Origin: Rebecca billardiae RCC1528
Taxonomy: Eukaryota; Protista; Haptophyta
Length of the DNA: 64,000 bases
Assembly (NCBI GenBank): GCA_965240325.2
Contig: OZ251225.1
Location: 2,294,001 to 2,358,000 of the forward strand
Reading direction: 5' to 3'
Every line of letters begins with the position of its first letter. The first letter of the stretch is position 1. The notes beneath the pieces were generated by a model, which searched no databases, was not told the origin of the DNA, and saw only the letters and a program-made list of their open reading frames with translations. The position numbers and the translations under genes were made by a program. This document shows positions 1-64,000 of this stretch, in pieces.

Positions 1-1503
1 GGCCAAGAACCTCGCGCCGGGCACGACGGAGGCGGGGCTGCACGAGCTGTTCGGCCGGCACGGCACGATCACGCGGCTGCTCCTCCCGCCCTCGCGCACC
101 GTCGCGCTCGTCGAGTTCGCCGCGATCCCCGAGGCGCGCCGCGCATTCCTCGGCTGCGCGTACAAGAAGCCTAAGGAGGGACAGCCTCCGCTGTACCTCG
201 AGTGGGCGCCCGCCGCGCTGCTGCAGCCGGCCGAGCCGGAGGGGGCGGAGGCCGGGGCGGACGACGCGGCGATGGAGGATGGCGCGGCGCCCGCGGGCCC
301 GGGGGCCGAGCGCGCGGCGGAGGAGGCCGAGGTCGAGCCCAGGCGGAGCGGCGACACGGCTGAGCTCGGTGCGGCCGCTGAGGAGGACGAGGACGACGAG
401 GGCGGCGCCGAGGGCGGCGCGCGCAGCGTGTACGTGAAGAACCTCAACTTTAGCACGGACGAGGCCGCGCTGCGCGCGCTCTTCGAGGCGAGCTTCAGGG
501 AGTTCCCAGTCAAGGCGGTCGTGATCGCGCGCAAGGCGGACAAGCGCGGCGGGGCGGGTGCGTGCGCGCGCTCGTTTCTCACGCGCGCGCTCGCGCGCGC
601 CCCGTGCTGCTGCGCGGTGCTGCTGCGCGGTGCTGCGTGCGGTGCGGACCCCGACGCGCGCCCGCGTCAACGCTGCGCCGCGCCGCGCGCCGCGCCGCGC
701 GCAGCGGGGAGAGATGGCGGCAAGGCCGCCTCGATGGGATTCGGCTTCGTGGAGTACGGATCGCACGAGCACGCGCGCGCCGTCGTCAAGCGGCTCACGA
801 ACCTCGCGACCAAGGGCCGCCCCCTCAGACTTCACGAGCACGTGCTGGAGTGTAAGCTGTCGGCGCGGGCGAGCGGCGTGCGGCGCGCGGCGCAGCCCGC
901 GGCCGTGGGCGCGCGCGCGCCGTCGCGCGCCAAGCCGTCGCGCAAGCTCACCGTGCGCAACCTGCCCTTCGAGGCGAGCAAGCGCGAGGTGGGCGAGCTC
1001 TTTGGCGCGTTCGGCGAGGTGTGCGCTGCGCTGCGTGCGCGCGGCCGTGCGCGCTGCGCTGCCGTGTGTGCTGCGCTGCGTGCGCGCGGCCGTGCGCGCC
1101 GATCTGCCGTGCGCGCGGCCTCCGCTGGCGGAGCTGGTGCGCGCTGCGCGCCGCGCTCATCTGCTCGCCCGCCTCTCGCGGTGCCGTGGCGCGCGCCGCG
1201 CAGCTGCAAAGCGTGCGCGTGCCCAAGAAGATGGGCAGCAGCGGCCATCGCGGCTTTGCGTTTGTCGAGTTCATCAACAAGCAGGACGCGCTCAAGGCGA
1301 TGGAGGCCCTCGCCAACACGCACCTGTACGGGCGCAGGCTCGCGCTCGAATGGGCGGAGGACGAGCAGTCGCTCGAGGCGCTGCGCGAGAAGGCCAAGCG
1401 CCAGATCGACGCGTCCGAGCACGCCGCCGCCGCAAAGCGCCGACGAGCGGACGAGGATGTCGGCGCGCGTGACGAGCTTGGCGGCGACGTGGATGTGTAC
1501 TAG
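1..1503 (+). CDS. RBM19: Multiple-RRM rRNA-processing protein RBM19/Mrd1, 3' portion (5' end outside window); introns 558-704 and 1019-1203
   Basis: Frame from base 2 reads KNLAPGTTEAGLHELFGRHG...VALVEF...PLYLEWAP, followed by RRMs SVYVKNLNF...SMGFGFVEY and KLTVRNLPFEASKREVGELFGAFGE|LQSVRVPKKMGSSGHRGFAFVEF...HLYGRRLALEWA, typical of the Mrd1/RBM19 C-terminal RRMs. GT..AG introns restore the frame; TAG at 1501-1503. Confidence 0.9.
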
Positions 1504-1599
1504 GCAACGACTAGCGCATGAATCGTCTCCGGCGCATCTCTCCGCCGCGCGTATTGGTGGTATAACTACTCTACCGCCGGCGTCGTAGACCGTCGCGGT

Positions 1600-1710
<111 letters not shown>

Positions 1711-1989
1711 TCGCGCGATCGCCCTCGGCTAAAGTTCTATATATGACCGCGTTCCGCGGTCCTTTTCCGTAGAACGAACGTAGTTCGGGGCCCGCGGTGG
1801 CGGTGCACCCTCCGTCGCAGTCGTCCCGTACGTAACTAGACTCCATCCAGCGGCGCGCCGCCCAGCGCCGCGCCGCCGCCGGCCCGGCCGGCCGGCCGGG
1901 CGCGGGCGCGTCGGCGGCTGGCGTGCGCCGAGTGTGGATGTCGGTCGTCGGCCGAGCTGCCCTCATCACAGACGGCCCTTACCTGACCC

Positions 1990-2670
1990 CCTGCGCGTGC
2001 GCGACGGCCGACAGGCGGATGCGACTCGGCGTGATCGACGCACGAGCGCGACTCTTGCACGCCAGGCCACCGGCGGAGCTGACTGACAGCCAGGGAGCCG
2101 ACGGTGCGGGACCGCGCATTCGACCGTTCGTTCGGGCCTGCCGCTGACCGTCGTCGCCGCGACGCCAGCAGCGCAGGAGTAGATGATCTGCAGGTCAGTA
2201 GGGTTCGACCTGCGCGCCTGCGCGACGGCCGACAGGCGGGCGCGAGGCGTGAGCGACGCATGAGCGCGACTCTACGTGCACACCAGGCGACACGCGGCCT
2301 GAGCTGACTGACCGAGCCAGGGAGCACGGTGCGAGCAGCCATGCAGCACCGGTGCTTGCGCGCGCCGCGCGTGCACGGGGTGACACACCTCGGTCAGGCT
2401 CGGCACGCGTCGCAGAGGCACGGCCAGCTCTGGGCACGCCAGGCGCCCAGGCCACGCGGAGCTGACAGCCACGGGGAGCCGACGGCGCCGGGGCCGCGGC
2501 CAGTTCGACTTGCGCCTGCTCTGAAGAAGAGTTCTGGGAGACCCTGGCGGAGAGGCATGGCAAGGGGGGCGTGTGGTGAAGTCGGAGACTCAGAGATCGA
2601 TCAGTCCGGCATCATGCGCCGCTGCCCCCGAGCTTGCCGGGCAAGGGCCTCGAAGCGGCTGCCGGCTGCT
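1990..2670. repeat. Degenerate repeat region with internal ~220-bp duplication; inverted homolog at ~63270-64000
   Basis: 1990-2108 resembles 2209-2333 (CCTGCGCG..GCGCGACGGCCGACAGGCGG...GAGCTGACTGAC..GCCAGGGAGC..ACGGTGCG), with a partial third copy at 2433-2490. Reverse-complement matches such as GAAGAAGAGTTCTGGGAGACCCTGGCGGAGAGGCATG occur at the right end of the window. Confidence 0.8.
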
Positions 2671-2987
2671 GGGCCGGGTGAGGAGGAGGGAGGGGGCTGG
2701 CCTGCGGGGCGCGTGGTGAAGTCGGTGATCAGCCGCGCCGCGCTCCCCCTGCCGAGTGAGCCATCGTCCTCCAGCACGGTGCGGACCTTGCCAAGGATGT
2801 TGTAGATCGATCGGCGCGGCACGCAGTACTTCACCGCCGCAGAGCCCACGTCATGCTTGCGCCTCACGACTGAGATGGCAGCAGCAATGCTCGAGAGCGT
2901 GTTATTGCCCCCTTTCGTCGTCACTGCCCCTGAGTCGCGCAGCATGTTCAACACGCGGAGAGCGCAGTCCTGGTCTGTGTCGCCCAT
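2601..2987 (-). pseudogene. Short ORF with an HTH_psq/CENP-B-N-like helix-turn-helix; probable DNA-transposon (pogo-like) remnant
   Basis: AAAISVVRRKHDVGSAAVKYCVPRRSIYNIL fits the psq-HTH pattern (A..AV.....S...AA.KYGVPRSTL...L). No DDE domain follows. Confidence 0.45.
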
Positions 2988-3123
2988 CGATGTGCGTCGC
3001 AAGGCACTCCCTTGGACAGGCTCCGCAGTTGACGACCTCTTTCACCTCGGCACGTGCCTGTTGTAGCTCTCTGATCAAGAACTAGTGCCTTGCGTGCCGG
3101 GTAGCTCTCTGATCAGTAGGTTA

Positions 3124-3229
3124 CGACGCGGTGGATTCATTCTCCTGATGGCTCATTGATGAATACCATTTGTCGTCACGAAGCGGTGGATTCGTTCTCC
3201 TGATGGCTCCTTGATGAATACCATTTGTC
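3124..3229. repeat. 55-bp tandem duplication
   Basis: GCGGTGGATTC(A/G)TTCTCCTGATGGCTC(A/C)TTGATGAATACCATTTGTC occurs twice with period 55. Confidence 0.9.
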
Positions 3230-3328
3230 AGATGGCGACGATCAGGTAACGAGTGGTAAAGAGTCCGGTCACACGCGACCCGCTTCCTCTGCAATCCCAG
3301 CTTTCGGCATACGCGGGTACGATACATT

Positions 3329-3684
3329 ATGGCCCGCGGTGAAGATAAATACGATGAGAGTCGTTGCGGCGGCGGCCGGCGAGGCCATATTTATTTTACT
3401 ATGGTCACACATGAACGAGAGTCTACCCACAATTACCCTGCCTGGCACACTTGGGCGCGGGTTTCGTTGATTCCTCTGAATACAAAAGAGCCGGGCGCGA
3501 CCTTTTTCGACGAGGATGCACCTGTAAGGGAGTCTCAAAATTCGAAACTCGGTCTCCTCCAGCCCTGAAAATCGTCCGGCCCGGCCCGTCCCTTTTTTCT
3601 TTGATCAAAGATCTTTTTGAAACGTGGTTCGGGCCCGCTGGTGCGGGCTCCACGCTGCGCGCTCCGCCCTGCACCGCGGGCCAT
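3329..3684. mobile_element. MITE-like element (~356 bp) with 13-bp terminal inverted repeats
   Basis: ATGGCCCGCGGTG at 3329-3341 and CACCGCGGGCCAT at 3672-3684; GATACA lies on both flanks (3321-3326, 3685-3690). A diverged, one-end-truncated inverted copy is at 62587-62917. Confidence 0.6.
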
Positions 3685-4264
3685 GATACAGCAGTCTATA
3701 GCTACTCAAGACTTAGATTCGTGTCGTCGTCGTCATTAGTCAGTCGGTCCGCGCCGTGACCCGCGTGGTCCCGGCCGTGCATCACTATAAGTATATATAC
3801 ATTAGCATGCTATATATATCGACGATATAGCTACTCAATACTATATGCGCTCATATGACGAGTCGTCCGATCGATCGATCGATCCGCGCGATACTACCTA
3901 AGAGTAAGACTACGACTCTGTCGCAAGCAGCAGATGGCTACAGTATGATCGAGTACATGCATATATATATATATGGAGTCGTCTGTAGTGCCGTAGTTTC
4001 CGCCGCTGTGGAGTGTGACCGTGACGATGCGCCGCCTGTAGAGCTCGTCATGTGTAATTTCAATTTTGGCGGGACGACTACTACTAGACTACGCGTCGTC
4101 GTCGTCGAAGCGTCCGCCAGCGCAGAGTGGAGAGTCTTGGTGGCAGTCTCGTGCCGGCGCTCCCGGCGGGAAGATGAATCATGGCGCCGCCACGACCGCA
4201 CGACGAGAGCCCCGCCGGGTGCGCGCAGCCAGCCCGCCGGTGGCTACAGTAGCCGAGCACTAGC

Positions 4265-6913
4265 TTAGTATACCTCGTCGTCCCAATCGACGACGAGTTT
4301 GCCCGCCCAGTCGAGGTACTCGTCGTCCAGCATCGGCTCGAGGGCAGTGCCACCCGTCCAAGTAGTGAACTTGTCGGTGGTCGTGGACGTGGTGAACGCG
4401 CAGGCCGCGCGCTCCTCGCTGCGCAGCTGCAGCGCAGCGAGCAGGTCCTCGCGTAGCACGCACGGCAGCACGCACGTCTCCCACACGTGGTGCGCGCCCG
4501 TGCCTCCGCCGAGGCCGAATCGGCGCGTGAGCTGCGCGCCCACCCACGAGAGGAAGCGAGCCTGGTGGCGAATGGCCGGGCCGAAGAGCGCGTGCGTGTC
4601 GACGGACCAGGTGGCGCCGCCCAGGCAGACGATGTTCACCCACGACGGGCGCTCGGCGAGCGGGAGCTCCAGCCATGGCGCCGCGCGCTCGTGCAGGCTG
4701 CAGCCGCCGCCCAGGCCGCGCGCGCGCGCGTCGTCGCCGGAGGCGAGGTCAACGAGCAGCTCGTCGCGGCCGCGCCGCGGCGGTGTGACGGGGTAGCAGT
4801 CGAGCAGGCGCGCGGGCATCAGCAGCGGCATCACGCACTCGTGCCACACGCCCACAAATTCGCTCGGCGCGTGCGCGTGCGCCGCGCCAAGCCGCGCGCC
4901 GAGCCACGCGAGGTAGCGCGCGCGCTGCCGCTCCGGCCGAGGGAACGCCCAGTGCGTGCCCGGCGACCAGCCGCGTGCGCCGTGGACGGCGAGCGTGGCC
5001 CACACGGGCGTGCTTCGGCGCGTGTGGACCCACGGCAGCGCGAGCTCGCGCAGGCTGGGCAGGCGCATCACGCCGAGCACGCCCTCGCCCGCGCCCGGCT
5101 CGGCGAGCGCGCGCTCGGCCGTCGGCACAGGCATCACCGCCTCGAGGCCGCGGGGGGCCATGGCGAGGGCTTCGAGGAGGGAAGCGGCCAGGCAGCGCGG
5201 CACGACGTGCGCCTCCCACGCCGGCGCGAGGTCGACGGCGTGCGCGCGCGCGAGCTGCGCGCCCACCCACTGCAGGAAGAGGAAGCGCGGGCGCAGCGCC
5301 AAGGGCATCAGGTGGCGCACGGCGGGCTCGAGCGGCGAGCCCCGACCGTGGACGACCAGAAGCTGGCTCGTCGTGGGCTCGTCCTGCGCGATCGCGGCGG
5401 CGGCGAGCTCGTACGGCGTCGGGCCGCCGTCGCCGCCCGGCGCGTGCACGTCCGCGCCGGTGGCGAGGAGGTGCACCACGTGCGAGGTGGGCAGGTGCGC
5501 CACGTAGTGCAGCGGCGTCGAGTACGCGCGCGTGCGCTGGAGGAAGGCGCGCGCCATGCCGCCGAGGCCGTCTGGGCGCACGTACTGCTCAGCGCGCGTC
5601 CCGTCGGGCAGCGTGCGCGAGGCGCCGTACGCGGCGAGGAAGACGATCATGGGGAGCGCATGGCGCTGCCGTGTCTCGCCGTTCTCGCTCTCGTTGACTT
5701 GCGGCGCGCCGCACAGCAGGAACTCGAGCGGCACGCGCGGCCGCGGCCTCATCTGCACCCCGGCACAGGGACCTAACTCAAGCTCCTGGTCCGGGGGCGC
5801 GCCGAGGAGGAGGGCGTGGCCCAGCATGCGCGCGTCGTCGTTGACGGTGCCCAAGCACGAGCAGATGGCCAAGGAGTCAAGGCCGGCCGGCGCGCCCGCC
5901 GCACGCAGGTGGTGCATCGCCGCGATGCGGCCGCACACCGCGGCCTCGTCGTCGGAGCAGCCCATCCATGGCCCCTGCTGGCACGCGATGAAGGCGTCTG
6001 CCGCGTCGGGGACGTCGGCAAGCCGCGCGCTGAGCGAGTCGAGAAGGAGCATGACGCACGCCGAGTGCCCGTACGCCGCGGCCTGGATGAGTGGGCCAGC
6101 CCGCCGCTGCCCGCGCGGCCGCTCGCGGCTCGGGTCCGCGCCGGCGCCGAGCAGTGCGCGCAAGCCGCGCACGTTGCCGTTGTAGCACGCGGCCTCGAGG
6201 CAAGTCTCGCGATCGCCGCAGTCGTTCGGAGGAAGATTGCCGTCCACGTCGAGGCCGCTCGCGATGATGGCGAACGGGAGCTCGGACGCTTCCGTCAAGA
6301 GCGACACGCGCGCGTACGGGTCCTGAAGCGTCTCAACCACGTCGGCCGCGCACGCGCGCACGCTGATCGCGACGGTGAAGGTGCGGTGGACGCGCAGTAT
6401 GTTCGTGACGCACATGTCCGTGCGCTGGGTGCCCCACGTGCCCGGCACTGGGACGTTCATGCGGCCCACGTGGACGAAGACGCGCACGCGCCCCGAGTCT
6501 AGGGCGCGTTCCCAGTCCTCACGTCGCCACTCGCTCAGCACGACGCCGACAATGCCGCCGCTGATCTCGTACGCAGAGTTGCTCGCGCCGATGAAGCCGT
6601 CGCGCCCGGCGTAGTAGCTCGTCCCCTCCAGGCCGTGGAAGCATCCGAACGCGCGGCGTTCGGCATCGTGCGAGATGAAGCCGCGAAGCACGCCGAACAG
6701 GTGCCTCTCTGCCAGCTCCCGCTTCTCCACCGGCAGGGTGTGAAGGAGGTCGAGCGTGTCCGTGCGGTACGCGTGCCAGCACGGATCGCACGAGAGAACG
6801 GGCACGTGGCGCCAGCCATCGTCGGCCAGCTGCCGCCGAAGCTCGCTCAGCGCCAAGTCCTTGTCGGCGGCCTCGGCCACGTGCTCCAGGCTCGGGAGGA
6901 GCGCGTCGACCAT
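4265..6913 (-). CDS. Intronless ankyrin-like repeat protein with three C-terminal W-S-x-x-T-H-x-x-F-like modules (copy A, ~882 aa)
   Basis: ATG 6913 (MVDALLP). Ankyrin-like motifs ETCLEAACYNGNVRGLRALLGAGADP, PLIQAAAYGHSACVMLLL, TPLHY...LLATGADVHA...TPYELA. The ORF is preserved in the inverted paralog at 59427-62072 despite in-frame indels. Confidence 0.8.
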   Translation of the reverse strand: MVDALLPSLEHVAEAADKDLALSELRRQLADDGWRHVPVLSCDPCWHAYRTDTLDLLHTLPVEKRELAERHLFGVLRGFISHDAERRAFGCFHGLEGTSYYAGRDGFIGASNSAYEISGGIVGVVLSEWRREDWERALDSGRVRVFVHVGRMNVPVPGTWGTQRTDMCVTNILRVHRTFTVAISVRACAADVVETLQDPYARVSLLTEASELPFAIIASGLDVDGNLPPNDCGDRETCLEAACYNGNVRGLRALLGAGADPSRERPRGQRRAGPLIQAAAYGHSACVMLLLDSLSARLADVPDAADAFIACQQGPWMGCSDDEAAVCGRIAAMHHLRAAGAPAGLDSLAICSCLGTVNDDARMLGHALLLGAPPDQELELGPCAGVQMRPRPRVPLEFLLCGAPQVNESENGETRQRHALPMIVFLAAYGASRTLPDGTRAEQYVRPDGLGGMARAFLQRTRAYSTPLHYVAHLPTSHVVHLLATGADVHAPGGDGGPTPYELAAAAIAQDEPTTSQLLVVHGRGSPLEPAVRHLMPLALRPRFLFLQWVGAQLARAHAVDLAPAWEAHVVPRCLAASLLEALAMAPRGLEAVMPVPTAERALAEPGAGEGVLGVMRLPSLRELALPWVHTRRSTPVWATLAVHGARGWSPGTHWAFPRPERQRARYLAWLGARLGAAHAHAPSEFVGVWHECVMPLLMPARLLDCYPVTPPRRGRDELLVDLASGDDARARGLGGGCSLHERAAPWLELPLAERPSWVNIVCLGGATWSVDTHALFGPAIRHQARFLSWVGAQLTRRFGLGGGTGAHHVWETCVLPCVLREDLLAALQLRSEERAACAFTTSTTTDKFTTWTGGTALEPMLDDEYLDWAGKLVVDWDDEVY

Positions 6914-7372
6914 GACGGCGGCGCGCGGAGGCGGCGGAGGGCGGGGCGCGAACGGCCTGTCCAGGCACACGGCCAGCTGCAAAAAGGGCGAAAGGCAATA
7001 AAAATTGACGAGTGTGACGAGTCATGCAGTCGATAGTTGTGACTCAGACCACGATGCCAGCCGATGACAGTAGTGACACTAGTTTCCTACTGCTGCTTAC
7101 GAGTTCATCATCGTCGTCATCATCAACAGCATATATCGCGTATCACGCGTCAGGCGACGAAGCCTATTGCTGGCGCTGCCATCATCAGGCATGTAACTCG
7201 GATCTCTCCTAGTAGCCGCCCGCGGCGCGGTCGGGATGTCGGCGCCGCCACCCCTGTGGCGCGCCGCCGGCCCGCCGCAGCGCCGGCAGGCCGCTGCGCC
7301 CGCGCCCTGAATGGATGCCTGCTGGCTTGAGCGGCGCTGCGGCGCCGCGGTGTGGCGCGTGGCGCCGAGTGA

Positions 7373-10300
7373 CTAGAAGTGCGAGACGAAGCCGCGGTAG
7401 TGCGCGGCCGCCTGGCGCACGATCATGAGGACCTCCATCGGCACGCTCGAGTCCTCCGCCTGCGCGTCTGACGCCGAGATGGGCGCGGCCGTGGTGGCCA
7501 CGCGCAGGTTGGACTGCGAGCGCTCGACCTGCCAGCCGCGCCGGAGCCACGGGCGGCACGCGTGGTCGGCCATCGCGTGGAAGGTGACGCAGAACGCGAG
7601 GTAGCGCTCGAGCGAGGCGATCCGCGACTCGTAGAACCGCTGCAGGTGGATCTGCCGGTCCTGCACCTCGTCCGTCTTCGCGTCCAGCTTATCCATGAAC
7701 GACAGCCGGATGCCCGGGTCGTTGGACGGCTCCGGCGCCTCCTTGCGCCGCGCGCCGCCGACGGTGATGGCGATGCGCCGGCGGACGAGGCCGTCGGCGG
7801 GCGTGTCGGCGAGGTCGTCGTGCTTGGTGATGTACTGCGTGCCGTACGGCAGCTGGTTCCACGCGTCGATCACGCCGGTGTGTTTGAGGTCGGAGATGGA
7901 CATGCCGCGCGCGAGTGAGGTGCGCGAGCGTGTGATCGTCCCCGCGGCGGCGCGCTCGGCCACCTGCCGAAGCACGGCCTTGGGCGTCTGCGCCGCGCGC
8001 GACTGGATCATCGTGCGGTACACGAGCTCGTCGATGAAGCGGCGCCGCGCTTTCGACGGCAGCGCGACGTGCTGCGTGATGTACCCCGGGGCCATCGGGT
8101 TGTGGCTGCGGGCGCGGCGCGCGCGGGGCGGCGTGTGGGCAGTTGGGCGCGCGCGCGTTGAGTCACTCGCTCGCGCGCGGCGGCGGCGCGTCGAGGCTCG
8201 CACGCGCCGAGCCGGGCGGCGCGCCGGGCGCGCGCGAGCGCAGCGCGCGCACCCGACTGAGAAGACCTCCGGCGCATTGCCCGAGTTGGGCGCCATCGAG
8301 TACTGCGGGTTCTGGATGAAGATCGCCTGCGGGTGAGGGGAGGCAGGTGCGCAGCCAAGGGCCGTAGCGCAGCGGCGCGAGCGGGGAAGTGGGCGGGGGA
8401 GCGGGCGTGGCCGGGGCCGAGTGCCGCGGCGCAGCCGGCGAGGGGCGCGTGCAGCAGAGCGGGCGTCAGCGTGACAACCGAGCTGCGCACACCCGGAGGC
8501 GGCGGGCCCTCGGCCGCGCGGCGCGCGCGCGCGCGGCGACGGTGCGCACCTGCTTGCACGCTAGCAGCAGCGCCTGCTCCGTCTTGGCGAGGCAGCAGAG
8601 GCGGCCGTCCGGTCGGCCGACCGCGAGCAGCAGCCCGCGCGCGACGCGGTGCGTGAAGGTGTGCACGAAGTGGTCGACGCCGTTCGCGCCGTGCACCTCG
8701 AGCCCGTTGAACGAGTACGAGAGCGCGAAGAGCTTCGAGCAGAACATCTCGAGCATCTGGTTGTTTGTCTTGGTGTCGACGATCACGAGCGCGCGCTTGC
8801 CCATCCGCGCCCACAGCGGCCGGCCCGCCGCGACGCGCGCCGCCCACGTGAGCAGCTTGCCGCAGTACACGTAGATGAGCGCGTCGAGGAAGCGCACGAC
8901 AAAGCCGAGGACGGTGAAGCCCACGTGCTGCGACGGCGGCAGCGCGTCGGGGCGCACCGCGCTCCAGCCCAGCTCGATCTGGTCGTCGACGGCCGCCGCG
9001 CGCAGCCCCATGTTGGCCAGCACCCACGCGATCGGCGCGCCGAGCGTGACGGAGGCGATCACGTACGCGCCGACGAGGCAGAGCACGATCCACGGCTCCG
9101 AGATGTGCGCCGCCCACTTGTGGCCCTGCTTGACCAGCGCGGCGTGCGTCTCGGTCTCGGCGCGCTCGCCGCTCGCCTTGGCGCCGACGATCGCCTCGAC
9201 GCTTGGCACGACGAGCGCCGACATGAGCCGCAGGTCGGCGAGGCCGCCGTCGTCGAGGCGGACGAGCGGCTCGACCGGCCGCGCGGCGGCGCGCCCGCCG
9301 AGCGCGAACGACGAGGGCTTGGTCTCCCAGTGCTGCTTCGTGTGCTTGGGCGGCACGTTGGAGCGCGCGCGGCTGATCATGTGCAGCAGCAGGTGGGTGA
9401 ACGTGTGCTGCATCGCCGCCGCGGCGAGGCTGGTCGGCTCCGCCGGCCGGTTGCCCGCCTTCGTGACGAAGATGCGGTCGACCGGCGGCGGCTGGCCGCG
9501 CGCCGTGTGCGCGTTGCGCAGCGACTGCTCCATCTGCGAGAAGGGCATGCCCGTCATCAGCCACACGCGGCCGGGGCACAGCTTGTCGAGCAGCCGCGTC
9601 GCGTGCAGCGTCGGGAAGGTCTGGCCCGAGTGGCTCACAAGCAGAACGGCCGCGTTGCCGAGGTCGTCCACGTCCACGAGCTGGTCGCCGCTGAAGAAGG
9701 TCTGCGGCGCGGGCGGGGCGGGCGGGGCGCGCGCGGCGCGTGCGCGTGGGCGGGCGGGGGTCAGCCCGCGCCGGCGGGCGCGTGGCGGGCGCGCGCCAGC
9801 GCGGCGCACGGCCGGCCGCGCTCGCGGCGCGCGGCGCGCGGCGCGCGGCGCGGCGCGCACCTTCTGCGGCGAGAACCCGCCCACGCCGAGCAGCTGGTTG
9901 GCGGAGACACAGCGCACGGCGAGGTGCGGGAACGTGGCGACCAGGTCGGAGGCGAACTGCTCGGCCAGCCAGAGCGACGTCTCGATCGCGCCGATCAGCA
10001 GGTCGATCGAGTCGTTGCCCTTGGCCTTGCGCGCGAGCATCAGCCGCTCGAGGTGCGACCAGAACGAGTCGGCGGTGATCACCGCCGCCGAGCGGTTGTC
10101 CTTCGACTTGGCGTCCCACTCGTTGTCGATCTGCTGGAGCACCTTGGGCGTCTCCGCGAGGTCGAGCTCGACGAGGTCGACGCCCTTCGGCGGCGGCAGC
10201 GTCGGCATCTCCATCTTGACCGCGCGGCCGCGCAGCGTCTCGGCGCCGTGCTCGACGCACGAGAGCAAGGAGTACGCGCGCAGCTCGACGCCGCCGCCGA

Positions 10301-12056
10301 GGATGAGCGCGTGCGCGCTGAGCAGCTTGTCCGCCTCCTCCTTGCGCTCGCCGGTGAGGCCGTCGACGCGCGAGCCGAAGGTGGAGCTCTTCTGCCGCTT
10401 GTGCCACTTGTAGTGCTTGTGCCGGCGCAGCTTGTCCGTGTCCGTCTCGTTGGCGTGCTTGCCGCCGCCCGCCGCGGCCGCCGCGTGCAGGTTGTCCTTG
10501 GTGCCGGTCAGCGCGCGCGTCGCCATCGTCGCGAGGCTCTTCGAGCGCTGGGCCACGAGCTTGGCCGCGGTGTTGAGCGAGTTGACAAAGTCGCTCCGGT
10601 TGCGGAAGTCCGTGTACGTGCCGTCCATCAGGTCGGCGGGCGGGCCGACGCGCACGACCTCGCCCAGCTCGTCGAGCGCGAGCAGCCACGGCAGCGGCTT
10701 GCCGTCGGGCGTGACCGGCGCGCGCACCGCCGCCGCCTCCGAGCCGAAGAGCACGATGGGGAGCGTGTCGGAGAAGGCCACCTGCATGGACTGCCCCTTC
10801 GAGCCGATCACGACCACGCCCGGCTCGAGCGAGCAGTGCGCCTGGATGCCGAACGAGCCCTCCGCGCGCGCGAGCAGCTCGGTGAGCGACACGTAGAGGT
10901 CGGAGCGCAGGAAGCCGCGGATCGTCTGGTGCACAAACGACCGGACCTGCTTGCCCGTCCACTTGCCCGCGCCCTGCATGACGGCCTCGCGCGCGGCGCG
11001 GTCGGAGAGCTGCGAGATCACGTCCTCGCGCAGCCCCGCCACCGCCTCGAGGTTGATCGTGTACCGCCCCGGGTTGAGCACGAACGGCTTGATCAGCTTG
11101 GTGTCCCACCGCTCCCACGCGGCCTCGAAGAGCGGCGCCCACTTGTGGAACCACACCGACGCCGCGGGCATGTGGTGGAAGGGCGCGTCCTTGGAGAGCG
11201 GCTCGCCGCCGGTGATGTCGGTCGGGTTGGAGCAGATCACGCGCAGCCACGCGAGCCGCGCCGCCGGGCCCCACCGCCCCTGCACGCGCAGGATGTCCAT
11301 CATGCCCGCCAGCTTGGGCGAGTCGCCCGACGTCGAGTTGGGCGCCTGCAGCACGCGCTCGATCCACAGCCCGAGCTCGGCGTTGAGCACCTGCCCGCCG
11401 TACGCCTCGAGCGCGTCGAAGTCGCCGTTGTGCGTGAGGTGCACTGTCACGCGCTCGCGGATCGGCATGAGCTCGCCCTCCTGCTCGTCCCACACCCACA
11501 CCGTCTCCTTGGGCCGCTTCTGCGGGCGCATTCCGAACGGCACGAGCTTGGCGACCGGGCCGAGGACCCCGCGCGCCTCGCCGTCCTGCGCGTAGCCCGA
11601 GTCGTACCAGTCGTGCGGGTGGAGCTCGGGGAGCGTGTTGACCGAGCCCGTCGCGAAGCGCGTGTGCCCGATCACCGAGAGCGCCAGCGTGCCCTTCGCC
11701 GTCCCCTTCGGGCACGAGCGGTTGAACATGGACTTGAGGTCGTCGGCGAGCGGGTAGCGCTTGCGCGCGACCGCGCGCACGCGCGCCATCTTGGGGTGCT
11801 CGGGGGCGGAGAGCTTGGACTCGAACGCCGAGAGCCCGCCCGCCTGCCCGCCGCGCACCTCGGTCGCCGCGACCATGTGGCGCAGGATGTCGCCCGGCTT
11901 GTTGAGGCCGTGCACGCCCGTGCCGCCGGCGGTGGTCTTGAGCGCGCTCGCCTGCGGCTCGGTGCCCTCCTCCTGCGGCCCGGTGGGCACGACCTTGATC
12001 TCGATCTGGCCGGTCTCCGACGAGACGGTGATCAGAAGCCCGAGGTTGCCACACAT
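7373..12056 (-). CDS. GlmS/GFAT-like class II (Ntn) glutamine amidotransferase with SIS domains and two inserted TM helices (~1,384 aa); introns 9702-9860, 8327-8549, 8106-8252
   Basis: N-terminal MCG, IGHTRFATGS, LTHNGDF, SIS motif LLVSHSGQTFPT (GlmS: ISQSGETADT). Hydrophobic segments WIVLCLVGAYVIASVTLG and GFTVLGFVVRFLDALIYVYCG. Three GTGCGC..GCAG introns give a continuous frame. Confidence 0.8.
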
Positions 12057-12145
12057 CTTCTCGCCCGGGTGTGGTTGAAGTAGGGGAGAGGGGAGGTTGA
12101 TGAGGTGGACCCTGGATGCGTGCCCAGGCAGCCCTTCGTCGTCGG

Positions 12146-12194
12146 GCGGAGAGGGAATCTACCGTACGACGAGCGGAGAGGGAATCTACCGTAC
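12146..12194. repeat. 22-bp direct repeat x2 (period 27) upstream of the GlmS-like gene
   Basis: GCGGAGAGGGAATCTACCGTAC at 12146-12167 and 12173-12194. Confidence 0.85.
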
Positions 12195-12306
12195 CGGAAC
12201 GAGGCTGATCAAGAAGGTGCGCAAGCGGTGCCAAAGGACGCCATTGCCATTAATCAAATACCCAGTGCTATTAATTTGTGCAGCGTATGAACGCCAGACG
12301 CGGCCA

Positions 12307-12340
12307 TCGTGCCTGTGTCTTTAAATCGGTAGAATTGGTC
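12307..12340 (+). repeat. Dispersed repeat family, conserved terminus (copy 1, shortest match)
   Basis: TCGTGCCTGTGTCTTTAAATCGGTAGAATTGGTC matches the copies at 45476, 46551 and 52611. Confidence 0.75.
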
Positions 12341-12832
12341 CGGCCCTCAAAGATTCGTCGTGTTCTCGTCGGTTCAGGGTATGAGTACGGTAGCAAATAT
12401 GCTTATGCAAAACCATCCGGTTTGTTGAATCTCTAATCAGCAGCCAATTGACGAAGCCACTCACCATGACTTGTCCGGATGAGATACATATCACATTCGG
12501 ATGAGATATGACCTTAATTAGCAGGGACTTCATTGACGGAATTGCGAAAATTATCCAAGGTTGATTCCCATCCTATGATTGTATTAGTCATTGTAGATAG
12601 TCGTTGTTCCTTCTGCACTGGATGCTACTTGCTAAATATTGAGATACGGTGTGCGCATCTTGCTGGGCGACGAAAACATGATTCCGTCCCGCACATCTTG
12701 CAACCGACAAGGCCAAGGGCCGTGACAAGGCCGCGCGATCTGGCGGATCCCACGCGACCGCACACGACTGCCCATCATCACACCTGGACTCACTTCGCAC
12801 GGCCGCATCCCGCCACGTGCATTCTGAGCACC

Positions 12833-14373
12833 ATGACGCGAGCGCGAACGGCAGCGGCGGCGGATGGTGTTCGGTTCGAGGCTTGCCGTGGCCCGTGCGA
12901 CGACCCAACGACCGCATCTCCACCTCGCCGTCGTGGCTGCTCCTCCTGGCTTGCGCTCGCTGTGACGGTCGCGACGGTCGCCACGGCCGCGACGGTCGCG
13001 CTGGCCGCACACCAACCTGATGACTCGTGGCTGCAGCCGCAGAGCGCGACGGAGAAGGAGACCACGCTGTCTACATCACAACGCGTGTGTTCGGCCGGCT
13101 CTACCAACTCCGTGTGGAGCATCCACGAGAAGGAAACGTGCGCGCGTGCGCCCGTCGTGCGCACGAGTACACCCTCCTCGTATGCGCGTGAGCGTGCGCG
13201 CGTGAGACCAGCCAGCGTCTGGCCACGCCAACCCGCGCTGTCCACCGCTTCGCTCACCCTTTGCGCTGTCCCGCGCCCCTGATCGCTATGCGCGCGCGCT
13301 GCCTCCCAGCCCGCTCAGCCCAGACGGCGGGAACTCCGTCGGATTCGTGGCGGACGTGTCGAGCGTGACGACTCGCACTTCGTGGAGTCGCTCTTCTTCT
13401 CCGGAGGTGTCTTCTGCTGCCGGGCGGTGGAGGAAGCCCGCGCGCCAAGGGGGAGCCGGCGATGAGCGCGCCGCGGCATCCGACGACGAGGTTGAGCTCA
13501 AGACGGCCATGCACGATTGGTGCGAGCGCGCCCTCCAGCGCTGCCCCGGAATCCCGGATACGACCGCGCGGGTCGGCGGCTCGCTCTGTCTGTACTGTGC
13601 GAGTGTCGGCCGCGTCCGACTGACTGCCGGCCACAGCGTGGACGCGCAGCGAACGGCTCCGGTGCTGCGTCCGGGCTGGCGCGGCACTCACCCTACCCCA
13701 TTCTGATTGCCGCTTCCCACCCGCCCGCCCGCCCGCCCCGTGCGCACGCCCCCTGTGCTTCGCACGCAGCTCGCTCGCCGCCGCCGCCCTGATCAGCGCC
13801 AAGTCCAAGGACATCCGACGCGCTCGCCCAGAGGGCGCGGCTCTCTGCTACGACGCGCTCCACGCAGCTCGCGACCAGGTGCGATGCCACGGCGTGCTGG
13901 TGCGTGGCATCTGCATCCGCTGCTCGCGCGCGCGACTGCGCTGCGCCCCACAGCACGCAGCGCGGGAAAAGGCTGCGCTTGAGGGCGGAGGCGCTGCGCC
14001 TCGCCCAGCGCCCGCGGCGCGCGCCCGCGACGCGCACCCGCTAACCAGCGTACAGCGCGCGCCGATCCCCGTCTCCCCGTGCTGGCGCGGCTCGTGGCAC
14101 GCGCGCAGCCCACACTCTCATCGCGCGCAGGCGAGGCTGGCGGGGCGGGCCGCCTCGGCGCCCCGTCGCCGCACTCGACGCCGTCGCGGAGGCGGCGCAC
14201 GCCCTCGCGGCCACCCCGCTGTCCGGTTTCGACGAGCTCGACGCCCAGCCGGACTCGTGCTTGGCCGTCCATGCGCCAGCTCCGACGTGCGCGGCGGCGC
14301 GGCGTCGTACGCGCGGAGCATCGGGCGCCTCAGGCGCGGCGCCGTGCGCCTCATGGCTCGAGCAAGCCTGCTG
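12833..14373 (+). CDS. Putative upstream exons: either a separate small gene or 5' exons of the giant polycystin-like gene; structure unresolved
   Basis: ATG 12833 followed by a hydrophobic segment WLALAVTVATVATAATVALAA. GTGCG donor-like sites near 13138, 13520, 13879 and 14374, with CAG acceptor candidates. I could not reconcile the phases unambiguously. Confidence 0.35.
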
Positions 14374-14686
14374 GTGCGCGCTCGACCGCCGAGCCCCGAG
14401 CACGCGTCTGATGCGCTCCCCTCCGCACGACCGCGCGCTCATGAGTTCCCCCCCCCGACCTTCCCCCCCGTCGCCGCCTGTTCGCGCCCTCGCGCTCGCT
14501 TGCCACAGCAGTGGCAGGAGTGGTGGTGCGGTGGTGCAGAACGTGCTGTCGATTGCAACCCTGCTGCTGTCCGCCCTCAGCGCGGCGTCGCTGCTGCTCG
14601 CGCACGCGCGGCGGAAGCAGGCGCTTGCCGCCAAGGCGCAGTACCATGCCAGGACCAACCAGAGCACCAGCCGAGCTGCGACCAAC

Positions 14687-17600
14687 ATGGCTGTCGTTAC
14701 TCTGCTCGCACTTGCTGACCACGCTGCGGCGGGGTCCGTTTTCACGTATGTGACGGGGACGTCATGTGGGACTGCGCTTCCATCTGCGACTCTTACTTTG
14801 GGTCCTTCTTCAGGCTGTGGCTGGGCTTACACGGGATCATCTTTTTGCACCATTGGTGGCGGCTTGCAATGGGACATCAACGTGCAGAGTATGGGAGGCA
14901 GGTCATACGTTCGTGTTATGCCCGGCATTACGGTTCCCGGCCCCAACAACTATGGCATCACGTGGGACTCGAACGGCTTCGTCAGCACGACTGATTTCGG
15001 CTACGTCGCGAACCACCCGAGCATCTCCTACAGCACAGGGAACAGGCTCAGAATCACCATCGCCCCCGTGCCACAGTTTATAAATTTCGCCAAGTTTTCC
15101 AGCTCCGGCTCCTTCTTGGCCTCGGTGGACGTATTCGATTTCACGGGCGCAGTCCCGTGGATGGGCTTGTGGCGGTTTGTGTCTACTTCGGACAGCACGA
15201 TGCAGCTGACAATCACATCTTTCAGCAATAGCTGCGTGGGCTCACCGCCACCACCCAGGCCACCACCCAGCCCACCACCCAGCCCGTCGCCCCCGCCGCC
15301 ACCCTCGCCGCCACCGAGCCCCCCGCCGCCGAGCCCGCCACCGAGCCCGCCGCCCAGCCCACCGCCGCCCTCGCAGCCGCCCTCACCGCCGCCATCTCCG
15401 CCGCCGTCGCCGCCGCCCAGCCCGCCACCACCGCCATCGCCACCCCCATCTCCACCGCCCTCGCCGCCACCCAGCCCGCCACCGCCCCCCTCACCACCCC
15501 CATCTCCGCCGCCATCGCCGCCGCCAAGCCAACCGCCATCGCCACCACCGAGCCCGCCGCCGAGCCCACCGCCGAGCCCGCCGCCGTCGCCGCCGCCGAG
15601 CCCGCCGCCGAGCCCGCCGCCGAGCCCACCGCCGAGCCCACCGCCGTCGCCACCGCCAATCCCGCCACCGATCCCGCCGCCATCGCCACCGCCGTCGCCA
15701 CCGCCGAGCCTGCCTCCGTCTCCACCGCCGAGCCCGCCACCGTCGCCACCGCCGAGCCCGCCGCCGAGCCCGCCGCCGAGCCCGCCGCCGAGCCCACCAC
15801 CGTCGCCACCGCCAAGCCCGCCGCCGAGCCCGCCACCATCGCCACCGCCAAGCCCGCCGCCGAGCCCGCCGCCCAGCCCGCCACCGAGCCCGCCCCCGTC
15901 GCCGCCACCGAGCCCGCCACCGAGCCCGCCACCGTCGCCACCACCGAGTCCGCCGCCGAGCCCGCCGCCGAGCCCGCCGCCGAGTCCGCCGCCAAGCCCG
16001 CCGCCATCACCGCCGCCATCACCACCGCCGAGCCCGCCGCCCTCACCGCCGCCGAGCCCGCCGCCGAGCCCGCCGCCGAGCCCGCCACCGAGCCCGCCGC
16101 CGAGCCCGCCGCCAAGCCCGCCGCCATCACCCCCGCCATCACCACCGCCGAGCCCACCGCCATCACCGCCGCCATCACCACCGCCGAGCCCACCGCCCTC
16201 CCCCCCCCCGAGCCCACCGCCGAGCCCGCCGCCTAGCCCACCGCCGAGCCCGCCACCGTCTCCACCGCCGAGCCCGCCACCGTCGCCACCGCCGAGCCCG
16301 CCGCCGAGCCCGCCGCCGAGCCCGCCGCCGAGCCCACCACCGTCGCCACCGCCAAGCCCGCCGCCGAGCCCGCCACCATCGCCACCGCCAAGCCCGCCGC
16401 CGAGCCCGCCGCCGAGCCCGCCGCCCAGCCCGCCACCGAGCCCGCCCCCGTCGCCGCCACCGAGCCCGCCACCGTCGCCACCACCGAGCCCGCCGCCGAG
16501 CCCGCCGCCAAGCCCGCCGCCGAGTCCGCCGCCGAGCCCGCCGCCGTCGCCTCCGCCGTCGCCACCACCAAGCCCGCCGCCGAGCCCGCCGCCGAGCCCA
16601 CCGCCCAGCCCACCGCCGAGTCCGCCGCCGTCGCCGCCGCCGAGCCCGCCGCCAAGCCCACCGCCAAGCCCACCGCCCGCGCCGCCGCCAAGCCCACCAC
16701 CCAGCCCGCCGCCAAGCCCGCCGCCATCACCGCCACCGAGTCCGCCTCCGAGTCCGCCGCCCTCACCGCCGCCCAGCCCGCCACCGAGCCCACCACCGAG
16801 CCCACCGCCATCGCCACCACCGAGCCCACCCCCATCGCCACCTCCAAGCCCACCACCCAGCCCGCCGCCGAGCCCGCCGCCGTCACCGCCGCCATCGCCA
16901 CCCCCGAGCCCGCCACCATCGCCACCGCCGAGCCCGCCGCCGAGCCCACCGCCGTCGCCACCGCCAAGCCCGCCGCCGAGCCCTCCGCCGTCGCCACCGC
17001 CGAGCCCGCCACCGAGCCCGCCGCCAAGCCCGCCGCCGTCGCCACCACCGAGTCCGCCGCCGAGCCCACCACCGTCGCCGCCGCCTTCGCCACCGCCGAG
17101 CCCGCCGCCGAGCCCGCCACCGTCGCCACCGCCAAGCCCGCCGCCGAGCCCGCCGCCCAGCCCGCCACCGAGCCCGCCCCCGTCGCCGCCACCGAGCCCG
17201 CCACCGAGCCCGCCACCGTCGCCACCACCGAGTCCGCCGCCGAGCCCACCACCGTCGCCGCCGCCTTCGCCACCGCCGAGCCCGCCGCCGAGCCCGCCAC
17301 CATCGCCACCGCCAAGCCCGCCGCCGAGCCCGCCGCCAAGCCCGCCGCCAAGCCCGCCACCGAGCCCGCCCCCGTCGCCGCCACCGAGCCCGCCACCGTC
17401 GCCACCACCGAGTCCGCCGCCGAGCCCGCCGCCGAGCCCGCCGCCGAGCCCGCCGCCGAGCCCGCCGCCGTCGCCACCGCCGTCGCCACCACCAAGCCCG
17501 CCGCCGAGCCCGCCGCCGAGCCCGCCACCGTCGCCACCGCCAAGCCCGCCGCCGAGCCCGCCGCCGAGCCCGCCGCCGTCGCCGCCGCCGTCGCCACCGC

Positions 17601-20600
17601 CGTCGCCACCGCCATCACCTCCACCGAGCCCGCCGCCGAGCCCGCCACCGAGCCCGCCCCCGTCTCCACCGCCCTCGCCGCCGCCATCACCGCCTCCAAG
17701 CCCGCCGCCGAGCCCGCCGCCGAGCCCGCCGCCGAGCCCGCCGCCGTCTCCACCGCCGTCACCACCGCCGAGCCCGCCGCCGAGCCCGCCGCCGAGCCCG
17801 CCGCCGAGCCCGCCCCCGTCGTCGCCGCCGAGCCCGCCGCCAAGTCCACCACCATCACCTCCGCCGAGCCCGCCGCCGAGCCCGCCACCGAGCCCGCCCC
17901 CGTCTCCACCGCCCTCGCCGCCGCCATCACCGCCTCCAAGCCCGCCACCGAGCCCGCCTCCGAGCCCGCCACCGAGCCCGCCCCCGTCTCCACCGCCCTC
18001 GCCTCCGCCATCGCCGCCCCCAAGCCCGCCTCCGTCGCCGCCACCAAGTCCACCGCCCTCGCCACCGCCGTCCCCACCGCCGTCGCCACCGCCGAGCCCG
18101 CCACCGAGCCCACCACCGAGCCCGCCGCCGTCGCCCCCGCCGTCCCCGCCGCCGAGCCCACCGCCGTCACCGCCACCAAGCCCGCCGCCCTCGCCGCCGC
18201 CGAGCCCACCGCCATCACCGCCGCCGAGCCCGCCGCCGAGCCCACCGCCAAGCCCGCCGCCGAGTCCGCCGCCAAGCCCGCCGCCGAGCCCACCGCCGAG
18301 TCCGCCACCAAGCCCACCGCCGTCGCCACCACCTGCGCCTCCGCCGAGCCCGCCGCCATCACCGCCGCCGAGCCCGCCGCCGAGCCCACCGCCGAGCCCT
18401 CCGCCGTCGCCTCCGCCGAGCCCACCGCCATCACCGCCGCCGTCGCCGCCACCGAGCCCGCCGCCGTATCCGCCGCCCGGCCCGCCGCCGTCACCTCCGC
18501 CGTCGCCTCCGCCGGACGCGCCGCCGTCGCCGCCGCCGTCGCCACCGCCGAGCCCGCCGCCACGGCCGCCGCCGAGCCCGCCGCCCAGCCCGCCGCCCAG
18601 CCCGCCGCCGTCGCCGCCGCCGACCGTGCCCGCGCCCCCGCCTCTACCACCGCCGCCCAGCCCGCCGCCGCGCGCGCCGCCGAGCTCGCCGCCCGCGCGG
18701 CCGCCACCGCCACCGTCGCTGCCGCCACCTCCACGACCGCCGCCGTCGCCGCCGCCGCCGCCGCGCGCCGAGCCCTTCCCGCCGCCGTCGCCGCCCTCCT
18801 CTCCTCCGCACCCGCCGCCGTCGCTGCCGCCGTCGCCGCCGCCCAGCCCGCCGCCGCCGCCACCGCCCAGCCCGCCACCCAGCCCGCCGCCGCCGCGTCC
18901 GCCGCCCAGCCCGCCACCGTCGCCGCCACCCAGCCCGCCGCCGCCCCGCCCGCCGCCGAATCCGCCGCCGCCCTCGCCCTCGCCGCCGCCGCCGCCGCCC
19001 TCGCCACCGCCCTCGCCGCAGCCGCCGCCGTCGCTGCCCCCGCCGCCACGCGCAGAGCCCTTGCCGCCGCCGCTCCCGCCGTCGCCGCCGCCGAGCGCGC
19101 CGCCCTCGCCGCCGCCGTCTCCGCCGCCCTCGCCGCCCGGCTCCCGGACTCTGATCGCCTTCTCCATCGCCGGACCGGTCTCGGAGCTCACGCCGGCGGC
19201 GCTCGACGAGCTGCTCGGCGGCACGCAGGCACTCACGGGCGTCCCCGCCGCGCAGATGCGCGTCCTGGGCATCGTGGGCGGCCCGGCGGGCGCGGCGCGC
19301 GGCGCGATCGTCGCGGTTGACATTGCCCAGCGCGCCGCCGACGGTGCGCCGGTGGACGTGCCTGCGGCGCTGCAGGCGCTCTCGCTCGAGGCGCTGCACG
19401 TGGCGCTTGGCATCGAGCTCGCGGCCAAGCCGGCGCTCGCGTTCGCCGGGTGCACCGAAGGCGCCGCGCTCAACTTCGACCCGACGGCGACGTTCAACGA
19501 CGGCTCGTGCGCCTTCAGCTCGCCGCCGCCCAGCCCGCCCTCGCCGCCGAGCCACCCGCCTCCGCCCAACCCGCCGCCGCCGCCGAGCCCGTCGCCGCCG
19601 CCGCCGCCGAGCCCGCCGCCGCCCAGCCCGCCGCCGCCGCCCGGCTCGCCGCCCGCGCCGCCGCCGCCGCCGCGCGAATCGCCGTACCCGCCGCCGAGCC
19701 CGCCGCTACCCGCCCTCGCGAGGGCCGTCCTCCTCGGGACGAGCCCGCGCGGCGCGGCGGTGGGCGAGGCCACGACCGTCCGAATCGGCGCGGCGGGCCT
19801 CGAGCCCGCGCTGCTCGTCGGCGCCGAGCTCGCGTGTGTGTTCGCGTACGCGGACGGCGAGGGCGGGGACGCCGAGCTTGAGGTGCGCGTCGCCTCGTAC
19901 AGCGCGAGCGAGGTGGTGTGCGCGCCGATCACGCCGCCCGTCGCCGCGTCGGCGGTCGCGGTGCGCGTGCGCTCGGCGGCGTCGGAAGAGGAGGAGGCGA
20001 CCGCGTCGTTCGTCTGGTTCGACGCGTCAGCCGCGAGCTCAGAGGCAGTCAGCCCGCCAGGCGTGCCGCGCGGCGTGGAGGGCCGCACGCTGGTCGTCTT
20101 CGGCGCGGGCTTCTTCGAGCTCGGCGACCTCACGTGCCGCTTCGCCGGCGACGGCTTCGCCCTGAGCGTGCGGGGCACGCTGCGCTCCGCGACCGAGGTG
20201 CGGTGCTCGCTGCCGCTGCTGCCGCTGCCGTCGGGCACGGGCGTGCAGTTGATCCGCGTCGACGTCTCACCGAACGGCCTCTCGTACTTCTCGTCGAGCG
20301 CGACGTTCACGATGTACTCCGCCACGGTCGCGTCGAGCGCCCCCTCCGCTACCTCCGCGAGCAGCCCGGCGGCGGTGACGCTGCGCGGCGGCGGCTTCCT
20401 CGACCTCGGACCGGGCGTGGCCGCGTGCGCGTACACGCGCGTGCACGCGCTCGGCACCGGCGGCGGTGCGGCAGGGGGTGCCGAGCCGTTCTACCGGCGG
20501 GCGAGCGTACTGGACGGGTCGACGGCGGTGTGCCTCGGCGTGCCCGCCGAGCAGGCTGTCCCCGGCGCGCGGTACGCCGTCCGACTCACGCTCAACGGCG

Positions 20601-23600
20601 ACGGCCGCGACCTGCTCTACAACGAGCTCGGCGAGGTCTCGATCCGTCTGTATGACATCGGCACCGTCCGACTTGACGCGGTGGAGCCGGTCGGCGGGCC
20701 GCTGGGCGGCGGCACGCGCGTCACGCTGAGCGGGGAAGGGTTCGGTGGCGAGCTCGCGGGCGACGGACTGTGCTGCACGCTCGACGGCGCGTGCGCCGCG
20801 CCGGCCACGCTGCTGCTCGGCGTGCCGGGCGCGACGACGGTGCGCGCGGCATGCACGCTCCCGCCCGCGGGCGCTCGCGGCGCGGGCGCGCGCGCGCTCG
20901 AGCTCTCGCTCGCCAACGGCGCGCCGGGCACGATGACGAGCGCGGGGTTCCAGTTCGCGTACTACGCGCAGCCGAGCGTCTACTCGGTCTACCCGCGCGA
21001 GGGCCTGCCCCGCGGCGGCCTCGCGGTGACCATCGCGGGCGCGGGCTTCGAGAACCTGCTGAGCGCCGCTAACCTCACGGCGGGCGCGGCCGGGGGCGCG
21101 CTGCGCGTGCGCTTCGGCGAGACGCTGGCGCCCGCGCCGATCAGCGTGGAGGACGAGCGCGTGGTGGTGCGCTCGCCGCTCGGGCTGCCCGAGACGGCTG
21201 TGCCGATCGGCGTCTCGCTCAACGGCCGCGCCTTCGTGCTCGCGGAAGGCGCGCATGCCGCCAACGGCACATTCGCGTATCTGCCGGGCGCGCGCGCGCC
21301 CGCGCTCGCCTCCGCCACCTTCAACGCCGAGGTGACGGCGCTGCGTGTGCAGTTTGACGCGCAGCCGACCGACCGCGCGGGGATGGCGGGCGTCGAGCCG
21401 TGCAGCCTCGTGCTCGACGACCCGACGGTCGCGCGCATCCGCGGCGGCGCCGACGCCGCGCCGGCGTGCTATTGGGCGGACGACACGACCCTAGTCGCAC
21501 TGCTGAACAGCCGGACTGCGATCGCGCCGGGCGACGCGATCGGCCTGCGGGCGGACGTGCTGCGCCCGCGCGGCAGCGGCGTGCCGTGCCCCGACGAGCT
21601 GTGCGCGCGCGGCGCGGTGCAGATCCCACTCGAGGCGGCCGAGGCGTGCGACGGCGGCTGCCCGATCCCGACCGCGCTGCTCGCCGGTCCGAGCACCGTC
21701 TCGGCGTGCCCCGGGCAGACGGTCACGCTCCGCTCGACCGGCTCGGCGGGCGGCGGGATCGTGCCGCTGGCTTACCAGTGGAGCGTGGACACGACCGAGC
21801 TCTCCGCGGCGTCGGCGCTCGCGCTCGCGGAGGAGGTGCAGCGCGCCACCTCGCCGGCGCTCAGCGTCTCGCTCCCGGCCGGAGACCAGTTCAGCTTCGT
21901 GCTGAGGACGCGATCGTTCCTCGGCTTCGAGTCCGCGCGCGCGCGCTTCACCGTGCGCCGCTCGGGCGGGCTCGACCCGGTGGTGAGCGTGCAGGGCCCG
22001 GCGACGCTGAGCGTGCGGCCGGGCGCGGCGACGGTCGTGCAGGCGACGGCGGAGCTCGCGTCGTGCTGGCCGACGGCCGAGCTCTCGCCCGCGATCAACT
22101 TTGGCTGGCGCTTGCTCAGCGCGGCGCCGACCGACGGCTCGGCGGGCGAGGCCGTGCCCGCACCGTTTGGCGCGGCGGCGGGCGTGCGCGCCAAGCTCGA
22201 GCTCGCGCCGTATGCGCTGCGCGCGGGCTACACGTATGAGCTGGAGGCGACGGCGACGATGGCGGCGGACCCGGGGGCAAGCGCGCGCGTGCGCGTGACG
22301 CTGATCGTCGAGTCCCAGCCGGTGCGCGCCGCGATCGCCTCGGGCGACCGCACGCTTTCGATCACCGCCGCCTCGCTCGAGTTCGACGGCACCGGCTCGG
22401 CCGACCTGAACACGGGCGGCGCGGGCGGGCTGGCGTTCCGCTGGGCGGTGGCGCGTGCGGAGGACGGGGCGGCGCTCGAGCTCTCGTCGAGCGGCGCGGT
22501 GCTCGACGCGCCAACGCTCACACTGCCCACCGCCGCGCTGCCCGCGGTCGGCGCGTACGTCGTCTCCCTCTCCGTCGCGAGCGCCGACCTGCGCACCGCC
22601 ACGGCGAGTGTGACGGCCACGCTGGTGAACGACTACGTACCCGCGCTCACGCTCGGCGCCAAGTACGGCGCGGCCAAGTACAACGCGGCGTGGGCGCGGC
22701 CGGAGCGCTCGATCGCGTTCAGCGCCGCGCTCGACGCGCGCGCGCGCGAGCTGCAGGCCTCGGGCAACTTCTCGTTCTCCTTCCGCTGGAGCATGGCCGA
22801 GCTGGTGGGCAGCGCGGCGCAGCCGGCGCGCGGCGCGGACGGGTCGCTCCTCGACGTCGCGGACGCGCGCGTCACCACCACGGGCGACGCCAAGCCGTCG
22901 CTTGTCTTCCGATCGGGCGTGCTCGCGCCGGGCGCGTCGTATGTGCTTCGGCTCGAGGTCGTGGGCGGCGGCCAGCCGGCCACGGCGCAGCTCGGCCTCG
23001 AGATGAACCGCAGCCCGTTCGGCGGCGTGCTCACGGTCTCGCCGCCCGAGGCGGTCGTCTTCACCGCGTTCGCGCTCGGCGCGTCGGGCTGGACCGACGA
23101 CGACGCGGACGACCTGCCGCTGCGCTACCAGTTTGGCTACGTCGCGCCCGGCTCGGCGCTCGAGCAGCGTGTGACGAGCACGCCCGTGCTCGAGCAGAGC
23201 GCCAGCGTGGTGCTGCCGCAGGGCGCGCTCAACGCGACGGTGGTGGTGATCGATCAGTTCGAGGGCGGCGCGCGCGCGCTCCGGCCGGTGCTGGTGCTGC
23301 CGCAGCCCTCGCAGAACGCCTCGGCCGCGACCGCGCGGCGCGTGCTGCAGGATGCGGCGACCGCGATCGGCACGGCAGATGTGGACTCAGCGGTGCAGCT
23401 CGTCGTCGCGGTCGCCGACGCCACCGTCGGCGCCATCGCGAGCGCGGACGGCGCGGCGGCCGCCTCGGTCGTCGGCGCGCTGCTGGGCGTGACGCTCGCC
23501 GCGCTCAACGGCACGCTGGACGCGGGCGGGCGAGCGGGTGTCTCGAACGCTCTGCGCACCGTGCTGGCGGTCCCTGAAGCGCTTGACGCGGTCGCGCAGA

Positions 23601-26600
23601 CGGGCGGGCTGCTCCAGCTCGCCAGCCTCGTGCAGGGCGCGTCCGGCTCGAGCGGGCTCGACGACACCACCGCCTCGAACTGCCTCGAGGGCGTCAACTC
23701 TGTCCTCAGCGCCATGGCCCTGCCCAACGGCACGAGTGCCGCGCGCCGCCGCCGCCGCCGCCTATCCTCCGACGGCGCCGGCGCCGGCGCCGACGGCGGC
23801 GCCGCCGCCGACGACACGGCGGATGTTGCCATCGCTCAGACGACGGCCGGGCTCGCCAGCGGGCTGATGGTCGGCGTGCTCCCGGGCGAGTCGGTGCGCG
23901 AGCTGAGCAGCGCGCTCGTCAACGTGAGCGCGCAGCGATCCTTTGCGGACGAGGTGGCCAACTCGACGATCAGCGGGCCCGGCGGGACCGGCTCGGTATC
24001 GCTGCCCTCGTCTGTGTTCGGCGGCGCCGCGGGCGCGCGGGGCGGCGGCGCGCTCGACGCCGGCGTGGACGTGCAGCTCATCTCGCTACAGACCAACGTG
24101 CACGCGGAGCCCGGTGCTGCCAGCGGCGACGAGGGCGGCGCGGCCAGCTCGACGCCGGCGCGCCGCAGGCGGGCCGATGAGGGCGGAGGCGTGGCGCTCG
24201 GCGCGCAGCTCGGCTTGGAGTCGGCGGTTGTGAGTGTCAGGCTGGTGCCGGCAGAGCAGGCGGAGCCGCTGCAGATCCGCGGGCTGGACGAGCCCATCGA
24301 GATCGCGATCCCGCTATCGGGGGGCCTCACGCGCGGCGGCGCGGCGTGCGCCGCCGACGCCGAGTGCGGCGCGCCGGGCGGCCGCTGCAACGCGGCCGTT
24401 GCCGCGTGCAAGTGCGCACCAGGCTTCTCGGGCGCGCGGTGCGACGAGGCGGCCGTGTGCCACTTCTGGTGCGCGCCCGCCGCGGCGCGCGGCGCCCGAA
24501 GCGCGCGCCGCCTCCGAGGGCGCGCCGCAGCGCGCACACGGGATGGCCGTGTGCGACGGCCGCAGCGCGCGCCGCCGCGCTCACGGCCCGCGCTGCCCGC
24601 CGCGCGCCCGTGGCCGCCCGCGCGCAGGAACGAGACGAGCCAGCGCTGGTCCACCGACGGCTGCGAGACGCTCATCAGCGAGCGCACCGGCGAGCTCGTC
24701 TGCGCGTGCGACCATCTCACCGGTGCGCGCGCGATGCTGCGCGCGCGCTCGCGCGCCCGCGGTCCAGCGCGCGCGGCCCGCGGCGCGGCGCGTGCGCACG
24801 TGACGCACCATGCTCCGACTCGGCGCGCACGCGGCCGTCCGCGCAGACTTCGCCGCCGTCGGCGTCGCGGCGAGCTCGCTCGCCGCGGGCGAGGACGCGG
24901 GCACGGTCAGTGTGAACGCGCCCGTCGACGCGAACGACGAGCAGCTGCGCGCCGCCGCCGACTCGGGTGGCGCGGCCGCGGTCGCGGAGGTGGTCGCGCA
25001 GCGGGTCGCCGATAACCTGTGGGGGGTCGGCTGCGTGTGCGGCCTGGTCGGCGTGTACTCGATCCTCTTCGCACTCGCGCACCGCATCGACCGGCACGTG
25101 GAGACCGCGCCGGGCGTCCCGGCGTGGAAGCAGCGCGCCGCGAGCTCGCGCCTCTGGATGTTCGCCAGCTCGATGATTGAGAAGTCGACGCTGAGCGCGT
25201 GGCTGGTGCGAATGCCGGGCGAGCCAATCACGGCCAAGGAGAAGCTGACGGTTCAGGGAAACGTCCTCTTCATGGAGCTGCTCGTGATGGCGCTCTTCCT
25301 CGGGCAGGGCGCGAACCAGGGCGCCGCGCAGGTGCTCGTCGCGGTCGCGGTCGGGCTCGCTGTCGGCTTCCCGTACGAGACGCTCTTCCTCGAGCGGCTG
25401 TGGATGTGGGCTGCCAAACGCAGCAGCCTGCTCGACGAGAGCCACGAAACAAAGCGCGGGCTCGAGCCGCGGCGCCGCGTGAAGCGGCTGAGCGAGCGCC
25501 GCGCGAGCGTCGGCGCGGGGGCCGAGGGCGGCGCGGCCGCGCGCTCGGGCGGGCAGCTGGGCGGGAGGAACGGCGCGCCCGCGCCGCCGCCGCCGCCCGC
25601 GCGCCCGGCCGGCGGGACGGTGCCGGTCCACGCGCCGCCGCTCGAGCGCGTTCGCAGCATGGAGCAGGGCGAGGCCTCGAAGCACCGGCCGAGCCGGCCG
25701 CCGCCGCCCGGCCGCGGGCTCACGCGCAGCGCGTCGGCGCTGAGCCTGCAGACGCGCGGGCTCACGCGCAGCATGACCCGCAGCCTCTCCACCGTGGCGG
25801 TGGGCAAGGTGGACCTTTCGCGCTCGCCCGTGCGGTACGTACGCCCGGTCGCGGTCAGGGTGGTCGACCCGCCGCCGAGCGACGCGCCGCCGGACGGCTC
25901 GGCAACTCTGATGGCTGCCGCGGCGAGCGCGCTCGCCACCCGGCCGGACTTCTCCGTCACGATGCCCGAGCAGGCGCTCCTCGCCATCCAGACTGAGCAC
26001 GGGCTGCTCGTGGGGTTCTTCGTCACTGGCGTCGTGCGCAGCGAGGCGAAGGCTGCGCTGCCGGTGACCAACCGGCCTTCGATTCTGGCGGAGCTGTTCG
26101 GTGGGCGGCTGCGGCCGGACTTCCACCAGGAGGCGCTGGTCGAGGAGCACATCGTGCTGGCAGAGGCGGTGCACCAGCTCCCGGACGTGCGCTTCGTGCA
26201 GGCCGAGGTCGTGTACCGCGCCGAGCCGCGCTCGCACGAGGACGTGCTCGAGACGTATGACGTCAACATCAGAGAAGACAGGCGTGAGCTCGTCAAGATG
26301 GTCACGGCGTCGTACGTGCGCTCGCCGTTCGCCGACGGCCACGCGATCGAGGTGGACGAGGTGGTGGCGGAGCCGAACGTCGCCACCCGCGAGGCGCTCG
26401 CCGCGTACCACAGTGCCGCGCAACACCGCGACCGCGGCGTGCACGCCGCCGCCGCCGGCAGGCGGCAAGACCCGACGTCATCCGACGTGCTCGCGCGCGT
26501 GCGGCTGACGCTGTTCGAGCTGCAGGCCGCGACGTGGTGGGCGAACAAGCCCAAGCCGTGGAAGAGGAGGCTCGTGTGGGCGCTCAACGTCGTGCTGATG

Positions 26601-26900
26601 GCGGTGCTCGCCCTCATCCTCCTCATGTTCACGCTCTTCGGCACGGCGTCCGCAGAGGTGAGCATCCGCGACCCTGCGCTGTGGCGCGACGAGATCATGG
26701 TCGCGTGGGGGTACGAGCTGGTGTTCAAGGTGCTCGTGCTCGAGCCGGTGATGACGCTGCTCACGCTGCTGTTCGACATGCTGCTCAGCGCGCTGCCCGA
26801 GGCGTGGCGCGACTGGGCGTTCGAGGTGTTCATCGAGCCCCTCGTCTACAGATTGCGCAGCCTCGGCGGGGTGTGCGAGGTCCTCTTCGGTGCAGGCTAG
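14687..26900 (+). CDS. Giant polycystin-1/REJ-like cell-surface protein: beta-rich tip domain, (SPPP)n stalk, SEA-like module, IPT/TIG repeats, REJ, EGF, GAIN/GPS, ~5 TM (>=3,976 aa); introns 24469-24627 and 24723-24846; true start may be upstream
   Basis: Spliced GPS motif CHFW|NETSQRWSTDGC...VCACDHLT|DF. REJ hallmarks (MNRSPFGGVLTVSP, ASGWTDDDADDLPLRYQFGY). IPT motifs (VEPVGGPLGGGTRVTLSGEGF). EGF CKCAPGFSGARC. TM segments resemble PKD1 TM1-TM5 (KEKLTVQGNVLFMELLVMALF; LVWALNVVLMAVLALILLMF; LVFKVLVLEPVMTLL). Confidence 0.82.
15241..19140 (+). repeat. Coding 12-bp minisatellite encoding (Ser-Pro-Pro-Pro)n, ~3.9 kb
   Basis: AGCCCGCCGCCG / TCGCCACCGCCG units, with identical 60-mers recurring at periods of 180, 240 and 540 bp. 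Confidence 0.97.
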
Positions 26901-27205
26901 CTGCCCCGCGGCCCCGCGGCCCGGCGGCCCCGCGTGTGTTGCAATATATGACACGTATCGCGCATATATGCATATGTCGATCAATATCGTCAGCTGATGA
27001 CTACTGACGACGAAAACGACAGCAGCGCGTTCAGCGCGGCCTAGCATCGCACGCCGTACGATGACATATCGCAGCAGCAGTACGTAGATGACGTCACTGG
27101 CACCATGCGCTAGACGACGACGCGACAACGTCACTCAGCAGTGACGTGACGACCACTCACGTCGTCTGCTCGTCGTGCTCATTAGTGCGCCGCCGGAACG
27201 CTGCG

Positions 27206-28663
27206 CTAGCTGAGCAGCTCGTGATGATGACGATGATCACGATGATGATGATGATCGTCATCATCACGGTGATGACCGCAGCGCCACCGTGCACACACCG
27301 CCGCCTGACGACGCTCGTCGTCATCAGCGTGGACAGACAGCCGCAACCCCAGCTCGGAGCACGCGATCGATGCCGCCTGCAGAAGCACGAGCTCAAAGGC
27401 GAGCACCACCGGAGAGCCCGCCATCATCGCCTGAGAGGTGGCCCCCAACGCATCGTACATCACGCCAAGGGCATACACGGCGGCCGAGGACACCAGCTGT
27501 TGGCACGCGAACGCGAGGCCCACCGCCGTCGCGGCGAGCGACGGGTGGCGCTGGACGATGAAGCCCTGCGTCTGCACCGCCACTATGCCCCGGGCGATCT
27601 GCGCCAAGGTCAGGAGCGAGGCGAGCGGCACCCATGAGATGCCGCGCGCGTCCGAGAGCCCATACAGAAGCGCAGCCGACGCGTAGGCCACCAAGGCCGC
27701 TGCGAGCCCCGGGCGCTGCGTGCCGTGCTGCCCGAGCGCTGGCACGCGTGCGACCGCCGGGGACAGCTTGGCGCCGCCTGCCGTGCCGACCATGCACACG
27801 GCCATGAGCAGCGAGTAGGTGTGCACGTGGACGCCGAAGAAGCCCAGAAAGGCGTAGGCTGAGCCCGTGGCGAACACAAAGAGCGTGGCCACCTGCACCG
27901 CAGCCGTGAAGACGGTGGCGAGCAGAGCGCCGTCGGTCAGGAGAGTGCGAAAGGCCTTGCCTGCGCCCCCGGGGCCGGGGTCACCGTCATCTGCGGAGGG
28001 CGCAGTCGCGCCGGCCGCGGGGCGCAGCGCACGGCCGAGGGTCCAGGCGCACAGCGCAGCCGTGACCACCCCCATTGCGGCCAGCGCGGCGACGCACGCC
28101 TGCCAGCCGAACGCAGCTTGCAGCTGCGCACCCACCGAGGGCGCGGCCATCGCTCCGAGCTGGCGCAGGGAGAGCATGCTCCCCAGTGCGCGCTGGCGGA
28201 CGATCTCGTCCTTGTACAGGTCGGGCATCAGCGCGAAGCTGGCGATGCCCATGACAGCGGAGCCAGCGCCAAGCCCGACGCAGAGAGCGTGTAGTTGCCA
28301 GAGGGACGTGGTGACGGCCGTGGTGGCGGCGGCCGCAGTGACGTAGAGCAGCAGGGCGCCCGTGAGCACGTGTCCGCGCCCAAACGCATCCGTCAGGAAG
28401 CCGGCGGGCAGAGCACACGTCGCCGAGCCGATCTGCATCAGGCTCACCGTCGCCTGGGCGGCCGCGATCGTGCACGAGAAGTGTGCCGCGATGGCCGGGA
28501 GCGCCGGGGCGAGCAGCTCGACTGAGACGGGCGGCATCGTGTTGAGCATGGCGAGCGCGATGATCTCCGCGAGCGTCTCGTGTCTCGGGCTGCCCGGATG
28601 CGACAATGGCGGCTCTTCCGGCTCAGCCGCCGCCGGGCCCGCGTCAGGAGGGTCGCTCGCCAT
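27206..28663 (-). CDS. MFS transporter, Bcr/CflA (DHA1)-like; intronless
   Basis: ELLAPALPAIAAHF (PALP motif), MFS motif A GFLTDAFGRG, APSVGAQL..AFGWQA; about 12 hydrophobic segments. Confidence 0.85.
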   Translation of the reverse strand: MASDPPDAGPAAAEPEEPPLSHPGSPRHETLAEIIALAMLNTMPPVSVELLAPALPAIAAHFSCTIAAAQATVSLMQIGSATCALPAGFLTDAFGRGHVLTGALLLYVTAAAATTAVTTSLWQLHALCVGLGAGSAVMGIASFALMPDLYKDEIVRQRALGSMLSLRQLGAMAAPSVGAQLQAAFGWQACVAALAAMGVVTAALCAWTLGRALRPAAGATAPSADDGDPGPGGAGKAFRTLLTDGALLATVFTAAVQVATLFVFATGSAYAFLGFFGVHVHTYSLLMAVCMVGTAGGAKLSPAVARVPALGQHGTQRPGLAAALVAYASAALLYGLSDARGISWVPLASLLTLAQIARGIVAVQTQGFIVQRHPSLAATAVGLAFACQQLVSSAAVYALGVMYDALGATSQAMMAGSPVVLAFELVLLQAASIACSELGLRLSVHADDDERRQAAVCARWRCGHHRDDDDHHHHRDHRHHHELLS

Positions 28664-29108
28664 TCAGGCCGGCCGCACGGAGCGCGCTTCCACGTGCTTC
28701 TGCATGCGCTGGAGATTCGTCAACGAACTGTCATTCGCAGCTGTCATTGGAATTTGGGTCGTTACAAAGGCCCGTGGCTGAGGTCGTGATCGGACGATGT
28801 GCTCGCGCTGATCAAGCCCCAGCTCGACGGTAATGTCATAGTATCCGATTTAACATATTTTCAGAGCTGACGACTGCTATGCATGTGCTACTTCCACTGC
28901 ATCATTATAACGATGAATGCATCATGTAGAGTCAAATCTGATGATTTGGCGCCAGGTCCCCGAAGCCGTGAGGCGCCGTCAAAAATAAGCGCGCATGTTA
29001 GTGACGTCGGAGCTGAGTGAGCTGACGACTGCGGCCGGCAAATCCGCATGAGCGTGGCAGCGCCGCCCGGCGGCGCGCAGTGCGGCCCGCGCTCGCGGGC
29101 TCGCCGGT

Positions 29109-31103
29109 TCAGTGTGGCGACGAGGACAATGCGTCCGCGCTCGGCTGCGGCGTGTCTGAAGCTCGCCTCGAGCCGACAGCGGAGCCGCCCTCGGGCGTGT
29201 GGATGGCCGACGCGGCCGACGAGCCGGACGGCGTGACCGCGAGCTTGATCTCCGACTCGAGCACCTCGTGCGCGAGGACCCAGTCGCGCACCTGGTCGTG
29301 CTCGGTGAAGCCCATCCCGCCGCCGTGCTGCAGGCGCACCACCTTGATCCCGAGCGAGCGGATGTCCGCGGCGCTCTCGTCGTCGTCGTCCACGGCGATC
29401 ACGTCATACGGCGGCAGCTCTCGCTTCTCGAGCAGCTTGTGCTGGATGATCGCGCGCTTCGAGTCGCCGTACTTTTGCAGCTCGTCGTGCCCGTACACCC
29501 ACCGGAAGAGCTTGCGCAGCCCGGCGGCGTGCAGCGCGTCCTTCACCAGCCGCGCCGAGTTGTGCGAGACGATTGCCAGCCACACCTCGCGCTCCTTGAG
29601 CCACTGCAGGAACTCGATCAGCTGCGCGCAGCGCACGGGGCCTCCGAAGACGGAGGCGCGCGCGTCCTCCGGCAGGAAGCCGACCTCGTTCGTCGCGAGC
29701 ACCTGGTCGAAGTCGAAGATGGCGAGCAGCTGCGTGCCCACGCGCTTCATCGTGCGCGCCTCGCCGCTCACCCGCGTGGAGCGCGGCCGCAGCTCGCCGC
29801 TCGAGCGCGGGCTCCTGTCGACTGGCGGCGTGAGCATGCCGGGCTGAAAGTGGGTCGGGCTGAGCATCGCGTCGAGCGACGCGCGCGTGCCGAGCGCGTG
29901 CGGCCCGCCCTCGGACGAGCGCTTGAACGAGCCCGAGGGCGAGGCGTCCCGCGCGCTCTTGAACGACGAGCCCGTCGCCGGTGGGTCGTCGTCGTCCCCG
30001 GCGACGATCGTGAGCTCGATGCGCGGCGACGAGGGCTGCGCCGGCTGCGACGAGCCGAGCGCCCGCGCCGGGAGCGGGCCGGCGTTTGGATTCACGGTGA
30101 GCGACGGCGCCGGCGGCATCTGGTGCGACCTGGGCAGCGCGCCCACGCTCTGGTGCCGGTTGAGCGAGCCCGGGCCAATCGCGGCTTTCGCCGAGGGCAC
30201 CGAGGCGCGCTTGGGCTTCGGAGCCGGGCCGATCTCCGTGCTCTCCGCGGTCGCGCCGCGGTCGCCGCCGGCATCGTGCGCGCGCTCAGCGCCCAGCAGC
30301 GCGCACAGCCGCTCATCCGAGCGATCCGCTGTGCTGCGCTCACCGCCGGGCCCACGCGCGCCGGCCTCGCTCGCTCCGCCGGCCGCGCGCGCGCGCTCGG
30401 CACCGACGGCCCACAGGCGCTGCGGCGATCGAGGCGGTGTGCCGCGGTCACCGCCGGCCTCATGCACGCCGCCAGCCTCGCTCGCACCGCCGGCCGCGCG
30501 CGCGCGCTCGGCGCCCGCCGCCCACAGGCGCTGCGGCGATCGAGGCGGTGTGCCGTGGTCACCGCCGGCCTCACGCGCAGCGACAGCCTCCCTCGCACCG
30601 CCGGCCGCGCGTGCGCGCTCGGCGCCCGCCGCCCACAGGCGCTGGGGCGAGCGATCCGACGACGGCTTCGAGGCCGGCGGTGGGGCGGTGGCAAATGACG
30701 CCGGAGAGGGAGCCACCCGCTTGCTGTTGACGCCTGCGCTGTGCAGGGCGCCTAGGCGAGCGGCCACTGTGCCTGGAGGCGGCGGCGCTGCCACCGGCGT
30801 GGGAGCTGCGGCTGCAGCTTCGGCTTTGCCGTCCGGCGGCTGCTTGTGCGCGAGCGACGGCCGCGGAGATGTTGATGGGGGTGTCTCAATCGACGCCGAG
30901 CCGCCAAACGCGCTCACGCGATCGGCCACGCTCAGCCGCGGAGCAGGCTTCGCGGGTTCCTCCGGAGGCGGCGCGCGGGGCGATTCGTACCCGCTCCCTG
31001 ATGCCGCCTTTGTCGGCGTGCTGCGCTTGGCGTCCAGCCCGCTCTGCGCGAGCCGCTCAATGGCTGCTGCGACGTTTGACGATGCAGACTCGACCTTCGC
31101 CAT
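29109..31103 (-). CDS. Protein with a long disordered N-terminus and a C-terminal HAD-superfamily phosphatase-like domain
   Basis: HAD motif I LLAIFDFDQVL, motif II AIVSHNS, Lys in GDSKRAII, motif IV IAVDDDDE. ATG 31103 (MAKVES) preferred; an upstream in-frame ATG at 31409 lies inside the inverted repeat arm. Confidence 0.72.
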   Translation of the reverse strand: MAKVESASSNVAAAIERLAQSGLDAKRSTPTKAASGSGYESPRAPPPEEPAKPAPRLSVADRVSAFGGSASIETPPSTSPRPSLAHKQPPDGKAEAAAAAPTPVAAPPPPGTVAARLGALHSAGVNSKRVAPSPASFATAPPPASKPSSDRSPQRLWAAGAERARAAGGAREAVAAREAGGDHGTPPRSPQRLWAAGAERARAAGGASEAGGVHEAGGDRGTPPRSPQRLWAVGAERARAAGGASEAGARGPGGERSTADRSDERLCALLGAERAHDAGGDRGATAESTEIGPAPKPKRASVPSAKAAIGPGSLNRHQSVGALPRSHQMPPAPSLTVNPNAGPLPARALGSSQPAQPSSPRIELTIVAGDDDDPPATGSSFKSARDASPSGSFKRSSEGGPHALGTRASLDAMLSPTHFQPGMLTPPVDRSPRSSGELRPRSTRVSGEARTMKRVGTQLLAIFDFDQVLATNEVGFLPEDARASVFGGPVRCAQLIEFLQWLKEREVWLAIVSHNSARLVKDALHAAGLRKLFRWVYGHDELQKYGDSKRAIIQHKLLEKRELPPYDVIAVDDDDESAADIRSLGIKVVRLQHGGGMGFTEHDQVRDWVLAHEVLESEIKLAVTPSGSSAASAIHTPEGGSAVGSRRASDTPQPSADALSSSPH
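30250..30655 (-). repeat. Coding 111-bp (37-aa) tandem repeat, ~3.5 copies
   Basis: RSPQRLWA(A/V)GAERARAAGGA(R/S)EA...GGD.GTPP repeated; period 111 bp (30421 vs 30532). Confidence 0.9.
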
Positions 31104-31209
31104 GGGCACGCGTGGAGCGCGGTGGCGAGCACGCGAGCGGGCGCAAGGGGTGCCTTCTCGCCGAGGGCTGATGGGCTGCGGTGGGCGAGTTCTCGCGCGG
31201 GTGGCTTCA

Positions 31210-32329
31210 CTGCAGCCAAGGGAGGTCCGGGCCGGGAGCTCCCAGCGAGCGGCCAGCGCGACGTCACTCCGAAGTTTTCCCTGAGCGCCGGGCGGCGGCG
31301 GCGGCGAGGGCGAGTGCTCCGCTGGCGGGGCGCGCACGGGGCACGGCGCAGCGGGCGCGGATGTGCCCGCAGAGCCGGCGCGTGCGGACGGGCTGTTGCG
31401 AGAGAGCATCTGGTGCCCTCCTGCGCCGCGCGTCTTGCGCCACGCCTCTTTCGCCTCGGCTCAGGGCAGCGCGCACGTGCGCGCCGCCTCAAGGCCATCC
31501 TTGCCTGCGCCGCAGCCGACCGCGCGCGCGCCGTGCGCGGCGTGGTCGGGAAGGAACGGGCGCTGCTTCCGGGCGAGATGGCGACACCATACGCGCACGC
31601 CATGCCGCCCCGCCACGCCTTGACGACCGTGTCGTTGGTCCGTTTGCATGCCTCTTTGACTTGTCACAAATGGCGTGCACAGCCTCGCGGTAGTGACCCT
31701 TGTCAGGACGATCATTGAGACGCAGAACAGTGCCAGGCGGGCGCGCGGGCTACTCTTACATGTATGTGAATCACCGCATGATCATGTAGAAGTGCTGGAT
31801 GCGACGCTTTCCTCGCGCTGATGCTCTTTCATCATCTTCTTCGAGCTCAGGTCTGGCTTGGCACGACAAGCGATCAGCACTCGTCAACAGCTGTGCAGAT
31901 CTATTGCCGTGCCCTGTCGCGGCATCGCGGGGCGGCATGGCGTGCGCGTATGGTGTCGCCATCTCACCCGGCAGCAGCGCCCGTTCCTTCCGGACCACGC
32001 CGCGCACGGCGCGCGCGCGGTCGGCTGCGGCGCAGGCAAGGATGGCCTTGAGGCGGCGCGCACGTGCGCGCTGCCCTGAGCCGAGGCGAAAGAGGCGTGG
32101 CGCAAGACGCGCGGCGCAGGAGGGCACCATATGCTCTCTCGCAACAGCCCGTCCGCACGCGCCGGCTCTGCGGGCACATCCGCGCCCGCTGCGCCGTGCC
32201 CCGTGCGCGCCCCGCCAGCGGAGCACTCGCCCTCGCCGCCGCCGCCGCCCGGCGCTCAGGGAAAACTTCGGAGTGACGTCGCGCTGGCCGCTCGCTGGGA
32301 GCTCCCGGCCCGGACCTCCCTTGCTGCAG
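31210..32329. repeat. Long near-perfect inverted repeat: arms ~31210-31619 and ~31921-32329, spacer ~300 bp
   Basis: The arms are reverse complements with a handful of mismatches and one 1-bp indel. ORFs 29109..31409(-) and 32131..32553(+) start with the same 64 aa. Confidence 0.97.
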
Positions 32330-32455
32330 CACTCCTCCAACCGGAAATCTCCAGCCTGCAAGGGCCAGTGACGAAGCACAAACCGAGCCACCGGACCAAC
32401 GCCCTTGCCCCGCGGGGCGGCGCCCTTCCGCCTTCGTTCACAGCAGCTCACGAGA

Positions 32456-34645
32456 ATGGCTGCCGCACCCGCGGCGGAGGACGCCGTCCCGTCGCTGCAG
32501 CCGCTGCAGTACGTGCCGTTCGCGTCTGCACCCGATGTGGGCTTCTGGCGTGAGCTCGGTCGGCGCAAGCTCGATGACATCGGCCTCGACGACGCGCCCC
32601 TGCCCGTGCGGGGCTGGTTCGAGGTGACGGCGCACGGGCGGACGGCGTGCCAGCTCTTCATCGACGGCACGGCGTTCACGACGGACGCGCCCGCTCCCCC
32701 GGGCGCGTTCGGCGTGCACGGCACGCTCGTGAACACGAACACCCTCGAGGAGTTCAAGCGCGCCGACAAGAACGCGCTGATGGAGCGCGCCGCGCGCGAG
32801 CTGCGCGAGGAGCTGGGCAAGAGCCCGCCTACGCGCCTCACGCGCGTCATCGTGCTCTCGTACGCTGACCTGAAGGCGCACGAGTACTACTACTGGTTCG
32901 GCTTCCCCGCGCTCGCGCCAGCCGTCCCCTTCGCCGGCACGCCGATGATGCGCCTCGAGGACGCGCTCGCGCCGCTCTCGCTCGACCCGCTCCGCGCGGC
33001 GCACCGGCGCGAGGCGATCGGCGCGGGCGGCGAGCTTTCCTTCTTCGCGCTGCGCGTGCACGTGCGCGGCCTGGGCGTGCGCGGCGGCGGCGTGGGCGGC
33101 GCGTCGGAGGTGCACGGCGAGGAGCGCGCCTTCGAGCTCGCGCCGCTCAGCTCGTGGGTCGCGTGGTGCGACGCCGCCGCCTCGGGCGACGCGCCCACGC
33201 CGATGCTCTGCTTTGCCGACCCGACCGTCGACCCAGCGCACGCCGGCTGGCCGCTGCGCACGCTGCTCATGTGGGCGCGCTCGCAGCCGGGCGCGCCGCA
33301 GTACGTGCAGGTGGTCTGCTGGCGCGAGCCGCTCGAGCTGCGCCCGCCCAGCGCCGCCGGGCCCGCGCCCCCGTCCCGCTCGCTCACGCTGCGCGTGCGG
33401 CTACTCCCCGACGCTGAGAGCGGCGTGAGCACAGCCAGCCTGCCCATGGCTGTCGGCTGGGAGCGGAACGCGCGGGGCAAGCTGGGCGCGCGTGTGGTGA
33501 GCCTGCGCGCGCAGCTCGACCCGATCGCGCTGGCCGAGGCGTCGGTCGACCTCAACCTGCGCCTCATGCGCTGGCGCCTGCTGCCCGAGCTCGACACGGC
33601 GCGGCTCGCGCGCACGCGCTGCCTGCTGATCGGCGCCGGCACCCTCGGCTGCAACGTGGCGCGCGCGCTCCTCGCGTGGGGCGTGCGCACGATCACCTTC
33701 GTCGACGGCGGCTCGGTCTCGCACTCGAACCCCGTGCGGCAGAGCCTCTTCACCTACCACGACTGCGTCGGCGACGAGCGCAGGGCCAAGGCCGTCGCGG
33801 CGGCCGAGGCGGTGGGGTGCATCTTCCCGGGTGCGCGCTCGCGAGGCGTCGAGCTGCTCGTGCCAATGCCTGGCCACCCGCCCGCCGACGCCGAGGTCGA
33901 GGCGGTGCGCGAGGCCGTCGAGCAGCTCGAGGGGCTGGTGGAGGAGCACGACGCGGTGTTCCTACTCACCGACACGCGCGAGTCGCGCTGGCTCCCGTCG
34001 CTCCTCTGCGCGGCCAAGGACAAGATCGCGATCACGGCGGCGCTCGGCTTTGATTCGTATGTCGTGATGCGTCACGGCCGCGGCCCGAGCCAGGGCTCGC
34101 AACCGGCGGGTGCGGCCGGGCCCGAGGGCGGCGGGGAGGGCGGCGGGGGCGACGAGGAGGCGCGGCTGGGCTGCTACTTCTGCAACGACGTCGTCGCGCC
34201 CGTCGACAGCACGCGCGACCGCACGCTCGACCAGCAGTGCACCGTGACTCGGCCAGGGCTGTCGATGGTGGCGTCTTCGCTCGCTGTCGAGCTACTGGTC
34301 ACCATCTCGCACCACGCGCAGGGGCACGGCGCGCCCGCGGACGGGCCGGGCGGCGAGCCGTCGACGCCGCTCGGGCTGCTGCCGCACCAGGTGCGCGGCT
34401 TCCTGCCCTCCTTCCGCACCGAGCTCCTCCGCGGCCAGGCGTTTGCATGCTGCGTCGCGTGCTCCGCGCGCGCCGTGCACGGCTATCGCCAGGGCGGCTT
34501 TGCGTTCTGTCTGCGCGCGTTCCGTGAGCCCGACTTCCTCGAGGAGTTCAGTGGGCTGCGCGAGCTGCAGCGCGGGGCGGAGGCGGCGCTGGAGGCGTGG
34601 GAGGGCGACGAGGAGGACGAAGACGATGACGGCGAGCTCAAGTGA
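32456..34645 (+). CDS. ATG7: Autophagy E1-like activating enzyme ATG7; intronless
   Basis: GTLVNTNTLEEFKRADK, YADLKAHEYYYWFGFPAL, SVDLNLRLMRWRLLP, GAGTLGCNVAR, LGCYFCNDVVAP, catalytic TRDRTLDQQCTVTRPG. Confidence 0.96.
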   Translation: MAAAPAAEDAVPSLQPLQYVPFASAPDVGFWRELGRRKLDDIGLDDAPLPVRGWFEVTAHGRTACQLFIDGTAFTTDAPAPPGAFGVHGTLVNTNTLEEFKRADKNALMERAARELREELGKSPPTRLTRVIVLSYADLKAHEYYYWFGFPALAPAVPFAGTPMMRLEDALAPLSLDPLRAAHRREAIGAGGELSFFALRVHVRGLGVRGGGVGGASEVHGEERAFELAPLSSWVAWCDAAASGDAPTPMLCFADPTVDPAHAGWPLRTLLMWARSQPGAPQYVQVVCWREPLELRPPSAAGPAPPSRSLTLRVRLLPDAESGVSTASLPMAVGWERNARGKLGARVVSLRAQLDPIALAEASVDLNLRLMRWRLLPELDTARLARTRCLLIGAGTLGCNVARALLAWGVRTITFVDGGSVSHSNPVRQSLFTYHDCVGDERRAKAVAAAEAVGCIFPGARSRGVELLVPMPGHPPADAEVEAVREAVEQLEGLVEEHDAVFLLTDTRESRWLPSLLCAAKDKIAITAALGFDSYVVMRHGRGPSQGSQPAGAAGPEGGGEGGGGDEEARLGCYFCNDVVAPVDSTRDRTLDQQCTVTRPGLSMVASSLAVELLVTISHHAQGHGAPADGPGGEPSTPLGLLPHQVRGFLPSFRTELLRGQAFACCVACSARAVHGYRQGGFAFCLRAFREPDFLEEFSGLRELQRGAEAALEAWEGDEEDEDDDGELK

Positions 34646-35167
34646 GCGCGCTCGCGACGACGGCGCGCTCTGCTGCGACGCCGCGACGGGCCCATGGCGC
34701 TGCCGGCGCTCCACTCACTGACTCACTCTGCACCGGGCGCCTCTTTGCTACGGCAGTGAAGATGACGACGGACCATGATGATTGATACGCGTGGCGGAAA
34801 GACGACGATGCGTAATGGCCTACTGCGCACAGTCCGGGATCCCTGCTGAAACGCAGTGCAGCGCAGGCGGATGATGATTGATGGCCCGCGGCGCCCGCTG
34901 GCGAGCGGACAATTGGGCATCATCCGTCATAGTCGTATTATTTATAGTCGTGTCATCAGCGCGCATCATCGTCGTCATCAGCAGGCGCGCGCTTTTTACT
35001 CTGTGCATTGCTGCCGCCGCGCCGCGCACGACTCGTCGCGGCGCATACTTTATATATAATGATCTGCTAGCTGCTATAGCTATTTCGGCTGGTAACTAGT
35101 AGTAGTCATTGCTGATGCCGAATCGATCGAGACGATCGACGACATCGTTGGCGCGGCGCCTCACTCG

Positions 35168-38100
35168 TCAAGATTCGTCCCCGCCAGCGGCGTCGGAATT
35201 GGCGCCAGCGGCCGACGGCTGCTCCTGTCGCCCTTTGGCGTTGGCGTCCTCTTTGGACCACTGCCGGCCGATCTCGCTCATCAGCGTGTCGTTCTCTAGG
35301 GCGGCGCTTGACTGGCGCCGCCGCGAAACGCCATGGCCGTCCGCCCCCGACTCATCCGTCGACGTGCGGCGCACAGCGCTCGTCTGCTGCTCCTCGCGCG
35401 CCACGTCTTCAAACTTCGCCTCGAGGAGCGCCTCGAGCGGCCGCGCGGCGACCGCCTGCAGCTGCAGCAGCGTGGAGACCTGTGCGCGCGCGCGCGCGGC
35501 CGGGGGCGACGCTCAGCCGCCGCGCAGAGTAGGCGCGGCCGCGCCGGCCGCTTTGCCCGTGTGCAGCGCGGAGCGCGGGCCTTGCGCCGCGCGCGCGCGC
35601 GGCGCGCAGCGCGCACCCGCTGCTGCAGCTCGCTCGTCATGTGGCTCGCGAAGTCGAGCTTCTCGTGCCAGCGCGCGATGGCGGGCTGCACCGTGTGCAG
35701 CAGGTGCTGCCGCCTCGGCTGGTGCGCCGCCGCCACCTTCTTCAGCCGCTCCCACAGGTGCGGGCGCATTTCGGTGAGCACGTCGCCGTGCTCCCGCTCG
35801 AGCGCGGTCGCGTCGTCGATCAGCTTGCGCGCGTGCCGCGTCGCGCTGATCTGCCGGCTGACCCAGCGCTTGAGCGCGCGCACCTTGGGCATGTACCTGC
35901 GGTGCTCGCGCACGTCCGCCACATCCGTGTCCGCCTTCACCTCCTCCGCGTCGTCCGGCGTGACCCCCTGCTTGGCGGGCTGGCCCGAGCCGCGGCCGGC
36001 GCCTCTCGAGCGCAGCAGCGTTCGTACCACCTCGATCTCGTCGCACCCCTCGCGCTCGGCGTCATCGAGCGGCGTGTTGCCGTAGCTGCGGGCGCGGGCC
36101 GCGGGGCGCGGGCCGCGGGGCGCGGGCGGGCGGGGCCGCGCGGCGTGGGCGTGGCGCAGCAGCACGCCCCGTCCTCCGCCTCTCCGCCGCCCCGCTCCCG
36201 CGCGGCCCTCCGCGCGCGGCCGCGGCGCGCGTGCGCGGCCGTGCGCGCTGCGCACCGGTCCTCGACGTTCATGTCGATGCCTGGCAGGTCGAGCAGCATG
36301 TGGACGGCGTGCACGCGGCCGCACGAGGCCGCGAGGTGCAGCGGGGTGCGCCCGTCGTAGTCCCCCTCGTTCGGGTCGCACACGTGCTCGATCAGCCGCT
36401 GCAGCGTGCCCACGTCGTTGCGCGCGGCCGCGGCGCAAAACTCGACAGGCGCGTCAAAGGAGCCCATGTGGCCTCCGTGCCGCAGCAGCAGGGTGCTCAT
36501 GTTGGCGTGCCGGCCGTGGAAGGCCTCCTGCAGCGGCGTGAGGCCGCGCCAGTCGGCCGCGTTCACGTCCGCGCCCTGCTCGATCAGCAGCCGCGCGTTC
36601 GCCACGTGCCCCTCCGCCGCGGCCAGGTGGAGCGGCGTGCGCGCGCCGTAGTTGGCCGCGCTCACGTCCGAGGCGTCGAAGCCCACCAGATAGCGCAGCT
36701 CCTCGAGAGAGTCGCCCCGGGCGGACGCGGCGCACAGGGCGTCGGCGATGTGCGCGCAGAGGCGCTGCGCGCCGTGCCGGAGGAGCAGCTCCGCCGCGGG
36801 GCCCTGCCGGTGCTTGAGCGCGTCGTGCAGCGCCGTCGTGCCGCGGCGGTCCGTGGCGTTCACATCCGCGCCCGACGCGATGAGCAGCTCGAGCACCCTC
36901 GTGTGGCCCGCGCACGCGGCCACGTGCAGCGGGCGGCGGCCGTCGTAGTCGCCGCGGTTGACGTCGACGGCGCGGGTGGAGAGCAGCTGGCGCACCTTGT
37001 CCAGCTCGCCCTTCGCCGACGCGCCGCACAGCCGCACCGTGTGCAGGTCCTCGCGCTTCTTCTTGGCAGACGCGATGATTTTCTGAATGGTGCTCTGGCC
37101 CTCTGCGGCGTCGCGCGCGCCGCCGCCGCCGTGCCCGCCGCCGCCGTGCGAGGAGGCCGCGTCGGTGCCGGAGTTGTGCGAGCGGGCGCTGCGCGGACCG
37201 CCGCTGCGCGCGGAGGCCTTGGACTTGCCCGAGCGCGCCGAGCGCGCCGAGAGGCCTGCGCGCCGGGCGTGGCGCCGGCGCAGCGCGGTGAGCAAGCGGC
37301 AGGCACAGGCACGGAGCGCGGCAGGATTAGGGTTAGGAGCGCGCGCGCCACGCCGCGCGCACCGCCGCCCGCCTGCGCCTGCAGCCGCATCGCGTTGTCC
37401 ATGATGACGTCCTCCTGGTGCGGGAACGCCTTGAGCAGCGCGCGGTACCGCTCGAGTGTGAGCGCGAACAGCTTGGTCTCCTGCGCGTGGCTGGAGCGCG
37501 CGTTGCTCACGTGCCGCATGCCGAACACGAAGGGGAGCTCGCCGAGCGGCTCGCCCGGCTGCACGAGCTCGAGCGGGGGCGCGCCCGCCTGCCCTTCGCC
37601 CTCGCCCTCGCCGAAGACCTCGACCACGCCGGCCTCGACGATGAAGAGCTCCTTGCAGATGTCGCTCACGCGGAACAGCGTCGTCTCCGGCTCGAGCGTG
37701 CGCTCGCGCAGCAGCGAGGAGAGCCGGTCGACGAAGCCGTCGGAGCAGCCCTTGAAGAGCGCGCACTCGCCCACGAGCGCGCGGTTAGTGTACTGCGAGA
37801 CCTCGATCTGCAGCGAGATCGGCATCTGCGCGTAGATCTGCTCGTCGGGCACGGCGGAGAGCGACGCGTCGCGCAGCCGCGCCTGGAAGAATGCGCCGAT
37901 CTGCGCCTTGAGCTGCGACGGCACCTTCACGTGCTGCAGGTAGCCGTTCACGAGCTCGAGCTGGGCGCGCTTGGTGACGATCTCGTCGTCCTGCCGCATC
38001 ACGAGCGCGGAGATCTTGCCCACGGCGAACGCGTAGATCGTGAAGTTGAGCAGCATCATGAAGAGCACGAAGGCCAGCTCGTAGTAGTTGGCCGGCACCT

Positions 38101-41100
38101 GCCCCGCGCCCAGCGTGGTGATCGCCGAGCTGCAGTGGAAGAGGGAGACGAGGTAGCGCAGGGCCAGCACCTGCAAGGGGGAGGCGCCCCACGCGCCGCC
38201 GCCGTCGGCCTCGGCGCCGACGAGGTCGTCGGCCGTCACGCCGCCCACCTCGGCGGCGTTCGCGTTGAACTGCCCCGCCCACGTCGCCTCGTTCAGCCGC
38301 GCCAGCGCCGAGGTCGCAAAGACATTCCACACGCACGCGCACACGTGCGCGGTGAGCAGGATGAGGCCGTTGTACTGCACGAGCCCGACGAGCAGGTTGT
38401 CGTCCGCCTTGGCGCGCTCGAACGCGCGGTACGCGCGCAGCACGTACCGCACGTTGATCAGCTTGAGGCAGCGCAGCGCCACGACGACGAGGCCGCGGTT
38501 GCCCAGCGCGAGCGCGAGCAGGTCGTTGGGCCACGCCGCCACCAGGTCGAGCGTGAAGTCGCGCGACAGGTAGTGGTGCCGGATCTCGAGCGGCCGGTAG
38601 ATCGTCACGGACTTGGAGTTGACGAACGAGGTGCAGAAGCGCACGCCCACGCGCAGCAGGTAGTACCCGTCGAGCGCAAAGTTCGCGTGCCACACCCACG
38701 CGAGCCGCTCCGCCTCCGCGGCGAAGCACAGGTGCACGGGCGTTTGCAGCGCGTCCCACGCGACCAGGCCGAGGAAGAGGCGCTCGAACAGCAGGTACGC
38801 GCGCGAGGTGTGCGGCACCACGTACCACGGGCGGAGGTTGGCCTCGCCCTCGGCGTCGTCCGCGCCGCCCGCGCTGCTGCCGCCGCCGCCGTCCGCCACC
38901 GCGGTGGAGGCGGCCGTCTCCGCGCCGCCGCGCAGCCAGCGCCGCGCGCGCCCGAGCAGTCGGCGCGACGGCGTGGCGCGCGCCGCCTCGTGCGAGAGAG
39001 CCTCGGCCGCCTCGCGCTGCATCTGCCCCACCGCCTCGCGCAGCGCGCGGCACAGCTGCTCCCACGTCGTGTCCGCGCCGCCGCGCGCAACGCCGCCCTG
39101 CACCACCGCCTCCTTCTCCACGGCGCCCACCGGCTCGCCCTGCACCGGCGCCGCGCCGCGCCGCCCGACCGGCTCGGCGGCGTCGCCAGCGGATGAGCGC
39201 GCCGACTTATACGAGCCCATGGAATCTGAGCAGCGGGTGGCGGCACCGCCGCGGCTGCCGCCGAGCACGCCGGCGGCCGCGTCGCGCCACACCGCGTCGT
39301 CCGCGTTGGGCACGTCGAGGCGCACGCCCTTGAGCCGCGCGGCGTACCACGCCGCGATGTCGTGCGCGCTGAGCGCGCCGCCGGCCGCCTCGGGCAACGC
39401 CGCAGCCACGATCCCGGCGAGCGTCGGCGCTGAGACGCGCTCGGTCGGCTTGAGCTTGTCCGCGTCGATGCGCGCGTGCAGGCTGGTGCACAGCGCCGCG
39501 AGCGCGTCCGCGCTACCGAGCACGCGCGCGAGCTGGTCCTCCGCCGCGCCGTCCGCGGCCGCGGGATCGCGCGCGTCGCCGAGGCGCGGCGCGGCGCGCC
39601 CGTCCGGCGCGCCGCCGCCGCAACGCGCGTCCGGCGAGGGGCGCCCGCCCGCCGCCGGCCCGCCGCCCGAGAGGGCGCTAAGGTGCGCGGTGCGCAGCAG
39701 CAGCAGCGGCGGGACGGCCTCGGACGGCGCGCCGCCCTCCGCCAGCGCGCGCCGCGCCTCCGCCTCCTCCTCCTGCTGCACCTCCTCCGCGCTCGCCAGC
39801 ACCCACGAAGCAGAGCCTGCATAGAACATCGGCGCACTGAGGTCGCACGGCCGCGAGCGCGAGCCGCGTCGCGGCTCGGCGCGGCCGCTCGCAGGCGCCG
39901 CGCCCGCGGGGTCGAGGGCGGTGCCGCCCGTGGGCGCGAGCGCGGGGCCGTGCAGCTCGGCCGCCGCGTCGATCAGGTGCGCCATCAGCGCGCGCACCTC
40001 CGAGCCGCCCAGCTCGCCCAGCCGCGTCTGCAGCTGCCGCACGTCCCGCCAGTGGACGGCGCCGCGCCCGTGCGAGTCAAAGACGCAGTACAGCCCGTGC
40101 AGCACGGACGCCGCCTCGACGAGCGCATCCGGGTGGCTGGCGAGTGCGGCGGAGGAGGCGCGCTGCGCCGCGAGCTGCTCCGCGGCGCTGCGCTGGATGC
40201 GCGCTGCGACGGCCGAGCCTGCGCCCGCGCTCGCGCTCATTGGCTTCCAACGCTGATGCTGCCGCCCGCTGCTGTCCACCGCGCTCGGGCCGCAGCCGGG
40301 CGCGACGCGGCCTTCGGTGGCGGCGCGTCGGCGGTACCCGCGCGATGGCTCGTCCGTCGTCGTCGCGAGCGAGAGACTCGAGCCGCTGCCAGACAGCTTC
40401 TTCGGCCCAGGCCCCGCGCCCGCGCCGCCGCAGCCCTCGTGCGCGCCCTTGCAACGGTCGGAGTAACGGTCGGTGTAACGGTCGGTGTAGCCGGGCGCGG
40501 GGGCGGCGGCGCGCTCGCCCAGCGGGCAGTGCCGGCGCACGTCGAGCACGGCCGAGGCGCGCGACTCGGCCGGCGGCGCGTCGCCCCCGCGCCCGGAGCG
40601 GCTCGAGCCCACGGGCGACGCCGTGCCGGGCGGGGCCTCCGGGTCGACCGCGGCGGTGGCGCGCAGCCAGCCGCCGACAGCACAGCGCGAGGTGCGGCGC
40701 GCGCCGCTGTGCCGCGGCTCGCGCCCGCCGGCGGCGGGCGGCCATAGCTGCTGCTGCTGCTCAGCGCCGCCGCCGCCGCCGCCGGGCGGCGACGGCGGCG
40801 GCGTGACGCGCGCCTGTGGCGCAGACCTGCGCGCCTCGCGGCGCGAGCGCAGCGGCGATGCGCACAGCGACCAGCCTGGCTGCGACGCGGGCGAGGCGGG
40901 CGCCGAGCCGGCGTGCCGCGCGCTCGCCGCGTGCACGAGCGTGCGCACAAACGTGCCCGAGAAGAAGACCAGCCGGTACCCCAGCTGGGAGAGGTGCAGG
41001 GGTTGGCCGTTGTCACCGCCGGCAGCCCCTCCGACCTCTGAGGCCGGCGGCTCGGCCGCGGTGCCCGCCGCGCTCCCTGTGGGGCTGCCCACGCCGGCCG

Positions 41101-44100
41101 CGCCGCGCGAGAGGCAGCAGCCGCCTTTGGAGTTGCGCCGCGCGGCGGCCGGCGCCGACGGCGGCGGCTGTTGCGGCGGCGGCGGCGGCTGCGCTTCGCA
41201 GCCCTGCGCCGCCGCGTCGTCCGCAGCGCTCGCGCGCCGCGGCGCACGCGGGCCTAGCGTGGCGCGGAGCTCGTCGTAGATCTCGTCCACCACCTGCTCG
41301 AGCAGCGCCTCGTCCTCGAAGCCGCACTCGGCGCGCAGGATGCCGCGCAGCGCTTGCTCCTCCGCGCGGCGCCGCTGCGCGTCGCCCAGCGCCGAGTGCG
41401 CGGCCGGCGCGAGCGTGCGCGCAAACGCGTGCTTGAGCATCGTCAGCCCGCCCTCGGCGCGCGGGAGCCGCAGGACGAGCGGCAGGAAGGCGCTCGTCGC
41501 GCTCGCCTTGGTCTTGACGGCCAGATGCTGCGCCCTCGCGCCCGCGCACGCCGCCGGCGCGCCGCCGGCCGGCTGGGCGGTGCCGCACCCGCCGCCGCCA
41601 TCGGCCGAGCCGCGGGCTGGGAGGGAGGCGACGCTGCCACCGAGTGCTGCCGCGCCGCCCCTGGCCGAGCAGGGCGCGCTGCCGCCGTCGGAGTCGGTGC
41701 CGCTCTCGTCCGACGGCTCGGCGAGCGCGCCCGCGACCTCGCCCTCCGCCGCCTCCTCCTCGAGCGAATCTTGCGAGCTCGTCTCGTCCAGATTCTCGTG
41801 CAGGGCATATGCGCCGATCCACTCGTCCGCCGAGCGCTCGATCTGCGCAAACAGCCGCGACTGGAGGACGCTCAGCTCGGCCATCGCGCGGGAGAGCGTC
41901 TTGAGCTCGAGCTCGAGCTCGCGCCGCGTGAGCTGCCGCGCGGTGAGCGTCTGCGTCCGGTGCATCTCGCGCGCGCGCAGCTTGTCCAGCACAGTCGCAA
42001 TGTCGTACGACTGAGCCACCCTGTACAGCGCGCACAGGATGCGCTCGGGCTCGTACCGGGGCGGCAGCGTGGCGGAGCACTGGTGCACGAGGAGGGCGGC
42101 GACCTCACTGTTGTGCTCGAGCGCGTCGATCAGCGCCGTCGCGCCCCACCGGTCCACGGCGCGCACGTCCGCCAGCGCGGAGATCAGGCAGTGCGTCGTC
42201 GAGATCGAGCCCGCGCACACGGCCAGGTGGAGCGGCGTGCGCGCGTCGTAGTCGGCCGCGTGCAGCGGCGCGCCCGCGTGCACGAGGAAGCGAACGAGGT
42301 TGACGTTGCCGTCGGAGGCGGCGGTGCACAGCCGGTTGAACACGGTGAGCGGGTTCGCGCGCGCGCCGCGCTGCACGTGCAGGTGCGCCACCAGCTCGTG
42401 CTCGTTGCTCAGCGCGTCGTCGATCGGCTTGTTGCCCCAGCGGTCGCGCAGGTTCACGTCTGCGAGCGCGCCCATCAGGAACTCGACCAGCCGCATGTCG
42501 CCCTCGGCGGAGGCGAGGTGCAGCGCGGAGCGCCCGTCGTAGTCGACGGTGTTGATCTCGACGCCGTGCGAGAGCAGCGCCTGCACGCGCGCGATCGAGC
42601 CCTGCGCCACCGCCTCGAGCAGCAGCGCGCACGGCCGCTGCAGCTTGAGCTCCGCGCCCTGCGCGCTCAGCACGCTAGCCACCTCCGCGTGGTTGGAGAC
42701 GATGGCGTCGCGCAGCGGGGTGGAGCCCCAGCGGTCGGTGAGCGAGGGGTTGGCGGTGAGCTCGCACAGCAGCGCCACCACCTTCGCGTTGCCCTCCGCC
42801 GCCGCGAGGTGCAGCGTCGTGCGCCTGTCGTAGTTGCCCGCGTTCACGTCCAGGCCCTTGGCGGCGAGCGCGCGCACCGTCTCGACGTCGCCGATCGAGG
42901 CGGCGTAGCTCATCTGCGTGATCGCCTCCTCGTTGCCCTCGACGATGGTCTGCTGGATGATCGCGCGCAGCGCTGCGCACGTAGAGGGAGGCGGAGGGGC
43001 GGGCGCCGCGGCGGCAGCGTCCGCCGCAAACTGGTTGGTCTCGTGGCTCGGCGCGGCGGCGCGCCATGGTAGTGCGGTGCGCGGTCGGCGCGGCGCGCAC
43101 CCTCAAACTCCTCCTGCTCGTCCTCGGAGAGCGCGCCGCCCAGCCCCGCGCCAGTGTCCGTGACGACCGTGCCCTGCCGGTCCAGCCCGAACTTGCGCAG
43201 CATATTCGCCACGATCAGGTCCGCCTGCTCCGGGTACGCGCCGATGATCTCGTCGTAGTCCGCGCCCGTGATCACGAGCAGCGTCACGTCCCCGGCGGCG
43301 GTCGCGCTCACGGTGAACGGCTGCTGGATGCCGAGGAAGAAGCCGAGCTCGCCGACGACCTGGCCGTCGCCGAGGTCTGAGCGCAGCGTGGACTGGTGCA
43401 CGTCGCCCTTCCGCACGTGCAGCGAGCCGTTGGTCAGCCATAGCAGCTCCCTCGAGCCCTCGCCCTGGTTGAAGAGCACCTCGAGCGGCATCACGTACCG
43501 CTCCTTGAGCACGATCACGATCTGGTTGAGGAACTGCGGGTTGCAGCCGTGGAAGACCCACGCGCCCTGCACGTGGCGCGAGTGCGTCGCTGACGCGACC
43601 TTCACCTTGAGCGAGAGCGGCATCTGCTCGAAGATCGTCTCGGTCGAGCTCGAGCGCTTCGTGTGCTGGAACTCGAAGTGCGAGCGGATCTTCTTGGACA
43701 CCGCCGGCGGCAGCGAGCGCTTGGCGCAGTACTCGTCAACCGCGCGCAGCAGCTCCTTGAAGTGCGCCGTGTTGCTGTCCACGCGCACGAGGTAGTGGAA
43801 GAGCGTGCCGAGCACGAACGCGTAGAACACCTGCCGCGCGCGAGAGGGGGAGCAGATGGCCCCGCATGCACGCGCGCGTCAGCCATCCCGCGCGCATGGC
43901 CGGCTGACGAGTCGAATGGAGTGCGCACTGCGCCGCTCCTTCGCAGTCTGACGTGCGCGCACGATTTGCACGATGCAGATCAGGACGGCAAATGCCAGCT
44001 CGTTCACCTTGGTCAGCGTGAGGGGGCCGTACCCCATGGCCGAGATGCCCGACCACGCCATGAAAAGAGAGAGCATGTACCGCTGCCAGTCGCTCGCCTC

Positions 44101-45200
44101 CGCCGGGTCGAACTGCGAGTTGTCCGCGAGCAGCTCGAACTGCGCGCTCCACGAGGGAAGCGCCAGCTTGGCGCCCGCGCCGTGCTCGGCGAGCAGCCAC
44201 CAGAGGCACGCGACCCTGCGAGTGGTGGTGCGCGCGCAGGGAGCGTAGGCGGTTGGGGCGTGTCGCGTGCAGGCGGGAGGCGTCAGTAGTGAGCCATCCT
44301 CCATGCATGCCTCCAGGCCGCGCACCGCGCGCACCAGTGCGGCACGGAGAAGAGGAACACGCTGAACTTGTACGTCGCGAGGAAGGCGACGTTGGTCGTC
44401 AGGTCGCCGTTCATCAGGTGCACGTAGCTCATCAGGTCGAACACGCGGCCGAGCCGCACGAGCTGGGCCGCCCACCAAACGTACGGGAACGACAGCAGCA
44501 TGTACACAGCACGACCGCTGTGCAGCACGACGACGGTGAGCAGGTCGCGCGCGAGGCGCGTGCGCGTGTACACATGGTCTGCAGGCTCTGCTGCCCGCGC
44601 CTTGCCTCGCCGCCGCGCGTGTCGGAGCTCCTCGAACACGCAGACGAGCTCGAACGCATCGGCCACGACATCGATCACAATCACAGCGGGTGCGGCGAGG
44701 AGCGTCCTCGGGAATGCGAGACGCGCGGGGATGGCAACGAGCTCGTACGTGAGCAGCGGGAGCCTCATCGCCTTGTACACCGCCACCCACCATGCGCGCA
44801 CCTCGTTCTCCGCGTCGCGCAGGCGCTGCTCGCTGTCGGCGTTCTCCACGCCGCGCTCGCCCAGGTCGTCGACGACGAGGCCGGGCAGCCAGCTGACGTG
44901 CAGGTGGCGCTTCGAACTGCGAACGGCGCTGTGGCGGAGAATGCCGACTCTATCTGTGCTAATGATCGCGCGCTCACTGCCCCGTCGGCAGCAGGGGAGC
45001 AGGCGTTGCCAGCGCGGTCCCGTGCCGTGGGCCATCACGTGGTCGCGAAACGCGCTGGATGGTCGTCCGAAGAAAGCGAGCGCGAGCTCCGGCCAAGCTT
45101 GGCGCCACCGCTGGCGCCACCGCTCGCCAGCGGTTCTACTTGCTTGATTCAAAGCTGTTCGCCTTCTCCGTGTTCGGTGGTTCGTTGATGACATGATCAT
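35168..45200 (-). CDS. Tandem double Shaker/SKOR-AKT-like channel, 2 x (6TM pore + CNBD + ankyrin repeats), ~3,079 aa; exons 45200-44335, 44215-43963, 43830-43101, 42972-37363, 37255-36256, 36085-35617, 35479-35168
   Basis: Unit 1: HW|VACLWWLL, pore SAMGYGPL, FHGCNPQFLNQIV (SKOR-like), CNBD GELGFFLGIQQPFTV, ankyrins (DYDGRSALHLA). Unit 2: HVCACVW, pore TTLGAGQV, LFKGCSDGFVDRL, GELPFVFG, ankyrins. Six GTGCGC..CAG introns sum to 9,240 coding nt in frame. Confidence 0.85.
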
Positions 45201-45475
45201 AGTCACTGGTGATTATGATCAGCTCATCAGCCAGCAACCTCAAATCAGCCTCTATTGCGAAGCGCTATATTTGTTTGACGAATATAGCCATGTACCCGAC
45301 AATTTTCGTGGTACGGCCCTTGATTGTGGTTTTTGGGAGCTGCCTTGCGCTCTGATGTGTACCCCATAATTGAAAAAACGCCAACGGTGTAGCCATTTCG
45401 GTTCACGACCGGAACTGCCGACGACGACGAAACAGGAGCGACTTGCGCCGTCAAACGTCGCTGAACAAGGGAAAA

Positions 45476-45675
45476 GACCAATTCTATGATTTAAAGACAC
45501 CTGCAGGCACGAGGGCGCAGCTCTCCTGATTCGTCTGTCGAAGTACTGATTGGAGACAGAGGGTGTTGAGCGCGTTGGCCGCGGGTGAGGACCTAGTCGT
45601 CGCCGATGCTCGGATCACACGGAGGCAGTAGGTGCCCAGGGATGCCGCTGAAGTATTTGCAGTCGTCGCCGGCCT
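45476..45675 (-). repeat. Dispersed repeat family, conserved terminus (copy 2, ~200 bp)
   Basis: The reverse complement aligns with 52611-52810, including CAGTACTTCGACAGACGAATCAGGAGAGCTGCGCCCTCGTGCCTG..GTGTCTTTAAATCATAGAATT. Confidence 0.9.
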
Positions 45676-46550
45676 GAAAAGTACCGTTGGTGGCACTTCG
45701 CCGAATAAAAATTGGTACGGTTGGTGGCAGGACCGTTGGCCTGGCACTCCAGCCCAAATTTGGGCCCGTTGGTGAGAGTGGCAGTCGGCCGTGCGGCCGA
45801 AACTTTCGCGCCTTCGCCGCGGGCGAGAAGGCCGGCGAGCAGGCCGGCACGCTGCGTTGGACGTGCGCGGCTCGCGCGCACGCGCGAGTGCAGGCCGTGT
45901 GTCAGTGGGCGCAGACTCAGCACGGCCGTGCGCGCCATGTCGCGTGCCGCCGCCGTGCATGGCGCTCGCACAGCGCCACCATCGCGCCGTCACATGCGAA
46001 AGCAGGGCGGCGGCGCGGTGCGGTGGTGGCGCGCGCCGGGTTGCGCGCACCGCCCCGTGGCAGTGTACGCGGTGGGTGGCGACGCGCGTGGCCCTTGCGA
46101 GGCGCGCAGCCGCGCGCTCCGTGAACGCGCCGCGATTGCGCGCGCGCACGGCCGTGCTGCGGCGCTGCGGCCCCACAGGGCTGTGCGCATTGCGTAATGG
46201 TGGCGGTCTGAACAATATTCGGCGTAGTGGTCAGTTAAATTCGTTCCGCTTCGGCGACTTTTATTTTCCCCCGATGAGCGCACCATCAATTTGACCCAAA
46301 CCTGCGTACGTAGCTACTCCACCATGACCAGCCACCGACCAAGTAGGCGACGACATCATCCACCAGCTGCTGAACAAGTAGGGGACGGCCTTGCCGACAG
46401 CCAACATGCTCACTCGCCGCCTTGGATTTGGTACCCATGCACCGTTCCTGGCGGGCCTGACTACGTCGACGACGACAACAACATCCACCATGGCGACCAA
46501 CATCAACGTGCTCACACCACTGCCACTGCTGCAAGCTTCGACCATTACCA

Positions 46551-46618
46551 CGACAGACGAATCAGGAGAGCTGCGCCCTCCGGTGCCTGTGTCTTTCAGA
46601 AATCATACTCATAGAATT
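46551..46618 (+). repeat. Dispersed repeat family, conserved terminus (copy 3)
   Basis: CGACAGACGAATCAGGAGAGCTGCGCCCTCCGGTGCCTGTGTCTTT..AAATCATA..CATAGAATT. Confidence 0.85.
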
Positions 46619-46823
46619 ACTACTGCTATGACAGTAGTGAAAAAAAGTCGTCGCGACGAAACGACCCGTGATGACTCCGGCGCCAAAATGTCACTCCGGC
46701 ATGCGCTCTGTACCAGTCGTGTGTTACCGCGACTGCCGACGACTGACGAGCGAGTGAGGACTGATGAATAAGGCATCGTCATCGTAAGCTACCTCCGCCG
46801 AGCACTCGAGCAATAAGCCGTAG

Positions 46824-47990
46824 CTAGCCGAGAGCTGCGAGGGCGGCGAGCAAGAGGCGCGCATGATGCCTGGGTACCACCTCCCAGCAATAATGAGTGC
46901 AGTCCGACGTCACGAGATCTATCTTGTACTTGCCGACGATGCGGTGCTCCAAGCCCTGGTCGTGTTCAGCGAAGACGCTCGGGATGACGGTGACGCCGCA
47001 GTCCACCGCGCGCTTGATCTCCATCGCCTGGACCTTCGCGTACTGCACGCCGTACGGCTCGACACTCGGCATGCAGCGCGCGAGGCTCAGGCCCGGCGGA
47101 GCTGTGGATGCGTTGCGAGTTCGCGGGGCGCCCGCGTACAAGCCGCTCTCGCCCTCGCCAGGGAAGTGCTGCGTGGAGGTCAGCCGCCAGAGCGCCATGG
47201 GCACGTCGTGTCCTTGTACCCACGCCCGCTGCAGCTCGCACGCGGCCCGCAGGTAGGGGCCGACAAAGTGTGACACGCCGAGGCCGTTGAAAATGACAAC
47301 GTCCCGGCGGGAAAGGCGGTCGCCCCGGCTCGTCCGAAGGGCGCCTTCCCGAGCCCCCTGCAGGTATAGCGCGGCATCGCGCGGCACCTCCATCTTGTGC
47401 CGCTTCTTCCACGTGTTGGACATCTCGATCATCATCGTCCCACCCCCACGCAGAGAAATCTGGTGCATACCCCGCCTTTGTGGCTCGGCCGGCTTCTCAA
47501 CGTCCACCACCTGCTCGCGCAGGGCGACCTGAACCATCTCGTACTGCTGCTCCATCAGCGAGTCCCCGACGAACACGACCGTGCGGTTCGCCAGGGCAGC
47601 GGCCAGCGCGCGCGCGTCGTCGGCGCGACCGAGCGAGCACCGATCCGGCGAGAAGATGCCAATCGTGTGCGTGTACCTGGGCACGCGGTGCTCGTAGCCG
47701 CAGGGGCCGTACCTGTGGCGCCGAGCCATGCGCGAGAACTGCTCACGCACGCGGGCCGCCGCGGCGTCCGTCCCCGTGCGCGCAAACGTGGGCACAATGC
47801 TGCCCCAGGGCTGATGCGACAAGATCGACCAGCTCCCGTTGAAGTCGGTCACCCCGGGCATCGCGATCACGGGGTAGCCCCTGGGGTCAGCAGCATAGCA
47901 TGGTGGCGTCATGCTGTCACCCCCTGCGGGGAGGAGGACAAGCGCAGGCAGCGCCAACCGCGCCAGCCCACCGCTGCGCACGGCGGACAT
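46824..47990 (-). CDS. TBL/PC-esterase (SGNH-like) polysaccharide O-acetyltransferase/esterase family protein
   Basis: N-terminal hydrophobic segment, NRTVVFVGDSLMEQQYE (GDS motif), C-terminal DCTHYC (DxxH motif); in-frame ATG at 47990. Confidence 0.8.
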   Translation of the reverse strand: MSAVRSGGLARLALPALVLLPAGGDSMTPPCYAADPRGYPVIAMPGVTDFNGSWSILSHQPWGSIVPTFARTGTDAAAARVREQFSRMARRHRYGPCGYEHRVPRYTHTIGIFSPDRCSLGRADDARALAAALANRTVVFVGDSLMEQQYEMVQVALREQVVDVEKPAEPQRRGMHQISLRGGGTMMIEMSNTWKKRHKMEVPRDAALYLQGAREGALRTSRGDRLSRRDVVIFNGLGVSHFVGPYLRAACELQRAWVQGHDVPMALWRLTSTQHFPGEGESGLYAGAPRTRNASTAPPGLSLARCMPSVEPYGVQYAKVQAMEIKRAVDCGVTVIPSVFAEHDQGLEHRIVGKYKIDLVTSDCTHYCWEVVPRHHARLLLAALAALG

Positions 47991-48348
47991 GGTGATCGCC
48001 GTTCCAGCATGCACTTTTGTTCGGCGCCGGACACACTGTTGTGCAGTTGGTTTTGGTGGGTCTCAGGCTGTGAGAACGGTGCTCTAGTTACTGAGTCTAG
48101 TACGTTGTCGCCTGCCTGAGCTGTGTGCGTCCCTTCTTCTTCAAAGTAAACTGCAATGCTGGAGGACGGCCCGAGAACGTCGCGGCCGGATCAGCGCACT
48201 GAACTACACAATACCCCATACATGCATGCACAAGATACTATGATCGCGCTCGGCTCCGCGCAGTGCCGCCTAAACTTGCTACTTTTCGCGGCAGCAAGTG
48301 GAGCCCCTGCTCTCGGCTGCCTGCGGCGGCCGCGTGCCCCCGCCGGCC

Positions 48349-49952
48349 TCAGCTGAGCGCGAGCTCATCCAGCACCGAGTACAGCTCGATGTGCTCGTTC
48401 TGCTCGATGATCCACTCCTTGAAGGGCAGCACCTTGTGCCCGCGCCTGTGCAGCGATGACTTGGCGTCATAAAAGGTGCACACGTACACGTCGAAGAGGA
48501 TGAGGAACATGTACCGCTCGAGGTACTTGATGCCGACATGCAGCTCCTGCGTCGAGCGGCAGCCACCGGGCACCACGCGCGAGCGTGCGTGAGTGGCGGG
48601 CGGGCGCTCTGGGCGGCCGCGGGGCGGGCAGGCGCAGCGCGCGTCGCGCCCTCGCGCGACGCACGCACCATGTCGCGCTTCTGCGGCGACGGGTGGGTCT
48701 CAGCGCGGTCCTTCTTGACGAGGATGTCGCGGCGCAGATTCTGCATCTGCTCGCACTTGTCGATCACGCAGTCCACGAACCGCTTGCGCTCCGCCCCCGA
48801 GCTGAGCCTGCTCACCAGCTTGACGACCGCCAAGTACTCGCCCCACTCGAGGTCGCCGCCGTCGATCTCGTCCTCGGGCTCGTCGGCGCCGCCGCCGTCG
48901 GCGGGCCTCGACTCGAGCTGCTTCGCCTGCTCGATGAGGCTGCCGGGCATCAGCCTGACGGGCGCCACGTCCCACTCCGCCGGGTTGAACAGCGGCCCCG
49001 CGATTGAACGCCACGCGATGCACGCGATGGTCATGCCCGTTGTCGTGCGGCCGCGGCCGAGTTGGCAGTTGAACACAAACGCTCGCTTCTCGACGGTCGA
49101 GCCCATGCAGCTGAGGATCGTGTCGAAGTCGGCCTCGTGGGGCGGCGACTCGTCGGTGATCGGCACGCGGTGGTACCGCACGCTGTACACGCCGTCCTCG
49201 CGCAGCTGCTGGTACAGCTCGCGCGCGGTGCACACCGTGTCGGGTGTGATCCCAACCTCCCAGTACGAGTATGACTCTCCCCACGCAGCGACCGCGTTGT
49301 CCATGGGCTTGGTCTCGTCGGTGACGAGCAGCGAGCCGCCGAAGCGGGCGGCCTCGGCGAGCACCTCCTGCTTCAGCACCGCCTCCGCCTGCTCCACGCT
49401 CGCCCGCGCGATACCCACGTTCTCCAGGTTCTTGAACGGACTGCTGCGCTCCTTTGTGCAGAACGGTCGGCCGTGGATGTAGATGACGGGCTCCTCGCGC
49501 AGGTTGAACCAGAGCACGGTCTCGCCGCGCTGGGCCACGCGCGCGCAGACGGAGCGCAGCCCACGCGCGGTCGGCGCGCCGAGCCCGTACACCGGCATGT
49601 TCTCCACCTGCCGGAAGTTGGGCGCGCCGTTGATCTGCTCGGGCAGCTTGGTGTTGTAGCACGACGGGAAGTGGTCGGCCTTGAGGATGGTCTGCCGGCG
49701 GAGCACCTGGCCATTGCGGATGCCACGGCAGACGAAGCTCACCTCCGCCTCGGTCGCGATGCGCGTCTTCGTCGGCGGCTGCAGGGCAGCCGCCGACGAC
49801 TCGTGCGTGCCGCTCGCGTTGGGCAGCGGCTCGAGGGGCCGCCCTTTCTGCCGGGTGCTTCGGCCAGCCCACGGCGCGGTGCGCGGCAGCACGTGCGCGG
49901 GGACCACGGTGGAGCTCACGTTGCCGATCGGTGGCAGTGGCGCGGCCGTCAT
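48349..49952 (-). CDS. Paladin-like (PTP-like inositol/phytase-type) phosphatase, single domain; intron 48547-48668
   Basis: TILKADHFPSC, GAPNFRQV, WFNLREEPVIYIHGRPF, YHRVPITDE, active-site VFNCQLGRGRTTTGM; the spliced C-terminus reads KYLERYMFLILF. Confidence 0.88.
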
Positions 49953-50389
49953 CGCGTTCCCCGCGTATGACGCGCCCGGGCGGAGCGGGCGGCGCTCCCC
50001 GCGTCTGCTTGGGGACGTCCTCGGACGCGTGAGATGCGCCGAGCAGCAGGGGACACCCTTGCGTAACGGGATGTTGGTGATTAAAAAACGACGCGAACGG
50101 ACGAAATCTCCTGCACGCAGCAATCATTCTGGTGGAGATCTCTTGGCGCGCTGTCAAATGGCGGTCTCACCACGTACATATGCAGTAGACACGGGCAGGC
50201 TCAGGTTGTCAACCGCATGCCGACAAGCCGCACTGATGTTTCAGCCGGCCCGGGCAGCGCTGTGCGGCGGGCCACTACATAAGACTGGTCCATACACTGA
50301 TCGTAGCAGTCCCGCCTGTGCCGGCCTGTCGTGAAGCCTGTTGTCTCGGTTGACCCGCGGCTCCGGCTCACGGCTGCCCGTGGCGAGTC

Positions 50390-51551
50390 TCACGTGGCCT
50401 CGTTCAGCCCCGCGGGCAGGTGCGTGACGTACGCGGCCGGCACCGCCTCCGTGAGGGCCGGCTGCCCTTGCTCCAGGTCGATGGCGTCGAACGCGAGCAC
50501 GTAGTGACCCCTCCCAGCTGCCTCGTCGGGCGCCTGCACCACGGTGGCGCGGCAGAAGCGCGACGTGGACGGGTAGAGTGCAAACACGGCCGTGCCCTCA
50601 GCAAAGGTGTTGCGCGCCGAGCACACGCTCAGCGCCGGGAGCGCGGCGGGCAGCGGGTGGACGAACTTGGAGGTGATCGTGTGCACCCTGCGCCGCACGG
50701 CGCGGGTCAGGTAGGCAGGCACGCGCCAGCACGGGATGCAGTCAGCGTGGGGTAAGCAGCGTGGCACATCGCCCCGAGGCGACGCGGCCGTCGGGGCGCT
50801 CAGGGGAGGCGCCGGCCGCGCGTGCGCACACGCACCTGCCAGACTCCGTGCCGTCGTCCGCGCGAAGGATGTACTTGCTCTTCGCCGGCATGTATCGCGT
50901 GACGAGCGTCAAGACCCACTGCTGCGGGAGCACCTTTGGCCCCGAGACGCGCGCGATCACCCGTGCGCCGACCGCATGCACCGCGCCGCTCGGAGGCGGC
51001 ACGGCGCCGCACAGAGGCTCCTCCGCCTCGGCGCCAGAAGCCTCGGGCAGCTCCACGTCGGGGTAGTGCGAGGACGACACGGCGGCGGGCAGCTTGGGGT
51101 CGGCCTCAGAGGTGCGTGCCTTCTTCGCCTTGGGCCCATTCCCTCCCGCGCTCGACGGCATGCTGCTCGTGCCCGCGCCCGATGCCGAGCCCGCCGTGCC
51201 GTTTGCGCCGTTCTGGAGCGAGCCACTTCTTGTGCCGTTCGGCGAGCCTGCGCGCTGGCTGTCGGCGGCAAGCAGGCCCCCGATGGAGCGTTTGGACGTG
51301 CTCGTGCTCACCGAGCGCAGGAGCGCTTCCAGGTTCCGCACGCAGCTCGACAGGAGGTGCTGCTCCTCCCACGACAGCTTGATCGCTCGCTCGCAAAGTA
51401 TCTCCAGCCGCTGCGCGACGAGCGCGTTGGGGCCGGACGTGGCGAGCTGCTCACGGAGGCGATTCACCTGTGCCGTGGACTCACCCGACTGCCGCAAGAG
51501 TCGGCTGAGGTCCACCAGCTTCGCCGACAGATCCGCGGGCAGTAAGCTCAT
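50390..51551 (-). CDS. SGF29: SAGA-associated factor 29-like tandem Tudor protein; intron 50688-50835
   Basis: N-terminal coiled coil, then GARVIARV...QWVL...KYILRADD and FAEGTAVFALYPSTSRFCRATVV...YVLAFD, matching the SGF29 Tudor pair. Confidence 0.78.
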
Positions 51552-51716
51552 GGCGCCCGCGAGATGCTCGGCGCGCGGGGCTCCCTGCCCGCCTGCGCTC
51601 CGGCCGCCGCCCGGCCTGCGCGCGTCGAATTTCGATCGTCCAACAATTTCCAATTGATGAATAACGCTCGCTCGGTCGACAAGCGCGCGAGATTCTTCTT
51701 TTTTTGCTTGGTTTGA

Positions 51717-52604
51717 TTTATTAGAGCCCACGGTGAGCACGTCGAGACCAACATCTACTCCGGCGGTGTGAACCTGATCTTCCTCCGCCTGCGTTTCATG
51801 CCCATCGACCCCGAGCACCCCATCTTCTTCGCGCCGCTCAAGCCGAGCCGCCGCATCGCCGGCGCCGCCCGCGTCCCACACAACCTGTGGGGCGTGCCGC
51901 CCGCGCCGCCTGTGCCGCCCGCGCCGCCCGCCGCTGCGCGCCGCCCTGCTCCTCAGCCGGCCGACCAACAGGCGGCGGACCCCGCCGGCCCGGAGGCGGA
52001 GGAGCCCGAGGGGGAGGGTTCGGACGATGCCATCCCGCCACCCCAGCCACCAACCGCGGCCGCGCCGTCGGACGGGCCCGAGGTGCAACAGGCCAGGCCG
52101 GCGCTCGGGGAGTCCAACTACCGCCTGGTCCTGCCCCCCGGCGCCGCGGCAGCCGGCAAGCGCGCGGCGACCGAGCCGTCCACGCCGGCGGAGGAGGATG
52201 GGCCCTCCTCCGCTGGCGGGAGCGACGCCAAGCCGGCCAAGCAGGCTCGCACCGCGTCCCTCGGCGACCCCCCCCGTGACCTGGCTGCCGCCGCGCCGCA
52301 GTCGCTGGCGTAGAGCCGCGCGCGGCGCTGGCGCGCCAGACGCGCCCGGTTGGGCAGCGCAGGCACCCTCAGCGGCCAGGACGACGACTTCCTCAACGGC
52401 AAGGGCGACGACTTCCTCTGCGGCCAGGGCGACGACTTCCTCAACGGCAAGGACGACGACTTCCTCAACGGCAAGGGCGACTACTCCCTCAACTCGGCAA
52501 GGCCACTAGGCCGCGCACACCGGCCCGGGCGACCACATCCACTACCTGCACTACGGCATCAACTTGAACAGCCTCGGACGACGACGACACGGGCAACTAC
52601 ATGA
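51717..52604 (+). pseudogene. 5'-truncated ORF of unknown function, with an in-frame TAG at 52311 followed by 8-aa repeats; probably the body of the repeat element ending at ~52810
   Basis: The frame opens at 51717 without an ATG (HGEHVETNIYSGGVNLIFLRLRFMPIDPEHP), has coding-like GC3, and ORF 52350..52604 continues in the same frame after the stop. Confidence 0.4.
52374..52493 (+). repeat. 24-bp tandem repeat x5 (G[KQ][GD]DDFL[NC]-like)
   Basis: GGC(C/A)AGG(A/G)CGACGACTTCCTC(AA/TG)C units at 52374, 52398, 52422, 52446 and a slightly diverged unit at 52470. Confidence 0.92.
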
Positions 52605-52610
52605 TGACCA

Positions 52611-52810
52611 AGGCCGACGACGACTGCAAAACAGCGGCATCCCCGGGCGCCTACTACCTCAGTGACCGTGTGATCAGCATCGGTTACGACGACTCCCTCA
52701 CCCGCGGCCAACGCGCTCCGACATCCTCCATTAACTCCATTCAGTACTTCGACAGACGAATCAGGAGAGCTGCGCCCTCGTGCCTGTGTCTTTAAATCAT
52801 AGAATTAGTC
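52611..52810 (+). repeat. Dispersed repeat family, conserved terminus (copy 4)
   Basis: Aligns with 45476-45675(-); ends GTGCCTGTGTCTTTAAATCATAGAATTAGTC. Confidence 0.9.
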
Positions 52811-53210
52811 TCCGCGGCCGCTGACCGCGGCCGCGACCGCGCACTCCGCCGCACTCGCGCGACAGGCGCGCTAACGCCCACCTCAGCCTCAGGCTCAGCA
52901 CCTGGGCGGGGCGGAGGACAGCAGCTCAGCCGCTCGCGCCGTCACGCGGGAGGCCCAACGCCGAGGTTCAGGACATCACCTCGAAAGCTAGCACGCCTCT
53001 TGGACGTGCACAACGGTCTGACTGTCCGACACCACAGACCAAGCCCCGTGTCAGCGAAAACACTTGGCGCCGCGTCATTTCGCAGCACCGGAGCACGTGA
53101 AGCCTGGTCCGAGTTGGCGTTGCCCGTTGACAGCAGTCACGGCATCAGCGCACGGCTCGTTTCAATCCGAACAAGCCTTGTGCGCGGCGATGGCGTGGCA
53201 GCGGCCACGC

Positions 53211-54633
53211 TCAGTCGTTTCGGCGTAGGCGGATGAGCGCGCCCTTCACAGTCTCGTAGGTCGTCTGCGCGGCACGGGAAGGATCGCATGGCGGCGCGCG
53301 CGCGACGGTGTGGCGTCAGGCGCGGCGCATGCAGCGCGGCGAGCGGCAGGGGAGCGCGCGCGCACCCAGCTGATCGCCACGGACGGAGCGTGGTACAGGA
53401 CCCGCGGCCCCACACCCCTCGCGAACGCCCAGATGCCTTCCTCCGCGTGCACGCGCTGCAGCGTCTGCGCGAGGCCTGTGTAGAGCCGCGCGGGCGCGGC
53501 GAGCGGGGCGCCGCCTGGCACCGCGCGGCTCGTGTCTGTCGAGCACGCCGTCGGCAGCTGGCGCACGAATTTGCGGGGCAGGCGGTTCGCCGCGCTGAGC
53601 GCCGCGCGCTCGACCGAGCTCGCAGGACGCAGCGCGCTCCCGCCGCTCGCGACCCCGCCGCTCGCCGCACCGCGAGCGCCGGAACCGACCGGCGCGGCCG
53701 CCGGCGCGGCCGGCGCGGCAGGCTGCTCCCCCAGGTTCTGAGTCTGCAGCCGCGTCTTCGCCACGTCGAGGGGGTTGGTCAGCGCCGCGGCGACCATGCC
53801 CGCGCCGGCGCCCGAGAGCATGTACGTCGACGTCGTGTGCTGCCCGTCCGGGCGCAGCGCGTTGCGCAGCCACTCGTTCGTCGCGCCCATCACGAGAGCG
53901 TACGGCATGTTCATCAGGAGCGTGACGCCAAACGACACGTACAGAGCGCGCCAGCCCTCGGCGGCGAGGATGTGGCGCGTGCAGTCGAGCATGCCCGCGT
54001 GGTGGCCGAGCTGGAGCCGCTGCTTCACCACGTCCATCGGCGTCATGATCGCGTCGTGCACGAGCGTCGCAGTCGCGACCGCGACCGCGCTGCCGACCGG
54101 GTGGTTGGGCCGGCCGGCCAGCTCGCTCAGCTGCGCCTTGGACGACTCGTACACGGAGAAGTAGGCGGCGTGCGCCGGCACGCAGCCCACGAACATCGTG
54201 GCCGCGCCCTTCCACGGCGCGCACAGCCCCTCGGCCAGCAGCCGCCTCGTGCACGCCCCGAGCGTCGCGTCGCACGAGCTGGCCGAGCACGTGGCCGGTC
54301 GGGCCTGTAACCGCGTCTGCGCGCGCACACGGGCGTTCAGGGCGCGGGAGACACGCGTCAGGTGCCAGGCGCGCAGCGCCGATCGGCCAGGCACAGGACG
54401 CCTCACGCAGTGCCAAGGTCGTCGTTCACGCCACAGCGCCCATGTCCCCCCCCCCACAACCCTCATCCACCTGACGCGCGGTGGGCGCTGTCAGAACCGC
54501 AAAGGGGGCGCACCTTGATGGTGTCGACTGGGTACATGACCACGTGCTCGCCGAGACCAGCGCAGCTGCCCGCGACCATGTGCTCGGCGAACGTCCCCTG
54601 CGAGGGATCCCATTCGTCGTGGTCGGCCTCCAT
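53211..54633 (-). CDS. Mitochondrial carrier, mitoferrin (MRS3/MRS4, SLC25A37/28)-like; introns 54317-54513 and 53265-53365
   Basis: HMVAGSCAGLGEHVVMYPVDTIK|TRLQ, GCVPAHAAYFSVYE, HDAIMTPMDVVKQRLQ, TNPLDVAKTRLQTQ, APSVAISW|TTYE: three carrier signatures with the mitoferrin-typical His residues. Confidence 0.9.
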
Positions 54634-54962
54634 GGCTCGCGCCCGTGGATATTCCCGCGGCAACGAGGACACGGAGCAGACCGTCACAGCCAACGGCGCA
54701 CGCGCTGGCTGACGCCTCGCGCTCGCCAGTGCCACCTGGTCGTCAAAGATTCCGATTCGCTGCTTCTGTGTTCTGTCTGTCCCGGTGGCCAATCGCGGTC
54801 CGCCGAGTCACCGCCGCTGCTCGCGATCCGATAATATTCGGTCAGGCTCGCGGCTCCGGCTTGCCGAGCCTGTCATTATCATATTGCCGCGCGCTTTGCA
54901 AATTGCCGAAGTGGCTCTGCTCTCCAGCTCGCAGCATGGCGGCGTGCGTTCGTGGGCACACT

Positions 54963-54974
54963 TTTCGCGCCAAA
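54963..54974. promoter_or_regulatory. Overlapping double E2F site in the bidirectional mitoferrin/CDC6 promoter
   Basis: TTTCGCGCCAAA contains TTTSSCGC on both strands, 55 bp upstream of the CDC6 ATG. CDC6 is an established E2F target in animals and plants. Confidence 0.6.
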
Positions 54975-55028
54975 GCGCCGCGAGCTCGGGTCCGTTGGCG
55001 CCAATTGCGCGGGAGACGCGTGCGCACG

Positions 55029-57366
55029 ATGAGGCCGCAGGCGGGCGCCGGGCTCTCGGGCTACTTCCGCAAGCGCAAGGCGGGGGGCGAGCGGAACGCG
55101 TGCGAGCCGGCGTGCGGCTCGCGCGCGAAGAAGCCGCGCCCCTCGGCCGAGGACCGCAGCGACGACGAGGTCGGCGACGAGGTGCGCGCGCGCGCGCGCG
55201 CGCGGCTGAGCACAGCGCATGCGCCGACCGGGCTCGCGCGCACGATGACCCGAGCGCCGCGCGCTCGCGCTCGTCGCCGCGCCGCGCGCACCCGCCGCGC
55301 GCGCGCAGGTCTGCTCGGTCTGCTCGTCCGCTCGGCGCGCCGCGAGCATGCTGCTGTGCGACGGGCTGGGATGCGCGGTCGCGGCCCACTTTGACTGCCT
55401 CTCGCCGCCACTGGCGGGCGTGCCGCGCGGCGACTGGTTCTGCGCCGACTGCGACCCGTACGCGGACAGCGGCGTGCGGCGCAAGCCCGCGTGGATGCAG
55501 AGCCCGTCGGCGAAGCAGCCCCAGCCCGTGCGCGCGGGCAAGCAGGCAGGCGGCGCGCGCGCGCCAACGGCCGATGGCGGAGGGCCCGCGGCAGCACCGG
55601 CTCCGAGCCTTGACACGGCCGAGCGCCAGCGCGCGATCAAGCGGCTGCGCGCGGCGGCGCGCGAGCTGCACTACTCTTCGACGAGCGAGCGCCTCCTCTG
55701 CCGCACGAGCGAGCGCGACGTGATGCTCCGCTTCGTGCGCGAGCGCGTCGAGCAGGGCGCGGGCGGAGCCCTCTACGTGTGCGGCACACCGGGCAACGGC
55801 AAGACGGTCACGGTCAAGTGCGCGCAGCGTGGCGACGCGCGGCCGCGCGGGCGAGCTCCGGTGGGCGGAGCACGCGCTCGCGCTCACACGCCGCTCTTGT
55901 CCCCCCGCGCCGCACCTCGCGCCGTGCCGCCTCCGCGCGCCGCGCGCGCGCGCGCGCGCGCGCGCAGCCGCGTGTGTGCGACGCTTGCGCAGGAGATGCG
56001 CGCGCGCTCGGCGCGCGCGGCGCCGGTGGTCGTGCTGAACGCCTTCGCGTACGTGGACAGCCCCGCCGACCTGTTCGTCGCGCTCGCCGAGCGTCTCCGC
56101 GCGGCGGACGCCGACGCCGGCCTCCATCCTGCGCCCGCCGACCGGCCGAGCACGCGTGGCGGAGGCGGCGGGGCCAGCGGCGCGGCCGCGCAGCACAGGG
56201 GCGCAGAGGCTGGCCTCGAAGCCCGCTTCGCCCCGCCCGCCGGAGCGGGCGGCCGGCGGCGCGGTGCGCCGGAGCCGGCGGCGCTCGCCATCGTCTTCGT
56301 CGACGAGATCGACTCCCTCCACGCCGTCGCGCCCGACACGCTGTACCGCCTCTTCGAGTGGTCCGCACTGCCTGGCTCGCGGCTCGCGCTGGTCGGCATC
56401 GCCAACGCCATCGACCTGACCGAGCGGATGCTGCCGGCACTCGCGCGCCGCGGCTGCACGCCCGAGATGCTCACGTTCTCGCCGTACAGGCCGGAGGACA
56501 TCATGGCGATCCTCGAGGAGCGCCTGCTCCGCGCGCCGCGCTCGCCCGCCGGCAAAGCCGCCGGCCTCGCCGCGCCGCGCGCGCCCGCCGGCGCACCGGT
56601 CGGCACGGGCGCGGCGGCCGAAACAGACCCAGACGCCTCCGGCGCCGTCGGGCGGCTGGTCGAGCGCAGCGCTCTCGAGTTCTGCGCGCGCAAGGTGTGC
56701 GCCGCGTCGAGCGACGCGCGCAAGGCGCTGGACATCTGCCGCGGCGCGCTCGAGCTCGTGCTCAAGGAGATCGCCGCCGACGGCACCCCCGGCGCTGCCG
56801 CCGGCGCCACCGCCGCCGGCGCGGCGCCGGCGCCGCAGGCTGTGACGGTGCGCGTGATGGCGCGCGCCGTGAGCGCCACCTTCAAGTCTCGCATCGTTGA
56901 GGTGTGCGCGTCGCTGCCGCAGCACCAGCAGCTCTTCATGTGCGCCGCCGTCCTGCACTTCCGCGCGCGGCACGCCGCGGCGCACGCCGAGCAGCCGGGC
57001 GCCGCGCCGCCGCTGAGGCCCATCGCCAACGGCGGCCGCGCCAAGGCGGCGCGCGGCGTCGGCGGCCGGCGCGCGGAGGGCGGCGCGGGAGAGACGACCG
57101 TCGGGCAGCTGTACCGCGCGTACGTGCGGCTGTGCGCGCAGCAGCACGTGCGCGCCATCAGCGCGTCGGAGGTGGTGCCCGCGTGCCAGGCGCTCGCGGC
57201 GTGCGGCCTGCTGCACATGAGCGCACCGCCGGGCGCGCGCGCCCTCGACCGCGAGCTGGAGTGGCGCGTGAGCGTTGCGGTGCCGGAGGAGGACCTCAAG
57301 CACGCCGTGCGCGAGGTGCGCTTCTTCCGAGAGATCCTCGACGGCGGCGGCGCGGCGCCGAGCTGA
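55029..57366 (+). CDS. CDC6: Cdc6 (ORC1/CDC6 AAA+ family) with an N-terminal PHD finger; introns 55182-55308 and 55818-55967
   Basis: PHD: CSVC...MLLCDGLGC...HFDCLSPPLAGVPRGDWFCADC. Walker A GTPGNGKT, Walker B IVFVDEID, LYRLFEW, GIANAIDLTER, ALEFCARKV...DARKALDICR, winged helix SLPQHQQLFMC...VGQLYRAY (closer to Cdc6 than Orc1). Confidence 0.82.
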
Positions 57367-57894
57367 GCGGCGCGCAGCTGCACGCGCGCGCCGAAGGTGG
57401 GGGCGGCCTCCATCACACACCCGACCAGAGCACTGCCAGGCTGCCCGTGCGGACCAGCAACACGACGACACATCGTCGCACTTTAACATTGCTGCGGCCA
57501 CTGCCGACAAGTGCCCGGCCCCTCGCCCGGGCCCAGGGAGCTCGTCGCCTGCGCGTCGCGTGACGGATGTCACCTGTTTCGCCGTGCTCACCACGGTCGC
57601 TCAGACGCTCGCGCTGGCCGTCAGCATTTGCTGACATCAACGCGGACTGAGGTCCGGATCCACAATGGTAGTGGACATCACCATTAACGTTTAGTATAGT
57701 ATGACCATACTGAATACAGTTTACTAAGAATAAGAGACGCTCACAGCTCAGGCAGGCGAGATTGACGCCCGCTGCCGTGCAGATCTGCCGATGTGACCAA
57801 AAAGATGACCAAGATCTGATGAGATCTGTCGAGCATCGTCGGTGGTCGCACACCTCCAGATGGAGCTTGTCCAACGGCATTTCGCACCGCCGTG

Positions 57895-58980
57895 ATGCCG
57901 CATCACGGCGCGCTCGACGCGGAGTCGTACGAGCGGCTCACAGAGCAGCTCGCGCGAGAAGGCATCACGTCCGTCGCCCAGCTCCTCGCCACGCCGCGGC
58001 TTGAAATCCTTGCGCTGACTCGCCTCTTTCCGGCCGAGCTCGATGCCGTGACAGCCGCGGCCGCGCACGCTGCCATGCCCGCGTGCGCGACAGCTGCGGA
58101 GCTGCGCAGCCGCTCGCGGGCGCTGTGCACAGGCCTGAAGTCGCTGGATGACGCGCTCGGCGGCGGGCTATGCCCAGGGACTGTCACCGAAGTCGTGGGC
58201 GCGGCTGGCATGGGCAAGACGCAGCTGTGTATGCAGGTCGCCGCGCTCGCGCTGCTCGGGGACCCGGCAGCCGCTGTCGTGTACGTGGATGTGGAGCGCA
58301 CCTTCAGCGCGCAGCGGCTGAGCGAGATGCTCAGGCCGCGTCTCGAGGGCGAAATCGACGCCAACCTCGTGGAGGTCGCCCTTCTCGACGCCCTCAGCCG
58401 CGTGCACGTCGTGCGGCCGCTCGCGAGCACCCAGCTGCTCCACGCCCTCCAGACCGTCTGCGCGCTCACAGGCGGGGTGAGGAAGATCGCGCTGGTCGTC
58501 GTCGACTCCGTGGGCGCGCTCCCACGAGCTGAGTTCTCGCGCGAGGACCGACTCCGGCGCCACGAGCTGCTCACGTCGCTCTCCGCGCTGCTGAAGCGCA
58601 CGGCGCACATGCACAACGCTGCCGTGCTCGTGAGCAACCAGGTGATCAAGATGATGGACGACGCCGTGGCGCTGTGCGGCGAGATGGGCGGCAGCGGCGG
58701 CACGCGCCTCGAGCCGAGCCTCGGAGTGACCTGGGCGCATAACGTCAACTGTCGCCTCCTCGTCTCTGGCTTGGCGGCGCGAGCCCTCGAGTCGGACCAG
58801 AAGGGATACTCTCACTCCCTGATGCCGGTGCTCGGCGGCGAGAACACGTCGCCCGCTGACTTGCGCGTCGTGCGCGTGGAGAAATCGCCCAAGGCGGCCC
58901 AGGTCGACGTCGTGTACCAAATCGACGAGTCGGGGCTGGTTGAGGCCGCCAATGAGCGGCCACTTCAACGATTCGCTTGA
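57895..58980 (+). CDS. RAD51B: RAD51 paralog, RAD51B-like; intronless
   Basis: LDDALGGGL...TEVVGAAGMGKTQLCMQ, VVYVDVERTFSAQRL, LVVVDSV, LGVTWAHNVNCRL, KSP...VVYQIDESGL. Confidence 0.8.
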   Translation: MPHHGALDAESYERLTEQLAREGITSVAQLLATPRLEILALTRLFPAELDAVTAAAAHAAMPACATAAELRSRSRALCTGLKSLDDALGGGLCPGTVTEVVGAAGMGKTQLCMQVAALALLGDPAAAVVYVDVERTFSAQRLSEMLRPRLEGEIDANLVEVALLDALSRVHVVRPLASTQLLHALQTVCALTGGVRKIALVVVDSVGALPRAEFSREDRLRRHELLTSLSALLKRTAHMHNAAVLVSNQVIKMMDDAVALCGEMGGSGGTRLEPSLGVTWAHNVNCRLLVSGLAARALESDQKGYSHSLMPVLGGENTSPADLRVVRVEKSPKAAQVDVVYQIDESGLVEAANERPLQRFA

Positions 58981-59426
58981 AGGCGAACGTCCACACTCGG
59001 CTCAGTTACAGTAACATTCACTAACACCGTCAGACTACTCAGTACTCGCTAGCTCCCTTGGCTGATGATCATCACCTCCACTGTCGATCATCCTCGTACT
59101 GTTCAAAACCAGTTTCCAGGTCTCTCTTCGGAGAGCGTGCGCTGAAGGATGGCGCGGCAACCTGCCACCGTGAGCCTTACGCACGTTAAAACAAATAAAC
59201 TGTAGTAGTAGATTGTGACTGTGCATGACAGATCAACTGATCAAGACTGGAGACTCAGGAACCGGGAAAGGTCGACGAACGTCAAAATTCAAAATGAGCA
59301 AGCCCGGGAGGCGGGAGCCGCTGCTCACCAGCGCCGCGCTGCCGAACCGGCCTCCCGGGGGCCCAGGCGGGCGGAGTTTGAGTGCCAGGCCGTTCGCGCC
59401 CCGCCCTGCCTCCGCGCGCCGCCGTC

Positions 59427-62072
59427 ATGGTCGACGCGCTCCTCCCGCGCTTGGAGCACGTGGCCGAGGCCGCCGACAAGGACTTGGCGCTGAGCGAGCT
59501 TCGGCGGCAGCTGGCCGACGATGGCTGGCGCCACGTGCCCGTTCTCTCGTGCGATCCGTGCTGGCACGCGTACCGCACGGACACGCTCGACCTCCTTCAC
59601 ACCCTGCCGGTGGAGAAGCGGGAGCTGGCAGAGAGGCACCTGTTCGGCGTGCTTCGCGGCTTCATCTCGCACGATGCCGAACGCCGCACGTTCGGATACT
59701 TCCACGGCCGGGAGGCGACAAGCTACTACGCCGGGCGCGACGGCTTCATCGGCGCGAGCAACTCTGCGTACGAGATCAGCGGCGGCATTGTCGGCGTCGT
59801 GCTGGGCGAGTGGCGACGTGAGGACTGGGAGCGCGCCCTAGGCTCCGGGCGCGTGCGCGTCTTCGTTCACGTGGGCCGCATGAACGTCCCAGTTCCGGGC
59901 ACGTGGGGCACCGAGCGCACGGACAATTGCATCGCGGACATGCGCGTACACCGCACCTTCACCGTCGCGATCAGCGTGCGCGCGTGCGCGGACGACGTGG
60001 CCGAGACGCTTCAGGACCCGTACGCGCGCGTGTCGCTCTTGACGGAAACGTCCGAGCTCCCGTTCGCCATCATCGCGAGCGGCCTCGACGTGGACGGCAA
60101 GCTTCCTCCTAACGGCCGCGGCGATCGCGAGACTTGCCTCGAGGCCGCGTGCTATGACGGCAACGTGCGCGGCTTCCGCGCGCTGCTCGGCGCCGGCGCG
60201 GACCCGGACCCGCCGCCGCACGGGCAGCAGCAGTGGGGCCTGCTCGTCCCTGCGGCGGCGTACGGGCGCTCGGCGTGCGTCATGCTCCTTCTCGACTCGC
60301 TTGGCGCGCGGCTTGCCGACTTCCCCGACGCGGCACGTGCCTTCAACGCGTGCCAGCAGGCAGATGACTGGATGGGCGTCTCCGACGACGAGGCCGCGGT
60401 GTGCGGCCGCATCGCGGCGATGCACCACCTGCGTGCGGCGGGCGCGCCGGCCGCCCTCGACCCCTTGGCCATCTGCTCGTGCTTGGGCACCGTCAACGAC
60501 GACGCGCGCATGCTGGGCCACGCCCTCCTCCTCGGCGCGCCCCCGGACCAGGAGCTTGAGTTAGGTCCCTGTGCCGGGGTGCAGATGAGGCCGCGGCCGC
60601 GCGTGCCGCTCGAGTTCCTGCTGTGCGGCGCGCCGCAAGTCAACGAGAGCGAGAACGGCGAGACACGGCAGCGCCATGCGCTCCCCATGATCGTCTTCCT
60701 CGCCGCGTACGGCGCCTCGCGCACGCTGCCCGACGGGACGCGCGCTGAGGAGTACGTGCGCCCAGACGGCCTCGGCGGCATGGCGCGCGCCTTCCTCCAG
60801 CGCACGCGCGCGTACTCGACGCCGCTGCACTACGCGGCGCACCTGCCCACCTCGCACGTGGTGCACCTCCTCGCCACCGGCGCGGACGTGCACGCGCCGG
60901 GCGGCGACGGCGGCCCGACGCCGTACGAGCTCGCCGCCGCCGCGATCGCGCAGGACGAGCCCACGACGAGCCAGCTTCTGGTCGTCCACGGTCGGGGCTC
61001 GCCGCTCGAGCCCGCCGTGCGCCACCTGATGCCCTTGGCGCTGCGCCCGCGCTTCCTCTTCCTGCAGTGGGTGGGCGCGCAGCTCGCGCGCGCGCACGCC
61101 GTCGACCTCGCGCCGGCGTGGGAGGCGCACGTCGTGCCGCGCTGCCTGCCCGCTTCCCTCCTCGAAGCCCTCGCCATGGCCCCCCGCGGCCTCGAGGCGG
61201 TGATGCCTGTGCCGACGGCCGAGCGCGCGCTCGCCGAGCCGGGCGCGGGCGAGGGCGTGCTCGGCGTGATGCGCCTGCCCAGCCTGCGCGAGCTCGCGCT
61301 GCCGTGGGTCCACACGCGCCGAAGCACGCCCGTGTGGGCCACGCTCGCCGTCCACGGCGCACGCGGCTGGTCGCCGGGCACGCACTGGGCGTTCCCTCGG
61401 CCGGAGCGGCAGCGCGCGCGCTACCTCGCGTGGCTCGGCGCGCGGCTTGGCGCGGCGCACGCGCACGCGCCGAGCGAATTTGTGGGCGTGTGGCACGAGT
61501 GCGTGATGCCGCTGCTGATGCCCGCGCGCCTGCTCGACTGCTACCCCGTCACACCGCCGCGGCGCGGCCGCGACGAGCTGCTCGTTGACCTCGCCTCCGG
61601 CGACGACGCGCGCGCGCGCGGCCTGGGCGGCGGCTGCAGCCTGCACGAGCGCGCGGCGCCATGGCTGGAGCTCCCGCTCGCCGAGCGCCCGTCGTGGGTG
61701 AACATTGTCTGCCTGGGCGGCGCCACCTGGTCCGTCGACACGCACGCGCTCTTCGGCCCGGCCATTCGCCACCAGGCTCGCTTCCTCTCGTGGGTGGGCG
61801 CGCAGCTCACGCGCCGATTCGGCCTCGGCGGAGGCACGGGCGCGCACCACGTGTGGGAGACGTGCGTGCTGCCGTGCGTGCTACGCGAGGACCTGCTCGC
61901 TGCGCTGCAGCTGCGCAGCGAGGGGCGCGCGGCCTGCGCGTTCACCACGTCCACGACCACCGACAAGCTCACTACTTGGACGGGTGGCACTGCCCTCGAG
62001 CCGATGCTGGACGACGAGTACCTCGACTGGGCGGGCGAGCTCGTCGTCGAGTGGGACGACGAGGTATGCTAA
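59427..62072 (+). CDS. Ankyrin-like repeat protein, copy B (~881 aa); inverted paralog of 4265-6913
   Basis: Near-identical protein to copy A; ATG 59427, TAA 62070-62072. Confidence 0.8.
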   Translation: MVDALLPRLEHVAEAADKDLALSELRRQLADDGWRHVPVLSCDPCWHAYRTDTLDLLHTLPVEKRELAERHLFGVLRGFISHDAERRTFGYFHGREATSYYAGRDGFIGASNSAYEISGGIVGVVLGEWRREDWERALGSGRVRVFVHVGRMNVPVPGTWGTERTDNCIADMRVHRTFTVAISVRACADDVAETLQDPYARVSLLTETSELPFAIIASGLDVDGKLPPNGRGDRETCLEAACYDGNVRGFRALLGAGADPDPPPHGQQQWGLLVPAAAYGRSACVMLLLDSLGARLADFPDAARAFNACQQADDWMGVSDDEAAVCGRIAAMHHLRAAGAPAALDPLAICSCLGTVNDDARMLGHALLLGAPPDQELELGPCAGVQMRPRPRVPLEFLLCGAPQVNESENGETRQRHALPMIVFLAAYGASRTLPDGTRAEEYVRPDGLGGMARAFLQRTRAYSTPLHYAAHLPTSHVVHLLATGADVHAPGGDGGPTPYELAAAAIAQDEPTTSQLLVVHGRGSPLEPAVRHLMPLALRPRFLFLQWVGAQLARAHAVDLAPAWEAHVVPRCLPASLLEALAMAPRGLEAVMPVPTAERALAEPGAGEGVLGVMRLPSLRELALPWVHTRRSTPVWATLAVHGARGWSPGTHWAFPRPERQRARYLAWLGARLGAAHAHAPSEFVGVWHECVMPLLMPARLLDCYPVTPPRRGRDELLVDLASGDDARARGLGGGCSLHERAAPWLELPLAERPSWVNIVCLGGATWSVDTHALFGPAIRHQARFLSWVGAQLTRRFGLGGGTGAHHVWETCVLPCVLREDLLAALQLRSEGRAACAFTTSTTTDKLTTWTGGTALEPMLDDEYLDWAGELVVEWDDEVC

Positions 62073-62586
62073 TGGCGGGCTGGCTGCGCGCACCTGGCGG
62101 CTCTCTCGTCGTGCGGTCGTGGCGGCGCCGTGATTCATCTTCCCGCCCCGGGAGTGACTAGTGAGGGCGCGAGCGGCGAGGCGGCCACCAAGGCCCTCAT
62201 CAGATTCAGCAACTCTGTCGACGAGCTTACTGTACTATAACTACGGCGGAGCTAATTCATCGATTATTCGATACGATATGCGCTGCTACAAAGTTCTACG
62301 AGCATGATGAGCGATCGACTGCGTCGTAACCTGCGCTGGCCGCGCCCTCCGCGGGCCTTTGAATGATTCAATTAATGAATGACGTCACTCACTCACTATA
62401 GACACTACTCAGGCTCAGCCTTCGCCGGCCCTTCGTCGCGGGCTTCGGAGGCAACGGTCCGACGGTAACACCCGAGTGACCCGTTTAAGACGGCGCAGGC
62501 CACGCCGCGTTAGTTACTAGCGGTTAGGCCACTAGCTACGGCACGCCGATTTACTAAACGCGACTATTTACTATATATATATAGTT

Positions 62587-62917
62587 ATGGCCCGCGGTGC
62601 AGGGCGGAGCGCGCAGCGTGGAGCCCGCTCCGCGGGCACTAACCACGTTTCAAAAAGATCTTTGATCAATGAAGAAAAAAGGGACGGGGGACGATTTTCA
62701 GGGCTGGAGGAGACCGAGTTTCGAATTTTGAGACTCCCTTACAGGTGCATCCTCGTCGAAAAAGGACGCGGCCGCCGTCTTGAATAGTGAATAGAGGAAT
62801 CGATCAACGAAACCCACGCCCAAGTGTGCGAGGGTGAGTAATTACGGGTGGACTCAGTCGTTCATGTGTGACCATAGTAAATAAATATGGGCCTCGCCGC
62901 CGCAAGAACGACTCTCA
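62587..62917. mobile_element. Truncated inverted copy of the MITE-like element at 3329-3684
   Basis: Begins ATGGCCCGCGGTGCAGGGCGGAGC and contains CCACGTTTCAAAAAGATCTTTGATCAA and GAGTTTCGAATTTTGAGACTCCCTTACAGGTGCATCCTCGTCG; the second TIR is missing. Confidence 0.7.
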
Positions 62918-63269
62918 CCAACTCCACTACTGCGAGACATTGAAAAATACCCGCAGCTATTCGTCGCCAGCCCATTTCATAGTCACTGATCGACGCACCG
63001 AGCTGCGGAGCTGGCGAGCCTCAAAACTTGCCGTCGTCGCAAGGCAGCAGGTTTGAGCCCGTTCGGAGGTGGCGAGGACGCCGCGCGACTCTCGCCTCCA
63101 AGCAAGGGCGGGCGATGGGCAGGTGCGCGCGGCCAGTGGCGCCTGGAGCGCGCGTCTGCGGCGGGTCCCGACGGCCGTTGACATCGTGTTCGTGCCCCGC
63201 TCACTAGTCACTCCGCGCGCCCCTGCCGCCCTGTCGATGCCTGCGCGGCCGGGGCCGCGCGTCAGCCGG

Positions 63270-64000
63270 CGCCGGCAGCCGCCGCCCTTTGTTCGGGCTC
63301 TCGCAAGCTCGGGGGCAGCGGCGCCTGACTGATGCCGGACTGATCGATCTCTGAGTCTCCGACTTCACCACACGCCCCCCTTGTCATGCCTCTCCGCCAG
63401 GGTCTCCCAGAACTCTTCTTCCGAGAGCAGGCGCGCCAACCCGAATCCATCGATCTGTTCCGTGCCGGCACTCTCGGCCCGCGCCGGCAAGTCTGTCTGC
63501 AGCGCTGGACGGGCGGACCTAGGAGGACGAGCTGCGGCGCGGACGACGGTGGTGCGCGACGTCCCCAGAGCTGGCCGTGCTGCCTCTGCGACGCGTGCAG
63601 AGCCTGACCGAGGTGTGTCACCCCGTGACCCCGTGCAGTGCAACCGTGGCGTGCGGAGTGAATAACAATCACCGGTGCCCTCGCACCTCGGCACACACAG
63701 TGCTCCCTCTGGCTGTCTGCTCCGCGTGGCCTCAGTGACAGACAGGCCTGGCGTGCACGTAGATAGAGTTGCGCTCATGCGTCGATCACGCCTCGCGCCC
63801 GCCTGTCGGCCGTCGCGCAGGCGCTGGTCGAACCCTACTCGGACCAGTGCAAATCATCTACTCCTGGCGCTGCCCGGCGGCGCGCGGTGACGACAGACAG
63901 CGCGGTCAGCAGCAGCGGCCCGAACGAATCCGCGGCCCCGCACCGTGTTCCCTGGCTGTCAGCTCCACGTGGCCTGGCATGCACGTGGAGTCGCGCCTCA
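63270..64000. repeat. Diverged inverted copy of ~2040-2670 (runs off the window)
   Basis: TGATGCCGGACTGATCGATCTCTGAGTCTCCGACTTCACCACACGCCCCC and AGCCTGACCGAGGTGTGTCACCCCGTG are reverse complements of left-end sequence. Confidence 0.88.

Follow-up and report, generated by a model that had tools for sequence, protein, structure and literature searches.

We describe a gene of the haptophyte Rebecca billardiae RCC1528 that is predicted to encode one membrane protein of 3,079 residues, in which two different channel subunits of the CNBD superfamily stand in series. Each unit has six transmembrane (TM) helices with a P-loop, followed by a C-linker, a CNBD-homology domain, an ankyrin-repeat region of about 300 residues and a helical tail. 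Judged from the sequences, the doubled gene is a branch of the tandem channels first described, also from sequences, in 2020, and the architecture is real and old. The best explanation overall, to which our analysis gives a probability of about 0.55, is a dual-unit chain that would form dimers with units 1 and 2 alternating around a single pore. Positions are those of the window, by which we mean the whole 64,000-nucleotide stretch of contig OZ251225.1 that was analysed.

Gene model

The gene lies on the reverse strand, and was modelled as follows.

35168..45200, reverse strand: complete coding sequence of the doubled channel (7 exons, 3,079 aa and a stop codon), from a stop-free spliced model guided by the orthologue P0001
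45200-44335, 44215-43963, 43830-43101, 42972-37363, 37255-36256, 36085-35617 and 35479-35168, reverse strand: the seven exons

The exons total 9,240 nt (3,079 codons and a stop). The six introns (107-170 nt) all have GTGCGC at the 5' end and CAG at the 3' end, and the last exon is delimited by the donor (GTGCGC) at 35616 and the acceptor that ends at 35480. Exon 4 (5,610 nt) bridges the ankyrin repeats of unit 1 and the channel of unit 2 and has no stop in 1,870 codons, while across the roughly 1,000 codons of the linker stops interrupt the other two sense frames 5 and 6 times. In every 300-nt segment of the open frame GC3 is 0.91-0.99 as against 0.34-0.80 for GC2, and the low-complexity codons of the linker retain this coding periodicity (GC3 0.91-0.95). 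GC content falls below 0.62 solely at 34800-35100 and 45100-45600, the outer flanks of the doubled gene. We read the locus as a single gene because the intron ends are uniform, there is no stop, the periodicity runs through the linker and the GC dips are at the outer flanks only. GTGCGC occurs 16 times in exon 4, in some cases within clearly coding domains, and so is no guide to hidden introns there. The initial annotation had proposed a single spliced frame of about 3,079 aa with the units joined in one 5.6-kb exon, and the length, the ends and the exon at 42972-37363 agree exactly with our model.

It is very improbable that the locus comprises two adjacent genes, with the frame open by chance across a GC-rich spacer, where unit 1 would end at its own poly(A) site and unit 2 would have its own promoter, both within 41800-38830. 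In the public annotation of Diacronema lutheri such loci are indeed divided between gene models (KFE25_012279 and KFE25_012280), but these models are visibly wrong, one of them covering two copies of a 12-kb tandem repeat. The spacer itself argues against two genes, as its GC3 is high throughout, its frame is open for about 1,000 codons, no GC dip, TGTAA or AATAAA was found in 41800-38830, and it includes a conserved in-frame island. There are also a full-length orthologous transcript (P0001) and an intronless ORF (P0006).

The two units

In Pfam searches the long ORF has Ank, Ion_trans and cNMP_binding, exon 3 has cNMP_binding and exon 5 has Ank. Two complete 6TM-pore-CNBD-ankyrin units per chain had been claimed, and this is supported; the two units are diverged, with 27% identity over 692 columns. 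The features of unit 1 are as follows.

43774..44798, reverse strand: TM domain S1-S6 (aa 135-392), across introns 1 and 2, collinear with P0001 at 44-50% identity
44462-44436, reverse strand: S4, LVRLGRVFD
44023..44043, reverse strand: filter 1, SAMGYGP, aligning with TALGYGK of P0001 and MATVGYGD of SKOR
43180..43773, reverse strand: C-linker and CNBD-homology domain (Pfam cNMP_binding, 8.9e-11)
43353-43309, reverse strand: cassette, GELGFFLGIQQPFTV
42077..42964, reverse strand: ankyrin-repeat region (aa 620-915; Pfam Ank_2, 1.7e-32, and other Ank families)
41792..42076, reverse strand: helical tail (aa 916-1010) that follows the ankyrin repeats, conserved with P0001 to P0001 residue 972

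Those of unit 2 are as follows.

37988..38833, reverse strand: TM domain S1-S6 (aa 1997-2278; Pfam Ion_trans, 1.7e-09)
38476-38426, reverse strand: S4, LRCLKLINVRYVLRAYR
38099..38119, reverse strand: filter 2, TTLGAGQ, HMMER pairing TLGAG with SVGFG of hERG
37382..37987, reverse strand: C-linker and CNBD (Pfam cNMP_binding, 1.6e-06)
37543-37499, reverse strand: cassette, GELPFVFGMRHVSNA
36055..37082, reverse strand: ankyrin-repeat region (aa 2545-2830), across intron 5 (Pfam Ank_2, 6.3e-40)
35171..36054, reverse strand: C-terminal tail (aa 2831-3079), across intron 6, 35% identical to P0001 residues 2452-2605

The initial annotation looked to Pfam for all three domain types in each unit, and this was borne out for Ank and cNMP_binding in both units and for Ion_trans in unit 2, but not for Ion_trans in unit 1, whose TM part is split between exons and was not scored on the separate exons. 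The 6TM status of unit 1 is taken from the 53%-identical orthologue P0001, by means of PDB sequence matches, an AlphaFold model and Foldseek. The best PDB matches of P0001 unit 1 are SKOR and GORK (SKOR to 2.7e-27), and its model has six TM helices and a pore helix, with SKOR and GORK again the top Foldseek matches. In the case of unit 2 the PDB sequence matches span residues 1-480, and the top Foldseek matches are GORK, CNGA3 and SKOR, at about 1e-21. Both models have the short S4-S5 link of the non-domain-swapped CNBD-family layout, with five residues between helices 128-142 and 148-176 in P0001 unit 1, and between helices 113-139 and 145-172 in unit 2. The models are of monomers and of moderate confidence (pLDDT 64 for unit 1, from P0001, and 73 for unit 2), with poor resolution in the filter loops and in some CNBD segments.

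Both S4 segments are charge-poor and neither cassette has the canonical Arg, as had been noted at the outset. The unit 1 cassette of the orthologue aligns to SKOR GEISILCNIPQPYTV with no Arg, and QQPFTV of unit 1 corresponds to PQPYTV of SKOR, the cassette Arg being missing from both. In unit 2 the canonical Arg column is occupied by His, with Arg one residue before it, and this RH pair is invariant in nine unit-2 sequences.

The filters

The two filters are at the positions first given for them, but the pairing of GYG with GAG is not a conserved signature of the family. GAG is not present in the nearest orthologues. The unit 2 filter is TTLGMES in the closest of them and SGLGLNQ, STLGLAQ or TRTGQTQ in others, and unit 2 is without GYG in every family member examined. 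A literature search for a GAG filter found nothing relevant. Repeat 1 has GYA, GYS, GNL, GYQ, GYD or GYI beyond the close haptophyte set, and GYG is retained in the haptophyte branch only. It should be noted that filter sequence alone does not reveal selectivity, a point also made in PMC7576140.

We have to consider that unit 2 may be silent or modulatory, co-assembling with a K+-conducting unit-1 pore and tuning its gating or trafficking, as AtKC1 does for AKT1. This would fit a unit 2 filter that is free to vary among close orthologues (TLGAGQ, TLGMES, GLGLNQ, RTGQTQ) while the post-filter motif, S6, the C-linker and the RH pair of the cassette are strongly conserved, and there is a precedent in the reported 2:2 heterotetramers of AKT1 and AtKC1 (10.1101/2024.12.27.630498; PDB 7wm1). 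However two non-GYG loops would still line the shared pore, so that pure modulation and altered permeation are hard to separate, and unit 1 likewise loses GYG beyond the haptophyte branch. We regard a purely modulatory unit 2 as unlikely.

The linker

38834..41791, reverse strand: low-complexity cytosolic linker (aa 1011-1996; Ala 21%, Gly 13%, Arg 9%), no stop, GC3 0.91-0.95
39974..40102, reverse strand: conserved linker island, EF-hand-like helix-loop-helix (aa 1574-1616)

The linker of about 1,000 residues appears to be mostly disordered, with one small conserved island. The island matches P0001 residues 1333-1432 with 39% identity in the same frame (tblastn), can be aligned across five homologues, and is present also in the homologous locus L006. 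Neither the full linker nor the island by itself had a meaningful Pfam match. Between the tandem copies of D. lutheri only one mismatch falls in the linker, too few for a selection test. The even number of TM helices per unit in the models would place both ends of the linker in the cytosol. With a linker of this length there is no geometric constraint that forces units 1 and 2 into a shared pore.

Homologues and origin of the fusion

The possibility, raised in the initial annotation, that homologues are never fused did not hold, as fused homologues from haptophytes, Rhodelphis and a prasinophyte make up at least 12 clusters at 50% identity. The initial annotation proposed algal transcriptomes in general as the place to search; the nearest relatives found come from Diacronema and from MMETSP transcripts, and indicate a haptophyte. 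P0001 is an MMETSP transcript of 8,108 nt (2,647 aa) that is collinear from unit 1 to the unit 2 tail, the linker island included, and P0006 is an intronless metagenomic ORF of 2,899 aa, present in three independent contigs. In D. lutheri an open frame (L005:8354-13012) spans the tail of unit 1 to the TM domain of unit 2, and L006 has the same unit order. Two Ion_trans and two cNMP_binding domains, with Ank in each half, were seen in proteins of Rhodelphis (P0030), D. lutheri (P0039) and Cymbomonas (P0041). In public databases the family is represented only by hypothetical proteins or mis-split gene models.

The protein P0007 is complete with a single unit, of unit-2 type, which is preceded at the N-terminus by four PAS domains and an RGS domain, so unit-2-type subunits can exist without a fused unit 1. 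The corresponding search with a unit-1 profile found no complete stand-alone protein, and unit-1-type sequences were recovered solely within doubled proteins or as three fragments on contigs of 1.5-4 kb, so that the negative is a weak one.

A quick tree and a careful IQ-TREE analysis were run. In the latter the 11 first repeats form one clade (100/100), and all second repeats form another (100/100) with a branching order that matches that of the first repeats. Both repeats of the short tandem channels, those of Saprolegnia included, are in a third clade (99/99), and the three main clades meet in a trichotomy. The four-unit proteins that we found group with the short tandem channels and not with the doubled ankyrin-bearing family. 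As both repeat types lie outside the short oomycete-type tandem clade, the fusion is old and separate. The gene belongs to an old family, now ranging over haptophytes, Rhodelphis and prasinophyte green algae, that goes back to a single fusion of a SKOR/GORK-like first unit with a more diverged second unit.

Relationship to known channels

Both units have the layout of the CNBD superfamily, with a 6TM voltage-sensor and pore domain, C-linker and CNBD, in the case of the unit 1 TM part by way of P0001, and PDB sequence and fold matches to SKOR, GORK, AKT1, hERG, HCN and CNG channels cover the full unit length. The order of parts within each unit, S1-S6, C-linker, CNBD-homology domain and ankyrin repeats, is that of SKOR, GORK and AKT1, and unit 1 shares with these their CNBD-homology domain without the cassette Arg. 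However plant Shaker-type channels have one unit per chain and four chains per channel, whereas the doubled channel has two units per chain. The plant filter is TxGYGD, of which unit 1 (AMGYGP) keeps GYG but loses Thr and Asp, and unit 2 has TLGAGQ. The doubled channel also differs from SKOR, GORK and AKT1 in having fewer S4 charges and the linker of about 1,000 residues.

With regard to novelty, the architecture had been put forward as not belonging to a described class, but this has to be withdrawn, since a 2020 paper had already reported tandem CNBD channels with two repeats from dinoflagellates and oomycetes (PMC7576140). That paper gives no ankyrin repeats, no non-canonical filters and no haptophyte tandem channel. 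The features shared are two 6TM-CNBD repeats per chain, separate repeat clades that co-diverge, and low identity between repeats. In contrast the 2020 channels are of about 1,250-1,500 aa (1,314 aa for Saprolegnia SDRG_09436) as against 3,079 aa, and have a TVGYG-like filter in both repeats, which unit 2 of the doubled family lacks throughout. Common descent with the oomycete channels is not what we found, as the 99/99 clade with the Saprolegnia repeats excludes both repeat types of the doubled family; the tree set had these Saprolegnia repeats and no named dinoflagellate sequence.

CNGK of sperm and choanoflagellates (PMC4749565; discussed in PMC7576140) likewise has 6TM-CNBD repeats joined covalently into one pore-forming chain, but has four of them, no ankyrin domains and gating by cGMP, as against only two units here. 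AKT1 and AtKC1 are reported to build a pore from Shaker-like subunits of two kinds at 2:2, of which one does not conduct by itself; these come from separate genes and the ratio is not hard-wired, whereas the fusion would fix it.

Assembly and function

In TPC and K2P channels, two-repeat chains dimerise to give a pseudo-tetrameric pore with non-equivalent P-loops. The likeness to these is one of analogy only, as TPC channels have no CNBD or ankyrin domains, K2P channels have no voltage-sensor domains and both are of different families. By comparison with such two-repeat channels, two of the doubled chains would most likely dimerise, and the filter would then be made up of two AMGYG and two TLGAG loops. 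We would expect a cation channel with weakened K+ selectivity, with weak voltage dependence because S4 is charge-poor, and controlled through the cytosolic layer of CNBD-homology and ankyrin domains rather than by classical binding of cAMP or cGMP. In GORK and SKOR the ANK domains of neighbouring protomers dimerise and reduce the symmetry from C4 to C2 (PMC12742848). A fixed pairing of the unit 1 and unit 2 ankyrin domains is possible by analogy with the ANK dimer that keeps GORK two-fold symmetric and autoinhibited.

A different arrangement would have four chains forming two tethered pores, a GYG pore of four unit 1 domains and a non-GYG pore of four unit 2 domains, kept in equal numbers by the linker. 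The linker, mostly low-complexity and far longer than the gap of roughly 30-280 residues in short tandem channels, would suit this, as would P0007, since a lone unit-2-type subunit may be able to form a homotetramer. However a complete stand-alone counterpart was not found for unit 1, the divergence of first repeats is paralleled by that of second repeats, with matching order, in three lineages, and the known two-repeat channels, TPC and K2P, put both repeats in one pore. We give two tethered pores perhaps one chance in a few, and prefer the alternating dimer.

We also suggest, tentatively and with less confidence than we have in the alternating dimer as such, that this is an ancient family of hard-wired 2:2 heteromeric Shaker-like channels, undescribed in the literature searched. 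Two K+-type and two non-K+-type loops would make such channels non-selective and possibly permeable to Ca2+, intramolecular ankyrin pairing would fix the two-fold symmetry and autoinhibition, and the linker island would add one more site of regulation. Such a family would either predate the split of haptophytes, Rhodelphis and green algae and have been retained since, or have passed between them.

Significance of the family

Concatenated channels fix the order and ratio of their subunits, and are thus natural experiments on asymmetric pores. In this family a SKOR/GORK-like unit and a non-GYG unit have persisted together in at least three distant algal or protist lineages. The doubled gene can serve as a template for annotators in correcting split models in GC-rich haptophyte genomes. 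The family also poses the questions of whether two GYG and two non-GYG loops still select K+, and whether gene fusion made permanent the two-fold symmetry that ANK domains drive in GORK and SKOR.

Gene model and coding status

GC is very high across the window, at 0.61-0.83 when taken in 2-kb steps. The minus strand carries a 2,017-codon ORF, and minus-strand ORFs upstream of this hold the other pore (SAMGYGP) and the other CNBD, while a second block of ankyrin repeats and a tail are found in those downstream. The exon junctions were set with the best homologue as guide, trying every GT/GC-AG pair at each junction, and the spliced model has seven exons and 9,240 nt, with 3,079 codons ahead of a single stop. 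The main features are as follows.

36860-42913, minus strand: 2,017-codon ORF, with ankyrin repeats first, then about 1,000 low-complexity codons, then Ion_trans and cNMP_binding
44334-44216, minus strand: intron 1, GTGCGC...CAG
43962-43831, minus strand: intron 2, GTGCGC...CAG
43100-42973, minus strand: intron 3, GTGCGC...CAG
37362-37256, minus strand: intron 4, GTGCGC...CAG
36255-36086, minus strand: intron 5, GTGCGC...CAG
35616-35480, minus strand: intron 6, GTGCGC...CAG
44043-44023, minus strand: filter 1, SAMGYGP
38119-38099, minus strand: filter 2, TTLGAGQ

This model agrees with the initial annotation on the length, the ends (45200 and 35168) and the exon at 42972-37363, and both filters that had been reported are present. 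All six introns are of 107-170 nt with a GTGCGC donor and a CAG acceptor, and this extended pair might be used to model splice sites in the R. billardiae genome. The introns are 72-91% GC.

Exon 4, which joins the two units, runs for 1,870 codons without a stop, and in the linker alone 5 and 6 stops are seen in the other two sense frames. GC3 is 0.91-0.95 in the linker as against 0.98-0.99 in the domains, and GC2 is 0.34-0.80 in all 300-nt windows of the exon. We take exon 4 to be real coding sequence, because non-coding DNA would not hold such three-base periodicity in one frame. There is no TGTAA or AATAAA in exon 4, and GC taken over 200 nt falls below 0.62 on the outer flanks alone, at 34800-35100 and 45100-45600. 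A plus-strand ORF of 746 aa (32405-34645) is convergent with the 3' end of the gene, with about 520 nt of GC-poorer DNA between the two stop codons.

Relatives with both units in one chain

The transcript evidence for the fusion is taken from relatives of R. billardiae. A search with unit 2 returned long proteins, not single channels. The best homologue, P0001, is encoded on an MMETSP transcript contig of 8,108 nt and aligns collinearly with the entire window model, with identities of 44-50% in unit 1, 52% in the first ankyrin block and tail, 39% in a linker island, 51% in unit 2, 53% in the second ankyrin block and 35% in the final tail. P0006 is an intronless ORF of 2,899 aa found on three independent contigs. 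In Diacronema lutheri (locus L005, JAGTXO010000011.1, 31855-70046 reversed) the doubled gene recurs every 12,073 bp in a head-to-tail array of at least 2.5 copies, nearly identical to one another with 64 mismatches in 10.3 kb. The repeated segment has unit 1, a spacer of about 3 kb and unit 2, and an open frame at 8354-13012 of the locus links the unit 1 tail with the unit 2 TM domain. In the public annotation, models KFE25_012279 and KFE25_012280 wrongly split and merge these copies. The array may reflect a recent tandem amplification, or else an error of the assembly. The same fused order is found at a further locus, L006. The single-chain doubled architecture that had been proposed is real and conserved. 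P0003 was considered as a single-unit protein and rejected, as it is the 3' part of the doubled gene at L006. On its contigs (L002, L003 and L004, from metagenome and Logan data) P0006 has other ORFs only 8-105 nt away, which with its lack of introns points to a very compact source genome.

Nine unit-2 sequences were made into a profile (A1), which gave 17,143 matches at E <= 0.001 among 1.84 billion representatives. Units per protein were counted mostly for the best 150 of these, with two units in 45, three in 18 and four in 17. The long members include three Rhodelphis marinus proteins, Cymbomonas tetramitiformis CYMTET_27222, D. lutheri KFE25_008060 (2,867 aa, one public model) and further MMETSP transcripts, so that the family spans haptophytes, green algae and Rhodelphis. 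By Pfam the Rhodelphis, Diacronema and Cymbomonas proteins have Ion_trans and cNMP_binding twice each and Ank in each half, and in all long members the first unit matches best with the unit-1 HMM and the second with the unit-2 HMM. Two units also occur in short proteins, of about 1,250-1,500 aa, among them a Prasinoderma coloniale protein and Saprolegnia diclina SDRG_09436, the latter from an oomycete, a group with published tandem channels. Many metagenomic proteins of 1,900-2,900 aa (P0029, P0044-P0049 and others) have three or four CNBD-channel units. These group with the short tandem channels, a sign that concatenation of the CNGK type may be widespread beyond animals.

With regard to earlier descriptions, two-repeat tandem CNBD channels are known from dinoflagellates and oomycetes (Pozdnyakov et al. 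2020, PMC7576140), with separate clades for first and second repeats and TVGYG-like filters, and CNGK channels have four repeats (PMC4749565). The suggestion of an undescribed class was therefore too strong. However, PMC7576140 does not mention ankyrin or report a haptophyte tandem channel, and no description of a doubled CNBD channel with ankyrin repeats turned up in our literature searches.

Structure and assembly

The two units are 27% identical over 692 columns. The best solved relatives of unit 1 (via P0001) are SKOR and GORK (2.7e-27), and unit 2 matches hERG, GORK and HCN1 at 1e-23 to 1e-20, with HMMER aligning its TLGAG to hERG SVGFG. AlphaFold models of P0001 unit 1 and window unit 2 (pLDDT 64 and 73) both have six TM helices, a pore helix, a short S4-S5 link, and a C-linker with beta-roll. 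Foldseek gives GORK and SKOR as best matches of both, then CNG, AKT1 and HCN. S4 has few charges in either unit, as had been noted (RxxR in unit 1, RxxK and later arginines in unit 2), in contrast to the regularly spaced basic S4 residues of the Saprolegnia and Prasinoderma repeats. Loss of the PRTA arginine from both cassettes had also been claimed. This holds for unit 1 (via P0001), where SKOR has the same pattern without the arginine; in unit 2 there is His at the canonical Arg column, but an RH pair is invariant.

Within the otherwise disordered linker some 43 aa are conserved as an island (39974-40102, minus strand). Their pattern, FD-x-x-G-x-G-x-[VI]-x-x-x-D, resembles the helix-loop-helix of an EF-hand, and there is no Pfam match. 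The loop has His/Arg or Ser/Thr at positions 3 and 5, which makes Ca2+ binding doubtful.

Assembly is a matter that we infer, as are selectivity and gating. In GORK and SKOR tetramers the ANK domains of neighbouring protomers dimerise, C4 symmetry becomes C2 and the channel is autoinhibited (PMC12742848), and AKT1 and AtKC1 are reported to form 2:2 heterotetramers (10.1101/2024.12.27.630498). Given these precedents, a reasonable model is that two doubled chains would dimerise with units alternating and ankyrin domains paired. Two tethered pores instead of one shared pore seem rather unlikely, though the long linker would permit them and a unit-2-type unit does occur singly in a complete protein, P0007 (L007:385-8088, MMETSP-type transcript). 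P0007 has four PAS domains and an RGS domain N-terminal, then 6TM, CNBD and ankyrin repeats, and on its predicted domains is an unusual sensor-channel fusion.

Selectivity filters

In repeat 1 the filter is GYG in the window gene, P0001, P0020, P0028 and P0039 (D. lutheri), GYA in P0006, GYS in one D. lutheri copy, and GNL, GYQ, GYD, GYI or AFV in Rhodelphis, Cymbomonas and others. None of the repeat-2 sequences compared has GYG: the window has TLGAGQ, the nearest orthologue TLGMES, and others GLGLNQ, TLGLAQ or RTGQTQ, followed by a strongly conserved LP(A/S)NY motif and S6. The GYG/GAG pair, for which a search of relatives had been proposed, is thus not a family signature, and among the sequences compared it is particular to the window gene. 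Units that lie deeper in the unit-2 clade (P0068, P0080, P0089 and P0107) share GAG, which may be a state that recurs in that clade, possibly its ancestral one, and not a one-off. The filters of these four, taken as single units, are [IVM]GAG[DNS].

Phylogeny of the repeats

For a careful IQ-TREE analysis (54 units, 470 columns, LG+C20) long-branch or redundant units were excluded (P0092, P0044, P0049, P0010 and 18 others). The 11 first repeats all group together (100/100), the second repeats all form a separate clade (100/100), and a third clade (99/99) holds both repeats of the short tandem channels and one four-repeat protein; the tree is an unrooted three-way split and carries no order among the clades. 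A quick tree of 85 rows has the same pattern. The branching of second repeats is mirrored in the first-repeat clade, where a Diacronema protein stands beside the close haptophyte set, Cymbomonas goes with P0053, and the three Rhodelphis proteins form a group. The doubled ankyrin-bearing channels therefore derive from a single, old fusion, distinct from that of the oomycete-type tandem channels.
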